64,000 nucleotides of DNA. It comes from Alphaproteobacteria bacterium (GTDB lineage: Bacteria; Pseudomonadota; Alphaproteobacteria; Bin95). Under the pieces are notes generated by a model. That model saw only the letters and a program-made list of their open reading frames with translations. It had not been told where the DNA came from and ran no database searches. Location of the stretch: NCBI GenBank assembly GCA_965205265.1, contig CBDBGH010000003.1, positions 2,432,001-2,496,000 of the forward strand. The letters run 5' to 3'. This document shows, one piece after another, positions 1 through 64,000 of this stretch (its first letter is position 1; each line of letters starts with the position of its first letter). The translations under genes were made by a program, and so were the position numbers.

Positions 1-53
1 AGGCGGAGATCGCGGAGCGGCTGGCCGCCTGGGCCAGGCGGCGCAAGCCGTGA
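1..53 (+). CDS. 3' end of upstream gene, possibly replication-associated recombination protein RarA (partial)
   Basis: Frame AEIAERLAAWARRRKP* ends in TGA overlapping the crcB GTG; rarA-crcB-rluC order is common in alphaproteobacteria. Confidence 0.35.
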   Translation, partial: AEIAERLAAWARRRKP

Positions 54-427
54 GCCTCTGGATCGCGGTCGCCGCCGGCGGGGCGCTCGGCGCGCTCGCG
101 CGCTGGTTCATGGTCTTGCAGGCGACGCGGCTTCTGGGCCCGGAGTTTCCGGCGGGCACCATGGCCGTCAACGTGCTGGGCTCGCTGGCGATGGGGCTGG
201 TGGCGGCCCTGCTGGCGCAGGGGCTTTCGCTCTCGGCCGAGCTCCGGACCTTCCTCACCGTCGGCTTCCTCGGCGGCTTCACCACCTTCTCCGCCTATTC
301 GCTGGACGCAGTCGGGCTGGCCGAACGGGGCGCGTGGGCGGGTGCGGCCTTCTACACGGCAGGCTCGGTCGCGCTCGGCATCCTCGCCTTCCTCGCCGGG
401 GCCCGATTGGCGCGGGTCCTGCTGTGA
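50..427 (+). CDS. crcB: Fluoride efflux channel CrcB/FluC
   Basis: GGALGALAR, GTMAVNVLGS and GFLGGFTTFSAY motifs; 125 aa, 4 hydrophobic helices. Confidence 0.95.
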   Translation: MSLWIAVAAGGALGALARWFMVLQATRLLGPEFPAGTMAVNVLGSLAMGLVAALLAQGLSLSAELRTFLTVGFLGGFTTFSAYSLDAVGLAERGAWAGAAFYTAGSVALGILAFLAGARLARVLL

Positions 428-1362
428 GCGGCGTTCGCCTGGAAGAGGTTGCCGCAGAGGAAGCCGGGCAGCGGCTGGACCGCTGGGTTGCGCGCCGGCG
501 ACCGGACCTGCCGCAGGGCCGGTTGCAGAAGCTGCTGCGCACGGGCCAGGTGCGCGTGGACGGACGGCGCGCGCGAGCCGGCGACCGGCTGGAAGCGGGC
601 GCGATGGTGCGGCTGCCGCCTTCCGGTCCGGCTCCGGAGGCCCGGCCCGCGCCGCTGCCCGACCGGCTGGTGGAAGAAGTGCGCGGCTGGGTGCTGCATC
701 TCGACGAGGCGGTGATCGCGCTCGACAAGCCGGCCGGTCTCGCCGTCCAGGGCGGCAAGGGCACGGCGCGTCATCTGGACGGGATGCTGGAAGCGCTGCG
801 TTTCGATGCGCCGGAGCGCCCGCGCCTCGTCCACCGGCTCGACAAGGACACGAGCGGCGTGCTGCTGCTGGCCCGCAGCGCAGCCGACGCGGCGCGGCTG
901 ACGGCGGCTTTCCGGGCGCGCGAGGCGGAGAAGCTTTACTGGGCGGTGACGGCCGGCGCGCCGGAGCCGCCCGCCGGGCGCATCGCGCTTGCGCTGGCGA
1001 AGCGCGGGCGTCCGGGCGGCGAGCGGGTCGCAGCGGATGCAGGCGGCAAGCGCGCCGTCACTGACTACGAGACGCTCGCCCGCGCCGGAAAGCGCGCCGC
1101 CCGGCTGGCGCTCCGGCCGCTGACCGGGCGCACGCACCAGCTTCGCGCGCATCTGGCCGCGATCGGCTGCCCAATCCTGGGCGACGGCAAATATGGCGGC
1201 AGGGCGGCCTTTCTGGAGGGCATCGGCCTCGAGCCGCGCCTGCATCTCCACGCCCGCACCATCGCACTGGAGCATCCGCGCGGGCGCGGCCGGCTCGAAG
1301 TCGAGGCGCCGGCGCCGCCCCTGCTTGTAAACGCCTTCCGCCTGCTGGGCCTCGATGCATAG
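424..1362 (+). CDS. rluC: RluA/RluC family pseudouridine synthase
   Basis: S4 domain (QRLDRW), KPAGLAVQGG, HRLDKDTSG, GRTHQLRAH, GDGKYG; GTG start overlaps the crcB stop. Confidence 0.9.
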   Translation: MSGVRLEEVAAEEAGQRLDRWVARRRPDLPQGRLQKLLRTGQVRVDGRRARAGDRLEAGAMVRLPPSGPAPEARPAPLPDRLVEEVRGWVLHLDEAVIALDKPAGLAVQGGKGTARHLDGMLEALRFDAPERPRLVHRLDKDTSGVLLLARSAADAARLTAAFRAREAEKLYWAVTAGAPEPPAGRIALALAKRGRPGGERVAADAGGKRAVTDYETLARAGKRAARLALRPLTGRTHQLRAHLAAIGCPILGDGKYGGRAAFLEGIGLEPRLHLHARTIALEHPRGRGRLEVEAPAPPLLVNAFRLLGLDA

Positions 1363-1454
1363 GCGATTCCGGGCCTCTCGAAAGGACCGCCTTCCTGTCG
1401 CACCGGCCGCAGCTATGCTATCTTCGCCGCCCCGGCCGCCGGGAGGTCCATGAC

Positions 1455-2027
1455 ATGAGCAGGCAGCAGGCCGCAACCGCCCGTTCCCGACGCCGTGCGA
1501 CCTACCGCGACGTGCTGGAAGCCCCGCCGCACATGGTGGCCGAAATCGTCGCCGGTACGCTGCATACGCAACCGCGCCCGGCCCCGCGCCATGCGCGCGC
1601 CGGTTCCGCGCTCGGCGCCAAGATCGGCGACCCCTTCGACTATGGCGGCGGCCCGGGCGGCTGGTGGATACTGGACGAACCGGAACTCCACCTGGGCGAG
1701 GATGTCCTTGTGCCCGACCTGGCCGGCTGGCGACGGGAGCGGATGCCGGACCTGCCCGACACCGCCTATTTCACCCTCGCCCCCGACTGGGTCTGCGAGG
1801 TGCTCTCGCCCTCGACCCGTGACCTTGACCGCCACGGCAAGCGGCCCGTCTATACGCGCGAGGGCGTGCGCCATCTCTGGTTCGTCGATCCGGCCGCGCG
1901 GGACCTGGAAGCGTTCGAACTGCGCGACGGCGCGTGGGTGCTCATCGCCGCGTTGCGCGACGACGACGCGGTCTCCGTCCCTCCGTTCGAGGCGGTCTCC
2001 TTCCCCCTCGACACCCTCTGGCCCTGA
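1455..2027 (+). CDS. Uma2 family PD-(D/E)xK endonuclease-like protein
   Basis: AEIVAGTL, VPDLAGWRRERM, APDWVCEVLSPST, HLWFVDP motifs. Confidence 0.9.
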   Translation: MSRQQAATARSRRRATYRDVLEAPPHMVAEIVAGTLHTQPRPAPRHARAGSALGAKIGDPFDYGGGPGGWWILDEPELHLGEDVLVPDLAGWRRERMPDLPDTAYFTLAPDWVCEVLSPSTRDLDRHGKRPVYTREGVRHLWFVDPAARDLEAFELRDGAWVLIAALRDDDAVSVPPFEAVSFPLDTLWP

Positions 2028-2033
2028 CGCCGC

Positions 2034-2522
2034 TCAGGCCGCCAACTCCTTCCGGTAAAGTGCCTCGGTCGCTTCGTCGAAGCAGGCGAAGACGATGCGC
2101 GCAAAGCCGGCGCCATGGGCCTGCGCCCCGGCGACGGCAATACCGGCAGCGCGGTCCGGCGGGAAGCCGTAAACGCCGGTGGAGATGGCCGGAAAGGCGA
2201 TGGAATCGAGGCCGTGCTCGCGGGCGAGCGCGAAGCAATTGCGGTAGCAGGCGGCCAGTAGCACGTCTTCGGTTCCCGCGCCGCGCCAGACAGGCCCGAC
2301 CGTGTGAATGACATGGCGGGCCGGCAGACGATAGCCGGCGGTGATGCGCGCCTCACCGGTCGGGCAGCCGCCGAGCGTGCGGCATTCGGCCAGCAATTCG
2401 GGTCCGGCGGCCCGGTGGATGGCTCCGTCCACCCCGCCGCCGCCGAGCAGCGTCTCGTTGGCGGCATTGACGATGGCATCCACCCCAAGCGTCGTGATGT
2501 CGCCCCGGAACAGTTTGATCAT
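2034..2522 (-). CDS. Macro domain O-acetyl-ADP-ribose deacetylase (YmdB-like)
   Basis: [45 protein letters not shown]; ATG at 2522. Confidence 0.93.
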
Positions 2523-3865
2523 GGCCGTGTCTCCTCTTCCCTGTGCCTTCGCCAGAGCGGGCGCAGCAGCAGCAGGCCCGGCAGGCAGGCGAGCGCCGTC
2601 AGCGCGAAGAAGGCGTTCCAGTCCCCGCCCAGACTGTCCACGATCCAGCCCGACGGCGCGGAGAGCACGATCCGGGCGGACGCCATGAGCGAGGAGAGCA
2701 GCGCAAACTGCATCATCGTATAGGAGATGTTGCAGAGGCTCATGAGGTAAGCGAGAAAGGCCGTGGTGCCGAGCCCGGCAGTGAAGCCTTCCAGCGCGGC
2801 GACGCCGGCCAGCCACCCAATGTCGTGCCCCGCTTCGTTGAGCGGGATGAAGGCCAGGTTCGAGAGCGCCTGCAGGACGCCCGCCGCCAGCAGGCTCGGC
2901 AGCAGGCCCAACGCATGGACCGCGAGGCCGCCCGCGAGAATGCCAGCCAGCGAGGCGATGAAGCCGCCCGTCTCGACCGCCGCCGCAATCTCCGTCTTGG
3001 AGAAGCCGAGCTCGATATAGAACGGGATGGCCATGGCGGCGAGCGCGGCGTCGCCGAGCTTGTAGAACAGGATGAAGGCCAGCACTGCGCCCCATCCGGG
3101 CCGGGCGAAGAATTCGGCGAGCGGCGCTACGGCCGCGCCGGCGAACCGCGCGGCGGCGGCCCCGCCCCAGGCCGCCGCCCAGCCGGCCAGCCGGCGCTCC
3201 CGCGCCTCGGCCTCGGGATCGGCGCCGCGCGCCGGTTCGGGCGCAAGCAGGGTGACGGCGACGCCGACCAGCAGCAGCGCCGCCATGACGGCATGCGCGC
3301 CCGCCCAGCCGAGCGCGTCCGCGAGGAACAGCCCGCCCGCGCCGGAGACGAACATGCCGACCCGGAAGCCTTTCACGAAGACCGCCGCGCCGGGCCCGTA
3401 CTGGCCTTCGTCCAGAATCTCGATGCGGTAGGCGTCCAGCACGACGTCCTGGCTCGCGGAGGAAAAGGCGACCAGGCAGGCGAACAACGCGACGACGCCG
3501 AGGTCGGCCGTCGGGTCGGAGAGCCCGAGCCCGGCAATTGCCGCCATGCAGGCGATATGGGTCGCCAGCATCCAGCCCCGCCGCCGGCCGAAGCGGCGCG
3601 TCAGCCAGGGCAGCCTCAGCCGGTCGATGCCCGGCGCCCAGAGGAATTTCAGGCCGTAGATCGCCGTGACGAGGGTGAACAGGCCGATGCTGGTCCGGTC
3701 CACGCCGGCCTCGGCGAGCCGGGCGCTCAGCACCTTCACGGTCAGCATCAGCGGCAGGCCGCTGGAGAAGCCGAGCGCCAGCATCATGGCGACGCGCCGG
3801 CTCCGGAAGGCGTCCGCCGGTCGGTGCAACCGGCCGGACCGAACAGGCGCGGGCGCTGTTTCCAT
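2519..3865 (-). CDS. ampG: AmpG family muropeptide MFS transporter
   Basis: [40 protein letters not shown] motifs. Confidence 0.9.
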
Positions 3866-3879
3866 TCGGACGCTTCGCC

Positions 3880-5544
3880 TCAGGCCGGCGGGGGGATGTC
3901 GCCGCCGTCGGCCACCGGATATACGCGGAGCGGGCGTTCGCGTCCGCGAATCTCCACCAGGCGCGACGGAATGGCGGAGAAGTCCGCCCCGGCGAGGCGC
4001 ACGACGCGCTGCGAGATCACGGCCTGGCAGGCGAACTCCTTGGTCATCGGCTCCAGCCGGCTCGCGACATTGACGGCGTCCCCGATGGCGGTGACCGAGG
4101 TGGCACGGCTATAGCCCATCTCGCCGACGATGACGGCGCCGGCATGGAGGCCGACGCCGATGCGCAACGGCTCGGAAAGCTCCTCGCCGAGTGCGGTATT
4201 GAGCTCGCCGAGCGCCGCCGCCATGGCGCGCACCGCCTCCAGCGCGTTCCGGCAGCCCTCGCGGGGGTCGCCGTCGATGCCGAACAGCGCCATCACCCCG
4301 TCGCCGATGAACTTGTCCACATGGCCGCCCGCCTCCTCGACCGCGCGGCCCATGGCGAGAAAGTAGCGGTTCAGCAGAAAGACCACATCATAGGGCAGCT
4401 TGTCCTCGGACAGCTTGGTGAAGGCGCGCAGGTCCGCGAACAGGATGGCGATCTCGCGTTCCGCGCCCTGCTGGCTGCCGGTCCGCGCCCGCGCTTCCGC
4501 CGGCCCGGCCGAGGCCGGCAGCAGGGGCATGAGCGTCACGTCGCCCGCGGGAACCGTCTGGCAGGCGAGGCGCACCCGCTCCGGCGCGCCGATGCGGCCC
4601 AGCAGCGCGCGTTCGCCGTCGGCCGGCGGCGGCAGCGCGTCGAAGCCCCGTGACACATGCACCCGGCAGGTGGAGCAGCGCCCACGCCCGCCGCAGACCG
4701 AGGCATGGGGGATGCCGGCGGCGCGGCTCACCTCCAGCAGCGTCGCGCCGGGTTCGGCCCGCACCGTGCGCCCGTCGGGATAGGTGACGCGGACCGGCCG
4801 CTGGCGCCGCGCCCGGAGCGCGCGGACCAGCCGCCACGCCACCAGCGTGGCCACGCCCATGCCGGTCATGGCGCTCATGCGCGCCTCGATACCCTGCACC
4901 CATTCGACGCCCTCGCGGCCGGGGAAGCGGATTTCTTCGAGCATCGCGCCGACCCAGCCGGAGTCGGCCGCCGCCAGCGCCAATATGTCCCTGCCCCCGA
5001 CCGCGAAGCCTGCCAGCGCCAGCGCCGGCAGCAGCAGGGCGGCGGCGAAGAAGAACGGCAGGCCGTTTCGGTACCAGGGCTGCAGCCTCAGCCAGAAATG
5101 GATGCCGATGCAGCCATGCGTCCAGGCCGCGGCCATGAGCGCGATCTGCTGCAACGGTTCGTTCCAGGTCGCCCAGAGGACGAAGGGATAGCTCGGGTCC
5201 ATGCCGAACCGCAGCGAGAGCCCGAGCGTGCCCAGCATATGCAGGCAGAGCAGGAAGGGAATCGCCAGGCCCAGAAGCTGCTGCGCTGCTTCCCAGACCG
5301 GCATTCTGAGATCGCGCTTGCGGAAGAGCCGCGCGACCGAGAGCGCGCCGTGCATGGCGAAGCTGCCGACCAGCAGCACGATGCCGGGCGGGCTGCGCCA
5401 GATGGCGGCGAAGACGCGCCGCCCGGCCTCCATCGCCTCCACCGAAGCGAGGCCGAATGTATGGTTCAGCAGGTGGCCTGCGACATAGACGAACAGGACG
5501 ACGCCGCTCCAGAGCCGGAGCTGCTGGATCAGGCGGCCGCGCAT
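3880..5544 (-). CDS. Membrane adenylate/guanylate cyclase with 2Fe-2S ferredoxin domain
   Basis: N-terminal TM helices, [14 protein letters not shown]...[30 protein letters not shown]. Confidence 0.93.
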
Positions 5545-6596
5545 GGGTTCCCGATGCCCGGGGACGCGGCGGCGGCGTCAACGCCGCCATTCGCAACGTT
5601 CGCCGCGTTCAAAGCGGCGGCGGGCAGGCAGGCCAGCGGTTCGTCGGGCCGTGCTCCCATCTGCTCGATAATCCGCCCGGCCGCGAGGCTGCCCAGCCAG
5701 GCGCATTCGGCGAGTGGGCGGGACCGGGTATAGGCATGCAGGAAGCCGGCGGCGTAGAGGTCGCCGGCCCCGGTCGTGTCCGCGAGCCGGGCGACCCGCG
5801 CGGCCGGCACCTCCTCGCGCCCTGCACCCGACACGATGAGCGAACCTTGCGCACTCCGCGTAAGCGCCGCCGTTTCGACGATCCCCGAGACCATGTTCGC
5901 GGCGTCCCGGAGATCGGCGGCGCCGGTCAGCGAAACCGCCTCCTCCTCGTTCGCGAACAGGATGTCCACCCGCTCCGCGATCAGTTCCAGAAAGGTCTCC
6001 CGGTGCCGGTCCACGCAGAACGGGTCGGAGAGGGTGAGCGCGACCCGGCGCCCGGCGGCGCGGGCGGCATCGGCGAGCTTCACCATTGCCGCCTTGGCCG
6101 CGGGCGCATCCCACAGATAGCCTTCCAGGTAGGTGACGGCCGCCTCGGCCGCAGCGGCTTCGTCAATGTCCGCCGGCTCGATCTCGGCGGCGGCGCCCAG
6201 CATGGTGAGCATGCTGCGCTGGGCATCGGGCGTCACGAAAACCAGGCAGCGCCCCGTGGCGGCGCCGACGGTTGCGGCCGGCGTGTCGAACCGCACGCCC
6301 GCCTCGCGGATGTCGCGGCGAAAGGCGGCGCCGGCACCGTCGTCCCGCACCCGCCCGATATAGCCCGCCCGGGCACCGAGCGAGGCAATGCCCGCGGCCG
6401 TGTTGGCCGCCGAGCCGCCCGACCTCTCGGCGGCCGGAACGACCTTGCCGTGAAGCTCTGCGGCGCGGGCCTCGCCGATCAGGGTCATCACGCCCTTTCC
6501 GACGCCATGACCGGCGAGCCAGCCGTCATCGACACGAACCAGCACATCCAGCATGGCGTTTCCGACGGCAAGCACATCGAGGGAGGCGTCGCTCAT
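5529..6596 (-). CDS. PfkB family kinase (adenosine kinase-like)
   Basis: GGSAANT, YLEGYLWD, LFANEEE, DTTGAGDLYAAGF. Confidence 0.9.
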   Translation of the reverse strand: MSDASLDVLAVGNAMLDVLVRVDDGWLAGHGVGKGVMTLIGEARAAELHGKVVPAAERSGGSAANTAAGIASLGARAGYIGRVRDDGAGAAFRRDIREAGVRFDTPAATVGAATGRCLVFVTPDAQRSMLTMLGAAAEIEPADIDEAAAAEAAVTYLEGYLWDAPAAKAAMVKLADAARAAGRRVALTLSDPFCVDRHRETFLELIAERVDILFANEEEAVSLTGAADLRDAANMVSGIVETAALTRSAQGSLIVSGAGREEVPAARVARLADTTGAGDLYAAGFLHAYTRSRPLAECAWLGSLAAGRIIEQMGARPDEPLACLPAAALNAANVANGGVDAAAASPGIGNPCAAA

Positions 6597-6692
6597 GTCA
6601 GCTCCGGCGCGCGGGGAACGGCGGCGAGTATAAGGAGGTCGGCGCCGGAAAGCCCGCCGCGATATCGGTGTCCGGTTACAGGGCCGGGGCGC

Positions 6693-8111
6693 TCACGCGA
6701 CCACCTTGCCGGGGTTCATCAGGCCGTCGGGATCGAGGGCGCGCTTGACGACCTGCATCATCTCGATCTCCGGACCGGGCTTGTAGTGGGTGATCTCATC
6801 CACCTTGAGCCGCCCGACGCCGTGCTCGGCAGAGACGGACCCGTCGAGCGCATTGACGATGTCGTGGACGGCGGCATTCAGCTCGTCCCAGCGCGCGAGA
6901 TAGGCCTGCTTGTCGGCGCCGACCGGTTGCGAGACGTTGTAGTGGATATTGCCGTCGCCGACATGGCCGAAGGGGCAGGGCCGGGCGCCGGGAATGGTGC
7001 GCGCGACGGCTTCGTCAGCGGCTTCGATGAAGTCCGCGACCCGGCTCACCGGCACCGAGATGTCGTGCTTGATCGAGCCGCCTTCCGGAATCTGCGCCTC
7101 GACCACCGCTTCGCGGATGCGCCAGAGGGCGGTCGCCTGCGCGCCGCTGTCGGCGATGGTCGCGTCCAGCACCAGCCCGTCCTCGAAGGCCTGTCCCAGC
7201 GCCTCCTCGACGATCTCGCGCAGCCCCGAGCCTTCGCGGCCGGCATCGGCGCGCAGGAGCGCGTAGTGGGCGAAGGTCCGATCGAACGGGTCGCGCACGC
7301 CCGGCACATGCTTCAAGGCCAGATCGATGCCGAAGCGCCCGATATATTCGAAGGCGGAAACCTGGTCGCCCGTAGCGGCGCGCAGGCGCGAGAGCAGCTC
7401 GATCACATGCGGGATCGAGGGCAGCGCGGCGAAGGCCGTCACCTCCTCGCGGGGCCTGGGGAAGAGCTTGACGCAGGCCGCCGTCAAGATGCCGAGCGTG
7501 CCTTCGCCGCCGATGAAAAGCTGCTTCAGGTCGTAGCCGGTATTGTCCTTGCGCAGGCGCCTGAGGCCGTTCCAGATGCGCCCGTCCGGCAGCACTGCCT
7601 CCAGCCCCAGCACCAGCTCGCGCATATTGCCGTAGCGCAGCGTGTTGATGCCGCCGGCATTGGTCGAGATATTGCCGCCGACGGTGCAGCTTCCCTCGGC
7701 GCCGAGGCTGAGCGGGAACAGCCGGTCGGCTTCCTCGGCCGCCGCCTGGACATGCTGGAGGATGCAGCCGGCCTCGACCGTCATGGTGTAGTTGAGCGCG
7801 TCCAGTTCCCGGACGCGGTTCATGCGCCCGAGGCTTACCAGAAGCTGGCTGCCGTCCTCCGCCGGCACGGCTCCGCCGCAAAGCCCGGTATTGCCGCCCT
7901 GCGGCACGATGGCGACGCCCGCTTCGCGGCAGAGCCGGACGACGGCCGATACCTGCTCGGTCGTGGCCGGGCGGGCGACGAAGGGCGCGGCGCCGCGATA
8001 GAGGCCGCGCGGCTCGACCAGAAGCGGCGCCAGCTCATCCGGGTCGGCGGAGAGCCCGCGCTCGCCCAGAAGCGCCCTCAGCGGCTCCGCCAATGCCTCG
8101 GCCCTCGCCAT
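6693..8111 (-). CDS. FAD-binding oxidoreductase (D-2-hydroxyglutarate/D-lactate dehydrogenase-like)
   Basis: PQGGNTGLCGG, STNAGG, LRKDNTGYDL, FGHVGDGNIH, SAEHGVG, NPGKV. Confidence 0.92.
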   Translation of the reverse strand: MARAEALAEPLRALLGERGLSADPDELAPLLVEPRGLYRGAAPFVARPATTEQVSAVVRLCREAGVAIVPQGGNTGLCGGAVPAEDGSQLLVSLGRMNRVRELDALNYTMTVEAGCILQHVQAAAEEADRLFPLSLGAEGSCTVGGNISTNAGGINTLRYGNMRELVLGLEAVLPDGRIWNGLRRLRKDNTGYDLKQLFIGGEGTLGILTAACVKLFPRPREEVTAFAALPSIPHVIELLSRLRAATGDQVSAFEYIGRFGIDLALKHVPGVRDPFDRTFAHYALLRADAGREGSGLREIVEEALGQAFEDGLVLDATIADSGAQATALWRIREAVVEAQIPEGGSIKHDISVPVSRVADFIEAADEAVARTIPGARPCPFGHVGDGNIHYNVSQPVGADKQAYLARWDELNAAVHDIVNALDGSVSAEHGVGRLKVDEITHYKPGPEIEMMQVVKRALDPDGLMNPGKVVA

Positions 8112-8241
8112 CTCCCGATTTCCCTTCAAGCGAACGGGACGCGCTCACATAAGCGCCGCCTGCCGCCGCCGCAAGGGCAAGCCTTTGACATGACCGGAAC
8201 CGACTGCTAGTGGACGGCGTATCGAACCGTCGAGTTTCCCC

Positions 8242-8454
8242 ATGGCGAACACCTATACCGCTGTCGTGGAACGTTGCGCCGAAACTGGGCTCTATGTCGG
8301 CTACGTTCCCGGTTTTCCCGGCGCTTACAGCCAAGGCGAAACGATGGAAGAACTCAACGAAAATCTGATTGAGGTTATTTCAATGCTGCTGGCCGATGGC
8401 GAGCCTGAGATGGAAGGAGACTATATCGGCACCCAGACGGTTGTAGTCGCATAA
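8242..8454 (+). CDS. hicB: HicB family antitoxin
   Basis: YVGYVPGFPGAYSQGETMEEL..NL.EVI pattern, 70 aa. Confidence 0.88.
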   Translation: MANTYTAVVERCAETGLYVGYVPGFPGAYSQGETMEELNENLIEVISMLLADGEPEMEGDYIGTQTVVVA

Positions 8455-8572
8455 CCTGATGTTTTTCTTCTTTTCGGGCCGGGGAGAAGCATCCGATGTG
8501 CATTCGTCACCGTCACAATCCGGAAGTGGGAACAAAGAACCTGTTTCATCCACTACTCCAGAGGTGCTTTTC

Positions 8573-8797
8573 GTGAGTCTCCCGGTTCTCAAGCCGCGAG
8601 AGGTGATTTCTATTCTTGTTTCTCTCGGATTTCGAGAGATGCGCCAGCGAGGCTCCCACAAGCAATTCCGCCACGAAGACGGGCGAACAGCGACAGTACC
8701 GGTGCATGGCGGCAGGGATATTTCACCGATTCTGCTCCGGCAGATCGCACGTGGGGCGGGCCTGACCGTCCAGGAATTCGTCGCGCGGCGCAAATAG
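8573..8797 (+). CDS. hicA: HicA family mRNA interferase toxin
   Basis: LGFREMRQRGSHKQFRH, TVPVHGGRDI; GTG at 8573 after GAGGTG. Confidence 0.9.
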   Translation: MSLPVLKPREVISILVSLGFREMRQRGSHKQFRHEDGRTATVPVHGGRDISPILLRQIARGAGLTVQEFVARRK

Positions 8798-8803
8798 ACG
8801 CCA

Positions 8804-9862
8804 CTATCCCGAAGCTTCCGCCAGCTCCCAGGCGCGTTCGGCCATGAGCAGGCCGAGGCGGCCGACCTCCTCGGCATTGTCGGAGGCGGCGTTGCCGGCG
8901 AGGCCGCGGGCGCGCACGCCGTCCAGGATCGAGGCGAAGCGGAACATGGCGTGGACATTGTGGACCGGCGTCAGCCCGTCGGCGCGCCCGGCGGCGAGGC
9001 GGTAGGCCTCCACGAACTCGTCCTGCTCCGGAATGCCGAGCGCGCGCCGGTCGAGGTCGCGCACGCCCCAGTATTCGCCCGAGGTGGTGTTGAACAGGAT
9101 GCAGAGATAGGCGAGGTCGGAGAGCGGGTGTCCGAGCGTCGCGAGCTCCCAGTCGAACACGGCGACGACGCGGGGCTCCGAGGCATGGAACATGACATTG
9201 CCGACCCGGAAATCGCCGTGCGCAACGCGCGTCTCGTCGCCATCGGGCATGCGCGCCGGCAGCCAGTCCATCAGCCGGTACATCTCCGGGATCTCGCGCG
9301 TCGCCGTCTCGCGGTAATTGCGCGCCCAGCGGTTGAACTGGCGCTCGAAATAATTGCCGGGACGCCCGAAACCGCCGAGCCCGACCGCGTTCGGATCGAC
9401 CTTGTGCAGCGCCGCCAGCACCTCCGCCAGCGCGCGGTACATGACGCGCCGCTCCTCCGGCTCGACGCCGGGTATGGCGCTGTCGGTATAGACGCGGCCC
9501 CGCATCCGCTCCATGACATAGAAGGGCGTGCCGATCACGCTCTCGTCATCGCAATAGAGATACTGCGTTGCGACCGGCACGGGCGTGTCGGCCAGCGCCT
9601 TCTGCACCCGGTATTCCCGGTCCACGGCATGCGCCGAGGGCAGCAGCTCGCCGGGCGGCTTCTTGCGCAGCACATATTCGGCATTGGGCCAGGCGAGCAC
9701 GAAGGTCGGGTTGGACTGGCCGTAACCGAACTGGCGCACCCGGAGCCGGCCTTCCGTGTCCGGCAGCCGGTCCTTGAGCCAGGCGTCCAGCGCTGCCTCG
9801 TCGAAGCGGTGCGCCTCGCGCACATCGGCAAGGCGCGTGCCCTCCCCCGGATCGATCGCCAT
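8804..9862 (-). CDS. APH-like phosphotransferase (ACAD10/11 N-terminal type)
   Basis: GQSNPT, VLRKKPPG, SAHAVDREY, HGDFRVGN, DWELATLGHP. Confidence 0.9.
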   Translation of the reverse strand: MAIDPGEGTRLADVREAHRFDEAALDAWLKDRLPDTEGRLRVRQFGYGQSNPTFVLAWPNAEYVLRKKPPGELLPSAHAVDREYRVQKALADTPVPVATQYLYCDDESVIGTPFYVMERMRGRVYTDSAIPGVEPEERRVMYRALAEVLAALHKVDPNAVGLGGFGRPGNYFERQFNRWARNYRETATREIPEMYRLMDWLPARMPDGDETRVAHGDFRVGNVMFHASEPRVVAVFDWELATLGHPLSDLAYLCILFNTTSGEYWGVRDLDRRALGIPEQDEFVEAYRLAAGRADGLTPVHNVHAMFRFASILDGVRARGLAGNAASDNAEEVGRLGLLMAERAWELAEASG

Positions 9863-9992
9863 GGCCGCCCGCTCCGTTCCGCTGCGCCGGCCACGATAGG
9901 CGGCGGCGGTCGCGCCCGCAACGCCGCCCCGCCCGGTCGCGCAGGCCGCGCGGATGGGGCATGATGGCGATTCGGGCAGGGAGGCAGAACCG

Positions 9993-10931
9993 ATGAAGAT
10001 TGCAGCGGCGCGCGACTTCCACGATCTGGTGGCGGAGAGGGCGGCGGCCATCCGCTCCGACATCGAATGGGCGCTCTCGGACGCGAGCGGCGGATGGACC
10101 GTTCCGCCCGAAGGCTCGGACGCCATCGTCTATGCGGGCACCGCCTACACGGACAGCTTCGTGGACGACATGCTCTCGATCACGCCGCCGAAATGGGCGC
10201 ATACGGAAGACGCCGGCATAGACGGGCGCTTCTATGACGGCATGCGCGCCAGCGGCGTGCCCGTGACGCACAGCCCCGGCGCCAACGCGCCGGAAGTGGC
10301 CGAGCTTGCCTTCGCCGGCCTCATGTGGGGGGCGAAGCGGCTCGGCGAATTGCGCGGCCAGCAGGAGGCCCACAAATGGGGCAAGCTCATGCTGCCGGGC
10401 TTGAGCGCCACGACCGTGCTCATCGTCGGGCTCGGCAATATCGGCGGCCTCGTCGCGCAATACGCCAAGGCGTTCGGCATGACGGTCCACGGCATCAGGC
10501 GCTCGCCCGAGCCGGTCCCCGGCGTGGACCGCCAGGGGACTATGGGCGACCTCGCGGCCTTCCTGCCGGACGCGGATTTCGTCGTGCTCGCGCTCCCGAT
10601 TTCGGACGACACGGCCGGCATGATCGACCGGGCGGCGCTTGCCGCCATGAAGGAGACGGCCGTGCTGGTCAATGTCGGCCGCGGCGCGCTGGTCGATATC
10701 GACGCGCTTCGCGACGCGCTCGGCTCGGGCGCCATCGCATCGGCCTTCCTGGACGTGCTGCCGGTCGAGCCCTGGCCCGCCGACAGCGACCTCTGGGACG
10801 TGCCGAACCTGTTCATCACGCCGCATAACGGCTCGCTCAGCCCCCTCTACGCCGTGCGCGTGGGCGAGATCTGGCTGGAGAACCTGAAGCGCTTCACCGC
10901 CGGCGAGCCGCTGCTGCACCGCGCGTTCTGA
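9993..10931 (+). CDS. D-2-hydroxyacid dehydrogenase
   Basis: GLGNIG, VNVGRG, FLDVLPVEP, ITPH. Confidence 0.9.
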   Translation: MKIAAARDFHDLVAERAAAIRSDIEWALSDASGGWTVPPEGSDAIVYAGTAYTDSFVDDMLSITPPKWAHTEDAGIDGRFYDGMRASGVPVTHSPGANAPEVAELAFAGLMWGAKRLGELRGQQEAHKWGKLMLPGLSATTVLIVGLGNIGGLVAQYAKAFGMTVHGIRRSPEPVPGVDRQGTMGDLAAFLPDADFVVLALPISDDTAGMIDRAALAAMKETAVLVNVGRGALVDIDALRDALGSGAIASAFLDVLPVEPWPADSDLWDVPNLFITPHNGSLSPLYAVRVGEIWLENLKRFTAGEPLLHRAF

Positions 10932-10946
10932 AGACGGGCGCCCTCG

Positions 10947-11351
10947 CTACCAGAAGGGCGTTTCGCTGACCGTGGAGACGTGGGCGGCCACGACCTTCCA
11001 GCCGAGGTCCGGGAAACGCGCCCAGGTCTGGCTCTGCCGCCCGACCAGGTCCCGGCCGCGCACCTTGAACTCGAGGTTGACCACGGCCCAGTCGCGCCCG
11101 AGGGTCAGGATTTCGAGCCGCCGGCGCGCCTCCTTGATGCCCGGCCCCGGCGGGCGGGCGACGCGGTGGGCGTGGATCTCGTCGAAGCCGTAGCCGTTCT
11201 CGTGCAGCGCGTAGCGGATCGTGTGCGGGCTCTCCCAGAAGGTTGCGTCCAGCACCGCGACATCCTTCGCCTCGAGCGCGGCCTCATAGGCTTCGAAGCG
11301 GGCGCGGACTTCGGCAACCACTTCCGGGATATTGGGCGTCATGTCCGTCAT
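10947..11351 (-). CDS. AtzH/HpxZ-like (DUF3225) protein
   Basis: PEVVAEVRARFEAYEAAL...FW.SPHTIRY...GRQSQTWARF..GWKVVAAHVS. Confidence 0.85.
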   Translation of the reverse strand: MTDMTPNIPEVVAEVRARFEAYEAALEAKDVAVLDATFWESPHTIRYALHENGYGFDEIHAHRVARPPGPGIKEARRRLEILTLGRDWAVVNLEFKVRGRDLVGRQSQTWARFPDLGWKVVAAHVSTVSETPFW

Positions 11352-12520
11352 CCGGTTCGCTCCATTGCAAGCGCCAGCGCGACGAGGCCAGCATCGGTTC
11401 CATGCCCGCCGACTATCGAAAGCCCGACCGGCAGGCCGTTCACGGTAGCGCCCGGGAGGCTGACCTGCGGCACGCCGGTGAGGCCGCCATGGCTCGCGAG
11501 CACGGAAATGCGGGTCCTCAACACTTCCTGCTCCGAGATCGACAGGCCCTTCGGCGGGGCCGGGAACGGCGTAGTCGGCAGGCAGAGCACCGCGCCCGGC
11601 GGCAGCAGATGCACCAGCCGCGCCCGCGCCTCCGCCCGGACCATCGACGCCCAGAGCCGGTCGGCCTCCGCGATGTCCGCGCCGCGCACGAGATTGCGCG
11701 CGACCGAATACGCCATGCGCGGATTGCGCAGGTCCAGCCAGTCGCGGAAAGTGAGCCAAGCTTCCCATGGTTGCAGCGTGCGCTGCGCCTTCGCCCAGGC
11801 GGAGAGGCCAGGCGGCGCCATCGTCACCTCCTCCGGGGCGCCCACGATCCGGCCGAGCCGTTCGACCGTCGGCCGGAGCGCCTCCGCCACCTCGTCGTCC
11901 GCAAAGCCGAAGGCATCGACGGCGACCAGCAGCCGGCTCGGCAGCGCCTCCGGGATCGCCTCCTGCAGCAGCACGGCCGAGACGCGCGCGAAGGTCCCGG
12001 CGTCCCGGGCGAACCAGCCCGCCGTGTCCGAGCCGGGCGCTTGGGCCATCATGCCCCGCAGGTCGAGCCGGCCCCAGCTCGGGCGGATGCCGTAAAGCCC
12101 GCAGAAACTCGACGGCACGCGCACCGAGCCGCCCGTGTCGGTGCCGAGCGCGGTGTCGCATATGCCGGCGGCGACGGCCGAGGCAGAGCCGGACGAGGAG
12201 CCGCCCGGCACCCGGCCCGGCGCAGCGGGATTGACGGGCGTGCCGTGGAAGGCGCTCTCGCCGAGTATGCCGAGCGAGACTTCGTCGGTGACCGTCTTGC
12301 CGATGAAGGCCGCGCCGGCGTCCAGCAGCGCCTCCACGGCCCAGGCGTGGCGTCCGGCCGGAACGTCGTTGCCCGGCCAGTCGGGATTGCCGCCGCCGGT
12401 CGGCAGGCCGGCCACGTCGAACAGGTCCTTGGCCGCGAAGGTCAGCCCGTCGAGCGGCCCGCCGGCGCGGCCCTCGATCCGGCGCTCCGTGCCCGGAACG
12501 AAGGCGCCGCCTTCCTCCAC
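11348..12520 (-). CDS. Amidase signature family enzyme
   Basis: KDLFDVAG, GGSSSGSA, GTDTGGSVRVPSSFCG. Confidence 0.92.
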   Translation of the reverse strand: MEEGGAFVPGTERRIEGRAGGPLDGLTFAAKDLFDVAGLPTGGGNPDWPGNDVPAGRHAWAVEALLDAGAAFIGKTVTDEVSLGILGESAFHGTPVNPAAPGRVPGGSSSGSASAVAAGICDTALGTDTGGSVRVPSSFCGLYGIRPSWGRLDLRGMMAQAPGSDTAGWFARDAGTFARVSAVLLQEAIPEALPSRLLVAVDAFGFADDEVAEALRPTVERLGRIVGAPEEVTMAPPGLSAWAKAQRTLQPWEAWLTFRDWLDLRNPRMAYSVARNLVRGADIAEADRLWASMVRAEARARLVHLLPPGAVLCLPTTPFPAPPKGLSISEQEVLRTRISVLASHGGLTGVPQVSLPGATVNGLPVGLSIVGGHGTDAGLVALALAMERTG

Positions 12521-12523
12521 CGC

Positions 12524-12907
12524 CTAGTCCCGCTCGATCAGCTGGTAGAGCACGCCGTGGCCGTCCGCCGGGTGGACGAAGACCATGCCGGTCGCTTCGA
12601 TCAGCCGCGCGCCGTTCTCCGCCATCTGCGCCTTTGCAGCCTCGAGGTCGTCCACGGCGAGCGCGACCAGATGCAGTCCTTCGCCGTTCTTTTCGAGGCT
12701 GCGGGCGATCGCGCCCTCGCCGAGCGGCTCGGCGAGCTCGATGAAGCGCCCGGAGTCACCCAGCGGCAGGATCGCGCGCCGGAGCCCCAGATGCGGCTCA
12801 TCCTCCGGCGGCGCTTCCGCCTTCAGGCCGAGCTTGGTTTCATAATCCTCGAGGCTCCGGTCCAGGTCCCTCACCCGGACGACGATATGGTCGATCCACT
12901 TGTGCAT
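12524..12907 (-). CDS. VOC/glyoxalase family protein (methylmalonyl-CoA epimerase-like)
   Basis: IDHIVVRV, FIELAEP, GEGLHLVALAVDD, FVHP..HGVLYQLIE. Confidence 0.85.
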   Translation of the reverse strand: MHKWIDHIVVRVRDLDRSLEDYETKLGLKAEAPPEDEPHLGLRRAILPLGDSGRFIELAEPLGEGAIARSLEKNGEGLHLVALAVDDLEAAKAQMAENGARLIEATGMVFVHPADGHGVLYQLIERD

Positions 12908-13192
12908 GGCTTGCGCTTTCCTTCCTTTTCGCGTCCCGCGCCTTCCCGGCGCGGGCAGGGAACAACCCTCCGTGTGTCACGAAATGCCGGTTTTGTCATG
13001 GCCGGCGATGCGACAATCGGCACAGACCGGCCGACTTGAAGCGCGGAGGGCGGGCGGCTATATGCAGGGCATAATTATCTTCCGCGCCCATGACTGCATG
13101 GCCCCGACGCCGTTTACGGCGGAACGGGACGGGAGACTTACAGTCGCGGACAGACGAATGGACCGCGAAATCGAGGGAAGGAGAACCGCCCC

Positions 13193-13768
13193 ATGTCCGA
13201 CCAGAAGCGCCTTTCCGGCATGACCGTCGCCGTGCTCGTCGCCAACGGCTTCGAGGAAATCGTCATGACCGACACCCAGAAGGCGCTGGCTGCCGAGGGC
13301 GCCGCGATCCGCATCGTCAGCCATGAAATCGGGCTGGCCAACGGCTGGCATGAGGGGACCTGGGGTCACAATTTCTACATCGACACCCGCATTACGGACG
13401 CGCTGCCGAGCGACTTCGACGGCCTGCTGGTGCCGGGCGGGGAGCGCAGCATCGCCGCGCTCAGGGAGAACGCCCATGCCCGCCGCGTGGTCAAGGGCAT
13501 GATGGAAGCCGGCAAGCTCGTCGCCATTGTGGGCGATGCGGTGGAAATGCTGGTTGCGGCGGAAGCCGCGCGGTGCCGCAAGGTGACGGGGGTCGAAACG
13601 TCCCGTGCGCGCGTCGAGGCGATGGGCGCCGTCTGGTCCGAGGCGCCGCTCACCGTGGACGGCAATCTGGTCACCGCCGCGGGTTCGGACGAGCTGGAGG
13701 GCCTGATCGCCGCGGTGATCGACAGCCTCGTCGCCGCGCCGGAAGGCGAGCGCCAGCAGGCCGCCTGA
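13193..13768 (+). CDS. DJ-1/PfpI family protein
   Basis: VAVLVANGFEE, FDGLLVPGG, VDGNLVT; the usual ICHG nucleophile position reads IVGDA. Confidence 0.8.
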   Translation: MSDQKRLSGMTVAVLVANGFEEIVMTDTQKALAAEGAAIRIVSHEIGLANGWHEGTWGHNFYIDTRITDALPSDFDGLLVPGGERSIAALRENAHARRVVKGMMEAGKLVAIVGDAVEMLVAAEAARCRKVTGVETSRARVEAMGAVWSEAPLTVDGNLVTAAGSDELEGLIAAVIDSLVAAPEGERQQAA

Positions 13769-13805
13769 CCCCGCAACACAGGAAACGGAGCGCCGCCGAC
13801 GGCGT

Positions 13806-14273
13806 TCAGAACACGCCCGCTTCGAGCCCGGCGGCGAGCGTCATGCCGAGCTCCTCGCAGTCGGCGGCGAACGCCTCCCGCCATTCCCCCCGGCATAGCA
13901 CCGGCTCGGCCACAGCGCGCCAGCGCAGGCCCGTCGTGATCGTCTCGATGGCCCGCCTCGTGCCGGTGCCGTCATGGCCCGCGCGGATATAGAAGCCGAA
14001 GGGGCGGCCCTGGGTCTCCTCCAGGCAGGGATAGTAGATGCGGTCGAAGAAGTCCTTCAACGCGCCGCTCATATAGCCGAGGTTTTCCGTCGTCCCGAGC
14101 AGCAGCGCATGCGCCGCGAGCACATGGTCCGGCGTCGCGTCGAAGGGGCTCAGCACTTCCGTCTCGACGCCCTCGATATCGGGATGGCGCGCGCCGGCCA
14201 CCGCGGCGTCCCGCAGCCGGAGCGTATTCGGCGAGGGCGCGTGGGCGACGATCAGCAGGCGGCGGCCGGACAT
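13806..14273 (-). CDS. Flavodoxin family protein
   Basis: HAPSPNT, GTTENLGYMSGALKDFFDR, RAGHDGTG. Confidence 0.85.
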   Translation of the reverse strand: MSGRRLLIVAHAPSPNTLRLRDAAVAGARHPDIEGVETEVLSPFDATPDHVLAAHALLLGTTENLGYMSGALKDFFDRIYYPCLEETQGRPFGFYIRAGHDGTGTRRAIETITTGLRWRAVAEPVLCRGEWREAFAADCEELGMTLAAGLEAGVF

Positions 14274-15343
14274 GCCTGCTCCAGCAGGAAGGGCGCGCCC
14301 GAGCCGGCCGCGACGGCGCGGATTTCCTCGAACAATGTGTCGGTCATCGGGATGCCGGTCCCGAGCCGCTCGCGGCGCGCCTCATGCTCGGGGTCGCCCG
14401 GCACCAGCACCGGCCGGGCCGGGTCCGCCGGCGGCGTCGCCCGCAGCTCCGCCGTCAGCGCGCCCAGATCGTCGGGGAAACGGGCATTGAAGAAAGCGGG
14501 GTCGAGCGCAAGGAAGAAATGGCCAACCTCGATGAACCGGCCGGGCTCGCCCGTCGCGAGGTCGATTCCGCCCACATTCGCGCCGCCGAGCACGCTGGCG
14601 AGGATGTCCACCATCACCGCCAGGCCGTAGCCCTTGTGGCTGCCGAGCGTGCGGGTGCCGCCGAGCGGCGTCAGGCGCTTCGGCTTTGCATCGAAGGCGG
14701 CGGCCGCATCGGTCTCGGGCCGGCCGTCCGGGCGCACGGCCCAGCCTTCCGGCAAGGGTTTGCCCGCCCGGCGCGCGATGTTGACCTTGCCGACCGCAAC
14801 GGTGCTGGTCGCCATGTCGAGCAAGAACGGGTCGCCCTCGGCCGGGCGCGCGGCAAACGCGATGGGATTGGTGGAGAAGCGCGGCTCGCGGGCGCCGGTC
14901 GGCACCACGGAACGCTGCGTCGTGCCGGTGCAGGCGAAGCCGATGAGGCCGCGCTCCGCAGCGATGGTGGAATAGACGCCGGCCGCGCCGAAATGGTTGG
15001 AGTGGACGACGACCGAGACGCCAAGACCGGCCAGGGCCGCCTTGTCGCAGGCCCGCTCCATGGCGAAGCGCGCGGGCGGATGGCCGATGCCGTGGCCCGC
15101 GTCTACAAGGGTCAGAACGGGCCCCTCGCGGAGCGTGCGGACCTCCGCCAGCGGGTCGATCCTGCCGTCGCGCCGGCGCTGGTCGTAGGTCGGCAGCATG
15201 CCGACGCCATGGCTGTCTATGCCGCGAAGATCGGCCTCGACCATCAGCGCCACGGCGGTCTCGACAGGCTCCGGGCGCATGCCCCAGGCGAGAAACACCG
15301 CCCGTATTTGCGCCGCCAGCAGGGTGTGCGGGACCGTAATCAT
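14252..15343 (-). CDS. Ldh_2 (malate/L-lactate/ureidoglycolate) family oxidoreductase, paralog 1
   Basis: DLRGIDSHG, SNHFGAAG, STNPIAF, LDMATS, GSHKGYGL. Confidence 0.9.
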   Translation of the reverse strand: MITVPHTLLAAQIRAVFLAWGMRPEPVETAVALMVEADLRGIDSHGVGMLPTYDQRRRDGRIDPLAEVRTLREGPVLTLVDAGHGIGHPPARFAMERACDKAALAGLGVSVVVHSNHFGAAGVYSTIAAERGLIGFACTGTTQRSVVPTGAREPRFSTNPIAFAARPAEGDPFLLDMATSTVAVGKVNIARRAGKPLPEGWAVRPDGRPETDAAAAFDAKPKRLTPLGGTRTLGSHKGYGLAVMVDILASVLGGANVGGIDLATGEPGRFIEVGHFFLALDPAFFNARFPDDLGALTAELRATPPADPARPVLVPGDPEHEARRERLGTGIPMTDTLFEEIRAVAAGSGAPFLLEQACPAAAC

Positions 15344-15398
15344 GCGCGCTCCGGCAGCAACGGAGGGCCAAGGCGATGGCGTGGATGCAAGCCCGCCG

Positions 15399-15767
15399 CT
15401 ACCGGGTCTGTTGCGCCAGAATCAAGTCAATCTTGCGGTGCAGTTCGGATTGGCCGGTCTCCAGCCTCGCCACGCCGTCCTCAAGCCTCTCCACACTGGC
15501 TTCCACTTTCTCCAGCCGCGCGTCCATGGCTGCCAAATTCGTCTGCAGCACCGCGATAGCGACGCCGTTTTCATGGATTGCCTCCCGGTTGGCCTGCGTC
15601 TCGAGCGCGATCCAGCCTACCAGCGCCAGAAAGGCCACGACGAGCGCGACGGCCATCGGGTTGCGGGTAAGGTCGCCGCCGCCCGACTTCGCCAGCAGCC
15701 GGCGAAGGGCCTGCCTTTCCTCAGCGGTAAAAGGGGCGCCGGTCGATTCCGCAGCCATCCGTTCCAT
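15399..15767 (-). CDS. Small hypothetical protein, single TM plus coiled coil
   Basis: MERMAAESTGAP...; hydrophobic AVALVVAFLALVGWIAL then heptad pattern MDARLEKVEASVERLEDGVARLE; alternative start 15758. Confidence 0.65.
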   Translation of the reverse strand: MERMAAESTGAPFTAEERQALRRLLAKSGGGDLTRNPMAVALVVAFLALVGWIALETQANREAIHENGVAIAVLQTNLAAMDARLEKVEASVERLEDGVARLETGQSELHRKIDLILAQQTR

Positions 15768-15808
15768 CCTTGTCGATCCGTCGAGACTACAGGCCGGTCG
15801 CTTGCCTG

Positions 15809-16840
15809 TCAGCCCTCCAGCAGGAAGGGCGCGCCGGCGCGCCGGCAGACGTCGCGCAGCTCCTCGAAGAGCGTGTCCGTCATCGGGATGCCGTTCGCCT
15901 TGCGCGCGGCATGGGCGGCGTATTCCGGGTCGCCCGCCACCATGACCGGCTCTGCCGGGTCGGCGGGCGGCGTCGCGCGCAGCATGGCGAGCAGCCGGTC
16001 CATGTCGGTCTGGAACGCGCCCTCCTCCCGCAGATGCGAGGGATCGACGGCGAAGAAGAAATGCCCCGTCTCGCGACCGAGGCAGCCGGAGAGCGTCGCG
16101 CACAAGATCTCCACCATGGCGCCGAGCCCGTAGCCCTTGTGGCCGCCGAGTTCGCGCGTGCCGCCGAGCGGCGTCAACAGCCCGACATCGTGCCCGTGCG
16201 GGGCATCCGTAATCGGTGCGCCGGTCCGGTCCACCATCCAGCCTTCCGGGATCGCCTTGCCGGCGCGCCTCGCAATCGAGACCTTGCCGAAGGCGACTGT
16301 GCTGGTCGCCATGTCCAGCGCGAAGGGCCGGTTCGCCCGGGCCGGGGCGGCGAAGCCGATGGGGTTGGTGCCGAGCGCGGCGTCGGCGCCGAACATGGGC
16401 GCCACCTGCTTGGTCGGCGCATTGGTGAGCGAGAGGCCGACCAGCCCCTCTTCCGCCGCCATCCCGGAATAGTAGCCGGCCGCGCCGTAATGGTTGGAGT
16501 TGCGCACCGCGACCGCCGCCGCGCCGGCTTCGCGCGCCTTGTCCATCGCGGTCCGCATGGCGAGCACAGCGGGCGGGTGGCCGAGGCTCCGCCCGGCGTC
16601 GATGAGCGCCAGCGCGCCCGTCTCGCGCTCGATGCGGATGTCGGGCTTCGGCTCGATGCGGCCCTCCTCCTTCGCCTTCTGGTACCAGGGCAGCATGCCG
16701 ACGCCGTGGCTGTCGATGCCGGCCAGGTCGGTCTCGACCATGACATGAACGGTCGTCTCGATATGGTCCGGCGCCATGCCCCAGGCCTCGAAGACCGCGG
16801 CGATCTGGCGGCGAAGCAAAGCGTCGTCGATGGTGTGCAT
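15809..16840 (-). CDS. Ldh_2 family oxidoreductase, paralog 2
   Basis: DLAGIDSHG, SNHYGAAG, GTNPIGF, LDMATS, GGHKGYGL; ATG 16840. Confidence 0.9.
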   Translation of the reverse strand: MHTIDDALLRRQIAAVFEAWGMAPDHIETTVHVMVETDLAGIDSHGVGMLPWYQKAKEEGRIEPKPDIRIERETGALALIDAGRSLGHPPAVLAMRTAMDKAREAGAAAVAVRNSNHYGAAGYYSGMAAEEGLVGLSLTNAPTKQVAPMFGADAALGTNPIGFAAPARANRPFALDMATSTVAFGKVSIARRAGKAIPEGWMVDRTGAPITDAPHGHDVGLLTPLGGTRELGGHKGYGLGAMVEILCATLSGCLGRETGHFFFAVDPSHLREEGAFQTDMDRLLAMLRATPPADPAEPVMVAGDPEYAAHAARKANGIPMTDTLFEELRDVCRRAGAPFLLEG

Positions 16841-16892
16841 GGCGTCTCCCCCCGCTCCGGCGCATGATAAGCCCGCCGGGGGAGGAAGCGCG

Positions 16893-17342
16893 ATGGCCGA
16901 TTTCGATATGCCCGCCGAGGATGTGGAGGCGATCCGGGCCTGGTTCGACGACTGGGGTGCGGAGGTGGCGCGGCGGGACTTCGCCTCCGCGCGGCGGCGC
17001 TTCGACCCGGATGTGCTCGGTTTCGGCACCTGGATGGACCATGTCGAGGGGCTGGAGGCGCTGGAGGCGCGCCAATGGCGCAGCATCTGGCCGGGTATCG
17101 AGGATTTCGAGCACCGGACGGAAGGCCTGCGCTGCATGGTGTCGCCGGACCGGACGATGGCCTTCGGAATGACGGTGTGGACCTCGACCGGCTTCCACGA
17201 AGACGGGACCGCCTACGACCGGCCGGGCCGGACGACGGCGGTCTTCACGCGCGAGAAGCCCGGCGACCCGTGGCGCTGCGTGCACACCCATGTTTCGCTG
17301 TTCCGGGATGTGCCGCAACGCTCCTGGGGCCGCCGGGGCTGA
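16893..17342 (+). CDS. NTF2/SnoaL-like (YybH) protein
   Basis: RPGRTTAVF...WRCVHTHVSL C-terminal motif. Confidence 0.8.
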   Translation: MADFDMPAEDVEAIRAWFDDWGAEVARRDFASARRRFDPDVLGFGTWMDHVEGLEALEARQWRSIWPGIEDFEHRTEGLRCMVSPDRTMAFGMTVWTSTGFHEDGTAYDRPGRTTAVFTREKPGDPWRCVHTHVSLFRDVPQRSWGRRG

Positions 17343-18768
17343 AGGCGGGCCGCGGCGGCAAGCGGGGTCCGGACGCCGCCGGGCGATGCCGCCCCCGGCA
17401 TTGCGTATCCGTGGCCGGCGGCGGGTTCCAGACGCGGCCGAAAAGGGATGCGGCGACCCCGGCGCCGAAGCAGAACTGGCCGGCGGCGACACAGGCGAAC
17501 AGGGCCGCCGGGCCGCTGCCGAACCACAGCACGGCAACCGCCCCGCCGCCTCCGGCAACGATCAGCCGAATCGCCCCGGCGGTCACCGGCAAAGCCATGC
17601 TGCCGGTGCCCTGGGAGGCGAAGTAGAGGGCCATGCCGAGGCCGAACAGGCCGTAGAAGGGTGCTGCAATCCGTAGATATTGCGCGCCGAATGCGATGAT
17701 CGCAGCGTCCGAGGTGAACCGGTCGAGCCACAGGGACGGCCAGAGCGCCGCGGCCAGGCCGACCGCGCCGGCCGCGCCGCCGACGATCAGGCCGCCGGTC
17801 CAGGCGATGCGCCGCGCCCGGCCGATCTGCCGCGCGCCGAAATTCGCCCCGGTTGTGGCCGTCAACGCCATTCCCACGCCGGCGGACAGCGGGACGATCA
17901 GCAGTTCGAGCCGGCTGCCCAGCCCGTAACCGGCGAGAGCCCCGACGCCGAACTCGGCCGCCAGCCGGGTGACGATCAGGACGGTTCCGATGGTCATGAC
18001 GGTGTTGCCGCAGGCCGGCAGGCCGACCTTCAGGATATCGCGAAACAGGTCGGCGCTCAGGCTCCAGCCGGTCCGCAGCTGCGCGCCGCGCCCGCCGCGG
18101 GCCAGGTTCAGGGCGAGCATGAGCGCGATCAGGCCGTAGATCGCGGTGACCGACACCGCCGGGCCGACCGTTCCGAGCCGGGGCAGCGGCCCCCAGCCCA
18201 AGGTAAGCCCGCCGCTGAGCCCGACATGGAGCAGCGCTCCGACGCCGATCCACCGCGCGGGGGTAGCCATGTCGCCCGTCGCCCGGATCGCTGCCGCGAA
18301 CAGGTTGGCGAGCCACATGAAGATGCCGCCGGCAAACAGGATAACGGCATAATCGACGGCGCCGTCCAGCACGGCTCCCCGGCCGCCGAGGCCGGCGAAG
18401 ACCGGCCCGGCGAACAGGCCGAATGCCGCGAAATAGATGAACGCCATGACGATGGCGATAACGATGCCGTGGCGGACCAGGGCGTCGGCCCGGGCGGCGT
18501 CCCCGGCGCCGAGCGCGCGGGCGACCGCGGAGGAAACCGCGCCGCCCATCGCGCCGGCCGACATCATCTGCATCATGGCCTGAACTGGGAAGACCAGGGC
18601 GATCGACGCCAATGGCAGGGCCCCGAGCCGGCCGATATACCAGGCGTCGGCGATCCAGATCGCGGTGAGGGAGAAGGCGGTTGCAACGTTGGGCGCCGAC
18701 AGCTTCGCCAGCATCGGCGCGACCGGGCCGCCGAGCATGGCGGCGAAGCGGTTGTCGGGCTTCGTCAT
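17245..18768 (-). CDS. MATE family efflux transporter
   Basis: About 12 TM segments, GAMGGAVSSAVARALGAG, RATGDM, GYGLGSRLE; long C-terminal extension overlaps the convergent gene. Confidence 0.88.
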   Translation of the reverse strand: MTKPDNRFAAMLGGPVAPMLAKLSAPNVATAFSLTAIWIADAWYIGRLGALPLASIALVFPVQAMMQMMSAGAMGGAVSSAVARALGAGDAARADALVRHGIVIAIVMAFIYFAAFGLFAGPVFAGLGGRGAVLDGAVDYAVILFAGGIFMWLANLFAAAIRATGDMATPARWIGVGALLHVGLSGGLTLGWGPLPRLGTVGPAVSVTAIYGLIALMLALNLARGGRGAQLRTGWSLSADLFRDILKVGLPACGNTVMTIGTVLIVTRLAAEFGVGALAGYGLGSRLELLIVPLSAGVGMALTATTGANFGARQIGRARRIAWTGGLIVGGAAGAVGLAAALWPSLWLDRFTSDAAIIAFGAQYLRIAAPFYGLFGLGMALYFASQGTGSMALPVTAGAIRLIVAGGGGAVAVLWFGSGPAALFACVAAGQFCFGAGVAASLFGRVWNPPPATDTQCRGRHRPAASGPRLPPRPAFSPGGPRSVAAHPGTAKHGCARSATGRRASRA

Positions 18769-18871
18769 GGCGGACACACGGTTGTTACGGTGAGGGCGGT
18801 TGTCGGGCCGCCGGCAGGCGCGGCGCTCGGTCGGGGAGGGACGAGCGCCGCGCCGGGAAGGAGGGATACCG

Positions 18872-19048
18872 TCAGGCGCGCCGGGCGCCGCCATGCGCCG
18901 CCGGCTGGAGCAGACGGGCGAGGCCGGTGCGGATCGACCGTTCGAGCCGGGCGAAAGCGCCGGCGAAGGCCTCGGCGCGCAGCTGCCGGCCGCGGGCCAC
19001 GGCCCGGTCGATTTCGGCCTGGGTGAGGGTGTAGGGTCTCTGGATCAT
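18872..19048 (-). CDS. Small 58-aa protein (RSP_7527-like), absent from the ORF track
   Basis: MIQRPYTLTQAEIDRAVARGRQLRAEAFAGAFARLERSIRTGLARLLQPAAHGGARRA*; purine-rich GGAGACAGGACAG upstream; divergent from LysR. Confidence 0.65.
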   Translation of the reverse strand: MIQRPYTLTQAEIDRAVARGRQLRAEAFAGAFARLERSIRTGLARLLQPAAHGGARRA

Positions 19049-19135
19049 CTGTCCTGTCTCCGGGTTCGGATTTCCGTTGACGCCCTATTTATTATCGCCC
19101 CTCTTATTTACAATAAGATGAAAAATGATATGATA

Positions 19136-19152
19136 TTTGCAAATAAAGCAAA
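19136..19152. promoter_or_regulatory. LysR-type T-N11-A operator
   Basis: TTTGC-AAATAAA-GCAAA dyad in the AT-rich divergent spacer just upstream of the LysR ATG. Confidence 0.6.
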
Positions 19153-19164
19153 GATGAGTGCGCC

Positions 19165-20106
19165 ATGAATTCGCTGAACGCCATCCGCCTTTTCACCGCC
19201 TCCGTCGATGCCGGCAGCTTCTCCGAGGTCGGGCGGCGGCTCGGCATGGCGCCGTCCTCGGTGTCGCGGCAGGTCGCGGCGCTGGAGGACAGCGTGGGCG
19301 CCCAGCTCATCCACCGCACCACCCGCAAGCTCAGCCTGACGGAGGCCGGGCGGCTCTATTTCGAGCGCGTCTCGCGCATCCTGGCGGCGCTCGACGAGGC
19401 GACCGCGGCCGTGTCGCATCTGGAGGAGTCGCCGCGCGGCGTACTGCATGTCAACGGACCGACGGCCTTCGGCGTCCGCCATGTCGCGCCGGCGCTGCCG
19501 GACTTCCTGGCGCGCTATCCGGAAGTGCGGATCGAACTCACGCTCACCGACAATTTCGTGGACCTGCTTGAGGTTGGCGCGGATGTCGCCGTGCGCGTCG
19601 GCGAGCTCGAGGATTCGAGCCTGATCGCGCGCCGGCTCGCGCCCAACCGGCGCGTCCTCTGCGCAAGCCCCGGCTATCTGGCGAAGGCCGGGGCGCCGGA
19701 GCGCCCGCAGGACCTCGCGGACCACAACTGCCTCGTCTATACGCGCCACCACGGCAATGTGAACTGGAACCTGGGCGGCCCGGACGGGCTCGCGGAAGTG
19801 CGCGTCGGCGGCAATATGCGCACCAACAACACCGAGGCGGTCCACGCCGCGGCGCTCGGCGGGCTCGGCATCGCGCTGCTCCCCTCATGGCTGGTGGGGC
19901 AGGAGGTGCAGTCCGGCCGGCTTGCGGAAGTGCTGCCCGGCTACCGCGCCGCGCCCGGAGCGCTCGACACCGGCATCCATGCCCTCTACCCCGCCGACCG
20001 GCATCTCTCCACCAAGGTCCGCGCCTTCGTCGATTTCCTGGTCGAACGCTTCGGCCCCCGCCCCTACTGGGAGGAGACGCCGGAGGGCGGGTCCGGAGCT
20101 CCTTGA
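19165..20106 (+). CDS. LysR family transcriptional regulator (CrgA-like)
   Basis: GSFSEVGRRLG..PSSVSRQVAALE..G.QLIHRTTRKLSLTEAG. Confidence 0.95.
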   Translation: MNSLNAIRLFTASVDAGSFSEVGRRLGMAPSSVSRQVAALEDSVGAQLIHRTTRKLSLTEAGRLYFERVSRILAALDEATAAVSHLEESPRGVLHVNGPTAFGVRHVAPALPDFLARYPEVRIELTLTDNFVDLLEVGADVAVRVGELEDSSLIARRLAPNRRVLCASPGYLAKAGAPERPQDLADHNCLVYTRHHGNVNWNLGGPDGLAEVRVGGNMRTNNTEAVHAAALGGLGIALLPSWLVGQEVQSGRLAEVLPGYRAAPGALDTGIHALYPADRHLSTKVRAFVDFLVERFGPRPYWEETPEGGSGAP

Positions 20107-20126
20107 ACAGCAGCCGGGGAAGAAAA

Positions 20127-20897
20127 ATGTCGGACCGCTTCCTGCCGGGCGTACACGGCCCGCAAGTCGAGGCGGCGTTCGGTGCTGCGCCGGGTAATGA
20201 AGTCGAGAGCGGAAAGTTCGACAGTCCGGAATCATCGGCCGCGCTTGCTGCCAATGCTCTCGGCTTCTTCCTGAACCGGGTGCAGGACTTGCCGCCGCTG
20301 CCGGGTTGCGAGGCGAAGATATGGCCGGCCCGGTCGCTGGCGCTTGAGGCGAGCGTGCGCTTTCCCTGGCGGGGTGGACGCCATCCGGTGCTGGACGGCC
20401 TCATCGCGACGTCTTCCGCACTTATAGGGATCGAATCCAAGCGGTACGAGCCGTTCCGGTCCAAGCGGAAATCATCCTTGAGCGGCGCCTATTGGCGGCC
20501 GTGCTGGGGAGACCGAATGGGCGGATACGAAAGCGTACGGGATACGCTGCGCAAAGATAACCGCTCCTATCTCCAGCTCGATGCGGCGCAACTGTTCAAG
20601 CACGCCTTCGCCCTGCGGACGGATGTTCACCGCGAAGGGCCGCACAAGGGCCTGCAACCGATCCTCTTCTATCTCTACGCCGAGCCGGATGCCTGGCCGC
20701 TCGACGGGAGAAAGGTGGATCGGAGCGCAAGGGCGCGGCACCGCGAGGAGATCGAGCAATTCGCCGCTGCCGTTGCAGGCGACGAAGTTGCGTTCGTCGC
20801 CTGCTCTTACAGGACGCTGCTCGGATGCTGGGCGTCCGGCGAGCAACCGGCCATCCGCGCCCACGCGCAGGCAGTCCTCGGACGCTATTCGCCCTGA
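20127..20897 (+). CDS. Putative PD-(D/E)xK nuclease (PGN_0703-like)
   Basis: SPESSAALAAN, HPVLDGLI, GIESKRYEP, QLDAAQLFKH, LFYLYAEP. Confidence 0.6.
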   Translation: MSDRFLPGVHGPQVEAAFGAAPGNEVESGKFDSPESSAALAANALGFFLNRVQDLPPLPGCEAKIWPARSLALEASVRFPWRGGRHPVLDGLIATSSALIGIESKRYEPFRSKRKSSLSGAYWRPCWGDRMGGYESVRDTLRKDNRSYLQLDAAQLFKHAFALRTDVHREGPHKGLQPILFYLYAEPDAWPLDGRKVDRSARARHREEIEQFAAAVAGDEVAFVACSYRTLLGCWASGEQPAIRAHAQAVLGRYSP

Positions 20898-21427
20898 GCG
20901 CCGCGCCGAAACTCCCCCGCCCGCATCCCGTATCTCAGCATCTCCAATCCGAAGGCGCGGACGAGGCCGGGGCTGCGTTTCATGCCGAGGCGCTCCAGCA
21001 CGGCGATGGAGGCGGCGTTCTCCGGCAGGACGAAGGCCGCGACCTCCGGCAGGGCCAGCCGGTCGAAGCCGCAGGCCAGCGCGGCGTGCCCGCCCTCGGT
21101 CGCATAGCCCCGCCCCTGCGCACCGGGATCGATCAGGAACAGGAGCTCGGTCTCGCCCAGGTCCGGCAGCCGCCGGAGCCCCAGATGCCCGACAAGGCGG
21201 CCCGTGGCGCGTTCGACGACTGCCCAGGGACCGTAACCGTCCCGCACCCATGCCTCGCGGAAGGCTGCGACCGCCGCATCGGCACGGCGCGCGGCTTCCG
21301 CCGGGTCCTCCGTATGGCTCGGCAGAAAGCGCGTCACGCCGGGCTTCAGGCGGATCGCCCGATAGGCCGGCCCGTCGGCCTCCTGGAAGGGGCGCAGCAG
21401 CAGCCGGGCGGTCTCGATCCGGTCCAT
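20885..21427 (-). CDS. GNAT N-acetyltransferase (RimJ/RimL-like)
   Basis: IETARLLLRPF, QGRGYATEG, ENAASIAVLERLG. Confidence 0.9.
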   Translation of the reverse strand: MDRIETARLLLRPFQEADGPAYRAIRLKPGVTRFLPSHTEDPAEAARRADAAVAAFREAWVRDGYGPWAVVERATGRLVGHLGLRRLPDLGETELLFLIDPGAQGRGYATEGGHAALACGFDRLALPEVAAFVLPENAASIAVLERLGMKRSPGLVRAFGLEMLRYGMRAGEFRRGAQGE

Positions 21428-21446
21428 GCCGCCGCTCCGTCCCCGT

Positions 21447-21974
21447 TCAGCTCCGCCGCTTGGGCTTGCCGTGGACATGCGGGGCGAGCGGCTCGGGCGG
21501 GCCGCCGGGGCTGAGCGGGCGGGGGGCGAAGCGGCCGAGGGTCAGCGCGCGGTCGTACATCACGATGGCGCCCGCCATGGCGACATTGACGCAGAAGGAT
21601 GTGGGGATACGGACGACATGCGCGCAGCGCTCCAGCACCGGGCCGGAGAGCGAGTCGCGCTCGGGGCCCAGGATATAGGCCGCGCGCGCCGGGTGGCGGA
21701 AGCTCGGCAGCGCCACCGCCTCGTCCAGAAGCTCCACGCCCACCAGCGCGCAGCCGCGCGGCAGCACCATGGCGCCCGCATCGGGAAAGGCGTAGAGCGG
21801 CACCTTGCCCGGCGCATGGGAAGTATCGCCGCCTCCCCGCCCGGCGCGCTCCGCATAGCTCGCACCCACGGTGAACAGGAAACTCGCGCCGAAGGCCTGC
21901 GCCGAGCGGAACAGGTTGCCGGCGTTGAGCGGCTTGCTCAGCCCCTCGACGCCGATGCCGAAATAGCCTTTCAT
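21447..21974 (-). CDS. SpoU/TrmH family RNA methyltransferase
   Basis: KPLNAGNLFRSAQAFG, LGPERDSL, CVNVAMAG. Confidence 0.9.
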   Translation of the reverse strand: MKGYFGIGVEGLSKPLNAGNLFRSAQAFGASFLFTVGASYAERAGRGGGDTSHAPGKVPLYAFPDAGAMVLPRGCALVGVELLDEAVALPSFRHPARAAYILGPERDSLSGPVLERCAHVVRIPTSFCVNVAMAGAIVMYDRALTLGRFAPRPLSPGGPPEPLAPHVHGKPKRRS

Positions 21975-22012
21975 GACGGCGCCGATTCTGGACTTGGGAG
22001 GCGGGGCTGTCC

Positions 22013-23023
22013 ATGCGCGCGGTGGTCGTGGATGACTGGAAACCGTTCGACGAACTCGAAATCCGCGAGACGCCGCCGCCGGCGCTCGGGCCCCGCCATG
22101 TGCGCATAAGCGGGCGGGCCTGCGGCATATCCTTCGCCACCTCGCTGGTGGTCCGGGGCCGCTACCAGCGCAAGCCGCCGCGCCCCTTCGTTCCCGGCAC
22201 CGAATATGCGGGCGTCGTCACCGAGGTCGGCGCGGAGGTCACGCGCTTCCGGCCGGGAGACCGGGTGCTGGCGGTGCTCGACTGGGGCGGCCTGGCGGAG
22301 GAAGCCGCCGCGCTGGAGGTCAACACCTTCGCCATCCCGGAAACCATGGAGTTCCGCCACGCCATCGCCTTCACCAACTCCTACCACACCTCCTACGCCG
22401 CGCTTTGCTGGCCGAACATGCTGCGGCTCGCCAGGGGCGAAACGCTGCTGGTCCACGGCGCGGCGGGCGGCGTCGGCATCGCGGCCGTTGAGATCGGCAA
22501 AATCCTGGGCGCGCGGGTGATCGCGACGGCGGGCTCGGCCGAGAAGCTGGCGGCCGCGCGCGAGCACGGCGCGGACCATGCGATCAACTACCGCGAGGCG
22601 GATTTCCGCGAGGAAGTGCTGGCGCTGACCGACGGACGCGGGGCGGATGTCATCTACGACCCGGTCGGCGGCGAGGTCTTCGACCGGTCGCTGCGCTGCA
22701 TCGCCTTCGAGGGGCGCATCATGCCGGTGGGTTTCGCCGGGGGCGCGATCCAGCAGATCCCGGCCAACATCCTGCTGGTCAAGACGGTGAGCGTGGTAGG
22801 CATGAACTTCGGCACTTATGTCGGCTGGAGCCCGAAGGATATCCGCTACGAGATGGAGGACCGGCTGCGGGCCGGCATGGACAGGCTCTTCGCCTGGTTC
22901 GAGGAGGGCCGGCTCAAACCGCGCGTTGACATGACCTTCCCGCTGGAAGGCTTCAAGGACGCAATGGCGGCGGTGCTGTCGCGCCGTGCGATAGGCCGGG
23001 TCGCCGTGGTGATGGACGCATGA
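22013..23023 (+). CDS. NADPH:quinone oxidoreductase (MDR family)
   Basis: FVPGTEYAG, HGAAGGVG, YDPVGG. Confidence 0.92.
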   Translation: MRAVVVDDWKPFDELEIRETPPPALGPRHVRISGRACGISFATSLVVRGRYQRKPPRPFVPGTEYAGVVTEVGAEVTRFRPGDRVLAVLDWGGLAEEAAALEVNTFAIPETMEFRHAIAFTNSYHTSYAALCWPNMLRLARGETLLVHGAAGGVGIAAVEIGKILGARVIATAGSAEKLAAAREHGADHAINYREADFREEVLALTDGRGADVIYDPVGGEVFDRSLRCIAFEGRIMPVGFAGGAIQQIPANILLVKTVSVVGMNFGTYVGWSPKDIRYEMEDRLRAGMDRLFAWFEEGRLKPRVDMTFPLEGFKDAMAAVLSRRAIGRVAVVMDA

Positions 23024-24099
23024 CGATGGCGGGGCTGAGGGCAATCCCGGCCGCCTTGCTGGCGCTCTTGCTCACCGCCTGCTCCGGCGTGGACCGGCCC
23101 GGCGTGCCCGCAACCGGCGCCGAGAAGCTGGAGGCGCGCCGCCTGTTGCAGGCGGGCGCCATTTCCCGGCAGAGGCAACTCGACGAAGCGGCCCAGCATG
23201 CCTCGCTCGCGCGCGTCGTCCGCCATATCCGCCCGGCGGCGCATCGCGTCTGCCAGCGCATGCGGGGCGCGAATTGCAATGCGATCCTGACTCTCAGCCC
23301 GCTCCGCTCGCCTGACAGGGAGATCAACGCCCATGTCGATGGCAGCCACCGGGTGACGATGAATGCGGGCCTGCTGCACGCCTCCGGGTCGGACGAGGAA
23401 ATCGCCGCCGTGCTGGCGCACGAATACGGCCATGTCATCGCCGACCATATCGACAAGCGCATGAAGGATGCCAGCGTCGGCGCGCTGGGCGGGCTTCTCG
23501 GCGGCGCGTTGATCGGGGCGGTTATCTGCGACCGTTCGAATGACGACTGCATGGGGGACATGGTGCGGACGGGCGGGCAATTCGGCCTCGGCATGGGCGC
23601 GCTCGCCTATTCGCAGCAGCACGAGCTGGAGGCGGACTATTACTCGGCGCTCATTCTGGCGGAAGCGGGCGTGCCGCTGGAGGCGGGGGAGCGGATGCTG
23701 ATGCGGCTCGCGCGCACCAAGGAGGGCCGGGAGGGCGGTTACGGACAACTCGGCATGGCGATGGCGCGCTCCCATCCCGCCAATGACGAGCGCATCGCCC
23801 GCTGGATCGCGAACCGGCGCGCGCTCCAACACGCCCTTGCCACCGGGCTTTCCACCGACGCCGCGCTGGCTTCCGAAGCGCGGCGCCGGGTGCTCGAAAG
23901 GGGCCTCGCCGAAACGCGCTGGGCCAATCCCGGCACCGGGCATAGCGGCGTCATATCGGTGAAGAAGCGCTGGCGCTCCAGCGCTGGCGGGGCCTGCGTC
24001 CGCTACGGCTGGAAGAGCTGGCAGGCGGCGGGCCGCGCCGAAACCGGGGGCGAGGAAACGGCATGCAGACAGGCCGGCGGACCGTGGCGGGTCCGGTAG
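23020..24099 (+). CDS. M48 family metallopeptidase lipoprotein with C-terminal 17-kDa-antigen-like domain
   Basis: Lipobox LTAC, HEYGH, ELEAD, SHP...RI; C-terminal WANPGTGHSG...C...ACRQAGGPW. Confidence 0.8.
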   Translation: MTMAGLRAIPAALLALLLTACSGVDRPGVPATGAEKLEARRLLQAGAISRQRQLDEAAQHASLARVVRHIRPAAHRVCQRMRGANCNAILTLSPLRSPDREINAHVDGSHRVTMNAGLLHASGSDEEIAAVLAHEYGHVIADHIDKRMKDASVGALGGLLGGALIGAVICDRSNDDCMGDMVRTGGQFGLGMGALAYSQQHELEADYYSALILAEAGVPLEAGERMLMRLARTKEGREGGYGQLGMAMARSHPANDERIARWIANRRALQHALATGLSTDAALASEARRRVLERGLAETRWANPGTGHSGVISVKKRWRSSAGGACVRYGWKSWQAAGRAETGGEETACRQAGGPWRVR

Positions 24100-27011
24100 C
24101 GGCCGAACGCGGGTCCGGCGCCCGGGTCGGCGATCCCCGGCTGGCGGCGCGGCTTCGTGCGGAGATCGAGGGCGAGGTGCTGTTCGACCCGTTCGAGCGC
24201 GGGCGCTATGCCACCGACGCCTCCATCTACCAGATCGAGCCGATCGGCGCGGTCCGGCCGCGCTCGGTCGCGGATGTGGAGGCGGCACTCGCGATCGCGC
24301 GCGAGGAGGGCGCGCCGGTGCTGGCGCGCGGCGGCGGCACCTCCCAGGCCGGCCAGACCGTCGGCGAGGCGCTGGTGCTCGACTGCGCCGCGCATCTGGA
24401 CCGCATCCTCGGGATCGATGTCGAAAACCGGCGCGCGCGCGTCGAACCGGGCGTCGTGCTCGGCCGGCTGAATGCGAAGCTGCGGCGGGACGGCCTCATG
24501 TTCCCGGTCGATATCTCGACGGCGAGCCGGGCCACGCTCGGCGGCATGGCGGCCAACAATTCCTGCGGCTCGCGCTCGATCCGCTACGGCAACATGGTCC
24601 ACAACACCCATGCCGTCGAGGCGATCCTGGCCGACGGCAGCCGCCACCGCTTCGCGCGCGTGCCGGGCAATCTCGGCTCCGGCGGCGGCACGCCCGGCTA
24701 TATCGACCTCGTGCGCCGGGTGCGGGCCATCGCCGAACGCGAACGCGACGCCATCGCGCGCGGTTTCCCGGACGTGCTGCGCAAGGTCGGCGGCTACAAT
24801 CTCGAAAGCGTCGATGCCGCCGGGCACAATATGGCGCATCTGCTGGTCGGCTCCGAAGGCACGCTCGGTTTCTTCACCGCCATCGAGGTCGATCTCCAGC
24901 CCGTGCCGCCGCTGAGGGTGCTGGGCGTGTGCCACTTCCCGCGCTTCCGCGACGCCATGGACGCCGTGCCCCGGCTGGTGGCGCTCGGCCCCGATGCGGT
25001 CGAGCTGGTGGACCGCACCATCATCGAGCTCGGGCGCGGCATCCAGATGTTCCGCGAGACCGTCACCGAGGTGGTGCAGGGACAGCCGGACGCGCTGCTG
25101 CTGGTCGAGTTCGGCGGCGAGGACGGGGCGGCGCTGCTCTCCCGGCTGGAGGCGCTGGACGACGCGATGAGCGACCTCGGCCATCCGGGCGGGGTCGTCC
25201 GGGCCGTCGATCCGGCACTCCAGGCCCGCATCTGGGGCGTGCGCGAGGCGGGGCTCAATATCGTCATGTCGATGAAGACCGAGGGCAAGCCAGTCTCCTT
25301 CATCGAGGACTGCGCCGTGCCGCTGGAGGACCTGGGTGACTTCACCGACCGGCTGACGCGCGTTTTCGAGAAGCACGGCACGACCGGCACCTGGTACGCC
25401 CATGCCTCTGTCGGGCTCCTGCATGTGCGCCCGGTGCTGAACCTGAAGCAGCCGCAGGGCGCGGCCGCCATGCGCGCCATCGCGGAGGAAGCCTTCGCCA
25501 TGGTGCGCGAATACAAGGGCAGCCATTCCGGCGAGCATGGCGACGGCATCATCCGCTCGGAGTTCCACGAGCGCATGTTCGGATCTTCGCTGGTGCGCGC
25601 CTTCGAGGAGGTGAAGGACGCCTTCGATCCGTCCGGGTTTTTCAATCCCGGCAAGATCGTCCGCGCGCCGCGGATGGACGACCGCTCGCTCTTCCGCTTC
25701 AAGCCGGGCTACGCGGCAACCCCGCTGGAGCCCGCCCTCGACTGGTCCGAGTGGCCCGGCGGCTTCCTCGGCGCGGCCGAGATGTGCAACAACAACGGCG
25801 CCTGCCGGAAGGCCGATCCCGGCGTGATGTGCCCCTCCTTCCGGGCGACCGGGCGCGAGCGGGACCTGACGCGCGGGCGTGCCAACACGCTCAGGCTCGC
25901 GCTCTCCGGCCAGCTCGGCCCGGAGGCGCTCGTCTCGGACGACATGGCCCGGACGATGGAGCTCTGCGTCGGCTGCAAGGGTTGCCGGCGCGAATGCCCG
26001 ACCGGGGTCGATATGGCGCGGATGAAGGTCGAGTTCCTGCACCATTACAAGGCCCGGCAGGGCCTGACGCTGAGGGACCGGCTGGTCTCCTCCCTGCCCC
26101 GCTATGCGCCGTGGCTTGCGCCTTTCGCCCCGCTGCTCAACGCCGCCGAGCGCGCCCGGCCGCTCAGGACGCTGCGCGAGCGCGCCACCGGTTTCTCCCG
26201 GCACCGCCGGCTGCCGGCCTGGCGGCGGGACCGCTTCGACCCGGCCGATGGCGGGGAACCGGCGAACGGGGGGCGGCAGGCCCTGCTGTTCGCGGATTGC
26301 TTCAATACCGCCTTCGAGCCGGAGAATGCGCGCGCGGCCGCGGCTGTGCTGGAGGCAGCGGGCTTCCGCGTCCGCCATCCGCGCGGGGCCGGCAGTGTGC
26401 GGCCCCCCTGCTGCGGGCGGAGCTGGCTGGCGGCCGGGCGGATCGACCGGGCGCGGGCGGAAATGCGCCGCAGCCTCGCCATGCTGCTGCCGCACGCCGA
26501 GGCCGGCACGCCCATTGTCGGGCTGGAGCCGTCCTGCCTGTTCACCTTCCGCGACGAGCTGCAGGCCGTGCTGCCGGGGCCGGAAAGCGCGCGCGTCGGG
26601 GAAAGCGCCGTCATGCTGGAGAGCCTGGTGTCGGAAGGCGAGGCGGCGGAGCGGCTGGCTTCACGGCTGAAGGCCCTGCCGGAGGGCCGCGCACTGGTCC
26701 ATGCCCATTGCCACCGCAAGAGCTTCGACGGGCCGGATGCAGTCCTGGCCGCGCTCTCCCTTGTGCCGGGCCTGAAGCCGGAGCCGGTCGAAAGCTCCTG
26801 CTGCGGCATGGCCGGCAGCTTCGGCTACGAGGCGGAGCATTACGAGGTTTCGATGAAGATGGCCGAGGCGGCGCTGCTGCCGGCCGTGCGCGCCGGGGGA
26901 CGGGACGCGCTCATCGCCGCCGACGGCACAAGCTGCCGCCACCAGATCGCCGACGGCGCCGGCAGACGGGCCGAACATCCCGCACGCATTCTCGAAAGGG
27001 CGCTTGCATGA
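24063..27011 (+). CDS. FAD-linked oxidase / Fe-S oxidoreductase fusion (YdiJ-like)
   Basis: YATDASIY, GGGTSQAGQ, SGEHGDG, CNNNGAC, CVGCKGCRRECP, CCG motifs. Confidence 0.92.
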   Translation: MQTGRRTVAGPVAAERGSGARVGDPRLAARLRAEIEGEVLFDPFERGRYATDASIYQIEPIGAVRPRSVADVEAALAIAREEGAPVLARGGGTSQAGQTVGEALVLDCAAHLDRILGIDVENRRARVEPGVVLGRLNAKLRRDGLMFPVDISTASRATLGGMAANNSCGSRSIRYGNMVHNTHAVEAILADGSRHRFARVPGNLGSGGGTPGYIDLVRRVRAIAERERDAIARGFPDVLRKVGGYNLESVDAAGHNMAHLLVGSEGTLGFFTAIEVDLQPVPPLRVLGVCHFPRFRDAMDAVPRLVALGPDAVELVDRTIIELGRGIQMFRETVTEVVQGQPDALLLVEFGGEDGAALLSRLEALDDAMSDLGHPGGVVRAVDPALQARIWGVREAGLNIVMSMKTEGKPVSFIEDCAVPLEDLGDFTDRLTRVFEKHGTTGTWYAHASVGLLHVRPVLNLKQPQGAAAMRAIAEEAFAMVREYKGSHSGEHGDGIIRSEFHERMFGSSLVRAFEEVKDAFDPSGFFNPGKIVRAPRMDDRSLFRFKPGYAATPLEPALDWSEWPGGFLGAAEMCNNNGACRKADPGVMCPSFRATGRERDLTRGRANTLRLALSGQLGPEALVSDDMARTMELCVGCKGCRRECPTGVDMARMKVEFLHHYKARQGLTLRDRLVSSLPRYAPWLAPFAPLLNAAERARPLRTLRERATGFSRHRRLPAWRRDRFDPADGGEPANGGRQALLFADCFNTAFEPENARAAAAVLEAAGFRVRHPRGAGSVRPPCCGRSWLAAGRIDRARAEMRRSLAMLLPHAEAGTPIVGLEPSCLFTFRDELQAVLPGPESARVGESAVMLESLVSEGEAAERLASRLKALPEGRALVHAHCHRKSFDGPDAVLAALSLVPGLKPEPVESSCCGMAGSFGYEAEHYEVSMKMAEAALLPAVRAGGRDALIAADGTSCRHQIADGAGRRAEHPARILERALA

Positions 27012-27655
27012 CCGCCATCCATGTCTGGGGCATCGTCTCCATCCGCGCGCTCCGCGTCCACTGGACCCTGCAGGAGCTCGGCCTCGCCTACGGGACGACG
27101 CCGATCCGCACCCGCACGCCGGAGCAGACGGCGCCCGCCTACCGCGCCGTCAACGTGCTGCACAAGATCCCGACGATGGAGATCGACGGCGTGCGCTACA
27201 CCGAATCCGGCGCCATCGCGCTGGAGCTCGCGGCGCGCTTCCGCGACCGGGTGGACCTCTGGCCGGAGGCCGAGCGCGCCCGGGTGCTGGAATGGTGTTT
27301 CTATGTGGCGATGGAGCTGGATGCGACCTCGCTCTACGTCATCCGCCGCCACGGCGACCTTTCGGGGATTTACGGCGAGGCGCCGGTCGCGGTGTCGGGC
27401 GCGCGCGAATACTGGCTGAAGCAGGCGGCAAAGGCCGAGGCGGCGCTGGCCGACGGCCGGCCGTGGCTGCTGGGCGAGACCTTCTCGGTCGCGGACATCA
27501 TGCTCGGCTCCTGCCTCGGCTGGGCCGGTCGCCGCGACGTGGCCGTGCCGCAGGTCCTCCGGGACTACGACGCCCGCCTCCGGGCCCGCCCCGGCCGCCG
27601 GCGCGCCGAGGAAGCCAATGAAGGCCGGATGGATACGACGGCGGGCGGGGGATAA
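27008..27655 (+). CDS. Glutathione S-transferase family protein
   Basis: RVHWTLQELG, KIPT, TESGAI, WLLGETFSVADI. Confidence 0.88.
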   Translation: MTAIHVWGIVSIRALRVHWTLQELGLAYGTTPIRTRTPEQTAPAYRAVNVLHKIPTMEIDGVRYTESGAIALELAARFRDRVDLWPEAERARVLEWCFYVAMELDATSLYVIRRHGDLSGIYGEAPVAVSGAREYWLKQAAKAEAALADGRPWLLGETFSVADIMLGSCLGWAGRRDVAVPQVLRDYDARLRARPGRRRAEEANEGRMDTTAGGG

Positions 27656-27747
27656 AGGCTATTGAAGCAGCAGCAGAATCGGGGTTTCATGTTTCTGTAT
27701 TTGTTCGCAACGCTGCCGGACTCCCGGCGAAGGAGCGGCCGGGTGTG

Positions 27748-29112
27748 ATGGCAAACCGGGAGACCATGCTGTTGCCTCTCGACGACCTGCAAAGCGATAC
27801 GAAGGAGGGTAACGACACCCGGTCGGATTTTCGCGATCTTGCATTTTCCTCGAACCGCAGCGAACCCGTTCATCGGTGGGTTCCGTGGATCGCGGGCTAT
27901 TCCCGCCAATTCGTAACGAGCGCCATCGACACTCATATGGACGGCCCCGGCGCCGTGCTCGACCCTTTTGCCGGTGTCGGGACGACGCTTGTAGAGGCCG
28001 ACCGCAAGGGACACGAGTCGGTCGGCTTCGAGATCAACCCCTATGCGGCGTTCGCGGCGCGCACGAAACTTGCCGCTCACCTCGTCGATACCGAACGCCT
28101 GCGCGGGGCCATCGGCGCCTTCGAGCGCTTCGCCCGCGATGCCGAACGGAGTGGCAGGGAGCCTCATGCAACGCCGCCGTCCGGTTTCAGCACAAGGGCC
28201 GCCTTCTACAGTCCTGAAGTTCAGTGGAAAGTATTGACCGCGCAGGATTTCATTGCGGGCCTCCCGGATTATCTGGTGGCCGACTTTTTCCGTCTCGCAT
28301 TTGCATCGACGATGGTGACCTATTCGAACTATTCCTACGAACCCAGCCTCGGGCGCAAGGCAACGGCCGGCCGGCCCGATGTCGATGACTATCCCGTATT
28401 CGCGGAATTAGCTGAAAAATTGACCGTTATGGCTGCCGACGCGGACTTCTGGAAACGAGATCGAGACAATCGGAAAGAAAGGTGCAGCAAAATACATGGC
28501 GTTTCCTTTTTCGAATTCTACAAGAAAGTAGAGCAGGGAAGCGTCGATCTCCTAATCACCTCACCGCCTTATCTGAACAATTATCACTATAACCGCAATA
28601 CGCGGCCTCATCTGTATTGGCTGGGATTTTGCAACTCTCCCAAGGATTTCAAGAAATTGGAGCAAAGGAATTTTGGAACTTATTGGCAAACAGCCCGGGA
28701 TATGGAACCTGTACCCCTAGATCCCGCGATTGAAATTGCTGAAATCGACTCTCTGATATCCGAACTGCGCGCCATAAATCCCGAAAAAGGAATATACGGG
28801 GGGAAGGGATGGGCCAATTACGCTGCGCTGTATTTCAACGACTGCCTGCGCTTTGCCGAAGGCATGAAATGGTGCCTCCGTCCCGGCGCTACCGCCCTGA
28901 TTGTTATCGGCAACAGCATCCTGCAAGGGATACCGGTGCCGACCGACCGCTTCCTTTCGGAAATCGCCGAACGCGCCGGCATGGAGGCAGTCGGCATTCA
29001 CACACCGCGCGATGCCCGCGTCGGCAACAGCATCGTCAATTCCAGCGTCCGGGTCGGCAAGGCCAATGGCAGCCGTCTGTACGAATCGGTGGTCGAATTG
29101 CGCCGGCCATGA
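27748..29112 (+). CDS. Amino-DNA methyltransferase (alpha-class motif order, SPPY; probably m4C)
   Basis: Motif I VLDPFAGVGTT precedes motif IV LITSPPY; visibly lower-GC middle section. Confidence 0.9.
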   Translation: MANRETMLLPLDDLQSDTKEGNDTRSDFRDLAFSSNRSEPVHRWVPWIAGYSRQFVTSAIDTHMDGPGAVLDPFAGVGTTLVEADRKGHESVGFEINPYAAFAARTKLAAHLVDTERLRGAIGAFERFARDAERSGREPHATPPSGFSTRAAFYSPEVQWKVLTAQDFIAGLPDYLVADFFRLAFASTMVTYSNYSYEPSLGRKATAGRPDVDDYPVFAELAEKLTVMAADADFWKRDRDNRKERCSKIHGVSFFEFYKKVEQGSVDLLITSPPYLNNYHYNRNTRPHLYWLGFCNSPKDFKKLEQRNFGTYWQTARDMEPVPLDPAIEIAEIDSLISELRAINPEKGIYGGKGWANYAALYFNDCLRFAEGMKWCLRPGATALIVIGNSILQGIPVPTDRFLSEIAERAGMEAVGIHTPRDARVGNSIVNSSVRVGKANGSRLYESVVELRRP

Positions 29113-29690
29113 GCGTAGAGCTGTACGACCCTCTGACTTACGAAAACCTTATGGCCGGTCTCGCGCTGCATTTCGGCGAGCAACCCAAAGTCCCTCTGGA
29201 CAGCACCGATGACGTTGCAGGACCGGGAATTTACGCCTTGTTTTACGCCGGCCCATTCGATGCTTATCGCCCGATTTCCGGAACCGACGATCCCATCTAT
29301 GTCGGCAAGGCCGTTCCGCCCGGATCGCGGCGAGGAGAGGATGTCGATGTCGGAAGGCCGGTCCTGCGCCAAAGACTGCGGGAGCACACACGATCTATTG
29401 AGGCCGCGAATAATCTCGATCTCCGGAACTTCACTTGCCGGCATCTGTCGGTGGTTCCCGTCTGGATTACCCTCGCGGAACGTTTCCTCGTCAATCATCA
29501 TCGGCCGCTTTGGAATGTCTGCCTCGACGGCTTTGGGGACCACGATCCTGGACGGGGAAGAAGCGGAAGCGACAGAAGCTGGTGGGATACGCTCCATCCC
29601 GGACGACCTTGGGCGGACAAGCTCCAGGCCAACAAATCGGAGGTCGATGCGTTGACAATAGTCCGCGCGTTCTTCGATTCCGCAGACTGA
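29109..29690 (+). CDS. Eco29kI-family GIY-YIG restriction endonuclease
   Basis: GIYALFY, PIYVGKAVP, RLREH, LAE, PLWN, DGFGDHDPG.GR, WDTLHPGRPWA; ATGA overlap with the MTase. Confidence 0.92.
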   Translation: MSVELYDPLTYENLMAGLALHFGEQPKVPLDSTDDVAGPGIYALFYAGPFDAYRPISGTDDPIYVGKAVPPGSRRGEDVDVGRPVLRQRLREHTRSIEAANNLDLRNFTCRHLSVVPVWITLAERFLVNHHRPLWNVCLDGFGDHDPGRGRSGSDRSWWDTLHPGRPWADKLQANKSEVDALTIVRAFFDSAD

Positions 29691-29793
29691 TACCAGCGGC
29701 TGCAAGCAGGAACCGGTGAGTCTTTGCCGTCGTCCCGGACGGCGCGTCAGCGCCGTTCCGGGCCTCCTGGGGCAGGGGCAATGCCGCAAGGAG

Positions 29794-29838
29794 ATCCCGG
29801 CTCCCCACTCCGCTTCGCTCCGTTCCGGCCGGGGTGAT
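29794..29838. repeat. REP-like palindromic element
   Basis: ATCCCGGC...CGCTTCGCT...GCCGGGGTGA hairpin of the type seen in alphaproteobacterial intergenic repeats. Confidence 0.45.
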
Positions 29839-30026
29839 GCCGAAGGGGGGACCAGTACGCCCCACACTTTCGCGAGGGTAGGCGGCGGGGCGCGTTCTCC
29901 ATGAGCCGCAATCCGGCACCGCTGGTATGAAGCATCGCAAACCGACCCATATTCTGCGTTGGCGGCAATATGGAGCGGATTCCGCTCCATATTATATGCT
30001 GGCGATAACATAGGCCGCCCGCCGCC

Positions 30027-31166
30027 TCAGTCCGTCAGGTCGTCCCAGAGTTCGCGGACGCGGGAGAAGAAGCCTTCGGTCTCGGGGGTCCGGTTCTGGC
30101 CGCCGCCTTCCTTCTCGAATTCGCGCAGCAGCTCCGCCTGGCGGCGCGTGAGGTTGACCGGCGTCTCGACCCGGACCGTCACCAGCATGTCGCCGCGCTG
30201 ACGGGTGTTCAGCACCGTCATGCCCTTGCCGCGCAGCCGGAAGCGGTTTCCTGACTGCGTGCCCGGCGGCAGGTCGATGCGCGCGCGCCGGCCTTCCACG
30301 GTCGGCACTTCGGCCATCCCGCCAAGCGCCGCCGCCGTCATCGACACCGGGACCTCGCAATGGATATGCGGCCCCTCCCGGTCGAATACCGGATGGTCCT
30401 CGACATCGAGGAAGATATAGAGGTCGCCGGGCGGGCCGCCGCGCTCGCCGGCCTCGCCCTCGCCGGCAAGCCGGATGCGGTTGCCGGCCTCGACGCCTGC
30501 GGGAATGGTGACGGTGAGGGTGCGCGTCCGCTGCACCCGGCCCCGGCCCGCACAGTTCCGGCAGGGGTCGCGCACCGTCTCTCCCGTGCCCTGGCAGGCC
30601 GCGCAGGTCCGCTCGACGGTGAAGAAGCCCTGGCTCGCCCTTATCCGCCCGGCGCCGTTGCAGGTCGTGCAGGCGACCGGCGGCGCGCCGCCTTCGGAGC
30701 CGGTGCCGGAACAGGCCTCGCAGGCTGCCGTGCCGGGCACCTCGATGGTCGCCTGCCTGCCCTGGAAGGCTTCCTCCAGCGTGATGCGCATGTTGTAGCG
30801 CATGTCCGCGCCCTGGCGCCGGCCGCCTCGCCCGCGCCGCCTGCCGGCGAGGTCGCCGAACATCTCGTCGAAAATGTCGCCGAAGCTAGAGCCGAAGCCG
30901 AAATCGAAGCCGGGGCTGGCGCCGCCTGCCTGGGCGCGCTGGGTGAACGCCTCATGGCCGACCCGGTCATAGACCTGGCGCTGCTCCGGGTCCTTCAGGA
31001 CATCGTAGGCTTCGTTGATCTCCTTGAAGCGCGCCTCGGCGGCCTCGTCCTCCGGGTTCCGGTCCGGGTGGTATTCCTTCGCCAGCCTGCGATAGGCGCG
31101 CTTCAGGTCGTCCGCGCTCGCCGTCCGGGATGCGCCCAGGACTTCATAGAAGTCTCGCCCGGCCAT
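30027..31166 (-). CDS. dnaJ: Chaperone DnaJ
   Basis: J domain HPD, four CxxCxGxG repeats. Confidence 0.98.
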
Positions 31167-31187
31167 CGGAGCCGCCGCCCGGCCGGA

Positions 31188-33116
31188 TCAGGCCGAGCGC
31201 TTATGCTGGTCGTCGCTGTCGTCCACTTCCTCGAAATCGGCATCGACCACGCCGTCATCGCTTCCGCCCGCGCCGGCGTCCGGGCCGTCCGGACCGCCGC
31301 CCGCCTCCTCCTGCTGCGCGGCGTACATGGCCTCGCCGAGCTTCATCGCGGCGGCGGCAAGCGCGGCGGTCTTTTCCTGGATCCGGGCAGCGTCCTCGCC
31401 GTCCTTGACATCCTTCACCGCCTGGAGCGCCTCGTCGATCGCCGCCCTGTCGTCGGCGCCGATCTTGTCGCCATGCTCCTCGAGTTGCCGTTCTGTCGTG
31501 TGGATCAGGCCCTCGGCCTGGTTGCGCGCCTCGGCGAGTTCGCGGCGGTTGCGGTCTTCTTCCGCATTGGCCTCGGCCTCCTGCACCATCCGGTCGATCT
31601 CGGCGTCGGAAAGCCCGCCGGAGGCCTCAATGCGGATCGCCTGCTCCTTGCCGGTCGCCTTGTCCTTGGCGGACACATTGACGATGCCGTTGGCGTCGAT
31701 GTCGAACGTCACCTCGATCTGCGGCAGGCCGCGCGGCGCGGGCGGAATGCCCACAAGGTCGAACTGGCCGAGCAGCTTGTTGTCCGCCGCCATTTCGCGC
31801 TCGCCCTGCGAGACGCGGATGGTCACCGCATTCTGGTTGTCCTCGGCCGTCGAGAAGGTCTGGCTCTTCTTGGTCGGGATGGTGGTGTTGCGGTCGATCA
31901 GCCGGGTGAACACGCCGCCCAGCGTCTCGATGCCGAGCGACAACGGCGTCACGTCGAGGAGCAGCACGTCCTTTACGTCGCCCCTCAGCACGCCCGCCTG
32001 AATCGCGGCGCCCAGCGCCACCACCTCGTCCGGATTGACGCCGCGATGCGGCTCCCGCCCGAAGAAGGTCTTCACCGTCTCGATCACCTTGGGCATCCGC
32101 GTCATGCCGCCCACCAGCACGACCTCGGAAATGTCGGAGGCGCGCAGACCCGCATCCTCGAGCGCCTTGCGGCAGGGCCCGACGGTGCGCTGGACAAGGT
32201 CGTCCACCAGCGCCTCCAGCTTGGCGCGCGAAAGCTTGATGTTCAGGTGCTTCGGCCCGGACTGGTCAGCCGTGATGAAGGGCAGGTTGATCTCGGTCTG
32301 CGCGGTGGAGCTCAGCTCGATCTTGGCCTTCTCCGCCGCCTCCTTGAGGCGCTGCAGGGCGAGCTTGTCGCCGCGCAGGTCGATTCCCTGCTCCTTGCGG
32401 AACTCTTCGGCCAGATATTCGATGATGCGGTTGTCGAAGTCCTCGCCGCCGAGATGGGTGTCGCCATTGGTGGACTTGACCTCGAAAACGCCGTCGCCGA
32501 TCTCCAGCACGGAAACGTCGAAGGTGCCGCCGCCGAGGTCGTACACGGCGATGACGCCGCCTTCCTTCTTGTCGAGGCCGTAGGCAAGCGCGGCCGCGGT
32601 CGGCTCGTTGACGATGCGCAGCACCTCCAGGCCGGCGATGCGGCCGGCATCCTTGGTCGCCTGGCGCTGGGAATCGTTGAAATAGGCCGGCACGGTAATG
32701 ACCGCGTCGGTCACCGCCTCGCCGAGAAACGCCTCCGCCGTCTCCTTCATCTTCTGGAGGATGAAGGCGCTGATCTGGCTGGGCGCATAGTTCTCCTCGC
32801 CGGCCTTGACCCAGGCGTCGCCATTGTCCGCCCTGACCAGCGCGAAGGGCAGGACGCCCTTCTCCTCCTGGATCACCGGATCCTGGTAGGTGCGGCCGAT
32901 CAGCCGCTTGATGCCGAACAGCGTGTTGGCCGGGTTCGTCACCGCCTGGCGCTTGGCGGGCTGGCCGACCAGGCGTTCGCCGTCCCCGGTCACGGCCACC
33001 ATGGAAGGCGTGGTCCTTGCGCCCTCGGTGTTCTCGATGACCCTGGGTTCGCTGCCGTCCATCACGGCGACGCAGGAATTGGTCGTGCCGAGATCGATTC
33101 CGATAACCTTGCTCAT
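31188..33116 (-). CDS. dnaK: Chaperone DnaK
   Basis: [37 protein letters not shown]. Confidence 0.99.
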
Positions 33117-33233
33117 GAAGCCCGTCCCTACCCGTGAGGCGAACCCGGACCGCCTGCCGACGCAGCGCCTGTCCCGGCCCCCTTCGATGACAATGGAAAA
33201 CCGGGCCCGCGCCCGACTTCCCGTTGCGCGGGT

Positions 33234-33262
33234 ATATATGGACGCCCCTTTTGCCCTACAAG
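33234..33262 (-). promoter_or_regulatory. RpoH (sigma32)-type heat-shock promoter of dnaK
   Basis: Minus strand CTTG-N17-CCATATAT, resembling the alphaproteobacterial RpoH consensus. Confidence 0.7.
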
Positions 33263-33314
33263 ACCCGGCCGCCTTGCCCGAGGTGCGGCAAAAAATGCCA
33301 ATTCAGGCGAAAAA

Positions 33315-34139
33315 ATGACAAAGACCGTCGTTTCCGCAAGCTACCGCACGGACATCCCGGCCTTTTACGGCGACTGGTTCGCGCGCCGCCTCGCCGCCGG
33401 ATATGCGCTGGTCCGCAACCCGTGGTCCGGCAGCGCCTACCGGGTGGATCTCGCGCCCGAAGCCGTCGCCGGCTATGTCTTCTGGACCCGCAACCCCGCC
33501 CCCTTCATGCCCGTCCTGGCGGGGCTGGAGCGCCCTTTCGCCGTCCAGTTCACGATCACCGGCTACGGACGCCGGCTCGAGCCCTCGGTGCCCGCCCCCG
33601 AACGCGCCGTCGAGGCCGCCCATGCGCTCGCCGCGCTCTACGGCCCCCGATGCGTGGTCTGGCGCTACGACCCGATCCTGTCGCCGACCCAGGACCATGT
33701 CGAGGCCGCCGGGCGGCTGGCCGAATCGCTGCGGGGCGTCACCGACGAATGCGTCGTCTCCTTCGCATCCTTCTACCGCAAGACGGCCCGCAACCTGGCG
33801 GCGGCCGGCTTCGCCTGGGAGGACCCGGAGCCCGACCGCCGCCTCCGGCTGATCGAAGCGCTGGCGGATGCCGTCTCCCCGCTCCGCCTCACGGTCTGCG
33901 CGCAACCGGAACTGACCGGCGGCGCGGCCGAGCCGGCGCGCTGCATCGACCCCGCCCGGCTCGGCCTGGGCACGCTTCCGGAAAAAGGCAACCGGCCCGG
34001 CTGCGCCTGCGCCGCCAGCCGGGACATCGGCGCCTACGACACCTGCCCGCACGGCTGCCTTTACTGCTACGCCAATGCCTCGCCGCACGCCGCCCGGCGC
34101 CGCTTCAAGGCGCACGACCCCGAAGCCGAAATGCTTTAG
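33315..34139 (+). CDS. DUF1848 family protein
   Basis: SASYRTDIPAFY, FWTRNP, WRYDPI, DIGAYDTCPHGCLYCYA. Confidence 0.9.
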   Translation: MTKTVVSASYRTDIPAFYGDWFARRLAAGYALVRNPWSGSAYRVDLAPEAVAGYVFWTRNPAPFMPVLAGLERPFAVQFTITGYGRRLEPSVPAPERAVEAAHALAALYGPRCVVWRYDPILSPTQDHVEAAGRLAESLRGVTDECVVSFASFYRKTARNLAAAGFAWEDPEPDRRLRLIEALADAVSPLRLTVCAQPELTGGAAEPARCIDPARLGLGTLPEKGNRPGCACAASRDIGAYDTCPHGCLYCYANASPHAARRRFKAHDPEAEML

Positions 34140-34762
34140 CCGACCGCCTTCAGCATGCCCCCGACGGCCGCTTCGAACATGGCCGGGGTCAGCCGCCCGG
34201 TATTGGTGTTGTAGCGCGAACAATGGTAGCTGTCCGCCAGCAGGCGGCCGCAGGCGAGCCGGTGCAGGGCGCCGTGGGCGAACGGCCGGGCGGCGCGTTT
34301 CTCGCCCAGCGCGGCAAGCACCGCATCGTGGGCGACGCGCCCGAGCGCCAGCACCGCACCGCCTTCCGGCAGGTCTTCGAGTTCGCCCGCGAGGAAGGGG
34401 CGGCAGGCGGCCACTTCCGCGCCGACGGGCCTGTTTTGCGGCGGGACGCAGCGCACCGCATTGACGATGCGGCAGCCGGCGGGCGCGAAGCCGTCTTCGG
34501 CATGGCCGCCATAGCACCCCCGCGCCAGGCCGAACTTGAGCAGCGTTGCGAACAGCAGGTCGCCGGCATAGTCGCCGGTAAAGGGCCTGCCGGTCCGGTT
34601 CGCGCCGCGCAGGCCGGGCGCGAGGCCGACGATCAGGACCTTCGCGCCGCGCGGCCCGAATCCCGGCACAGGAGCATTGAACCAGCCGGGCTCCGCTTCC
34701 CGCCAACGATGCCGGAACGCCCGCAGGCGCGGACAGAAGGGACAGTCCGGATCAGGCTCCAT
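34136..34762 (-). CDS. Uracil-DNA glycosylase (family 5-like, Fe-S)
   Basis: CPFCPRL, GLAPGLRGANRTGRPFTGD, NAVRCVPPQN, YHCSRYN. Confidence 0.92.
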   Translation of the reverse strand: MEPDPDCPFCPRLRAFRHRWREAEPGWFNAPVPGFGPRGAKVLIVGLAPGLRGANRTGRPFTGDYAGDLLFATLLKFGLARGCYGGHAEDGFAPAGCRIVNAVRCVPPQNRPVGAEVAACRPFLAGELEDLPEGGAVLALGRVAHDAVLAALGEKRAARPFAHGALHRLACGRLLADSYHCSRYNTNTGRLTPAMFEAAVGGMLKAVG

Positions 34763-35375
34763 ACCGCTCTTCGACACCGTCCTGCGCCCCCTCGAAACGC
34801 AGGCTCTCCCGCTGGGCGCGGCGCATCTGGGCCGCTTCCCGCTCGTCCTCGTCGCGCATGATCGACGGCGCCAGATCGAGCAGGTCCATGAAGAAATCGG
34901 CCTGCCGGCGCAGGTCGTCGGAGACCATGGGCGGCTGGCTCTTCATCGTGCTGACGACGGTCACGCGCACGCCGCGCCGCTGCAGCGCCTCCACGAGGCG
35001 GCGGAAATCGCCGTCGCCGGAGAACAGCACGATATGCTCCAGATGATCGGCCATCTCCATCGCATCGACGGCGAGCTCTATATCCATGTTTCCCTTGATT
35101 TTTCGCCGGCCCATGGCGTCTGTGAACTCGCGCGCCGGCTTGGTGACCATGGTGAAGCCGTTATAGTCGAGCCAGTCCACCAGCGGGCGGATCGGCGAAT
35201 AGTCCTGATCCTCGATCAGCGCCGTGTAATAGAAGGCGCGGATGAGCCGCCCGCGCTTCGAGAAATAGTCGAGCATCCGCTTGTAATCGATATTGATGTT
35301 CAGGCCGCGCGCGGCTGCGTAAAGGTTCGCGCCGTCGATGAAAAGCGCGGTGCGTTCTTCCATATAGGTGCGCAT
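34752..35375 (-). CDS. NYN domain (LabA/DUF88) protein
   Basis: FIDGANLY, KGNMDIELAVD, SGDGDF. Confidence 0.92.
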   Translation of the reverse strand: MRTYMEERTALFIDGANLYAAARGLNINIDYKRMLDYFSKRGRLIRAFYYTALIEDQDYSPIRPLVDWLDYNGFTMVTKPAREFTDAMGRRKIKGNMDIELAVDAMEMADHLEHIVLFSGDGDFRRLVEALQRRGVRVTVVSTMKSQPPMVSDDLRRQADFFMDLLDLAPSIMRDEDEREAAQMRRAQRESLRFEGAQDGVEERYGA

Positions 35376-35461
35376 GGGAAACTCCGAAAACGGCGGCAAT
35401 CCGCTAAAGTGCTGCCGGCAAACTAGGCGAGACGCAGCCGCGCGACAAGAGGCCGCCGGGG

Positions 35462-35956
35462 ATGATTCTGATCGGATTGGGGGCGAACCTGCCGTCGCCG
35501 GAGCACGGGCCGCCGCAGGCGACGCTGGCGGCGGCGCTGGAGGCGCTGGCGGCGCGCGGCGCAAGGGTGTTGCGCCGTTCGCCCTGGTATGAGAGCGCGC
35601 CGGTGCCGCCGAGCGGCCAGCCCTGGTACGTCAACGCCGTGGCGGAGGTGGAAAGCCGGCTCTCCCCGCCGGCGCTGCTCGACGCCCTTCTCGCCGTCGA
35701 GGCGGGTTTCGGCAGGACCCGCGGCGCCCGCAATGCGTCGCGCTCGGTCGATCTCGACCTCCTGGACTATGGCGGCCTGGTGACGGGGCCGGACGAGAAG
35801 CCCGAACTGCCCCATCCCCGCCTGCATGAGCGCGCCTTCGTGCTGCTGCCCTTGCGCGACATCGCGCCCGGCTGGCGCCATCCTGCCTCCGGCCGGACGG
35901 TGGAGGCGCTGATCGAAGCCCTCGGCCGGGCCGGTCCGGTCCGGCGGCTGCCCTAG
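35462..35956 (+). CDS. folK: 2-amino-4-hydroxy-6-hydroxymethyldihydropteridine diphosphokinase
   Basis: [32 protein letters not shown]. Confidence 0.95.
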
Positions 35957-36125
35957 CCCTTGCGGAAAGGCGTTGCCGCGCCTGCGGCATTGGGTTAGAC
36001 TCGCGCCTTCTCCAGCCCTTGCCCGCCGCCCGGCGGGAGTTTCGGCCCCTTCCCCTCGCGTTCGAATCTTCCGCCTCCCGCGGGCGAGCCGGCTTTCAAC
36101 ATCAACGGATGGACGGTCCGAGGTC

Positions 36126-37427
<1,302 letters not shown>

Positions 37428-37442
37428 CGCCGGGAGGCCGCG

Positions 37443-37787
37443 ATGGAGCCCGGACCGGCCGCAATCCGGGAGGAAGGCGAAAGCCGGACGGAGCGCACGC
37501 TGCTCCGTCTCGCGGACAGCTATATCTGGTGGAAGACGCCGGAAGAGGCCGTCCGCTATCCGGACCGCGTGCTGGCGCAGGTCATGGACATCGGCACGTT
37601 GGAAGACTGCCGCGCCATGAGGGCGGCCTTCGGCGACGAGCGCCTCCGCGGGGTGCTGCACCGCGCCGAGCCCGGCTGGTTCCGCGCGCGGAGCTGGGCT
37701 TTCTGGCAGGCGGCGCTCGGCATCGACGCCGGCCCCCGCCCCGTCCGCCGCAAACTGCCGCCCGCCCCTTGGGAACGCCCGGCATGA
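37443..37787 (+). CDS. Putative antitoxin partner of the AbiEii toxin
   Basis: YIWWK...RVLAQVMDIGT...SWAFW; stop overlaps the start of the nucleotidyltransferase gene. Confidence 0.65.
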   Translation: MEPGPAAIREEGESRTERTLLRLADSYIWWKTPEEAVRYPDRVLAQVMDIGTLEDCRAMRAAFGDERLRGVLHRAEPGWFRARSWAFWQAALGIDAGPRPVRRKLPPAPWERPA

Positions 37788-38431
37788 CGGGCTTTACGCC
37801 GCGCACGGACATCCTGCCGCCGGCACAGGCGGCGCTCTGGCCGGCACTTGCGCCTGTGGCCAGCCTCGGCTTTACGCTTTACGGCGGAACCGCCATCGCG
37901 CTCCGGCTCGGGCACCGGGTATCGGAGGATTTCGACCTCTTCAGCGCCGCGCCGCTCGACAGCGACGCGATCCGCCGGGCCTGCCCCTTCCTGGCAAACA
38001 GGCCGGCGCTGCGCGAAGACGAGGACAGCTTCATCGTCAGGACGGCCGAGGACGTGCTGCTTTCCTTCTTCGGCGGCATCGACAACGGCACGGTCGCGCC
38101 GCCCGATACGGCTCCGGAGAACGGCCTGCCCGTCGCGTCCGCGCTGGACCTGCTGGCGACGAAGCTCAAGACGATCCTGCAGCGGGCCGCCGCCAAGGAT
38201 TATGCGGATATCGCGGCGCTGCTCCGGTCCGGCATCGCGCTGGAACGAGGCCTCGGCGCGGCCCGTGCGCTTTACGGGCCGGGCTACCCGCCCATGGAAT
38301 CGGTGCGCGCGCTCTGCTGGTTCGGCGACGGCGACCTCGGCACGCTTGCCGAGGAGGACCGCGGGCTGCTCGCCGATGCAGCGGCCGCAGCCGCAGGCCG
38401 GCCGGTCCCGGTCGTGCCGCTGCTCCGGTGA
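37784..38431 (+). CDS. AbiEii/AbiGii-family nucleotidyltransferase toxin
   Basis: LYGGTAIALRLGHRVSEDFDLF, KLKTILQR..KDYAD. Confidence 0.88.
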   Translation: MTGFTPRTDILPPAQAALWPALAPVASLGFTLYGGTAIALRLGHRVSEDFDLFSAAPLDSDAIRRACPFLANRPALREDEDSFIVRTAEDVLLSFFGGIDNGTVAPPDTAPENGLPVASALDLLATKLKTILQRAAAKDYADIAALLRSGIALERGLGAARALYGPGYPPMESVRALCWFGDGDLGTLAEEDRGLLADAAAAAAGRPVPVVPLLR

Positions 38432-38762
38432 TTTCCGGGCGGACGGGCGACGGCGTTCGGAATTCGGGATTTATTTCCGCAAAAAGCTTGCAAATTGCCG
38501 GCAGCCGCCCTATGTCCGGCAGCGTGGCAGGAGCCGAACGCGAGAGCATGACCTGGACCTGAGACCGGCGGCGGACCGTCCGCCCCGTGCGATGCTTGCA
38601 ACCCGTAGTGGAGACAACCGCCCGGGCAGCGGACGGGACAGGTGCGGCCGCTCGCATGCTTCCGGGCGGAAAATGTCGAAACGGGTTGGATATGCTTGCA
38701 CAGAGTTGCTCCGGTTTTCGTTTCACCGCCTGACGGAATTGGACGGGTCGCGCGCCGGCAGC

Positions 38763-39173
38763 TCAGGGTATCCGGACAGATTTGCATCGCGGCGGCCGGG
38801 CCGGCGTCCGCCGGGCGGGGCGGCGGCCGCGCCTGCGCTTGAAGCCGTGGCGCTTGAGGAACATGCGCACCGTGCCGTAGCCGAAGACGAGGCCCTGCTC
38901 GCGGAGCGCCGCCCGCAGGGCGTTTATGGGAAGTTCCGGGTCCTCCTCCAACAGGGCGAGGATCGCCCCGCTCGCGGCCTCGATGCGCCAGGAGCGGCGG
39001 TCGCCGCCCGTCTTCCGCGGCCGTGCATCGCCCCGCTCGCGCTCCAGCCGCCGCCAGCGCACGATGGTCGCCACGCCGACATCGAAGGTCTCCGCCGCCT
39101 CCACGAAGGTCATCCCCTCCGCAAGCGACGCAAGCACCCGGCTCCGCAATTCGATGGGCAGCGCTTTCGGCAT
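38763..39173 (-). mobile_element. IS630-family transposase N-terminal HTH remnant (no DDE domain)
   Basis: LRSRVLA..AEG...EAAETFDVGVATIVRW..., GGDRRS, TVRMFLKRHG; no catalytic ORF follows. Confidence 0.75.
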
Positions 39174-39280
39174 CTTCCCCGGACCTCCTTGGCCGGTGGA
39201 CACGAAATAGAACAAATGAGGAATATTGTAAAGACGACTCTGGCCAGACCCCGCAAGAGTTACCGGGCGCAGCGGAGCCC

Positions 39281-39330
39281 TTGACAACAATCTCGTTGCC
39301 AACAATATTGTTGCCAAGAAAATTGTTGGG
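39281..39330 (+). promoter_or_regulatory. 15-bp tandem repeat array / promoter of the NTPase operon
   Basis: TTGACAACAATCTCG TTGCCAACAATATTG TTGCCAAGAAAATTG TTGGG; starts with TTGACA and contains the palindrome CAACAATATTGTTG. Confidence 0.6.
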
Positions 39331-39339
39331 AATTGCGCA

Positions 39340-40618
39340 ATGCTGCAAAAAGGCGGAAGCAACTGGGTCGAGGGAGACCGCTTCTTCGACCGGGAGGTCG
39401 AGCTTGAGATCCTGACGGACCGCATGCGGGACGGAAATCACACCCTGGTGACCGCACAACGGCGCATGGGCAAGACGAGCCTCGTGCGGGAACTGCTGCG
39501 GCGCCTGGCGGAGGGCGGCGAATTCGAGACGGTCTTCGTCGATCTGGAAGCCGTCCTGGACCAGGCCGATACCATGGCCGAAATCACGGTTCGCGCCCGG
39601 CCTGTGAGCGGGGCATGGGGGCGGATCGAAGCCGGTTTCGTCAACATCCTGAAAGAAGTCGGCGGCCGAATCGAGGAACTGTCGGTCTCCGACCTGAAAG
39701 TGAAGCTGCGGGCCGGAATCGATGCCGGCAATTGGCCCCAGCGGGGCGATGCGGTCTTCGCCGCGCTCGCCGACAGCAACCGGCCGGTCGTGCTCGCCAT
39801 CGACGAACTGCCGATTCTCGTCAACCGCCTGCTCAAGGACGACAGCGGGCGAATCACGCCGGAAGGCAGGAAGGAAGCGGATGTGTTTCTGAGCTGGCTG
39901 CGCCGGAACGGGCAGGCCCATCGGGGACAGGTAACCATGATGCTGTCCGGCAGCGTCGGCCTTGAGCCGCTTCTCGAACAGGCTGGGCTGAGCGCCCACG
40001 CCAACATCTTCTCTGCCTACGACCATGAAGCCCTGGGATGAAGAGACCGCGGTATCGTGCCTGTCGGAGCTTGCCGGGAGCTACGAGGTCGGCCTGCCGC
40101 ACGGGATATGCCGGGACATGTGCCGGCGGCTCCGCTGCTGCATTCCCCACCATGTGCAGATGTATTTCGACAAGCTCCACGACCGTCTCAGGCACGCCGG
40201 TCGGCAGGCCGCAACGGAGGAGGATGCGGAAAGGGTCTATCTGCACGAGATGTTGAGCGTCCGGGGCCAGATGGACCTTCAACACTATGAAGACCGGTTG
40301 AGGACGATACTCGGAACGGCAGGCTATCCGGTCGCCATGGAGATACTGACCGCAACCGCTGTCGGCGGCCTTCTGGACGGCGATGCCGTTGGCCGTTACC
40401 GGGCGCATTTCGCGGCCGGGGCCGGGGATATCGAACCGGGCGGTCCGTCGGTCGGGGATGTGCTGCACGTCCTGCTCCATGACGGCTATCCGGAGCCGCA
40501 GGACGGCGGCTACCGGTTCAGGTCGGGTCTTCTCGAGGACTGGTGGCGGAACCGCTGGGGCGGAAGCTTCCGGCCCGTCATCGACGACGGGCGGCGGAGC
40601 GGGGGAGCGGGCCGATGA
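39340..40618 (+). pseudogene. STAND-like P-loop ATPase split by a 1-bp insertion (ORFs 39340-40041 and 40025-40618)
   Basis: FFDREVE, Walker A AQRRMGKTS, Walker B LAIDELP, LSGS, IPHHVQ, LLEDWW; removing A40025 restores ...AYDLKPWDEE. Confidence 0.75.
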
Positions 40619-43600
40619 CCGCCAGGAAATACAATCCGGGGTTCCTGTCCGACGACGAACTCGTCGCGACCTTCTGCGTGCGGACCCGGGAATTCGCCTC
40701 GATCGTCGAAACGCTCGGGGAATGCGACGGAAACTCGAACACGCACCAGATCGTCATCGGGCCGCGCGGCAGCGGCAAGACGAGCCTGCTGTTGCGGGTC
40801 GCGGCCGAGATAGACCGGGATGCCGGGCTCGCCTCGCGCTTCTTCCCGGTGGTCTTCGCGGAGGAGAGCTACGAAGTCTCGACTGTCGGGGAGTTCTGGC
40901 TCGAATGCCTATCGCGTCTGGCCGACCGGGCGCCGCAGCGCGAAGACGGTCCCGATCTGCGGCGCAGTTTCGAGGAACTGCGGGCCGTCCGGGACGACCG
41001 GGCGCTCGGGGACCGTTGCCTCGGCGCCCTGCAGGACTTCGCAGACCGTGAAGGCAAGCGCCTGGTGCTGTTCGTCGAGAACCTGAACATGATGTTCCGG
41101 GACATGGCGGACAAAGATGCCGGATGGAAGCTGCGCCACACGCTCCAGACCGAGCCGCGGATTGTCCTGCTGGCGAGCGCAACCAGCCGGTTCGACGAGA
41201 TGGACAGCCCGGACAAGGCCTTCTACGACCTCTTCCGGGTGCTGTTCCTGCGTCCTCTGGATACCGGCGACTGCGCGACCCTCTGGCAGCAGGTCTCGGG
41301 CCAGAGCCGGGCGCCGCAGACAATCCAGGCGTTGCGGATTCTCACCGGCGGCAGCCCCCGGCTTCTGACCATCGTGGCCCGTTTCGGGGCGAAGCTCTCG
41401 TTCCGCGAACTGATGGCCGACCTCCTGAACCTCGTGGATGACCATACCGAGTATTTCAAGAGCCACCTCGATGCGCTTCCCGCCCAGGAACGCCGTGTCT
41501 ATCTGGCCCTCGCTGCGTTATGGAAACCTGCGACTGCTCGCGAAATCGCTGACCGGGCGCGACTCGACACCAGCAAATGCAGCGCGCAACTCGCGCGACT
41601 GATCGATCGCGGCGCAGTCGAGACAACGGGCGGCAGCCCGCGGCGCAAGTTCTATTACCTCGCCGAGCGGCTCTACAACATCTACTACCTGATGCGCCGC
41701 GCCCGGGGACCCGCACCCCTGATCGAAGCGCTGGTCCGCTTCATGGAGGGATACTACTCGGCGGATGAGTTGAAGGAGTTCGGGGCCCGGATTGCGAGGG
41801 AGGCGCTGGAAACCGACGGCAAGGACCTGCCGCATTACCGGACCGCATTCCAGCAACTGGTCCGACTCCCGTCCCTGTCAGCGTACCGCGACGAATTGTT
41901 GTCGCTGACGCCGGCTGCGTTTGGCTTCGGCGAAGAGGGAAGCGGTTATTCCGCCGCGGACGGGCGTCCGGTATCGGCAAGGGAGCTTTTCGAGAACGGC
42001 CATGCCCTGGCCGAGGGCGGACGACTAAAGGAAGCTGTTGCGGCGTGGAAAGACCTCGTCCGCCGTTTCGGGGAAAGCGAAGCGGTGGACGACCGCAATC
42101 GGGTCTCGCTGGCGCTCGTAAATATGGGGACGGCGCTCGGGCGCCTGAACCGTTTCGAAGAGGCCCTTGCGGCCTGGGACGATGTTGTGCGGCGCTTCGG
42201 GGGAAACCGGGAACCTGCAATTCCTAATGCTGTCGCCACGGCCCTGCTAAAAACAGCGTTCCTGCACACCGAGGAGAACCGCCCGCTGGAAGCGCTGGCC
42301 GCATGCGACGAAGTCCTGCTGCGCTTTCGGGAGACGCGGATCGAGTCGCTTCAAAGTCTGCTCGCGAATGCGCTGATCGGCAAGACTGTTGCGCTTATGG
42401 CGTTGAACCGGCCGAACGAGGCTTTGGCCGCCTGCGACGAACTTTTGGGGCGTTTCGGCGCAAGCGCAGCGCCCGAATTCCTCGGCAGCATCGCCGCGGC
42501 CATGGCCGGTAGAGGCTCCGCCCTTCTCGCCCTTGGCCGTCTCGACGCAGCCGCGGCTGCATGGAGCCGGGTGGCGGAGCACTTCGGAAGCAGCGAGATT
42601 CCGGAAGCCATCGACCATGTTGCCATGGCGCTCGGCAACAAGGCGTCCGCTCTTGCCGGGCTCGGTCGCCCTGAAGAAGCGCTCGCCATATGCGAAGAGG
42701 TCCTGCACCGCTATACGGATGACCGTCGGCCGACACGGCGGGAACCGACCGCCGCCGCCTTGCTCCACAAGGGCAACGCCCTCGGTCTGTTGGGCCGCCA
42801 AGAGGAAGCGCTCGCCGCATGGAGTGAGTGCGCACAGCGCTTCGGTTCCGAACCGAACGAGCAAGTGCCGGTGGCATTGGCGCTGATGAGCACGGGCATG
42901 ACGCTGCTTCAAACAGACCGACCGGAAGAAGCATTGCCTGTCTGGGGCGACATCGTCCAACGCTTCGGAACGAGCGATCAGCCCCAGATACGTGCGGTTA
43001 TCGTCAAAGCTTTCACTCAAATGGGCACCTTGCTGGAGCACTTGGCCCGGCATGAGGAGGCTCTCGCCGTTTGGGAGGATGCCGAGCAGCGCTACGGAAC
43101 CGGAGTAGAGCCGGAATTTCTGGAACTGGTTGCCGGCTCTCTAGTCAACAGGGGCGCCACCCTCATCGAACTGGGCCGACTGGAGGAGGCGCTGGCGGTA
43201 TTCGACCGGGCGGTGCACCAATTCGAAACGAGCGAAGCGCCGGAGATCGTTTATTCCGTTGCAGCCGCTCTGCACAACAAGGGTTCTGTGCTCAACATGC
43301 TGAACCGGGCGGAAGAGGCGGTTGCGGTCTGGAATGAATTGATAAGCCGGTATGGCAACAGCAACGAGCCTTCAATCCTCAAGCAAGTTGCGGGTGCGGT
43401 TGTCGGCAAAGGTGCCGCGCTAGCCGGCATGGGTCGAATGGAAGAAGCGCTTACGGCCTGCGACGAGGTTCTCCATCGCTTCGGAGCGGACGCCGGACCG
43501 ACATATATCGAGGAGATGTGGACGGCTCTTTCCAACAAGATTACCGTTCTCGCCTTCCTGAACCGTCCGGAGGAGGCGCTGGCAGTCTGCGAGGAAGGTG

Positions 43601-44217
43601 TCCGGCGCTTTGAGGCCGGCACCGACACCGCAGCAGCGAACGCAATCGCCGCTTGCTTCGCGAAGAAAGGCGACCTGCTTGCCCAATTGGACAGGACCGA
43701 TGAGGCGGTCGCGGCCTGGAAGGAGGCGGTGCGGCGCTTTGGGGCCAGCGACGCGCCGGCGCTGCGCCAAACCGCCGATACGGCCCTGATCGGACTCGCC
43801 GGGCATGAGTTGAAGCAGGGGAACGCCGGGGCGGCCGTGGAGGCCGCAGACCGGGTTCTGCAACATGAGAAAGGAACGCCGGACAGCCGGTGGCGCGCCC
43901 TCTTCGTCCGCGCCTTGGCCCATCTTAAGGAAGGAGACAGAGCCGCATGCGCCCTCGACATCGAGGCGGGACTGGAGGTCCTTCCCGGCCTCGACATTCT
44001 CCCGAAGGATGCCCTGGACGCCCTGTCGGACATCGCTCTGGTATTCGGCCTGGCCGAAACGGGCGATCTCATCCGCAAGTCGCCAGCCTCCGACCTGCTG
44101 CTTCCCCTGACAACGGCCTTTGAGTTGGAACTGGGCCTGGAGCCGCGCGTGGCGAAGGAAGTCGAGGAAGTTGCCGAAGACATCCGGCGGGATTTGCGGG
44201 AGCGGCAAGGAAATTGA
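40615..44217 (+). CDS. STAND-like NTPase - wHTH - TPR-repeat protein (about 1200 aa)
   Basis: GPRGSGKT, LFVENLN, LTGGSPR, ATAREIADRARL (wHTH), about 14 repeats of about 43 aa (AL.nkg..L..LgR.eEAla..d..v.RFg). Confidence 0.85.
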   Translation: MTARKYNPGFLSDDELVATFCVRTREFASIVETLGECDGNSNTHQIVIGPRGSGKTSLLLRVAAEIDRDAGLASRFFPVVFAEESYEVSTVGEFWLECLSRLADRAPQREDGPDLRRSFEELRAVRDDRALGDRCLGALQDFADREGKRLVLFVENLNMMFRDMADKDAGWKLRHTLQTEPRIVLLASATSRFDEMDSPDKAFYDLFRVLFLRPLDTGDCATLWQQVSGQSRAPQTIQALRILTGGSPRLLTIVARFGAKLSFRELMADLLNLVDDHTEYFKSHLDALPAQERRVYLALAALWKPATAREIADRARLDTSKCSAQLARLIDRGAVETTGGSPRRKFYYLAERLYNIYYLMRRARGPAPLIEALVRFMEGYYSADELKEFGARIAREALETDGKDLPHYRTAFQQLVRLPSLSAYRDELLSLTPAAFGFGEEGSGYSAADGRPVSARELFENGHALAEGGRLKEAVAAWKDLVRRFGESEAVDDRNRVSLALVNMGTALGRLNRFEEALAAWDDVVRRFGGNREPAIPNAVATALLKTAFLHTEENRPLEALAACDEVLLRFRETRIESLQSLLANALIGKTVALMALNRPNEALAACDELLGRFGASAAPEFLGSIAAAMAGRGSALLALGRLDAAAAAWSRVAEHFGSSEIPEAIDHVAMALGNKASALAGLGRPEEALAICEEVLHRYTDDRRPTRREPTAAALLHKGNALGLLGRQEEALAAWSECAQRFGSEPNEQVPVALALMSTGMTLLQTDRPEEALPVWGDIVQRFGTSDQPQIRAVIVKAFTQMGTLLEHLARHEEALAVWEDAEQRYGTGVEPEFLELVAGSLVNRGATLIELGRLEEALAVFDRAVHQFETSEAPEIVYSVAAALHNKGSVLNMLNRAEEAVAVWNELISRYGNSNEPSILKQVAGAVVGKGAALAGMGRMEEALTACDEVLHRFGADAGPTYIEEMWTALSNKITVLAFLNRPEEALAVCEEGVRRFEAGTDTAAANAIAACFAKKGDLLAQLDRTDEAVAAWKEAVRRFGASDAPALRQTADTALIGLAGHELKQGNAGAAVEAADRVLQHEKGTPDSRWRALFVRALAHLKEGDRAACALDIEAGLEVLPGLDILPKDALDALSDIALVFGLAETGDLIRKSPASDLLLPLTTAFELELGLEPRVAKEVEEVAEDIRRDLRERQGN

Positions 44218-44365
44218 GTTGCTGTCCGGCGCCCTTTCCGTCGGCAACCCCGCTTTCCGTTGTTCTCCGGCGGTGCAACATTCTGCGGGTTGGGCGGGGC
44301 GCGGCCCCTGCCACCCGGCCCGCAGGCCTTGCCACCGCCCCGCGGCCGCTATAGGGTCCGCCGCC

Positions 44366-44490
44366 ATGAGCCCACGGACCTGCATCTGCGTTTCCCGACG
44401 CCGCGCCTGCGTGTAGGCGGTCGCGGGCTCGTTCACTAAGCACCACAATCCAGACAGCCGCGACTGCCGCCGGGAGGCGGGGTCCCTTTT
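44366..44490 (+). promoter_or_regulatory. Candidate leader peptide / attenuator upstream of argD
   Basis: u[19 protein letters not shown] (44366-44416); 44417-44429 pairs with 44456-44467; competing hairpin 44462-44484 followed by CCTTTT. Confidence 0.55.
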
Positions 44491-44531
44491 GCTGTCCTTG
44501 TCCTCGGCGCCCGAGCGGGAAGGACAGGACC

Positions 44532-45737
44532 ATGACGACACTCGCAGAGCCGCAGGCGGAAAACGCGGCGCACGACCCCTATAGGGCCCTGATGGAAATC
44601 ACCCGGCGGCCCGCCATCACCTTCACGCACGGGCGGGGCGGGCTGCTCTGGGACAGCGAGGGCAACCGCTATCTGGACTTCATCCAAGGCTGGGCGGTGA
44701 ACTGCCTCGGGCATAGCCCCCCGGCCGTCGCCCGCGCGCTGGCGGAGCAGTCGGCCCGGCTGCTCAACTGCAGCCCCGCCTATTACAGCGAGCCGATGAT
44801 GCGCTATGCGAATGCGCTGACGGCGGCGGCGGGCCTGGAGCGGGTCTTCTTCGCCAATAGCGGCGCGGAGGCGAATGAGGGCGCCATAAAGCTCGCGCGG
44901 AAATGGGGCGCGAAGCACCGCGGCGGCACCTATGAGATCGTCACCACCGTCGGCGGCTTCCACGGCCGGACGCTCGCCACCATGTCCGCATCGGGCAAGG
45001 CGGGCTGGGACGGGCTGTTCGAACCGAAGGTGGCCGGGTTCCCGAAAGTGCCGTTGAACGACCTGGCGGCCGTCGAGGCCGCGGTCGGGGACCGGACCGC
45101 CGCCGTCATGCTGGAGCCGATCCAGGGCGAGTCCGGCGTGTGGCCCGCGGATGACGGCTATCTGAGGTCCCTGCGCGCCCTGGCCGACCGGCGGGGCATC
45201 CTGCTGATCCTCGACGAGATCCAGACCGGCATGGGCCGGACCGGAAGCCTGTTCTGCTTCGAGCATGCCGGCGTCCGCCCGGACATCGTGACGCTCGGCA
45301 AGGGGATCGGGGCCGGAACTCCTCTCGCGGCGCTGCTCGCGCGCGAGGAAGTCTGCTGTTTCGAGCCGGGCGACCAGGGCGGCACCTATAACGGCAATGC
45401 GCTGATGGCCGCGGTCGGCCATGCGGTGCTCGAAGAGCTCACTGCGGACGGCTTCCTCGAGCGCGTCTGCGAGGCCGGGGCGGCGCTGCGGCGCGGCTTG
45501 GAGAGCCTCAGCGGGAAATACGGCCTCGGCGGCGTGCGCGGCAGGGGGCTGCTGCTTGCCCTCGACCTGACGCCGCGTTCCGACGGGTTCGCCCTCGTCG
45601 AGAAGGCGCTGGCGAAGGGACTGCTGCTCAACGCCCCCGCCCCCGACGCGCTCCGCTTCGTGCCGGCGCTCAACGTTACCGATGCGGAAATCGCCGAGAT
45701 GCTGGATGTGCTGGACGGCTTGCTGGAAGGCCGGTAG
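44532..45737 (+). CDS. argD: Acetylornithine aminotransferase (class III PLP)
   Basis: [47 protein letters not shown]. Confidence 0.88.
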
Positions 45738-45827
45738 CCGGCGGTGCGGCGGGTGCGGCGGCAGAGGCGGCAAGACAAACAGTTCGCTTATTCGCTTCAC
45801 CGCTGCGATTGCCTTTGCTAACCTAGA

Positions 45828-46006
45828 CTTCCTCTTAGCTGGGTGCTCTCGAATGACTCGACTTGAGGTCACTCTATGCCGGGTGTTTAGCCAGGCTGCA
45901 TGCAATTGCGCGAGTTTGGGCGCCGACTTGGCCGAGCCAAGGCGCACCCGGCTCCGCTCGGGCCCGCCTTGGCTCGGCCAAGTCGGCTTCGCTAGGTAAG
46001 AGGCAG
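45828..46006 (+). ncRNA. msr-msd: Retron msr-msd ncRNA
   Basis: a2 CCTCTTA (45831-37) then branching G45838; a1 TAAGAGG (45997-46003); msr stem-loops; perfect 23-bp msd stem 45922-45944/45965-45987. Confidence 0.88.
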
Positions 46007-46011
46007 AGGAA

Positions 46012-46926
46012 GTGGACCATCCGCTTCTCAGCGCGGACCAAGCCGCGCTACGCCGGCGGTTGGTCCACTTCCTCAAAACTGCCCTTTCTGTCCAGCGCTC
46101 CAGCAATATCATATTTTTGTGTGGGGGCACCAACTCCAACGATTTGCGAATGACCTTTAAGGAGTACTGCCAAAACCATCTACAAGAATATCAAATTTTT
46201 CTGCCTGAGGCAGCTATGACGCCCCTCTTCTCTGACGACCTACAAGAACCTTTTGATCTCACAGATTTTGAGGTCCTTGTTGGCCGAATATCGCTAGCCA
46301 TCGTTCTCTTTCCTGAAGCCGCTGGCTCCTATGCTGAAACCGGTTATTTTTCTGCAATTCCAGCTCTCGCTCAAAAATGCATCCTTGTTTTGGATCGAAA
46401 ATACCAATCTGACGACAGCTTCTTGTCACTTGGCCCTGCAAAAAAAATCTCCGAACAGTCGATCTTTCATCCGAACATCACTCTCGATTACTGTCAACCA
46501 GACTTTGAAACAATAACCACCAGACTACGTTCTCGAAAACTTTCTAAGAAACGTAAATCTTTGCAAATTGACAAATTTTCTGATTTGTCCGAATACGAAA
46601 TCATTGTTGTGTTAGATATGATTGTAAGGCTTTGTAAAATTGCAACTCTATCAGATATAAATTACTTGCTAGCCGCGATTTTCAAAAATAGATTTTCACA
46701 ATCAAAAATTCAGAAACTTTTGTCGATTTTAGTTGGCTCAAATTATCTTCAAGAGATTGGTCCATATGGTCACTTTACCAGTGGTAACGACAAGCTATCT
46801 CTCGCGATTGTTCGGGAAGGTTTCAAAAATGACGAACAAGAATTGCGATTGTCATTAACAACAATTTGCCAAAAGGCAGAGCCGGATTTTGTGAATCTAA
46901 TTAGGGCACCGACCTATGTTGATTGA
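46012..46926 (+). CDS. Retron St85-family effector (NDT-like plus probable wHTH; RcaT-like toxin)
   Basis: IFLCGG, FPEAAGSYAETGYF, SFLSLGP motifs; AT-rich; lies between the ncRNA and the RT. Confidence 0.85.
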   Translation: MDHPLLSADQAALRRRLVHFLKTALSVQRSSNIIFLCGGTNSNDLRMTFKEYCQNHLQEYQIFLPEAAMTPLFSDDLQEPFDLTDFEVLVGRISLAIVLFPEAAGSYAETGYFSAIPALAQKCILVLDRKYQSDDSFLSLGPAKKISEQSIFHPNITLDYCQPDFETITTRLRSRKLSKKRKSLQIDKFSDLSEYEIIVVLDMIVRLCKIATLSDINYLLAAIFKNRFSQSKIQKLLSILVGSNYLQEIGPYGHFTSGNDKLSLAIVREGFKNDEQELRLSLTTICQKAEPDFVNLIRAPTYVD

Positions 46927-47851
46927 AGATCTTCAAATTCAGTCAGGACTTTCACGCCAGCAATTACTCTATCTGTCCAACACGGCATCAAAGAGATATA
47001 AATCTTATACGATTCAGAAACGCAATGGAGGATCGCGAACGATTCACCATCCTAGTAGGACGCTAAAGGCAATTCAGCGATGGCTTAATTTGGTTCTAAT
47101 TTCTAACCTGCCAGTACATGATAGCGCAACTGCATACAGGAAAGGACAAAGCATTCGATCGAATGCCATGATGCATGCGAAAACACGGTTCACATTGCGA
47201 ATGGACTTCAGAGAATTTTTTCCATCCTTTTGCGTCCATCATGTCCGAGAATTTATCGAAAGGAAAGGATCGGAAATCGGTTGGGAATTAAGTGACGATG
47301 ATTTAGAATTTGTAGCGAAAATAAGTACCAGATTTGATTTTTTAACTATAGGAGCCCCATCATCACCGACCTTGACTAATGCGATGATGTATGGATTTGA
47401 TTATCGTGTGTCGGATTGGGCAGATGCAGAAGGATTGATTTATACTCGATACGCTGATGATCTGTTTATTTCGTCTCGAAGACCTAACAAATTAGCGGCA
47501 GCGCGGGATAGAATATTGGAAGAAAGTGCACAATTTAAATACGCAAAACTAATCATAAATGACAAGAAAACAGCATACTTGTCGCGGCGATATCGACGAA
47601 CAATTACTGGCTTGGTTGTAACACCGGGGGAGCGAGTATCCATTGGACGGGGACGTAAGCGCGAAATAAAAAGTATGGTTCACAGGTTTATGGCAGGGTC
47701 GATGACAATCGGAGAAATAGACAAGTTGCGCGGACTAGTCGGGTATTCTAAGGGAGTGGAACCAAGCTTTTATGATTCTGTTTGTGTCAAGTATGGGAAA
47801 TCGGTGTTAGAGAAGGTGCTCAAGGGAGATTTGGAGGCGAAGCGCGTTTAG
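46916..47851 (+). CDS. Retron reverse transcriptase (St85 family)
   Basis: KRNGGSRTI, retron region X NAMMH, DFREFFPS, GAPSSP, YTRYADD, region Y ITGL. Confidence 0.95.
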   Translation: MLIEDLQIQSGLSRQQLLYLSNTASKRYKSYTIQKRNGGSRTIHHPSRTLKAIQRWLNLVLISNLPVHDSATAYRKGQSIRSNAMMHAKTRFTLRMDFREFFPSFCVHHVREFIERKGSEIGWELSDDDLEFVAKISTRFDFLTIGAPSSPTLTNAMMYGFDYRVSDWADAEGLIYTRYADDLFISSRRPNKLAAARDRILEESAQFKYAKLIINDKKTAYLSRRYRRTITGLVVTPGERVSIGRGRKREIKSMVHRFMAGSMTIGEIDKLRGLVGYSKGVEPSFYDSVCVKYGKSVLEKVLKGDLEAKRV

Positions 47852-47880
47852 CAGAGAAAACGAAAGACAAGCTCACTTTC

Positions 47881-48098
47881 GAGAATGCGGCGGTCTGCTC
47901 AGGACCGGCATGGCCGCCGACATCGTGGTGTTCGACGAGGCGGCGGTGAAGCCCTGCCTGCCGACGGTGGAACACGACCTGCCCGGCGGCGAGCACCGGC
48001 TGGTGCAGAAGGCCGAGGGCATCGACGCCACCATCGTCAACGGCGAGAGCACCGGTGCCGTTCCGGGCGGAGTCATAAGGGGCCCGCTCGCGGCTTAG
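47881..48098 (+). pseudogene. C-terminal remnant of an N-acyl-D-amino-acid deacylase-type amidohydrolase
   Basis: GLLRTGMAADIVVFD...DLPGG..RL.QKAEGIDATIVNGE..TGAVPG; no N-terminal part. Confidence 0.7.
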
Positions 48099-48130
48099 CG
48101 GCGTCCCCTCCTCCGGCCTGTCCGAGCGGA

Positions 48131-48354
48131 CTAACCGTCCCCCTCCGCGATATCCGTCTTCAGCGCCCGTTTCACGCCCTCGCTGCGGCTGTGGATCGGG
48201 GCGAACTGGCCGTTCAGGCGGAGGAACTGGTTCAGTTGGTTGCCGAAACCGAGCGCGCCGTGCAGCGCCATGTCCTCCGCCAGCCGGCAGGTGGTCCTGG
48301 TGCGCCGGACGGCCTAGGGCACGCGGCCGGTCAGCGTGCCGAAGAACACCGCCA
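48131..48354 (-). pseudogene. Degenerate copy of the 3' end of the enoyl-CoA hydratase gene
   Basis: Aligns by eye to 49158-49370; TGG to TAG stop at about 48314. Confidence 0.8.
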
Positions 48355-48448
48355 TCGCTTTGGAGAATCTGCTTAACCAAGCCTTGACCAAGGCTGTAAT
48401 GGCGGTTATCTGCGGGCGGACACGGACATGCGGACAGGAACAGGGTCC

Positions 48449-48682
48449 ATGCCTCCCACCTTCAATATCGGCGATGCCAAGACGCGGTTGTCGCATCTGA
48501 TCGCCCAGGCCGAGGAAGGCCGGGATGTCGTCATCGCGCGCAACGGCGTGCCGGCAGCCCGCATTGTGCCGATACGGGAACCGGTCGCCCGCACCGTCGA
48601 ACTGTTGAGGCAGGAACGGAAGGAGCGCCCCGCCGTCTCCGCCGAGGAGATTCGCGCCGCCAGGGACGAGGGCCGCGCCTGA
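48449..48682 (+). CDS. Phd/YefM family antitoxin
   Basis: FNIGDAKTRLSHLI..AEEG.DVVIARNGVPAARIVP. Confidence 0.9.
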   Translation: MPPTFNIGDAKTRLSHLIAQAEEGRDVVIARNGVPAARIVPIREPVARTVELLRQERKERPAVSAEEIRAARDEGRA

Positions 48683-49083
48683 TGGCTGTCGTTATCGACG
48701 CCTCCATCGCGGCGGCATGGTGCTTCCCCGACGAGCGGGCGCAGGCGGCCGAGCAAGTTCTGGATATGCTGCCGCAAACCGGAGGCGTCGTTCCCGGACT
48801 CTTCCGGCATGAAATCCGCAATATACTGATCGTGAACGAACGCCGCGGCCGTATCGACCGCACCCAAAGCCTGCGGTTCCTGACACGTTTGCGGAGCCTG
48901 CAACTGGTGCAGGACGATTCTCATGACGAAGACACGGTCCTCGCGCTCGCCCGCAATCGCCGCCTGTCCGCCTACGACGCTTCCTATCTGGAGACCGCGT
49001 TGCGCCGGGGCGACAGCCTTGCGACGCTCGATCGCGCCCTTGCCCGCGCGGCCTCCGCCGAAGGTGTAACCGTCATCGCCTGA
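48682..49083 (+). CDS. vapC: VapC (PIN domain) toxin
   Basis: VVIDAS, HEIRN, LSAYDASYL, LATLD. Confidence 0.9.
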   Translation: MAVVIDASIAAAWCFPDERAQAAEQVLDMLPQTGGVVPGLFRHEIRNILIVNERRGRIDRTQSLRFLTRLRSLQLVQDDSHDEDTVLALARNRRLSAYDASYLETALRRGDSLATLDRALARAASAEGVTVIA

Positions 49084-49132
49084 ACGGGCCTCGCTCCGAC
49101 ACGGCGCCGGGCGGCCTCCTTCCTGCGGCGGC

Positions 49133-49948
49133 TTACCCGCCTTCCACCGCCTCCTCATCCGCAATATCCGTCTTGAGGGCCTGTTTCACGCCCTCGCTGC
49201 GGCTGTGGATCGGCGCGATCTGGCCGTTCAGGCGGAGGAGCTGGTTCAGCTGGTTGCCGAAATTGAGCGCGCCGTGCAGCGCCATGTCCTCGGCGAGGCG
49301 GTAGGTCGTCTTGGTGCGCCGGACCGCCCAGGGCGCGCGGTCCGCGAGCGTGCCGACGAAGGCGGCCACCGCCCCGGCCAGCCCGCCCGGCTCCGCCAGC
49401 CGGTTCACCAGGCCGAACTCGCGATACTGCTCGGCGGTGTAGAGGTCGCCGGTCATGGCGATCTCCAGCCCCCGGCGCCGCCCGATCTGGCGCGTGAGCA
49501 GCGCGATGTTCATGGCGGCCGGGAAGCCGTAGGCCATCTCCACATTGCCGAACCGCGCGCCGCGCTCGGCCACGACGAAATCGCAGGCGAGCGACATGGC
49601 CTGCCCGCCGCCGAGCGCCATGCCGTGCACAGCCGCAATCGTCGGCTTCGGCGATTCGATCAGCAGCGAGAGCGCCTCCAGGAAGATGTCCACCGCCGCG
49701 TCCACGGACATGTCCTGGAGAATGGCGGCCTCCTCGAATTCGGAGGCGTCGCGACCGGAGGTGAAGCAGTCGCCCGCGCCCCGGACGACGATGGCGCGCA
49801 CCTCGTCATCCGCAATGGCGCTGCGCACGGCCGCTGCGAACGCTGCCAGCAGCGCGTCGTTCATCGCGTTCTTCTTCTCCGGGCGGTTGAGCGTCAGCAC
49901 GGCGGCGCGGCCCTCTTGCGAGACGAGCACGAGCGGTCGGTCCGGCAT
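49133..49948 (-). CDS. Enoyl-CoA hydratase/isomerase family protein
   Basis: LTLNRPEKKNAMN, KPTIAAVHGMALGGG, CDF. Confidence 0.92.
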   Translation of the reverse strand: MPDRPLVLVSQEGRAAVLTLNRPEKKNAMNDALLAAFAAAVRSAIADDEVRAIVVRGAGDCFTSGRDASEFEEAAILQDMSVDAAVDIFLEALSLLIESPKPTIAAVHGMALGGGQAMSLACDFVVAERGARFGNVEMAYGFPAAMNIALLTRQIGRRRGLEIAMTGDLYTAEQYREFGLVNRLAEPGGLAGAVAAFVGTLADRAPWAVRRTKTTYRLAEDMALHGALNFGNQLNQLLRLNGQIAPIHSRSEGVKQALKTDIADEEAVEGG

Positions 49949-49998
49949 GAAACAAGCTCCTCGGGTTCCGGGCAGTCCGGCGGGCGGTGGGCTTCGCT

Positions 49999-50304
49999 TT
50001 AACCCGACGCGCGCAGCCGGTCATCGGTATCGAGCGTAGGCAGGCGGGCAATCTCCACTCCGCTCTTTCGCTCCGCCAGCCGCAATTCGTAGAGCTTTTG
50101 AAGGTTCAGCCAGAACTCGCCGGACGTCCCAAAGAAACGGCCCAGGCGCAGCGCCGTGTCCCCGGTGACGGCGCGGCGCCCGTTCAGGATTTCGGTAATC
50201 CGGTTTACCGGAACCTCAATCCGCCGGGCCAGTTCGGCCGCGCTCATGCCCAGCGCATCGAGGTCCTCCCTCAGGGTCTCGCCCGGATGGATGGGGTCAC
50301 GCAT
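49999..50304 (-). CDS. higA: HigA family antitoxin
   Basis: PIHPGETL, RITEILNGRRAVTGDTALRLGRFFGTSGEFWLNLQ. Confidence 0.93.
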   Translation of the reverse strand: MRDPIHPGETLREDLDALGMSAAELARRIEVPVNRITEILNGRRAVTGDTALRLGRFFGTSGEFWLNLQKLYELRLAERKSGVEIARLPTLDTDDRLRASG

Positions 50305-50321
50305 CGCGATGAGCCTCCTCG

Positions 50322-50603
50322 TCAGTGGTAATCGACAATTTCCACGTCTGTCGGGCCGGAGCTTCCATCCGGCCACCTAAAGCAAATCCGCCACTGGTCA
50401 TTGATCCGTATACTCCATTGCCCCCGTCGCCGGCCTCTCAGGGCTTCGAGTCGATTGCCCGGCCGCGCCAGGTCGCGCAGACCGGTCGCTGCATCGAGTT
50501 GGTCCAGCTTGCGCGAGGCGGTGCGCGCAAAGCCGGAAAAGGCCGGAACCCTGCGGCCCCGGTAGAACGCTTCCGTCCTCTTGTCCCCGAAGCCAACGAT
50601 CAA
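50322..50603 (-). CDS. higB: HigB (RelE-like) toxin
   Basis: RKLDQLDAA, PGNRLEAL, WSIRINDQWRICFRW, VEIVDYH; TTG start. Confidence 0.93.
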   Translation of the reverse strand: MIVGFGDKRTEAFYRGRRVPAFSGFARTASRKLDQLDAATGLRDLARPGNRLEALRGRRRGQWSIRINDQWRICFRWPDGSSGPTDVEIVDYH

Positions 50604-50655
50604 TGCGCTTCCAGCCGGGCTACCGCCAACCCGACGACCTTAGGTGCTCGATCCG

Positions 50656-50674
50656 CATTACGTCAAGCGTAATG
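50656..50674 (-). promoter_or_regulatory. Probable HigA operator overlapping the -35 box
   Basis: CATTACG-N5-CGTAATG dyad containing TTGACG on the minus strand, upstream of higB. Confidence 0.65.
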
Positions 50675-50729
50675 GCTTGTCATCCCGACTCGCGCTGCCC
50701 GGCGGCTGTAGCCCGAACCTTGCAGGCGT

Positions 50730-51503
50730 TCACGCCGTCCAAATGTCCCGGCTTCGGAACACCCGCTTCAGGAGCTCCGCCTCGTCGGTCATGATCCCGT
50801 CCACGCCGAGATCGAGCAGGCGGTTCATCTCCGCTTCCCCGTTGATGGTCCAGGCATGCACCGGCAGCCCGCGGGCGTGCGCGGCCGCCATGAACGCGCG
50901 GTCGATGACCGGAACGCCGTAGCGGTGCGTCGGGACCTGCACGCAATCGGCCGCAAAGCCGCCGGGAGGCAGGCCGCGGCCGGCCAGCCAGAGACGGACG
51001 GCTTCGGCCGTGCCCATGGACGTGCAGAGCCGGTCGCCGGCCGCCGCCCGGATGCGGCGAAGACGCCGGCTGGATGACGAGCCCACGCAAACCCGGTCCC
51101 ACGCGCCGGTGTCCCGGAGAACATCGAGCAGGGGTCCGGCGGCGCTGTCCTGCTTCGGGTCTATGTTGACCCTGAGCCACTCCCAGGTCGTCAACAGCTC
51201 CTCGAGGCGCGGAATCGGTTCCCGTCCGCAGACGCGGACGCGGCGAAGCTCCGGCCAGTTCATCTCCGAGAGGGCGCCGCGCCTGTCCGTGAGGCGGTCC
51301 AGGCGGCTGTCGTGAAACACGACCGGGACGTTGTCGGCGGTGGCGTGAACGTCGGTCTCGACAATCCGGTAGCCGAGCTCGACCGCGGCGGCGAAGGCGG
51401 CCATCGTGTTTTCGGGATAGCGGGCGGAGTATCCGCGATGCGCGATGGCCGCCGGCAGCGGATGGCCGGGATGGCGGAGAAACGGATGCAGGTCGCGCGT
51501 CAT
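50730..51503 (-). CDS. Glycerophosphodiester phosphodiesterase
   Basis: IAHRG, PENTMAAF, ETDVH, VFHD, HAWTIN, GIMTD. Confidence 0.92.
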   Translation of the reverse strand: MTRDLHPFLRHPGHPLPAAIAHRGYSARYPENTMAAFAAAVELGYRIVETDVHATADNVPVVFHDSRLDRLTDRRGALSEMNWPELRRVRVCGREPIPRLEELLTTWEWLRVNIDPKQDSAAGPLLDVLRDTGAWDRVCVGSSSSRRLRRIRAAAGDRLCTSMGTAEAVRLWLAGRGLPPGGFAADCVQVPTHRYGVPVIDRAFMAAAHARGLPVHAWTINGEAEMNRLLDLGVDGIMTDEAELLKRVFRSRDIWTA

Positions 51504-51617
51504 GTCTTCACCCCCGGACGGTCGGAGCGGCTCCGGCAAGGATAAGGCCCGATCCGGGTCCGGCGGAAATCGCGTAAGCTGGCGCCGCCCGGCATTCGGG
51601 AATCGGGAGGGAACAGC

Positions 51618-52532
51618 ATGGCGAGACCCTGGCGCGGCGTGTGGCCGGTCGTTCCGACCGTCTTCACCGAAACCGGAGACCTCGACCTCGATGGCCAGAG
51701 GCGGGTCATCGACTGCATGGTGGACCAGGGCTCGGACGGGCTCTGCATCCTCGCCAACTATTCCGAGCAGTTCCTGATCTCGGACGAGGAGCGCGAGACG
51801 CTTGCCCGGACCTGCCTGGAGCATGTCGCGGGCCGCCTGCCGGTCATTGTCGCCGCCTCGCATTTCTCGACCCGCATCGTGGTGGAGCGCTGCCGCCGGG
51901 CGGCGGAGCTCGGCGCAGCGATGGTCATGCTGATGCCGCCCTATCACGGGACCGGACTAAGAGGCACGGAGACGCAGACATACGAGCAGTTCGCACAGGC
52001 CGCCGGGGCGGGCCTGCCGATCATGGTGCAGGACGCGCCGCTCTCGGGCGTGACGCTCTCCGTGCCGTTCCTCGCCCGGCTCGCGAAGGAGATCGGCGGG
52101 GTCGCCTATTTCAAGATCGAGACGCCGCAGGCCGCGGCCAAGCTGCGCGCGCTCGTCCGCGCGGGCGGCGAGGTGATCGAGGGGCCGTTCGACGGCGAGG
52201 AGGCGATCGCCCTGATGGCCGACCTCGACGCCGGCGCCACCGGCACCATGCCGAGCGCGCTGCTGCCGGACCTGCTGAAGCCCGTGGTGGACGCCCACCG
52301 CGACGGCCGCCGCGAGGAAGCCGCCGCCGCCTATGCCCGCGTGCTGCCGCTCGTCAACTACGAGAACCGCCAGTGCGGCCTGCGCGCTTCGAAGGCCGCC
52401 ATGAAGGCCGGCGGCGTCATCCGCTCCGACCATGTCCGCGCCCCGCTCGCGCCTCTGGAGCCGGAGGTTCTCTCCGGTCTCATGGAACTCGCCCGCCCGC
52501 TCGACCTGCTGGCGCTGCGCTGGGGGCTTTGA
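51618..52532 (+). CDS. DHDPS-family enzyme, L-2-keto-3-deoxyarabonate dehydratase-like
   Basis: LANYSEQF, MPPYHG, MVQDAP, FKIET, DGEEAI. Confidence 0.82.
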   Translation: MARPWRGVWPVVPTVFTETGDLDLDGQRRVIDCMVDQGSDGLCILANYSEQFLISDEERETLARTCLEHVAGRLPVIVAASHFSTRIVVERCRRAAELGAAMVMLMPPYHGTGLRGTETQTYEQFAQAAGAGLPIMVQDAPLSGVTLSVPFLARLAKEIGGVAYFKIETPQAAAKLRALVRAGGEVIEGPFDGEEAIALMADLDAGATGTMPSALLPDLLKPVVDAHRDGRREEAAAAYARVLPLVNYENRQCGLRASKAAMKAGGVIRSDHVRAPLAPLEPEVLSGLMELARPLDLLALRWGL

Positions 52533-52559
52533 GGGGCGTTGGCCGGAACGCCCGGACTC

Positions 52560-52588
52560 TTGATTGATTGTAAACTGTAGTTTACATT
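52560..52588 (+). promoter_or_regulatory. Promoter with operator of the RelE/HI1420 module
   Basis: TTGATT-N17-TACATT enclosing the dyad TGTAAACT-GT-AGTTTACA. Confidence 0.7.
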
Positions 52589-52594
52589 TCGGGC

Positions 52595-52891
52595 ATGATC
52601 GAAATCGTCGAAAGCTCTACCTTCAAGAGGTGGCTTCGCGATTTGCGGGACCGGGGCGCGGTCGCCCGAGTTAATGCAAGACTGCGGAACATATCGCTTG
52701 GAAATTTTGGCGATGCGAGGAACCTGGGCGGCGGCATATCCGAGATGCGCATTCACCACGGACCCGGCTACCGCCTCTATTTCATGCGCGACGGGACAAC
52801 TGCAGTCATGCTTTGCGGTGGCGACAAGGACAGCCAGCAGCGAGACATCCCGCGCGCCAGACGCTTGGCAATGGGTTGGAGGCAGGCATGA
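52595..52891 (+). CDS. RelE/ParE-type addiction module killer (HI1419-like)
   Basis: F.RWL..LRD, GNFGD, GISEMRIHHGPGYRLYF, LCGGDKDSQQRDI. Confidence 0.92.
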   Translation: MIEIVESSTFKRWLRDLRDRGAVARVNARLRNISLGNFGDARNLGGGISEMRIHHGPGYRLYFMRDGTTAVMLCGGDKDSQQRDIPRARRLAMGWRQA

Positions 52892-53175
52892 CCGAAACTT
52901 TCACGCGATGGGACGCCGCAGAGCATCTTCACGACAAGGAGGATGCGCGTCTTTATCTCGAAGCCTGCGCGGAGGAGGACCCCGGCGATGGCAGCCTGGT
53001 CCGCGCTGCGTTGAACGACATCGCCCGCGCACAGAACATGAGTCGTCTCGCGCGGGACGCCGGCATGACACGCGAGGGGCTCTACAAGGCGTTGTCGGAA
53101 AACGGAAACCCGACCTTCGCCACCGTCATGCGGATTACCCGCGCGCTGGGAATGCATCTGCGCTTCACGACATAG
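52888..53175 (+). CDS. Addiction module antidote (HI1420-like HTH)
   Basis: WDAAEHL, ALNDIARA..MSRLARDAGMTREGLYKALS..GNPTF. Confidence 0.92.
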   Translation: MTETFTRWDAAEHLHDKEDARLYLEACAEEDPGDGSLVRAALNDIARAQNMSRLARDAGMTREGLYKALSENGNPTFATVMRITRALGMHLRFTT

Positions 53176-53199
53176 TGCAAGGCCGGGAGGCAACCGGCT

Positions 53200-53709
53200 A
53201 TGAGCCCCCGCATTCAAGCGCATACGGCCGGCTCCATCCGCCCGGAGACCGCCGATGACCGGGAGGCGGTAAAGCAGCTCCTGCTGGCGGCGTTTCCGAC
53301 CTCCGACGAGGCGAGGCTTGTGGAACGGCTTCGCGGGGACGGGGATGCGGTGCTGTCGCTGGTTGCCGTCGAGGCGGAGGCGGTCGTCGGCCATGTGCTG
53401 TTTTCGCGGCTGCGCGCGCCGGCCGCCGCCCTTGCCCTGGCGCCGCTCGCGGTTGCGGCGGGATGCCGGCGGCGGGGCATCGGCGCGCGGCTGGTCGAGG
53501 CGGGACTCGACCGGGCGAAGCGGGAGGGCTGGCGGGCCGTTATCGTGCTGGGCGATCCGGCCTATTACAGCCGCTTCGGCTTCCGGCCGGAAGCGGTGCG
53601 CGGCATGGCCTCCCCCTATGCCGGCCCCGCCTTGACGGGGCTTGCGCTCGCGGAAGGCGGCCTGAGCGGTCCCCGCATCGAGCACGCCCCGGCCTTCGCC
53701 TCCCTGTAG
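53200..53709 (+). CDS. GNAT acetyltransferase (YhbS-like)
   Basis: IRPE, EARLVERLR, LAPLAV, RRRGIG, LGDPAYYSRFGF. Confidence 0.9.
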   Translation: MSPRIQAHTAGSIRPETADDREAVKQLLLAAFPTSDEARLVERLRGDGDAVLSLVAVEAEAVVGHVLFSRLRAPAAALALAPLAVAAGCRRRGIGARLVEAGLDRAKREGWRAVIVLGDPAYYSRFGFRPEAVRGMASPYAGPALTGLALAEGGLSGPRIEHAPAFASL

Positions 53710-53733
53710 CGCCCGCCCCTCTGGTGCACGATT

Positions 53734-53903
53734 CTTTCAGGCTGAAACGAACGTCCGGCCGTCCCTCGATACGCGGCTGGCGCCGCTACTCGGGATGAGG
53801 AAATTCTTGGAACTCTGCCTTCCTGCCTTCCCTCACCCTGAGTAGTGCCCGCGCCAGCGGGTGCGTATCGAAGGGCGGCTGCCGCTCCGGTTCAACCTGA
53901 AAG
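53734..53903. repeat. Long imperfect inverted repeat (two inverted copies of a REP-like unit)
   Basis: CTTTCAGGCTGAA...TCGATACGC..GCTGGCGC..CTACTCGGGATGAGG mirrored by CCTCACCCTGAGTAG..GCGCCAGC..GCGTATCGA...TTCAACCTGAAAG. Confidence 0.8.
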
Positions 53904-53912
53904 GGTCCTGCT

Positions 53913-55004
53913 CTAGCCCGGCCGGTGGCCCGCCAGCGCCTCCCAGTCGAAGGCGATGCCGTGGCCGGGGCGGTCGGGGGCGCGGGCGTAGCCGTCTTCG
54001 ACCGTCAGCGGGTCCGCCATGAACTGGTCGAGGCCGAAGGCGTGCCATTCCAGATAGGCCGCGTTCGGGGCCGCGGCGAGCAGGTGGATATGCAGGTCGT
54101 GCGCGCCGTGGCTCATCACCGGCAGGCCGTTCGCCTCGGCGAGCCGGGCCACCTTCATGAAGGGCGTGACGCCGCCGCATGTGGTGAGGTCGGGCTCGGG
54201 AAAATCGACCCCGCCCGCGCCGATGAGCGCGGCGAACTCCGCGAGCGTGTGGTGGTTCTCGCCCGCCGCCAGCGGCACCTTGCCCATCGCGCGCAGATGC
54301 GCGTAGCCGACGGTGTTGTCGGGCGCAATCGGCTCCTCCAGCCAGACGAGGTCGAAGGGCTGCAGCTGGGTCATGGCGCGCATCGCCTGCTCCACCCGCC
54401 AGGCCTCGTTCGCATCCGCCATCAGCTCGATCTCGTCCGGCAGGCGGTCGCGCATCGCCTCCACGCGCGCGATGTCCTCCCTGAGCGTCGGGCGGCCGAG
54501 CCGCATCTTGACCGACCGGAAGCCCGCCTCGACGCTCGCCATGCCGCCCGCCAGCAGCCTGTCCACCGGGAAGTTGAGGTCGATATTGCCGGCATAGGCG
54601 CGCACGCTCGGGTTCGCCCCGCCGAGCAGGCGCCAGAGCGGGGAGCCCAGCCTGTTGCCCTTCAGGTCCCAGAGCGCGACATCCACCGCCGCCATCGCGA
54701 AGCCTGTGGCCCCGCCGCGCCCGGCATAGTGGTGGCGCTTGTAGAGGTCCCGCCAGATCGCCTCGATCAGGTCCGGGTCCTTGCCCTCGATGCTGGAGCG
54801 GAAGGAGCCGTCGCACATCGCCGCGATCGGGCCGCCCTGCCCTTCATGCATCACGGTGTAGCCCACCCCCGACGCGCCGTCGCTGTCGGTAATCCGCGCC
54901 GTCACCATGTCGAAGGCGGTCATCACGCCCGCGGCCGAGGCCTCCATCACCACCGGCAGCGGCAGGCGGAACAGGTCGATGTCCAGCTTGTCGATTGTCG
55001 CCAC
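53913..55004 (-). CDS. Mandelate racemase/muconate lactonizing enzyme family protein
   Basis: AVDVALWDLKG, KMRLG, MADANE, WLEEP, AAGEN; probable GTG start. Confidence 0.9.
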   Translation of the reverse strand: MATIDKLDIDLFRLPLPVVMEASAAGVMTAFDMVTARITDSDGASGVGYTVMHEGQGGPIAAMCDGSFRSSIEGKDPDLIEAIWRDLYKRHHYAGRGGATGFAMAAVDVALWDLKGNRLGSPLWRLLGGANPSVRAYAGNIDLNFPVDRLLAGGMASVEAGFRSVKMRLGRPTLREDIARVEAMRDRLPDEIELMADANEAWRVEQAMRAMTQLQPFDLVWLEEPIAPDNTVGYAHLRAMGKVPLAAGENHHTLAEFAALIGAGGVDFPEPDLTTCGGVTPFMKVARLAEANGLPVMSHGAHDLHIHLLAAAPNAAYLEWHAFGLDQFMADPLTVEDGYARAPDRPGHGIAFDWEALAGHRPG

Positions 55005-55105
55005 GGTCCCGGTCCCCCCTCTGGCCTGCATGCGGCGGTCTTGTTGCCGGGATAATTCACCATGCGCTATAGGGAGGCAACCGGAGGCCAGCGGAGCCAG
55101 CGCCC

Positions 55106-56185
55106 ATGCCCTACGATGCCGACCGCCTGCACGAGGTTCCCGACGACCCGCTCGCCGCCATCGACTATTGCTACGAGCAGGGTTGGACCGACGGCCTGCC
55201 CGTCGTGCCGCCGGCGCCCGGGCGCGTCGAAGAGATGCTGGGCTATGAGGGCCGCCCGCCCGAGACGCCCATCGCCCACCACCCGGCGACGGGGCTGGAA
55301 TGCACTGTCCATGCCGCGGCGGTCAACGCCGTCATGGCCGGCTGCCGGCCCGAATATTTCCCGGTTCTGGTCGCGGCCTTCGAGGCCATGAACGAGCCCG
55401 GCTTCAACTTCCACGGCTCGACCGCCTCCACCGGCGGCTCGGCCCCGCTGCTGGTCGTCAGCGGCCCCGTCGCCGACGACATCGGCATGAACGCGGACGT
55501 GAACCTGTTCGGCCCCGGCAACCGCGCCAACGCCACCATCGGCCGCGCCGTGCGCCTCATCCTGATGAACGTCTTCCGGATGGTCCCCGGCATTTCCGAC
55601 AAATCGACCCAGGGCCATCCGGGCAAGTTCAGCTTCTGCATCGCGGAGCGCAGCCGCGGCAATCCCTGGCCGCTCTTGTGCGAGGAGCAGGGCTATCCGG
55701 AAGGGGTGAGCAGCGTCACGGCGTTCGCCGGCGGCGGCTTCTGCAATATCGAGAATCACGGCGGCAACACGCCGGAGCACATCCTGGCGACGGTGGCCGA
55801 CGCCATGGCGAATTACGGCTGCATCACGCTCGGCCAGTCCGTCGTGGTGCTGGCGCCGGAGCATATGCGCATCCTCGCCGGCGCCGGCTGGACGCGGAAA
55901 GAGGCGCAGGAATACCTGTTCGCCCATGCGAGCCGCCCGGTCGAGGGCATGAAGGCCGTCGGCAAGCACCGTGACGTCGAATACGGGAAGCAGCACGGCG
56001 AGGAGGGCGCGCACCCGCTGGCGGGCGACGGCAGGTTCCACCGCGGCCTCGGCCCCGACGACATCCTCATCCTGATGGGCGGCGGCGACGCCGGCGGCCA
56101 TTCCAGCTTCATCCCCTCCTGGAGCCGCGGCCGCGGCTCGCTCATGCAGTCGAAACCCATCGGCGTGTGCATCGACTGCGAGTAG
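55106..56185 (+). CDS. Conserved protein typically found with UGSC selenoproteins; C-terminal CxxC
   Basis: GWTDGLPVVPP, AVNAVMAGC.PEY.PV, PGNRANATIGRA, AE...PW; ends GVCIDCE. Confidence 0.75.
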   Translation: MPYDADRLHEVPDDPLAAIDYCYEQGWTDGLPVVPPAPGRVEEMLGYEGRPPETPIAHHPATGLECTVHAAAVNAVMAGCRPEYFPVLVAAFEAMNEPGFNFHGSTASTGGSAPLLVVSGPVADDIGMNADVNLFGPGNRANATIGRAVRLILMNVFRMVPGISDKSTQGHPGKFSFCIAERSRGNPWPLLCEEQGYPEGVSSVTAFAGGGFCNIENHGGNTPEHILATVADAMANYGCITLGQSVVVLAPEHMRILAGAGWTRKEAQEYLFAHASRPVEGMKAVGKHRDVEYGKQHGEEGAHPLAGDGRFHRGLGPDDILILMGGGDAGGHSSFIPSWSRGRGSLMQSKPIGVCIDCE

Positions 56186-56204
56186 GCGGGGCACGCGGAA
56201 GACC

Positions 56205-56441
56205 ATGAGCGACAACCGGCAGTTCGACGAGGATGAGGCGCGGAGCCTCAAGTCGGGCGTCGTGGACGATGACAAGCGCGAGGACGGCGCGGTCGAGGAA
56301 GACATGGACGCCAAGCGCGCCGCCTTCTGGGCCATGGTCGATCCCTTGCGGCGTGCGACGGAGGGGCGCGAACATACGCCTGCCGAGGAGTTGATCCGCG
56401 GAGACCGCGACCGCGGCCACCGCCCCCATCTCGGCTTCTGA
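56205..56441 (+). CDS. Hypothetical protein, possibly a decayed FitA/VapB-like antitoxin
   Basis: C-terminal TPAEELIRGDRDRG resembles antitoxin tails; no toxin adjacent. Confidence 0.45.
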   Translation: MSDNRQFDEDEARSLKSGVVDDDKREDGAVEEDMDAKRAAFWAMVDPLRRATEGREHTPAEELIRGDRDRGHRPHLGF

Positions 56442-56590
56442 AGGGTTCGACCGTGGGCGCCACATCCTCGCCCCGGCCCGGATCGCCGCGCTGCCAGGGG
56501 TGACAATCGGGGTTCCCGGCCGCAACATGCGGCCTCAATTGACGGGCGTGGATCGGGGCCCGGAACGACAACCGACTGGAGACGACAGGC

Positions 56591-57115
56591 ATGCTTCTTT
56601 GCGACCCCACGGTTCCGGGGCCGGAGCGGAACCTCTCCCGCGCGGCGGCGCTGGCCGGGCTGGAGGGCCGGACCGTCGGCCTTCTGGAGAACGGCAAGCT
56701 CAACGCCGTTTCCATGCTCCGCGAGACCGCCCGGCTCTTCGAGCAACGGCACGGCTGCACGGTGGTGCCGATCTGGTCCAAGTGGAACGCCAGCGCGCCC
56801 GCGCCCGAGGAGACGCTGCGGGAGGCGGCGGACAAGGTCGATTTCCTGATAACGGGACTGGGCGACTGAGGCTCCTGTTCGACGTGCAGTTTGCATGACG
56901 GCATCAGCTTCGAGCAGCTCGGCAAGCGCGCGGCGGTCATCTGCACCGAACCCTTCGAGGTGACGGCGCGGAACATCGCCCGGACGCTGGGCCTCCCGGA
57001 CTATCCCTTCATCACGGTCGAGCATCCCATCGGCAGCCGCCGGCCGGACGAGATCCGGGTCCTGGCCGAAGCGGCCTACCGGCAGGCCCTGCCGATCCTG
57101 ACCGCGGCCGCCTGA
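56591..57115 (+). CDS. UGSC-family selenoprotein (UGA 56867-56869 read as Sec; 174 aa)
   Basis: Two in-frame ORFs join as LENGKLNA...GLGD-U-GSCSTCSLHD...VEHPIG; SECIS-like hairpin follows the UGA. Confidence 0.85.
56879..56901 (+). promoter_or_regulatory. Bacterial SECIS-like hairpin
   Basis: UCG-A-CGUGCA-GUU-UGCAUG-A-CGG starting about 10 nt after the UGA, with G in the apical loop. Confidence 0.65.
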
Positions 57116-57152
57116 GCGGCCCCGCAATCTCCGCCCCAGGGAGGCCAGAAGC

Positions 57153-58793
57153 GTGACCGCCACGATCTATTCCGCGCGCAAGATCGTCACCATGAACCCG
57201 GCCCGCCCGCACGCCAGCCATGTGGCGGTGCGGGAGGGACGCATCCTCGGCGCCGGGACGCTGGAGGAGCTGGCCGGCTGGGGCGACTACCGGCTGGACG
57301 ACCGCTTCGCGGACAAGGTGCTGATGCCGGGCCTTGTGGAAGGCCACAGCCATGTCATGGAAGGCTCGCTCTGGGCCTATGTCTATTGCGGCTTCTTCGA
57401 CCGCATGGACCCCGAAGGCAGGGTCTGGGCGGGCCTCAAGTCCATCGACGCCGTGGTCGAACGGCTCGCCGAGGCGGCGGGAGCGCTGGACGACCCGGCG
57501 GCGCCGCTCGCCGGCTGGTCGCTCGACGCGATCTACTATGGCGGCCGGCGCGTGAACCGCCACGACCTCGACCGGGTCTCGACGGAGCGCGCCGTCGGCG
57601 TGCTGAACGCCTCCGGCCATATCCTCAATGTCAACACGAAGGCGCTGGAGCGCGCCGGGCTGCTGCGCGCAGGCGTCAACCATCCCGGCATCCCGCTCGG
57701 CGCGGACGGCCTGCCGACCGGCGAGATGAAGGGGCCGGACGCGATGGCCCCGCTCGGCGTCCATACCGGCTTCGACCGCGACCTCCTGGCCTGCGACGAG
57801 CCGGGCCTGCGCCGCTTCGCGAAACTCTGCGTGCGCACCGGCGTCACCACCGCCGCCGACCTCGCCAACCTGCTGCCGGAAGACGCGGTCGAAATGATGC
57901 TGCGCGTGACAAGCGAGCCGGACTACCCGGCGCGCATCGTCTCGCTCCGGCGCTTCTACGGCCTGACTCCCGAAGAGCTGATCGACCGCGCGCTGGAACT
58001 GAAGGGCCGCAGCCGGGACAGGCTCCGCCTCGGCATCATCAAGGTGGTGGCGGACGGCTCGATCCAGGGCTTCTCCGCCCGGCTGCGCTGGCCCGGCTAT
58101 TACAACGGCGCGCCGGAAGGGCTCTGGTACGTGCCGCCGGAGCACCTGCTGGAGATCTACGAGCGAGCGCTCGCCGCCGGCCTCCAGGTCCACACCCACA
58201 CCAATGGCGACGAGGCGACCGACCTCGCGCTCGACTGCATGGAAACGGCGCTGCGCAAGCATCCCGCGCCCGACCACCGCTTCACCCTCCAGCACTGCCA
58301 GCTTGCCGACGCCGCGCAGTTCCGCCGTATCCGCGCCCTCGGCCTCTGCGTCAACCTCTTCCCCAACCACCATTTCTACTGGGGCGACCAGCATTACGCC
58401 GTCACGGTCGGGCCGGAGCGCGCCGAGCGGATGAACGCCGGCGCAACGGCGCTCCGCGAGGGCGTGCCGCTCGCCATCCACTCCGATGCGCCGGTGACGC
58501 CGCTGGGCCCGCTCTTCACCGCCTGGTGCGCCGTCAACCGCCGCACGGCCTCCGGGCGCACCCTCGGCGAACAGGAGCGGATCGGCGCCGGCGACGCACT
58601 CCGCACGATCACCCTGGGCGCGGCCTACACGCTCGGGCTCGACGGCGAGGTGGGCTCCATCGAGACCGGCAAGCGCGCCGATTTCGCCGTGCTGGAGAAC
58701 GACCCGGAGACTATCGGCGGCGAGCGGCTGAAGGATGTGCGCGTCTGGGGCACCGTCCAAGGCGGCCGCATCTTCCCGGCCGCCGATCTTTGA
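57153..58793 (+). CDS. YtcJ-like amidohydrolase (Amidohydro_3)
   Basis: PGLVEGHSH, DGSIQG, HTHTNGD, QHCQ, HSDAPV, GSIETGKRADF. Confidence 0.9.
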   Translation: MTATIYSARKIVTMNPARPHASHVAVREGRILGAGTLEELAGWGDYRLDDRFADKVLMPGLVEGHSHVMEGSLWAYVYCGFFDRMDPEGRVWAGLKSIDAVVERLAEAAGALDDPAAPLAGWSLDAIYYGGRRVNRHDLDRVSTERAVGVLNASGHILNVNTKALERAGLLRAGVNHPGIPLGADGLPTGEMKGPDAMAPLGVHTGFDRDLLACDEPGLRRFAKLCVRTGVTTAADLANLLPEDAVEMMLRVTSEPDYPARIVSLRRFYGLTPEELIDRALELKGRSRDRLRLGIIKVVADGSIQGFSARLRWPGYYNGAPEGLWYVPPEHLLEIYERALAAGLQVHTHTNGDEATDLALDCMETALRKHPAPDHRFTLQHCQLADAAQFRRIRALGLCVNLFPNHHFYWGDQHYAVTVGPERAERMNAGATALREGVPLAIHSDAPVTPLGPLFTAWCAVNRRTASGRTLGEQERIGAGDALRTITLGAAYTLGLDGEVGSIETGKRADFAVLENDPETIGGERLKDVRVWGTVQGGRIFPAADL

Positions 58794-58911
58794 GGCGGCC
58801 CCGAAGCGGCTTTCAACGGCGCCGCCGCGCGCCTATATTGGAAAACTACCGGCGACCGGCCGCTAGTCCCCTGCGGCGCCCGGTCGCTTCCGCAACACCG
58901 GATGCGCATTC

Positions 58912-60096
58912 ATGTCCAGCCCGGTCGGCCGCCTGTCGGCGCTGCTGAAACACGAAGCCGCCGGCGGCGTGCTGTTGATGCTGGCCGCCGTCGCGGCGCT
59001 GGCGCTCGACAACTCGCCGCTCGCCCATCTCTACGACGCCCTGCTGACAATCCCGGTGGTGGTGCAGGTCGGCGCGCTGGCGCTGGAGAAGCCGCTGCTG
59101 CTCTGGATAAACGACGGGCTGATGGCGATGTTCTTCCTGCTGGTCGGGCTGGAGATAAAGCGCGAGTTCCTGGAAGGGAACCTGTCGTCCTGGCGCCAGG
59201 CCGCGCTGCCGGCGCTCGCCGCGCTCGGGGGCATGGCGGCGCCGGCGCTGATCTACGCGGCGCTCAATGCCGGCGATCCGGTGGCGCTGCGCGGCTGGGC
59301 GATCCCGGCCGCGACCGACATCGCCTTCGCCGTCGGCATACTGGCCCTGCTCGGCAGCCGGGCGCCGGTGGGGCTCAAGGTGTTCCTGCTGGCGCTGGCG
59401 GTGATAGACGACCTGGGCGCAATCCTCATCATCGCGGTCTTCTATACGGCCGACCTGTCGCTGGCCTCGCTCGCCATCGCCGCCGCCGGCGCGGCTGCGC
59501 TGCTGGCGCTGAACCTGGCCGGGGTGACGCGGCTGCTGCCTTACATCCTGGTCGGCCTCGTCATGTGGGTGGCGGTGCTGAAGTCCGGGGTCCATGCGAC
59601 GCTTGCCGGCGTGGTCATTGCGCTGTTCATTCCGCTGCGCACAAAGGACGCCGCCTCGGCCCCGCCGCCGCTGGTGCGGGCGGAGCACGGCCTGCACGGG
59701 TTCGTGGCGCTGTTCGTCATGCCGGTCTTCGCCTTCGCCAATGCCGGCGTGAATCTGGGCGGCCTCTCGCTCGGCGATTTCCTCTCGCCGATCCCGCTCG
59801 GCATCGCCGCCGGGCTGGTGGCCGGCAAACAGGTCGGCATTTTCGGCCTGACATGGGCCGGCGTGCGGCTCGGCATCTGCCGGCTGCCCGAGGGGGTGAC
59901 CTGGCTGCAGGTTTACGGCGCGTCGGCGCTGGCGGGCATCGGCTTCACCATGAGCCTCTTCATCGGCACGCTCGCTTTCGACGACCCGGCGCATCAGGCG
60001 GCGGTGCGGCTCGGCGTGCTGTCGGGCTCGCTGCTCTCGGGCATCGTCGGCTATGCGGTCCTGCGCCGGTTCGCCGGCGGCGGGCGCGCGGCATGA
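58912..60096 (+). CDS. nhaA: Na+/H+ antiporter NhaA
   Basis: WINDGLM, GWAIPAATDIAF, AVIDDLGAI, GIGFTMSLFI. Confidence 0.97.
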   Translation: MSSPVGRLSALLKHEAAGGVLLMLAAVAALALDNSPLAHLYDALLTIPVVVQVGALALEKPLLLWINDGLMAMFFLLVGLEIKREFLEGNLSSWRQAALPALAALGGMAAPALIYAALNAGDPVALRGWAIPAATDIAFAVGILALLGSRAPVGLKVFLLALAVIDDLGAILIIAVFYTADLSLASLAIAAAGAAALLALNLAGVTRLLPYILVGLVMWVAVLKSGVHATLAGVVIALFIPLRTKDAASAPPPLVRAEHGLHGFVALFVMPVFAFANAGVNLGGLSLGDFLSPIPLGIAAGLVAGKQVGIFGLTWAGVRLGICRLPEGVTWLQVYGASALAGIGFTMSLFIGTLAFDDPAHQAAVRLGVLSGSLLSGIVGYAVLRRFAGGGRAA

Positions 60097-60998
60097 CCGC
60101 CGCCGCCCCGCTGCCCGTCACCGTCGTCGGCGGCTATCTGGGCGCGGGCAAGACGACGCTCGTCAACAGCCTGCTCCGGCAGGCGGACGGCAGGCGGCTC
60201 GCCGTGATGGTGAACGAATTCGGCGCGCTTCCCATCGACGCAAGCCTCGTCGAGGCGGCGGACGACCGGATCGTCAGCCTCACCGGCGGCTGCGTCTGCT
60301 GCAGCTATGGCGAGGACCTCGTGTCGTCGCTGGTCATGCTGGCCGCGCTGGAGCCGAGGCCGGACCATGTGCTGCTGGAGGCGAGCGGCGTCGCCTTTCC
60401 GGGCGCCATTGCCGGCACGGTCGGCCTGCTGCGGGACTTCGCGCTGGACGGCGCGGTCGTGCTGGCCGACGCCGAGACCGTGCGCGGCCGGGCCGGGGAC
60501 CGCTATCTCGGCAGCACTGTGCGCCGGCAGCTGGCGAAAGCGGACCTCATCCTGCTCAACAAGTGCGACCTCGCGGGCGACGCCGACGCCGTGGAAACCT
60601 GGCTCGGCGAGACGGCGCCGGAGGCGCGGGTCCTGCGTACGGTGCGCTCGGAGGCGCCCATCGACATCGTGCTGGGCGCCTGGACCGGCCGCGCCGCCCT
60701 GCCCGCAGCCGGCGGCCCGTTCGACCACACGCACGGCTACACGACGACCACGCTCGACCCGCCCCCCGGAGCCGAACCGGAAGCAGTCGCCCGCATCCTC
60801 GCCGACCCCGCCCGCGGCCTGCTGCGCGCCAAGGGCTTCATGCCTCGCCCCGGCGGCGGCATGGCCGCCATCCAGACCGTCGGCAACCGCTGGACGGTCT
60901 CGGACGCGCCCGCCGACGCGCCCGCGGGCCTCGTCTGCATCGGCCTCGAAGCCCGCACGGACTTCGCCGCGCTCCGGCGGGCAATCGGCTGCTCCTGA
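60093..60998 (+). CDS. CobW/COG0523 family GTPase metallochaperone
   Basis: GYLGAGKTT, VNEFG, GCVCC, EASG, NKCD, LRAKG. Confidence 0.9.
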   Translation: MTAAAPLPVTVVGGYLGAGKTTLVNSLLRQADGRRLAVMVNEFGALPIDASLVEAADDRIVSLTGGCVCCSYGEDLVSSLVMLAALEPRPDHVLLEASGVAFPGAIAGTVGLLRDFALDGAVVLADAETVRGRAGDRYLGSTVRRQLAKADLILLNKCDLAGDADAVETWLGETAPEARVLRTVRSEAPIDIVLGAWTGRAALPAAGGPFDHTHGYTTTTLDPPPGAEPEAVARILADPARGLLRAKGFMPRPGGGMAAIQTVGNRWTVSDAPADAPAGLVCIGLEARTDFAALRRAIGCS

Positions 60999-61123
60999 TA
61001 CCGAAGACCATCGATCGGAACCCGCACCCGTAGCTGCCCGAAAGCTCCTTTCCTGCCCGCGGAGAGATGCCGCACGAACTCTCCTCCCCGCTTGCGAGGG
61101 AGACCGGGTGGAGCGCGGGTCCG

Positions 61124-62569
61124 CTATTGCGCCCCCGCCGCGTGGCGGCCGGCGCGGCGGCCGAACACGGCGCCGCGCATGACGGAGGTGGCGCCCGTAT
61201 AGTCGCCGTAGTAGAGCCCGGCGGTCTCGCCCGCCGCGTAGAGGCCGGGGATCGGGTCGCCGTCGAGGTCGATCACGCGCCCGTTCCTGTCGATGCGCAG
61301 GCCGCCGAAGGTGAAGCAGTTGGCGCAGATCACCGGCCAGACGCGGAAGGGCGGCCGGAGGAGCGGCCGGGCCCAGTTGCTCTTCGCCGGGCGGAGCCCC
61401 CGCGTGGCGAGGCCGTCCGGCCCGTCCGGGCGGAAGGCGGATGCATCCTCCGGGCAGGCGTCGTTATAGGCGGAAAGCGTCGCCGCGAGCGCCGCCGGGT
61501 CGAGGCCGGCCGCTTCGGCCAGCGCCCCGACCGTCGGCGCTTCCAGCGGCTTGCGGTCGCTGCGCACCGTCACCCGCCAGTGCGGCGCATCCTCGAGCCC
61601 GGCGTCGAACACCGCCCAGGCAAGGCCCTCCGGCTGCTCCAGCACGGCGCGCGCGACCCGCTCATAGCCGGCATCGACCGGCCCGGCCGCCTCGTCCGTG
61701 AAGCGCGCGCCCTCTCGGTTCACCAGCACGCCGTAGCCGTAATGCAGCACCACCGGCTCGATGGCCCCGGAGCGCGGATCGACCGGCTGCGCATGGAACG
61801 CGCCGAACTCGCCCGCCGGCGCGGCGCCCGCGGCAAGCCCCATCGCCACGCCCTCGCCCCGGTTGTAATAGCCGCCGCGCGCTACCGGCCGCGTCCATTG
61901 CGCCTTCGGCCCGATATAGCGCGCCAGCATTTCGGGATTGCCCTCGAAGCCGCCGCACGCCAGCACGACTCGGCCGAGGAAATGGCCGGGCCGGCCGCGC
62001 TGCACCGCCTCGATGCCGACGATCCCGCCCTCGTCGCTGAGCACAAGGCCCCGCGCGGCGGTTTCGTAGAAGAAGCGCACGCCGCGCCGCTCCGCCTCCG
62101 CCGCCAGCGCCTCCACCAGCGCCAGGCTCCCGCCGACCGGCGCAATCCTTGTGGTGGACTGGTAGGGGAAATATGTGGGCAGGAAGTCCCAGCGAACGCC
62201 GAACCCTTCCAGCCAGCGCAGCGTCGGGCCGGCGTCCTCGCCCCAGACGCGGATCAGCTCCGGGTCGGTGAAGCCGAAGGCGCGCAGCGGGCGCGGCCAG
62301 TCCTCGTAAGCGCGGCCCGCGTCCTTCACGAATTCCGGGTCGAAATGCCCGCCGGCGTTGCTTGCCAGCCTTTCGTCGAAATCGTGCGCGACCGTGTCGC
62401 GGTCCCGCATCCGCCAGAAGCTCTCCGTGTAGCGGGTGTTGCCGCCCCGCTCCTCTTCTGCCGCCCGTTCCAGCACCGCCACGGACGCGCCCGCCTCCAG
62501 CGCCGAGACGGCCGCCGACAGGCCCGCAATGCCCGATCCGACGACCACAACATCGAAAGATCCGCCCAT
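61124..62569 (-). CDS. FAD-dependent oxidoreductase (TcuA/flavocytochrome c-like)
   Basis: VVGSGIAG, RGGNTRYT, LACGGFEGN, FTFGGL, GLYAAGE, GAVFGRRAG. Confidence 0.85.
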   Translation of the reverse strand: MGGSFDVVVVGSGIAGLSAAVSALEAGASVAVLERAAEEERGGNTRYTESFWRMRDRDTVAHDFDERLASNAGGHFDPEFVKDAGRAYEDWPRPLRAFGFTDPELIRVWGEDAGPTLRWLEGFGVRWDFLPTYFPYQSTTRIAPVGGSLALVEALAAEAERRGVRFFYETAARGLVLSDEGGIVGIEAVQRGRPGHFLGRVVLACGGFEGNPEMLARYIGPKAQWTRPVARGGYYNRGEGVAMGLAAGAAPAGEFGAFHAQPVDPRSGAIEPVVLHYGYGVLVNREGARFTDEAAGPVDAGYERVARAVLEQPEGLAWAVFDAGLEDAPHWRVTVRSDRKPLEAPTVGALAEAAGLDPAALAATLSAYNDACPEDASAFRPDGPDGLATRGLRPAKSNWARPLLRPPFRVWPVICANCFTFGGLRIDRNGRVIDLDGDPIPGLYAAGETAGLYYGDYTGATSVMRGAVFGRRAGRHAAGAQ

Positions 62570-62650
62570 GGGCCGCGACCATAGCCCGGACGGCGCCCGG
62601 CCGCACACCCGTCCTTGCCTCCGCCGCCCGCGGCGGCGAGAGTGCGGGCC

Positions 62651-63586
62651 ATGACCGTGCGCGACCCCCTTGCCGCAACCGACATCCGCATCCGGGGCGC
62701 CTGGGAGCGGACGATCCCGCTTCGGTTCGTGCCCTATTCGCGGCTCGCGCGCTGGGACCGGCCCATCGGCGCCTGGCTGCTGCTGCTACCCTGCTGGTGG
62801 GGCGCGGCGCTGGCAGTGGCGGGCGCGCCCGGCTTCTCCGCGCCCGACACGCTTTGGCTGTTCGCGCTGTTCGCCGTCGGCGCCTTTGCGATGCGGGGGG
62901 CGGGCTGCACCTGGAACGACATCGTGGACCGGGACTTCGACGCCCGCGTCTCGCGCACCGCGATCCGCCCCCTGCCGGCCGGCCACACCACCGTCTTCCG
63001 CGCTTGGGCGTTCATCGTGCTGCAGTGTGCGGCCGGGCTCGCCGTGCTGCTGGCGCTGGAGCCGGGCGCGGTCCTGGTAGGGCTCGGCTCGATCCCGCTG
63101 GTGCTGGCCTATCCTTTCATGAAGCGGGTGAGCCACTGGCCGCAGGCCTGGCTCGGCCTCACCTTCAACTGGGGCGCGCTGGTCGGCTGGGCGGCGGTCC
63201 AGGGCGAGGTCTCGGGGCCGGCCTATGCGCTCTACGCCGCCGGCATCGCCTGGACGCTCGGCTACGACACCGTCTATGCCCACCAGGACAAGGAGGACGA
63301 TGCGCTGGTGGGCGTGAAATCGACGGCGCTGCTGTTCGGCGCGCGCACCCGGCCCTGGGTCGCGGGCTTCTACGCCGCCGCGCTCGCCCTGCTGGCGCTC
63401 GCCGGCTGGCTGGCGGCGCTGGGCTGGCCGTTCTACGCGGGCCTCGGAGCCGTCGCGGTCCAGTTCGCCTGGCAGGTCCGCAGCCTCGACATCGACGACC
63501 CGGACCGCTGCCTCGCCATCTTCAAGTCGAACCGGCTCGGAGGTTTGCTAGTGCTCGCCAGCATCGCGCTCGGCATGACGGTTTAG
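62651..63586 (+). CDS. ubiA: 4-hydroxybenzoate polyprenyltransferase
   Basis: RWDRPIG, RGAGCTWNDIVDRDFD, YPFMKR, YDTVYAHQDKEDD. Confidence 0.95.
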   Translation: MTVRDPLAATDIRIRGAWERTIPLRFVPYSRLARWDRPIGAWLLLLPCWWGAALAVAGAPGFSAPDTLWLFALFAVGAFAMRGAGCTWNDIVDRDFDARVSRTAIRPLPAGHTTVFRAWAFIVLQCAAGLAVLLALEPGAVLVGLGSIPLVLAYPFMKRVSHWPQAWLGLTFNWGALVGWAAVQGEVSGPAYALYAAGIAWTLGYDTVYAHQDKEDDALVGVKSTALLFGARTRPWVAGFYAAALALLALAGWLAALGWPFYAGLGAVAVQFAWQVRSLDIDDPDRCLAIFKSNRLGGLLVLASIALGMTV

Positions 63587-64000
63587 CCCCAGCGCCGACG
63601 CCAGCGCGTCGCCGATGCGGCCGGCCCAGAGGGCGGCGCCGGCCTCGTCGCGGATGAGGTCGTTGCGGATCTCCAGGCCGAGATGCGGGATGCCGCGCGG
63701 CTCGGCATGACGGCGGGTGGTGTAGCCGCGCCGCGAGCGGCCGGAATAGGGAAGATTGTCGCCGACGAGGATGCCGGGCTCCGCCAGCGCCGCCATGAAC
63801 GGCCGGGCGAGCTCCTCGCTCTCGTTCCAGAAGGTGCCGACATGCCAGGGCCGCAGGTCGCCGCCGGCCAGGCGCGGCGTGAAGCTGTGGACCGAGACGA
63901 AGGCCCGGAGCGCGCCGCAGCCGTCCAGCATGTCCTCGATCGCGGCGTGGTAGGGCTCGAACAGCGCGTCCCGGCGCCAGGCGCGCGCGGCGGCGTCGAG
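63548..64000 (-). CDS. N-formylglutamate amidohydrolase family (3' part; starts beyond the window)
   Basis: PYHAAI, SVHSFTP, RPWHVG, GDNLPYSG, LEIRNDLI. Confidence 0.85.
   Translation of the reverse strand, partial: LDAAARAWRRDALFEPYHAAIEDMLDGCGALRAFVSVHSFTPRLAGGDLRPWHVGTFWNESEELARPFMAALAEPGILVGDNLPYSGRSRRGYTTRRHAEPRGIPHLGLEIRNDLIRDEAGAALWAGRIGDALASALGLNRHAERDAGEH

Follow-up and report, generated by a model that had tools for sequence, protein, structure and literature searches.

Locus and gene products

The window, i.e., the whole 64,000-nucleotide stretch of alphaproteobacterial DNA analyzed here, contains two adjoining ATPase genes (gene 1 and gene 2) that form, together with their own promoter and operator, a discrete 4.9-kb cassette (Table 1). 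The edges of this cassette are sharp: the similarity among independently located copies begins at 39277-39296 and stops at 44191-44212, and GC3 is 0.76-0.79 in the two genes, compared with 0.89-0.92 in the adjoining ones. The promoter with its operator boxes, gene 1, and gene 2 move as a single unit. Their site is a variable hotspot downstream of rho, which also holds AbiE, a retron, and VapBC, and the placement between an AbiEii pair and a retron given in the first-pass annotation agrees with the positions of both. IS elements directly adjoin the cassette copies examined within the window's genus. A tRNA scan of 37000-50000 returned no tRNA, and an Rfam scan of the same interval returned only a sub-threshold chance miRNA match; neither an integration-site RNA gene nor the retron ncRNA was located.

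Table 1. Positions of the cassette, its parts, and the neighboring features (residue numbers refer to the gene 2 product)
Feature	Position	Strand	Description
AbiEii	37784-38431		Small ORF upstream of AbiEii
IS630-like remnant	38763-39173	-	Between AbiEii and gene 1
Cassette	39277-44217		Paired genes with their own promoter/operator
Operator/promoter array	39281-39332	+	Four boxes, 14-15 bp apart, over a sigma-70-like promoter
Gene 1, N-terminal fragment	39340-40041	+	233 aa, frame 1; AAA+ nucleotide-binding domain; premature TGA past the frameshift
One-base insertion (A)	40025-40025	+	Shifts the gene 1 frame and gives the second half its own in-frame start codon (ATG)
Gene 1, C-terminal fragment	40025-40618	+	197 aa, frame 2; lid domain and winged helix
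Gene 2	40615-44217	+	1200 aa, intact
Gene 2, NOD module	Residues 1-400		GPRGSGKT, VENLN, GGSPR
Gene 2, TrmB-like wHTH	Residues 291-345 (41485-41649)		Pfam TrmB, 31 bits, cut-off 25.6
Gene 2, TPR repeats	Residues 473-1072 (42031-43830)		14 x 43 aa, with a single repeat of 41 aa; many Pfam TPR models
Gene 2, C-terminal tail	Residues 1073-1200 (43831-44214)		Kept among relatives
Class-III aminotransferase gene	44532-45737		Between gene 2 and the retron
Type II-A retron	46012-47851		NDT and RT

Gene 1, which had been described as a P-loop ATPase from its RRMGKT and IDE motifs, is a PF01637/Orc1-Cdc6-like AAA+ ATPase with an AAA+ domain, a lid, a C-terminal winged helix, and the F.DRE.EL motif. Specifically, it carries RRMGKT as Walker A and VLAIDELP as Walker B, a near-invariant Cys/His cluster in the lid domain (C..LRCCIPHH), the winged-helix motif HDGYL..YRF.SGLLEDWW, and an N-terminal FFDRE..EL motif common to gene 1 and to PF01637 and Orc1/Cdc6-like proteins. 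The AlphaFold2 (AF2) model of an intact orthologue (mean pLDDT of 83.9) was matched by Foldseek best to 2QEN (E of 8e-13), then to 2FNA (2.5e-10), and then to archaeal Orc1/Cdc6, and the gene 1 profile matches 2QEN with an E of 0.004. Pfam PF01637 is precomputed for most gene 1 homologues; on the N-terminal fragment of the window alone, it scores 28 bits, below its cut-off of 33.2.

In relatives, gene 1 is a single uninterrupted ORF of 411-450 aa. Alignment with four orthologues (L001, L003, L037, and L018) places an extra A at position 40025 of the window. This A is present in contigs assembled from runs X1, X4, and X5, which belong to three studies, and is missing from a contig of the sponge-metagenome run X6, which represents a near-identical strain. 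The break that the first-pass annotation implied in speaking of a "repaired operon" is thus a genuine strain mutation, a 1-nt insertion. Since it splits gene 1, the system in this genome is probably degenerate or works in a gene-2-only mode like that on some plasmids.

Gene 2 follows without a gap, the stop of gene 1 overlapping its start codon (ATGA at 40615-40618), so that the predicted coupling is borne out, as are the NTPase motifs, the wHTH, and the roughly 14 repeats of 43 aa first reported for its product, all at the positions originally given. Pfam AAA_16 covers residues 20-178. The Walker A sequence GPRGSGKT is invariant in the family, the ILTGGSPRL motif is carried, and Walker B is atypical (hhhhV-E-N, with V154, E155, and N156 invariant); judging by the strand register in both AF2 models, Val would occupy the first acidic position of Walker B and Glu the second. 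Foldseek matches of the NOD are a mixture of ORC/Cdc6 with Apaf-1, CED-4, NRC, and MalT (8bob), with E of about 1e-5 and TM of 0.3-0.4, and the nSTAND Pfam models all remain under their own cut-offs on gene 2. Comparison of predicted folds supports the assignment of both gene 1 and gene 2 to the STAND/ORC-class NTPases. In sequence searches of the PDB, the NOD profile found only P-loop, ORC4, or MarR-level matches, and the C-terminal tail had no match below an E of 0.13; ESM Atlas look-ups led only to unnamed or "ATP-binding protein" clusters.

The NOD and the TPR region of gene 2 change at different rates. Identity to the two nearest relatives is 94% and 91% in the NOD, compared with 74% and 72% in the TPR region, and in the next clade, it is about 80% compared with 47%. 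The full-length protein ranges from 525 to 1363 aa across the family, and no DNA-level tandem similarity was found among the repeats. Because it changes faster than the NOD, we read the TPR array as a putative ligand sensor.

Operator array, co-inheritance, and spread

The promoter upstream of gene 1 (TTGACA-17-AATATT, 39281-39309; 10/12 in a promoter scan) is overlapped by an array of GTTGNCAAC boxes, namely TTGACAAC, GTTGCCAAC, GTTGCCAAG, and GTTGGGAA. Box pairs have three matches in the window and none in 100 shuffles. Across the 5.7-Mb genome, paired boxes with at most one mismatch occur only at 39280-39333, and other places need three mismatches (10 places, compared with 4 for a reversed control pattern). 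The array is conserved across phyla: at least one strict box stands upstream of gene 1 in 57/59 loci, at a density of 9.05 per kb compared with 0.096 per kb elsewhere, and successive boxes are 14-15 bp apart in 45 of the 53 intervals. The same boxes precede solo gene 2 homologues of Agrobacterium and Sphingobium, where gene 1 is absent. Because the array also precedes these solo genes, gene 2 probably binds the boxes over its own promoter, a binding read solely from the co-occurrence of gene and boxes. Of the two outputs proposed in the first-pass annotation, ATP depletion and DNA binding, it is the latter that this conserved array traveling with gene 2 would indirectly support.

The two ATPases are tightly co-conserved, as the first-pass annotation required. 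Among the 78 loci whose sequence extends upstream of gene 2, gene 1 immediately precedes it in 77, both genes are present in the identical 6 of 36 relatives from the window's order, and their pairwise distances are correlated with r = 0.94, a value reached in 0/999 Mantel permutations. The pair persists in genome G004, with 30-35% identity, and is also found on Clostridium and Moraxella plasmids, where hhalign recovers the gene 1 profile with probabilities of 98.3% and 99.3% over about 370 columns. An "ATP-binding protein" near the Sphingobium homologue was considered as a gene 1 relative and rejected (hhalign probability of 0.1%).

The pairing is not obligatory, since gene 1 is frequently broken and gene 2 also occurs alone (e.g., in Agrobacterium and Sphingobium). 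Gene 1 is broken in 9/77 loci, in addition to the window and G008, and gene 2 in 3/70, over about 1.3 kb and 3.3 kb, respectively, which corresponds to an inactivation of gene 1 per kb that is about five times that of gene 2.

Within the window's genus, the cassette is present in 6/16 species, compared with 0/20 in two sister genera; the module is patchy, horizontally acquired, and mobile. The family extends to 2415 clusters at 50% identity with E ≤ 1e-30, with several copies in some genomes. The cassette occurs in at least eight phyla, mostly in sponge-associated MAGs, near-identical DNA is present in sequencing runs labeled as sponge metagenome, and remote homologues lie on plasmids of cultured Agrobacterium, Sphingobium, Clostridium, and Moraxella. 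Searches of 50,697 phage records and of IMG/VR returned no relative; the cassette is not phage-borne. The operator array, the sharp cassette edges, and the sponge-associated spread across phyla are additions to the first-pass annotation.

Mean column identity across phyla is 72% in the NOD and 65% in gene 1. The gene 2 tree mostly tracks phyla, with 8 label changes where the minimum is 6, and therefore points to long vertical retention under strong constraint and not to rapid turnover.

Effector and neighborhood searches

The absence of a recognizable effector holds in the window and in the relatives examined. Neither Pfam nor PADLOC found an effector domain in the window, seven of the longest family members contain AAA_16 and TPR only, and 146 of the 150 best representatives have a NOD that begins within residues 1-14 and thus no N-terminal extension. 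PADLOC 2.0.0, from which no hit had been expected, gave only P-loop-level matches of 13-22 bits for the pair; those for gene 2 were to mad8, CARF, and Csa3 at 14-18 bits, with no Avs model among them. NCBIfam had no match above its cut-offs, and Pfam, PADLOC, and NCBIfam contain no specific model for the family. A full-text literature search yielded no description of the pair or of the boxes. Four gene 2 and one gene 1 accessions of plasmid homologues are absent from the compared supplementary files that accompany the 2026 STAND survey, which is not equivalent to the family having been left out of that survey. Predicting a complex between the L001 orthologue of gene 1 and the NOD of gene 2 gave scores of 0.00 and 0.00, which speaks neither for nor against binding.

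We also surveyed the neighborhoods, using PADLOC on all 70 loci and Pfam on 37 of them. All-against-all clustering of ORFs of at least 80 aa from 80 loci gave a largest neighbor family, outside the pair, with members at 9/80 loci, and most immediate neighbors are ordinary metabolic or housekeeping genes. Named defense genes, identified by single-protein PADLOC matches, lie within two ORFs in 8/70 loci and comprise Hma/BR methylase-helicase-ATPase, ThsB, AbiEi, and type I and type IIG R-M; with PADLOC candidate families counted, the number rises to 15/70. Plasmid homologues adjoin Pycsar, AbiE, and E1/E2/JAB/TIR genes. The background frequency of defense genes may be elevated in sponge-associated genomes. 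Against a published null of 0.0153 borrowed from PMC13581612, the 8/70 loci, which are not independent of one another, give a binomial P of 1.2e-5. The association with defense genes put forward earlier is evident at this locus, with its AbiE, retron, and VapBC, and only moderate across loci.

Possible roles of the cassette

Starting from what was observed directly (the anatomy, the co-inheritance, the operator, the mobility, and the absence of an effector domain), we consider that the cassette is probably an undescribed surveillance module of the defense type, as judged from its sequence features. Our preferred account, held tentatively, is that of an autoregulated NLR-like module acting against mobile elements, in which the ATPases themselves would supply the output. 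Gene 2 would serve as a STAND/ORC-Cdc6-like nucleotide switch, with its TrmB-like winged helix on its own boxes acting as an autorepressor or as a resting anchor. The TPR array may bind a foreign protein from phage or other mobile DNA, which would trigger the nucleotide-dependent assembly of both ATPases, and gene 1, which is translationally coupled and co-inherited, is probably the partner or executor. In place of a fused enzyme, the output could then be, e.g., a nucleoprotein complex obstructing DNA transactions; this output is conjectural, since no effector domain is present in the family members examined.

Among known systems, the bacterial NLR-like STAND NTPases Avs (Avs1-21) and bNACHT are similar in that a central NOD-type NTPase is followed by a long TPR-like sensor that changes faster than the NTPase, and in that their genes are accessory, horizontally mobile, and sometimes adjoin other defense genes. 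In contrast to them, the cassette has no N-terminal or other effector domain, it has a second co-inherited ATPase and its own operator array, and no PADLOC Avs model matches gene 2. According to PMC13581612, the Avs families tested there no longer caused cell death once the effector had been removed. Effector-less ORC/Cdc6-class ATPases that act as scaffolds or recognition units in defense are described in PMC12839542 for BREX/BR (BrxC, BrxD, and the iSTAND BrxB). At loci L004, L007, and L041, a methylase-helicase-DUF499 ("BR"/Hma) system encloses or adjoins the cassette or its gene 2 alone, but the models for BrxC and DUF499 are not matched at the sequence level, and the cassette is mostly found without a methylase, PglZ, or helicase nearby. 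What counts against a defensive role is that the NOD and gene 1 are far more conserved across phyla than typical defense genes, that the gene 2 tree points to vertical retention, that most immediate neighbors are ordinary genes, and that the pairing is not obligatory.

In its most far-reaching form, which we regard as rather doubtful, this surveillance account would make the cassette a "paired ORC-like NLR" without an effector and thereby a new class of prokaryotic immune module. Gene 2, as the sensor ATPase, would sit on its own operator, and capture of an invader protein by the TPR array would lead gene 2 and the Orc1-like gene 1 to form a DNA-bound ATPase complex that halts replication or transcription, with the cassette, operator included, passed among at least eight phyla of the sponge habitat. 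Since the complex itself would impose the halt, an enzymatic effector would not be needed.

The most serious alternative, although unlikely, is selfish maintenance, i.e., a toxin-antitoxin-like addiction unit or a unit for plasmid or element stability or replication control, in which an autoregulating, initiator-type ORC-like ATPase acts on iteron-like repeats and a costly or toxic gene 1 is held in check by gene 2. The Orc1/Cdc6-like fold of both proteins fits such a role, as do the direct-repeat boxes, which are confined to the cassette promoter at 14-15 bp in the manner of iterons or toxin-antitoxin operators. Orc1/Cdc6 binds repeated origin boxes; the repeated box array of the cassette lies only at its own promoter. 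Gene 1 resembles archaeal Orc1/Cdc6 and the PF01637 proteins 2QEN and 2FNA in its AAA+, lid, and winged-helix fold; it differs in having just 15-17% identity to them and in being bacterial, accessory, paired with a STAND-TPR protein, and outside any origin context seen, and we know of no function for the 2QEN and 2FNA structures. Maintenance is also favored by the homologues carried on plasmids, conjugative ones included, by a replication initiator gene located about 3 kb from the Clostridium copy, by the multiple copies in some genomes, by the excess inactivation of gene 1, and by the orphan gene 2. It is weakened by the chromosomal copies, which stand singly, are surrounded by housekeeping genes, and show no integrase, partition, or replicon features. 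Nor do known antitoxins or Rep proteins resemble a protein of 1200 aa whose TPR sensor evolves fast.

Less probable still is a self-contained, signal-responsive transcription regulator of the MalT/AfsR/GutR kind, whose TPR array would bind a small molecule or protein of the habitat and whose ATPases would oligomerize on the boxes to switch transcription in the service of physiology (e.g., life inside the sponge) instead of conflict. The logic of these proteins is that of a STAND NTPase whose helical-repeat, TPR-like sensor goes with sequence-specific binding to repeated boxes, and gene 2 would share it; PMC13581612 names regulators of the MalT/AfsR type as non-immune STANDs. The MalT structure among the gene 2 fold matches, the wHTH exceeding its Pfam cut-off, and the strongly conserved core in a clade concentrated in sponge-associated MAGs agree with such a function. 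However, paired boxes with at most one mismatch exist in this genome only at the cassette's own promoter; there is no regulon to regulate. No third gene is conserved beside the pair, and Pfam detects neither a LuxR nor a SARP domain for DNA binding, a role that would fall to the wHTH within the NOD in place of a terminal LuxR/SARP domain. A patchy, horizontally acquired module with a partner ATPase is also unlike these regulators.

It is very improbable that gene 2 is a eukaryote-like TPR protein delivered to the sponge host or mimicking its proteins: TPR proteins are reported (PMC9531527) to be enriched as "eukaryotic-like proteins" in sponge microbiomes, and many loci and near-identical DNA come from sponge samples, but this reading is weak because the proteins look cytoplasmic (the N-terminus of gene 2 directly enters the P-loop domain, with no signal sequence by eye) and DNA-linked (gene 2 is coupled to a second ATPase and a DNA operator) and because remote homologues with the same core are plasmid-borne in bacteria from soil, food, and skin.

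To our knowledge, the NLR-like sensors reported from bacteria to date rely on a fused effector for their action. The present family is notable for having two paired ORC/STAND-class ATPases, no effector, and a portable operator. With plasmid homologues available in cultured Clostridium, Moraxella, Agrobacterium, and Sphingobium, the question of its role is open to bench testing. If the cassette is defensive, it would represent a different output route for STAND proteins and a counterpart, in bacteria, of sensor/helper NLR pairs; should it serve maintenance or regulation instead, it would still be an unusually well-conserved mobile cassette across the phyla of one habitat, useful as a marker of gene flow in sponge microbiomes.

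Composition and predicted folds of the gene pair

The window has a base composition of about 70% G+C, and its cassette consists of gene 1, a PF01637/Orc1-Cdc6-like AAA+ ATPase, and gene 2, a STAND/ORC-like NTPase with a winged helix-turn-helix (wHTH) and TPR repeats. The motifs cited in the first-pass annotation are all present in the two sequences, and the ATGA coupling it described is the overlap of the gene 2 start with the gene 1 stop. Its estimate of about 14 TPR-like repeats of 43 aa was also correct: fourteen occupy residues 473-1072 of gene 2, and a search for DNA-level similarity among their coding repeats found none. Pfam returned AAA_16/ATPase_2-type matches in both genes, a TrmB-type wHTH above cut-off at gene 2 residues 291-345, and matches to many TPR models. 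As proposed, no effector is recognisable, and seven of the longest family members contain AAA_16 and TPR only.

Coordinates of the features discussed (window positions unless a locus is named)
Feature	Position	Length	Remarks
Second lower G+C patch (58%)	27700-30011		one ORF with N6/N4 DNA methylase domain, C-terminal part only; unassigned 337-aa ORF on opposite strand
DUF1848 protein, UDG-family glycosylase, NYN-domain protein	33315-35564		between dnaK and rho; DUF1848 protein DRT-associated per PADLOC (113 bits)
Hotspot	37428-48107		rho common to genus; contents after rho differ, rejoining at landmark
AbiEii pair	37443-38431		nucleotidyltransferase plus upstream ORF (114 aa)
AbiEii nucleotidyltransferase	37784-38431
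IS630-type transposase, N-terminal remnant	38763-39173 (-)		directly upstream of cassette; similar segment 3' of rho in G009
Gene 1, N-terminal part	39340-40041	233 aa	separate frame from C-terminal part
Gene 1, C-terminal part	40025-40618	197 aa	other frame
Gene 2	40615-44217	1200 aa	ATG start at 40615
Class-III aminotransferase gene	44532-45737		between cassette and retron
Type II-A retron	46012-47851		NDT effector and reverse transcriptase (PADLOC 164 and 339 bits); 44% G+C patch in 70% G+C genome
Landmark	47890-48107	~220 bp	80-85% identity, four genomes
Phd/YefM antitoxin and PIN-domain toxin	48428-49083		VapBC-like; just past retron
Hma/'BR' system with cassette, L007	3454-17225		cassette inside or beside system
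Hma/'BR' system with cassette, L004	4840-13986		cassette inside or beside system
Hma/'BR' system with cassette, L041	203-6471		cassette inside or beside system
Four-gene variant, L093	3826-12268		Moraxella osloensis plasmid pSKB0120-2; overlapping starts

The model of the intact gene 1 orthologue of L001, one of the genome loci (L numbers) encoding gene 2 relatives, had a mean pLDDT of 83.9; its top structural matches were 2QEN and 2FNA (PF01637-type archaeal ATPases), followed by archaeal Orc1/Cdc6. The model of gene 2 residues 1-470 (pLDDT 77.4) matched ORC/Cdc6 and STAND proteins (Apaf-1, CED-4, NRC, MalT) about equally, with E near 1e-5. Because of these matches, both proteins are ORC/STAND-class ATPases with a winged helix, and the labels "STAND" and "ORC-like" appear to fit the models alike. 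The Walker B motif is a canonical D-E in gene 1 and an invariant V-E-N in gene 2, which suggests that gene 1 is a partner that hydrolyses and gene 2 a sensor acting as a switch.

Gene 1 is a single ORF of 411-450 aa in its orthologues, relative to which the window carries one additional A at 40025. The extra base recurs in Logan contigs from sequencing runs of three studies (X1, at depth 823, X4 and X5), with zero differences around it, and the window itself may derive from X1 or X4. In run X6, which is labelled sponge metagenome, a contig of 2451 nt shows 21 differences and is without the extra base. The break is real and not an artefact. Because the insertion yields an ATG in the shifted frame, a split gene 1 product is conceivable. 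Elsewhere, gene 1 is split in six loci (L027, L028, L051, L055, L072 and L076, the first two apparently being a single element) and truncated in three (L008, L052 and L071), together 9 of the 77 loci in which gene 1 gave a signal. Two frameshifts interrupt it in G008 (G numbers denote relatives' genomes), and three of 70 loci (L047, L055 and L069) have a split gene 2.

Distribution, co-inheritance and mobility

For the N-terminal nucleotide-binding module of gene 2 (NOD), a 90%-clustered collection contains more than 3110 relatives, many 75-96% identical, with total lengths of 680-1214 aa. Its profile gave 4918 matches at E<=1e-3 and 2415 at E<=1e-30 against 1.84 billion representatives; for 146 of the best 150, the NOD starts within residues 1-14. 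Gene 1 has more than 1981 relatives (413-459 aa), none named more specifically than "ATP-binding protein" or "AAA family ATPase". Contigs sampled at one genome per species contain 176 stretches that encode a relative; the top 80 of them have 57-93% identity and MAG titles naming Alpha- and Gammaproteobacteria, Latescibacterota, Binatia, Acidobacteriota, Chloroflexota, Spirochaetia, Syntrophobacterales and Rhodothermales. The "jk18x" isolate labels are Ircinia sponge MAGs according to PMC9531527, and several runs in which the window's sequence occurs carry the label sponge metagenome. No relative was found in phage collections.

The two genes are co-conserved: of 78 loci with DNA available 5' of gene 2, all but L007 have gene 1 directly before it (77 loci). 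Both occur in the identical 6 of 36 relatives of the window's order, and the module is found in 6 of 16 species of the window's genus and in none of 20 from two sister genera. Their pairwise distances correlate (r = 0.94; 0 of 999 permutations as high), which indicates co-inheritance and not interaction, because linked genes share history. The two-gene architecture is retained at 30-35% identity in G004 and on Clostridium tagluense and Moraxella osloensis plasmids, where profile comparison identifies the upstream ATPase as a full-length gene 1 homologue. Agrobacterium and Sphingobium plasmids carry a solo gene 2 homologue. A conserved third gene was sought around the pair and not found. At the Moraxella plasmid locus L093, the gene 1 homologue, of 397 aa, is followed by a NOD protein resembling gene 2 (709 aa), then by one of 1248 aa that matches no Pfam family and by another large STAND-like protein; the 1248-aa product might be an effector or sensor of this branch.

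Among copies at different genomic sites, DNA similarity starts at 39277-39296 and stops at 44191-44212, and GC3 is 0.76-0.79 in the pair versus 0.89-0.92 in surrounding core genes. Genus members differ downstream of rho, and it is in this variable stretch that the cassette lies. Rho and the AbiE pair are common to G016 and G001, which then jump to the landmark, a segment for which tRNA, Rfam and Pfam searches gave no match; collinearity with G013, the genome of L001, extends over 32690-45770. The aminotransferase gene belongs to the variable stretch and not to the core, since only G013 among five genus members has a 91% identical copy, the others being at paralogue level (65-72%). IS remnants adjoin three copies: the window's, the one in G010 and the second one in G016. 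The tree of gene 2 mostly tracks phyla (8 label changes; minimum 6; shuffled mean 23.9), and a few placements cross phyla, some of them on short contigs that are possibly mis-binned. The picture is one of a small number of ancient transfers between phyla, after which the cassette was kept, and not of continual shuffling. That the pair is a selfish module for maintenance or addiction seems to us rather unlikely.

A box array upstream of gene 1

Directly upstream of gene 1 are four short repeats ("boxes"; TTGACAAC, GTTGCCAAC, GTTGCCAAG and GTTGGGAA) at 14-15 bp spacing, which overlap the sole sigma-70-like promoter matches within 38900-44700. The window holds 3 box pairs versus 0 in 100 shuffles, and there are none elsewhere in the 5.7-Mb genome; at 3 mismatches, the 10 places found versus 4 for the reversed control are at background level. 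At least one strict box occurs within 200 nt upstream of gene 1 in 57 of 59 loci, and at least two in 35 of 59. Box density is 9.05 per kb there versus 0.096 per kb in the remainder of the loci, with spacing of 14 or 15 bp in 45 of 53 intervals. Repeats of an analogous kind occur in divergent branches: G004 has CATTGCCAA, Clostridium TTGACAA/TTGTCAA and Moraxella a different 20-mer. In Agrobacterium and Sphingobium, GTTGCCAAC-type boxes are retained directly upstream of the solo gene 2 homologue.

The recognition-helix region of the gene 2 wHTH is nearly invariant. The array is a portable operator, newly recognised here, that travels with the cassette. In the simplest reading, the winged helix would bind the boxes and autoregulate the cassette. 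That the pair is a self-contained regulator we hold to be unlikely, slightly less probable than a maintenance or addiction role.

Defence linkage and proposed role

As first described, the cassette lies between an AbiEii pair and a retron. The AbiEii pair, whose 114-aa ORF matches no family, is kept beside rho in G016, G001 and G013, and AbiE genes adjoin the cassette in L050 and the gene 2 homologue on the Sphingobium plasmid. The retron is missing from the syntenic region of L001, and an Rfam search for its ncRNA gave no match.

Among the nearest two ORFs per side of 70 loci (261 ORFs, many probably not genes), 21 ORFs in 15 loci had accepted PADLOC matches. Named systems account for eight loci: the Hma/"BR" methylase-helicase-DUF499 system (L004, L007, L041), ThsB (L043), AbiEi (L050), type I R-M (L058), a methylase (L062) and type IIG R-M (L064). 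Seven loci had PADLOC candidate families only; matches in L019, L029, L032 and L054 were discarded as weak or generic-domain. The DUF499 ATPase/DUF1156 methylase/SNF2-helicase system (PADLOC Hma) corresponds to the "BR" systems of PMC12839542; its three loci are MAGs, and at L007 gene 2 stands inside or beside it solo, without gene 1. Plasmid homologues adjoin Pycsar, AbiE and E1/E2/JAB/TIR genes. Against a null of 0.0153, reported for DefenseFinder systems within 5 kb in PMC13581612, 8/70 gives P = 1.2e-5. Because a borrowed null, in place of a matched control, is here applied to single-protein matches in related loci, we regard the enrichment near defence genes as suggestive. Pfam found mostly metabolic or housekeeping neighbours in the first 37 loci, with transposases in five. 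A host-interaction protein, the alternative offered at the outset, is very improbable.

The expectation of no specific PADLOC match held, with P-loop-level matches only (13-22 bits), and NCBIfam gave nothing specific on the pair. We found no description of the pair or the boxes in full-text literature searches, PADLOC 2.0.0, Pfam or NCBIfam release 20; five homologue accessions are absent from the examined supplements of a 2026 STAND survey, which may still cover the family.

Within gene 2, identity to the window is 94% in the NOD versus 74% in the TPR array for L001, 91% versus 72% for L003, and about 80% versus about 47% for the next clade; the C-terminal tail is intermediate, and repeat number varies widely across the family. 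The pattern agrees with a constrained engine that bears a variable sensor, although repeats also drift more easily. Altogether, the anatomy, co-inheritance, operator and mobility of the cassette are solid, and its function we infer. Our tentative preference is for a surveillance module of NLR-like type that regulates itself and whose output is ATPase-based; in the window's genome, the frameshift in gene 1 has probably crippled it.

Follow-up and report, generated by a model that had tools for sequence, protein, structure and literature searches.

The locus and its boundaries

Within the 64,000-nucleotide stretch of alphaproteobacterial DNA analysed here (the window), the gene upstream of the retron was identified as argD by its match to the acetylornithine transaminase equivalog NF002985 (586 bits; cut-off 568). 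Beyond it lies a compact block with a structured non-coding RNA (ncRNA) and two overlapping open reading frames (ORFs), an effector and a reverse transcriptase (RT), bounded downstream by a gene remnant. The features are as follows.

45774-47870, + strand: acquired cargo (about 2.1 kb) with putative promoter, ncRNA, effector and RT; homology with the argD loci of relatives stops at about 45773 and restarts at about 47871, with a drop in GC content
45816-45824, + strand: candidate extended -10 element TGCTAACCT, with TAACCT at 45819-45824; a putative promoter proposed from the alignment
45831-45837, + strand: inverted repeat a2, CCUCUUA, pairing with 45997-46003; pairing in the window can reach back to 45828
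45838, + strand: predicted branching guanosine (G of TTAG), which would supply the priming 2'-OH
45839-45917, + strand: msr, from RNAalifold and pair counts
45918-45996, + strand: msd template, a long stem-loop with arms at 45922-45950 and 45959-45987
45996-46003, + strand: inverted repeat a1, GUAAGAGG, pairing with a2; resembles a Shine-Dalgarno (SD) sequence 8 nt before the effector GTG, a putative role
46006-46074, + strand: conserved hairpin spanning the start codon and the first 21 codons of the effector, with outer arms at 46006-46024 and 46056-46074
[quoted passage not shown]
46916-47851, + strand: retron RT, 311 aa, ATG start, overlapping the effector end by 11 nt
47871-48098, + strand: 3' remnant of a displaced amidohydrolase gene, host DNA outside the retron, aligning with the 3' end of the corresponding ORF in the related genome G007

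The initial annotation had described this block as a complete retron in the order ncRNA, effector and RT, and each of the features it listed was recovered. Its description of the block as inserted after argD is right as to the upstream gene, but the event was no simple insertion, as the cargo has replaced about 1.6 kb, that is most, of the amidohydrolase gene downstream of argD. This gene is whole in relatives, with G007 encoding a full-length 601-aa Amidohydro_3 ORF after argD. The retron sits among gene pieces: besides the 3' remnant of the amidohydrolase there is a duplicated fragment of an enoyl-CoA hydratase. No integrase is encoded in the cargo between 45774 and 47870.

The GC content of the cargo is 0.355-0.435 (400-nt windows, 46200-47799) against 0.64-0.71 in the flanks, bearing out the earlier remark that the ORFs are AT-rich relative to the host. 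Further, genomes of the same genus possess argD loci without the retron, a related retron sits at another locus in one genome (G005), and the distribution of such elements is sparse, with 5 of 400 other genomes sampled in the class being positive. Because of this combination of composition, retron-less argD loci, a copy elsewhere and a patchy distribution, a horizontal gain, as the initial annotation had proposed, is supported by the sequence comparisons.

The reverse transcriptase and the retron subtype

Profile searches with the RT recovered the PADLOC model RT_II-A as the best match (5.3e-102, 339 bits), the NCBIfam model NF038233 ('retron St85 family'; 321 bits, cut-off 235), and the generic RVT_1 domain at 1.7e-16. 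Retron-typical RT motifs are NAxxH and VTG. The corresponding elements here are N83-A-M-M-H87 and I230-T-G232, the latter aligning with the VTG of 9n69_E and Ec83, and the catalytic motif is Y179-A-D-D182; all three had been correctly read from the translation at the outset. The best PDB matches of the RT are the retron RTs 9n69_E, Ec83, Ec78 and Ec86, and the strongest 14 are without exception retron RTs. Among these, the closest solved relatives are RTs of type I-A retrons (Ec78/Eco7 and Ec83, 1.6e-46 to 1e-43), ahead of Ec86 (Retron-Eco1), whose RT matches at 5.9e-42.

This affinity raises the alternative that the likeness to type II-A is superficial and that the element belongs with other RT systems, for example type I-A retrons or DRT/Abi-type RTs, and the RT indeed scores 268 bits on the PADLOC RT_I-A model. 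That score is, however, 72 bits below RT_II-A, and the DRT models fall far below their cut-offs. Moreover, the PtuA-type ATPase and HNH nuclease that serve as effectors in type I-A are not encoded in or beside the cargo, where the sole partner ORF is an NDT-type effector. Hence, we regard this alternative as extremely improbable. The likeness to type I-A is explained by the classification of Mestre et al. 2020 (PMC7736814), which places types I-A and II-A1 together in RT clade 1 with a shared ncRNA-RT module, and assigns Ec86 to type II-A3 and RT clade 9. The profile scores of the RT, with RT_II-A first and RT_I-A next, fit a place in clade 1.

The assignment to subtype II-A1 draws on the profile scores, the gene order and the effector. 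The order ncRNA, effector, RT seen in the window recurs in the 36 of 38 related elements in which an RT ORF could be found, and the 11-nt overlap between effector and RT is also seen in 12 of the 38. Retron-Sen2 (St85, type II-A1) of Salmonella likewise has the msr-msd followed by the effector (RcaT) and then the RT, unlike Ec86, in which the ncRNA is followed by the RT and then by the effector. With the PADLOC II-A models scoring best for both proteins and both NCBI St85-family models above their cut-offs, the reading of the ORF pair as effector and RT of a type II-A retron is supported, in agreement with the earlier St85/Sen2-like label.

The effector

The effector is best matched among the PADLOC models by NDT_II-A (1.5e-48), scores 163 bits on the NCBIfam model NF038232 ('retron St85 family', cut-off 100) and matches the Ec86 effector sequence at 1.8e-11, with the IFLCGG and PExxGSxxE motifs of the two in alignment. 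Its translation contains the motifs IIFLCGG and PEAAGSYAE, as anticipated by the IFLCGG and PExxGSxAE patterns noted initially, and begins with MDHPL, an N-terminus conserved among homologues. Three residues, F35, E87 and E109, are invariant in 28 effector sequences and parallel the F28/E85/E107 triad reported for the Sen2 effector (10.64898/2026.10.13.758329), a preprint that also connects toxicity with the oligomeric state of the effector (dimer or tetramer); Glu109 further aligns with the glutamate mutated in the inactive E106A structure (8qbl).

A structural model of the effector (pLDDT 86.6) retrieved the Ec86/Eco1 effector structures 7xjg_J, 8qbk_E and 8qbl_E as top Foldseek matches. The predicted fold matches the E. 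coli Retron-Eco1 (type II-A3) effector over its full length (E about 1e-11, TM 0.52-0.58, 323-328 columns) with 18-19% identity in the structural alignment. The N-terminal domain also matches NDT-fold enzymes, so that the NDT-like character given to the effector by the initial annotation is supported at the level of both profiles and predicted fold. Residues 194-298 are modelled as three helices, a beta-hairpin and two helices (pLDDT 85-95), a predicted C-terminal domain like that of type II-A1 effectors. Thus, the NDT-type effector with a Phe/Glu/Glu pattern combined with a C-terminal DNA-binding domain, as seen in Sen2, appears to be present here too. By homology, the retron should work as a tripartite toxin-antitoxin system.

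The ncRNA and its conserved fold

The repeats proposed initially, with the branching G of TTAG, are present: a2 (CCTCTTA in the DNA) pairs with a1 (TAAGAGG), and the pairing extends in the window to CTTCCTCTTA/TAAGAGGCAG with one mismatch. Six pairs of this helix (helix 1) were counted across 38 sequences; every cell is paired, and two of the pairs show compensatory changes. The seventh a2/a1 pair is taken from a 10-sequence alignment. The G of TTAG, directly 3' of a2, is invariant in 38 of 38 sequences and unpaired in the consensus fold. In the msr, a stem GGGUG/CACUC (45841-45845 with 45870-45874) encloses a variable hairpin and is followed at 45878-45896 by a second hairpin with arms GCCGGG and CCAGGC and the loop UGUUUAG, the TGTTT-loop hairpin of the first description. 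Next comes CTGCATGCAATTGCGCGAGTTT, and the msr linker at 45897-45917 is conserved. Helices 2 and 3 are paired in 96-100% of cells. The msd stem (helix 4), initially given as 23 bp, is present but longer, with 29-nt arms that are 93% complementary. Its 22 counted pairs are 96.7% paired in 38 sequences, with 15 of them changed on both sides. From these boundaries, the RT-DNA (msDNA) is expected to be about 75-80 nt long.

The fold of the 201-nt ncRNA has z = -5.5 and that of a 271-nt stretch z = -9.6, and in neither case did any of 200 shuffles fold as well. Across 42 pairs and 38 sequences, 97.6% of cells are paired, against 84.6% in shuffles and 32-51% when the alignment is slid. Changes on both sides of a pair account for 204 cells against 57 expected, a value reached by 0 of 500 shuffles. 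This strongly indicates that the ncRNA fold has been maintained by compensatory changes. An Rfam E-value search of 45000-48500 returned 5 matches, all far below gathering scores and to microRNA-like models on hairpins, and no Rfam retron RNA family matched in this interval.

A consensus promoter scan, which requires a -35 element, found nothing upstream of a2; its 4 promoter-like sites (3.4 expected) all fall within ORFs. The -10 candidate comes instead from the alignment: 21 of 38 elements have a TAnnnT hexamer whose end lies 14-15 nt upstream of the branching G, and in 12 of these it is preceded by the upstream TG. Transcription would accordingly start near 45831.

Distribution and integrity of the element

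We found 38 related loci in species-level reference genomes, all alphaproteobacterial by record titles. Sampling at the phylum level gave matches mostly from the same class and one outside it, and a plasmid search gave one record, the St85-family element L060 on the E. coli plasmid pCombat13F7-1 (NZ_CP019246.1). Several homologues of the effector are already named 'retron St85 family effector protein' by NCBI. Hence, the retron is neither rare nor unannotated and belongs to the already recognised type II-A1 family; of the initial characterisation as an intact, divergent alphaproteobacterial example, it is the intactness that holds, with no claim to rarity. The L060 effector is 29.5% identical over 45% of the query and begins right after a1 with M-W-F-K-H-P, against M-D-H-P in the window. 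Its ncRNA has the same msr hairpin loop, GTGTTTAGCC, followed by an msd stem-loop, and its a2 ends in CCCTTAG.

The gene fragments next to the retron, and one clearly decayed relative (L053, in which the effector breaks off at 25 aa and the msd is partly deleted), would fit a decaying or silent remnant which no longer makes msDNA or defends its host. We consider this quite improbable here: neither ORF is shortened when set against its homologues (300-305 and 303-330 aa), the residues invariant among effectors and the catalytic motif of the RT are all retained, and the ncRNA keeps every invariant column with all its helices paired. On the sequence evidence, this is very probably an intact retron of type II-A1 (St85/Sen2 family) that came in by horizontal transfer as a 2.1-kb cassette and took the place of most of the amidohydrolase gene after argD.

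A conserved initiation region downstream of the ncRNA

In 39 of 39 elements, the distance from the end of the a1 8-mer to the start codon of the effector is 5-10 nt, which corresponds to Shine-Dalgarno spacing. Just 3' of it, the first codons of the effector form a hairpin with 19-nt outer arms that are 95% complementary and an inner stem at about 46031-46037 with 46044-46050. Its minimum free energy is -54.2 kcal/mol, against -32.1 +/- 4.5 in GC-matched synonymous recodings (z = -4.9, 0 of 100 as stable), and a hairpin far stabler than such recodings is found in 38 of 39 elements. The effector ORF has a GC content of 0.65 in the hairpin stretch against 0.39 over the remainder. Synonymous recoding, done both with the gene's own codon usage and with matched GC content, ruled out that the hairpin simply follows from constraint on the protein or from base composition.

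The register of this hairpin differs between subgroups. In 26 sequences sharing one register (register A), it shows covariation, and the core stem takes in the U and G of the start codon; in 11 Rhodobacterales-type elements, the stem begins at codon 4 and leaves the ATG unpaired. Two unrelated subclades appear to bury the start codon too, with the starts in L054, L056, L057 and L061 being guesses. L060, unlike the window, has no hairpin in its first 24 codons (z = +0.5 to +0.8), nor is its a1 SD-like, and the clade-specificity of the hairpin is judged against very few outgroup elements (L060, L061 and L057).

Because the SD-like a1 pairs with a2 and the GTG sits in a strong, conserved hairpin, effector initiation is probably kept low, and the arrangement suggests that the hairpin and the use of a1 as SD throttle toxin translation. 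A more specific reading, which we offer tentatively and hold to be rather unlikely as it stands, is that in this alphaproteobacterial II-A1 clade the toxin, and by coupling the RT, is made efficiently only after the transcript has served as template, with a1:a2 locking the SD and the hairpin locking the start codon. On this reading, copying by the RT and the action of RNase H would take the a1:a2 context apart, so that toxin output would be tied to earlier synthesis of the antitoxin (msDNA) from the same RNA.

A different explanation, which we likewise see as possible though doubtful, invokes no throttle. The hairpin at 46006-46074 could protect an effector-RT mRNA beginning near a1, left after RNase H action, from 5'-end-dependent decay, or mark a processing site. 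Degradation of the msd RNA by RNase H is established for Sen2 (10.1101/2020.06.22.160168), which provides a precedent, and the hairpin lies at most 10 nt from the new 5' end so expected. Its retention in 38 of 39 elements in any register, including the 11 with an unpaired start codon, also speaks in favour of a stabiliser. On the other hand, a stabiliser need not cover the start codon, yet the core stem holds its U and G in the register-A sequences, and the apparent burial of the (guessed) start codons in the two unrelated subclades points the same way.

The strong GC-rich stem directly after the ncRNA could also be taken for an attenuator or intrinsic terminator, with the effect that the ncRNA would greatly outnumber the toxin-RT mRNA. 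At least 5 T occur in the 8 nt after the stem in 9 of the 26 register-A elements, but this T-rich tail is absent in the other 17, with the window having 3 T in 8. The stem also lies within coding sequence, so that read-through would be needed for any effector or RT to be made. A terminator scan returned one terminator-like site, on the minus strand, and flagged nothing at the hairpin. A terminator is thus improbable.

Comparison with type VI retrons offers a precedent for control of the effector at the RNA level. In Retron-Vpa2, the effector ribosome-binding site and start codon are reported to lie within stems of a single RNA that also includes the msr-msd, for which a riboregulator role was proposed (10.1101/2025.10.22.683967). 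A similar trait is seen here in the pairing of the SD-like a1 with a2 and the inclusion of the start codon in the core stem of the register-A sequences. However, the same report describes the whole small toxin ORF of Vpa2 as contained within the a1/a2-closed RNA and conserved 7-nt direct repeats as joining the msd to the riboregulator, whereas the effector ORF here lies 3' of a1; the effector, the RT clade and the accessory HTH protein differ as well. A search for type VI-style complementarity between msDNA and hairpin found no shared word of at least 7 nt in 30 of 37 elements, and the 7 sporadic cases differ in sequence and place; such complementarity was therefore rejected. The literature searched, with supplements and subscription papers lying outside it, holds no description of the a1-as-SD and start-hairpin arrangement for type II retrons, and one may be in print.

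A proposed mechanism

By analogy with Sen2 and Eco1, the RT would bind the msr and prime from the 2'-OH of G45838, and the msd would be copied into RT-DNA of the predicted length while RNase H strips the template. The RT itself may be translated by coupling through the 11-nt overlap with the effector. The effector, presumably held inactive by the RT-msDNA complex via its C-terminal DNA-binding domain, would be freed by a phage factor acting on the msDNA through modification, binding or degradation, and could then arrest the infected cell as an NAD+-dependent ADP-ribosyltransferase/glycosidase-type toxin. Sen2 is triggered at the Dam site GATC in its enterobacterial host, Salmonella, whereas the msd in the window, from an alphaproteobacterial host, contains neither GATC nor GANTC; a Dam- or CcrM-type methylation trigger is hence unlikely for this copy. 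In the corresponding check across elements, the msd boundaries were set by a crude pattern.

Implications

As a retron, the element adds little, being a well-preserved alphaproteobacterial member of the St85/Sen2 family that current annotation models already recognise. Its practical value lies in being a compact, self-contained 2.1-kb cassette, with a defined branching G, template stem and catalytic residues, for tests of RT-DNA production and of defence in hosts other than enterobacteria. The initial annotation put its usefulness for defence biology and as an editing retron too strongly, and such uses are prospective. Its single unusual feature is the conserved hairpin in which the beginning of the effector gene is buried, and more is gained from the comparison across elements: about 39 of them share an a1 that doubles as a putative SD and a selected hairpin over the first 21 or so codons of the effector. 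This shared initiation region offers a testable hypothesis on how a canonical toxin-antitoxin retron limits or times the synthesis of its toxin. If it is true that the transcript must serve as template before the toxin is made efficiently, RNA-level control of the effector, so far described for type VI only, would extend to the most common retron effector family.

A retron of the St85 family, probably type II-A1

The retron features that the initial annotation had described at 45828-47851 are all present when the sequence is read, and they include two ORFs:

46012-46926, + strand: effector ORF, 304 aa, GTG start, overlapping the RT ORF
46916-47851, + strand: reverse transcriptase (RT) ORF, 311 aa

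The matches and motifs of the second ORF identify it as a retron RT. It matches Pfam RVT_1 (1.7e-16), PADLOC RT_II-A (PDLC02939; 5.3e-102, 339 bits, with RT_I-A lower at 268 bits) and the NCBIfam 'retron St85 family RNA-directed DNA polymerase' (321 bits; cut-off 235). Among the 16 distinct PDB sequences matched at E <= 0.001 the best 14 are retron RTs, headed by 9n69_E (2.5e-48), Ec83 (1.6e-46), Ec78 (~1e-43) and Ec86 (5.9e-42). The motifs N83-A-M-M-H87, Y179-A-D-D182 and I230-T-G232 are present, the last aligning with the VTG of solved RTs.

The effector has no family match in the Pfam set searched; it is recovered by PADLOC NDT_II-A (1.5e-48) and by the NCBIfam 'retron St85 family effector protein' (163 bits; cut-off 100), and its residues 29-218 match the solved Ec86 effector (1.8e-11). 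At E <= 1e-5 it matches 188 of 2,523 candidate proteins, the nearest non-self protein being 66% identical. An alignment of 28 homologues shows a conserved N-terminal MDHPL, which fixes GTG at 46012 as the start codon, and invariant F35, E87 and E109. The catalytic triad of Sen2 RcaT is given as F28, E85 and E107 in a 2026 cryo-EM preprint (10.64898/2026.10.13.758329), and in the inactive Eco1 structure 8qbl the Glu that has been replaced is the one aligned with E109. The AlphaFold2 model built from the same alignment is confident (pLDDT 86.6, pTM 0.86), with a C-terminal third predicted to comprise three helices, a beta-hairpin and two helices. Foldseek searches with it place three Ec86/Eco1 effector chains on top (323-328 columns, E 1e-11 to 1e-10, TM 0.52-0.58), and NDT-fold enzymes match in the N-terminal domain only.

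Type II-A1 is described by Mestre et al. (2020, PMC7736814) as an NDT effector whose C-terminal domain binds DNA, together with a clade-1 RT common to I-A. All sequence-level features of II-A1 membership are found here, the clade being assigned by profile scores and not by a tree. The original identification of an St85/Sen2-like retron is thus borne out, with both ORFs passing the St85-family cut-offs. The retron belongs to an already known type, and effector homologues are already named by NCBI in Parvibaculum, Phenylobacterium, Rhizobium, Neorhizobium and Labrys. In the literature naming retron, Alphaproteobacteria and msDNA together, judged by titles and the opening lines of abstracts, we found no characterisation of an alphaproteobacterial retron of this kind, and the main texts of the retron census and environmental-retron papers give no alphaproteobacterial members, though their supplements may list some.

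Replacement behind argD and the surrounding genes

Both ORFs lie in a GC trough of 0.355-0.435 (400-nt windows, 46200-47799), against 0.64-0.71 on either side. The gene upstream of the retron encodes a 401-aa class-III aminotransferase that passes the NF002985 acetylornithine transaminase equivalog cut-off (586 bits; cut-off 568), and the retron therefore does lie after argD. Genomes of the same genus match the window as far as a point just past the argD stop (~45752-45773), and again from ~47871-47890. The genome G007 carries after argD a full-length 601-aa Amidohydro_3 gene, the 3' end of which matches window 47871-48098; hence the cassette replaced ~1.6 kb of an amidohydrolase gene, so that the proposed location stands and a simple insertion does not. 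In another genome, G005, argD is followed 144 bp on by the same amidohydrolase remnant with no retron between, and a related retron, 72% identical at the nucleotide level across the ncRNA and the 5' end of the effector, lies on another chromosome. Only one retron-type RT was matched in the genome of the window. Sampling across the class detected the effector family in 5 of 400 other genomes, and none of 14 control genomes yielded it. There is no integrase within the cargo. The heptamer AAGACAA stands at both cargo junctions (45772-45778 and 47864-47870) and may reflect microhomology that served the replacement, or may be there by chance.

The amidohydrolase 3' remnant (47892-48045) has many 80-87% matches in the window's genome and its relatives, e.g. 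G000:C3:4279538-4279691, which points to the end of a multi-copy paralogous gene rather than a unique flank. The neighborhood also contains the following genes:

40543-44217, + strand: 1224-aa ORF directly upstream of argD, with an N-terminal AAA_16/STAND-like ATPase, a TrmB/MarR-type winged helix and a long TPR array
48428-49083, + strand: Phd/YefM antitoxin and PIN-domain toxin, a type II toxin-antitoxin pair just downstream of the retron
49133-49948, - strand: enoyl-CoA hydratase gene, its 3' end duplicated beside the amidohydrolase remnant
49999-50603, - strand: HigB-like toxin and HTH_3 antitoxin, a type II toxin-antitoxin pair downstream of the retron

The duplicated ~220-nt piece of the hydratase 3' end (48138-48358 and 49152-49372, 86% identity) has similar counterparts in many same-genus genomes. 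Together, the toxin-antitoxin pairs and gene fragments have the appearance of a small zone where mobile modules accumulate. The 1224-aa ORF finds no convincing PADLOC match (best mad8, 5e-4) and could be a STAND-type sensor.

Conserved structure of the ncRNA

Repeat finding recovers the a2/a1 pair, the msd arms (45922-45950 with 45959-45987; 29 nt, 93%) and an additional hairpin (46006-46024 with 46056-46074), and the region folds more stably than shuffles (z = -5.5 for 201 nt, z = -9.6 for 271 nt). An effector-profile scan of species-level reference genomes yielded 38 related loci, all alphaproteobacterial by record titles and belonging to Rhizobiales, Rhodobacterales, Rhodospirillales, Caulobacterales and Sphingomonadales; the 11-nt overlap of RT start and effector end in the window recurs in 11 other elements. 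Their regions upstream of the effector align well with that of the window. In the RNAalifold consensus a2 CCUCUUA pairs with a1 UAAGAGG, the G after a2 (G45838 in the window) is invariant and unpaired, an msr stem GGGUG/CACUC encloses a variable hairpin, a second msr hairpin with the loop UGUUUAG is followed by a conserved linker, and the long msd stem is conserved at tip and base and covaries in the middle. Standard pairs fill 97.6% of cells (38 sequences, 42 pairs); the figure falls to 84.6% in shuffles, and to 32-51% when the partner is displaced by 1-3 columns. Cells changed on both sides number 204, against 56.8 expected and reached by 0 of 500 shuffles, in a test scored on the same alignment from which the structure was derived. 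One locus from a Novosphingobium MAG contig (L053) is a decayed copy, with most of the msd missing in the alignment and an effector frame that stops after 25 aa.

In 21 of the 38 sequences the branching G is preceded at 14-15 nt by the end of a TAnnnT hexamer, and 12 of those also have an upstream TG. The alignment thereby provides a candidate promoter element in the window:

45816-45824: candidate -10 element TGCTAACCT, TAnnnT with upstream TG

RNA from this element would start at a2; a consensus promoter scan did not flag it. The window also has a perfect 9-nt alternative pairing, 45827-45835 with 46005-46013 (ACTTCCTCT/AGAGGAAGT), which competes with a1:a2 and with the outer arm of the start-codon hairpin, and is adopted by the 201-nt MFE fold; it is window-specific and shows no conservation in relatives.

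Proposed working and msDNA methylation

Homology with Sen2 and Eco1 suggests that the antitoxin to the NDT-type effector would be the RT-msDNA complex, and that a phage-induced change in the msDNA would release the effector. In Sen2 the trigger is reported to be Dam methylation of GATC in the msd stem (10.64898/2026.10.13.758329). Unlike that stem, the window's msd contains no GATC, and it contains no GANTC either. With crude msd boundaries, GANTC occurs in the msd region of 15 of 38 relatives (L018, L019, L021, L023, L024, L033 and L043 among others), often as a palindromic pair in the stem, and GATC in one relative only (L016). GANTC is the site methylated by CcrM in alphaproteobacteria. By analogy with the methylation trigger of Sen2, host or phage GANTC methylation of the msDNA may matter in the elements bearing it.

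A conserved, occluded effector start

In all 39 elements the effector start codon follows the end of the a1 8-mer (GUAAGAGG-like) by 5-10 nt. This distance is that of Shine-Dalgarno spacing, making a1 a putative Shine-Dalgarno sequence, and the same bases also pair with a2. Of 38 elements, 24 have an effector beginning with GTG or TTG. A hairpin is formed by the first 24 effector codons; set against peptide-preserving recodings that follow the codon usage of the gene concerned, it has z <= -2.6 in 38/39 elements; the window hairpin has an MFE of -54.2 versus -23.5 +/- 4.5 kcal/mol (z = -6.9), with 0 of 200 recodings as stable. Under GC-matched recoding z <= -2.2 in 38/39 elements, with no control as stable in 33/39 (window z = -4.9, 0 of 100). 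The exception under both recodings is L051, the only element without the hairpin.

The stem occurs in two registers. In register A (26 ungapped sequences) it includes the start codon, most positions of its 13-pair core are kept in 20-26 of the 26 sequences, and five core pairs show compensatory changes (at one pair, e.g., CG 9, UA 7, GC 5); an outer extension covering also GAGGAAG is window-specific. Register B is that of 11 Rhodobacterales-type elements, where the stem has a shifted position and begins at codon 4. Two loci of other alphaproteobacterial II-A subclades (L054 in genome G117 and L056 in G318) have effectors with unrelated N-termini lacking MDHPL; with guessed starts, their putative Shine-Dalgarno sequence and start codon appear within a 12-15-bp stem (z = -2.8 and -4.1), and in two further elements with guessed starts the start codon is not buried. 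In contrast, an St85-family retron on the E. coli plasmid pCombat13F7-1 (L060) shares the ncRNA layout of the window but not the start hairpin (z = +0.8, +0.5).

That the hairpin is a terminator is a weak alternative, as a T-rich tail is found in only 9 of 26 sequences. A serious rival is that this structure at the effector 5' end acts as a 5' stabilizer or in processing. In the literature searched we found no structured or occluded effector start described for type II retrons, only work on type VI. There, the toxin is reported to be kept translationally repressed in hybrid-RNA stems until msDNA accumulates, through a proposed device in which a repeat is common to the msd and a riboregulator (10.1101/2025.10.22.683967). 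The present group differs from type VI in lacking such a repeat, with no common word of at least 7 nt in 30 of 37 elements. We favor the reading that the hairpin and a1:a2 would together throttle toxin initiation, possibly until the a1:a2 context is undone by reverse transcription and RNase H; coupling should not be assumed. It is this conserved occluded initiation region that is the part of the retron worth experiment.
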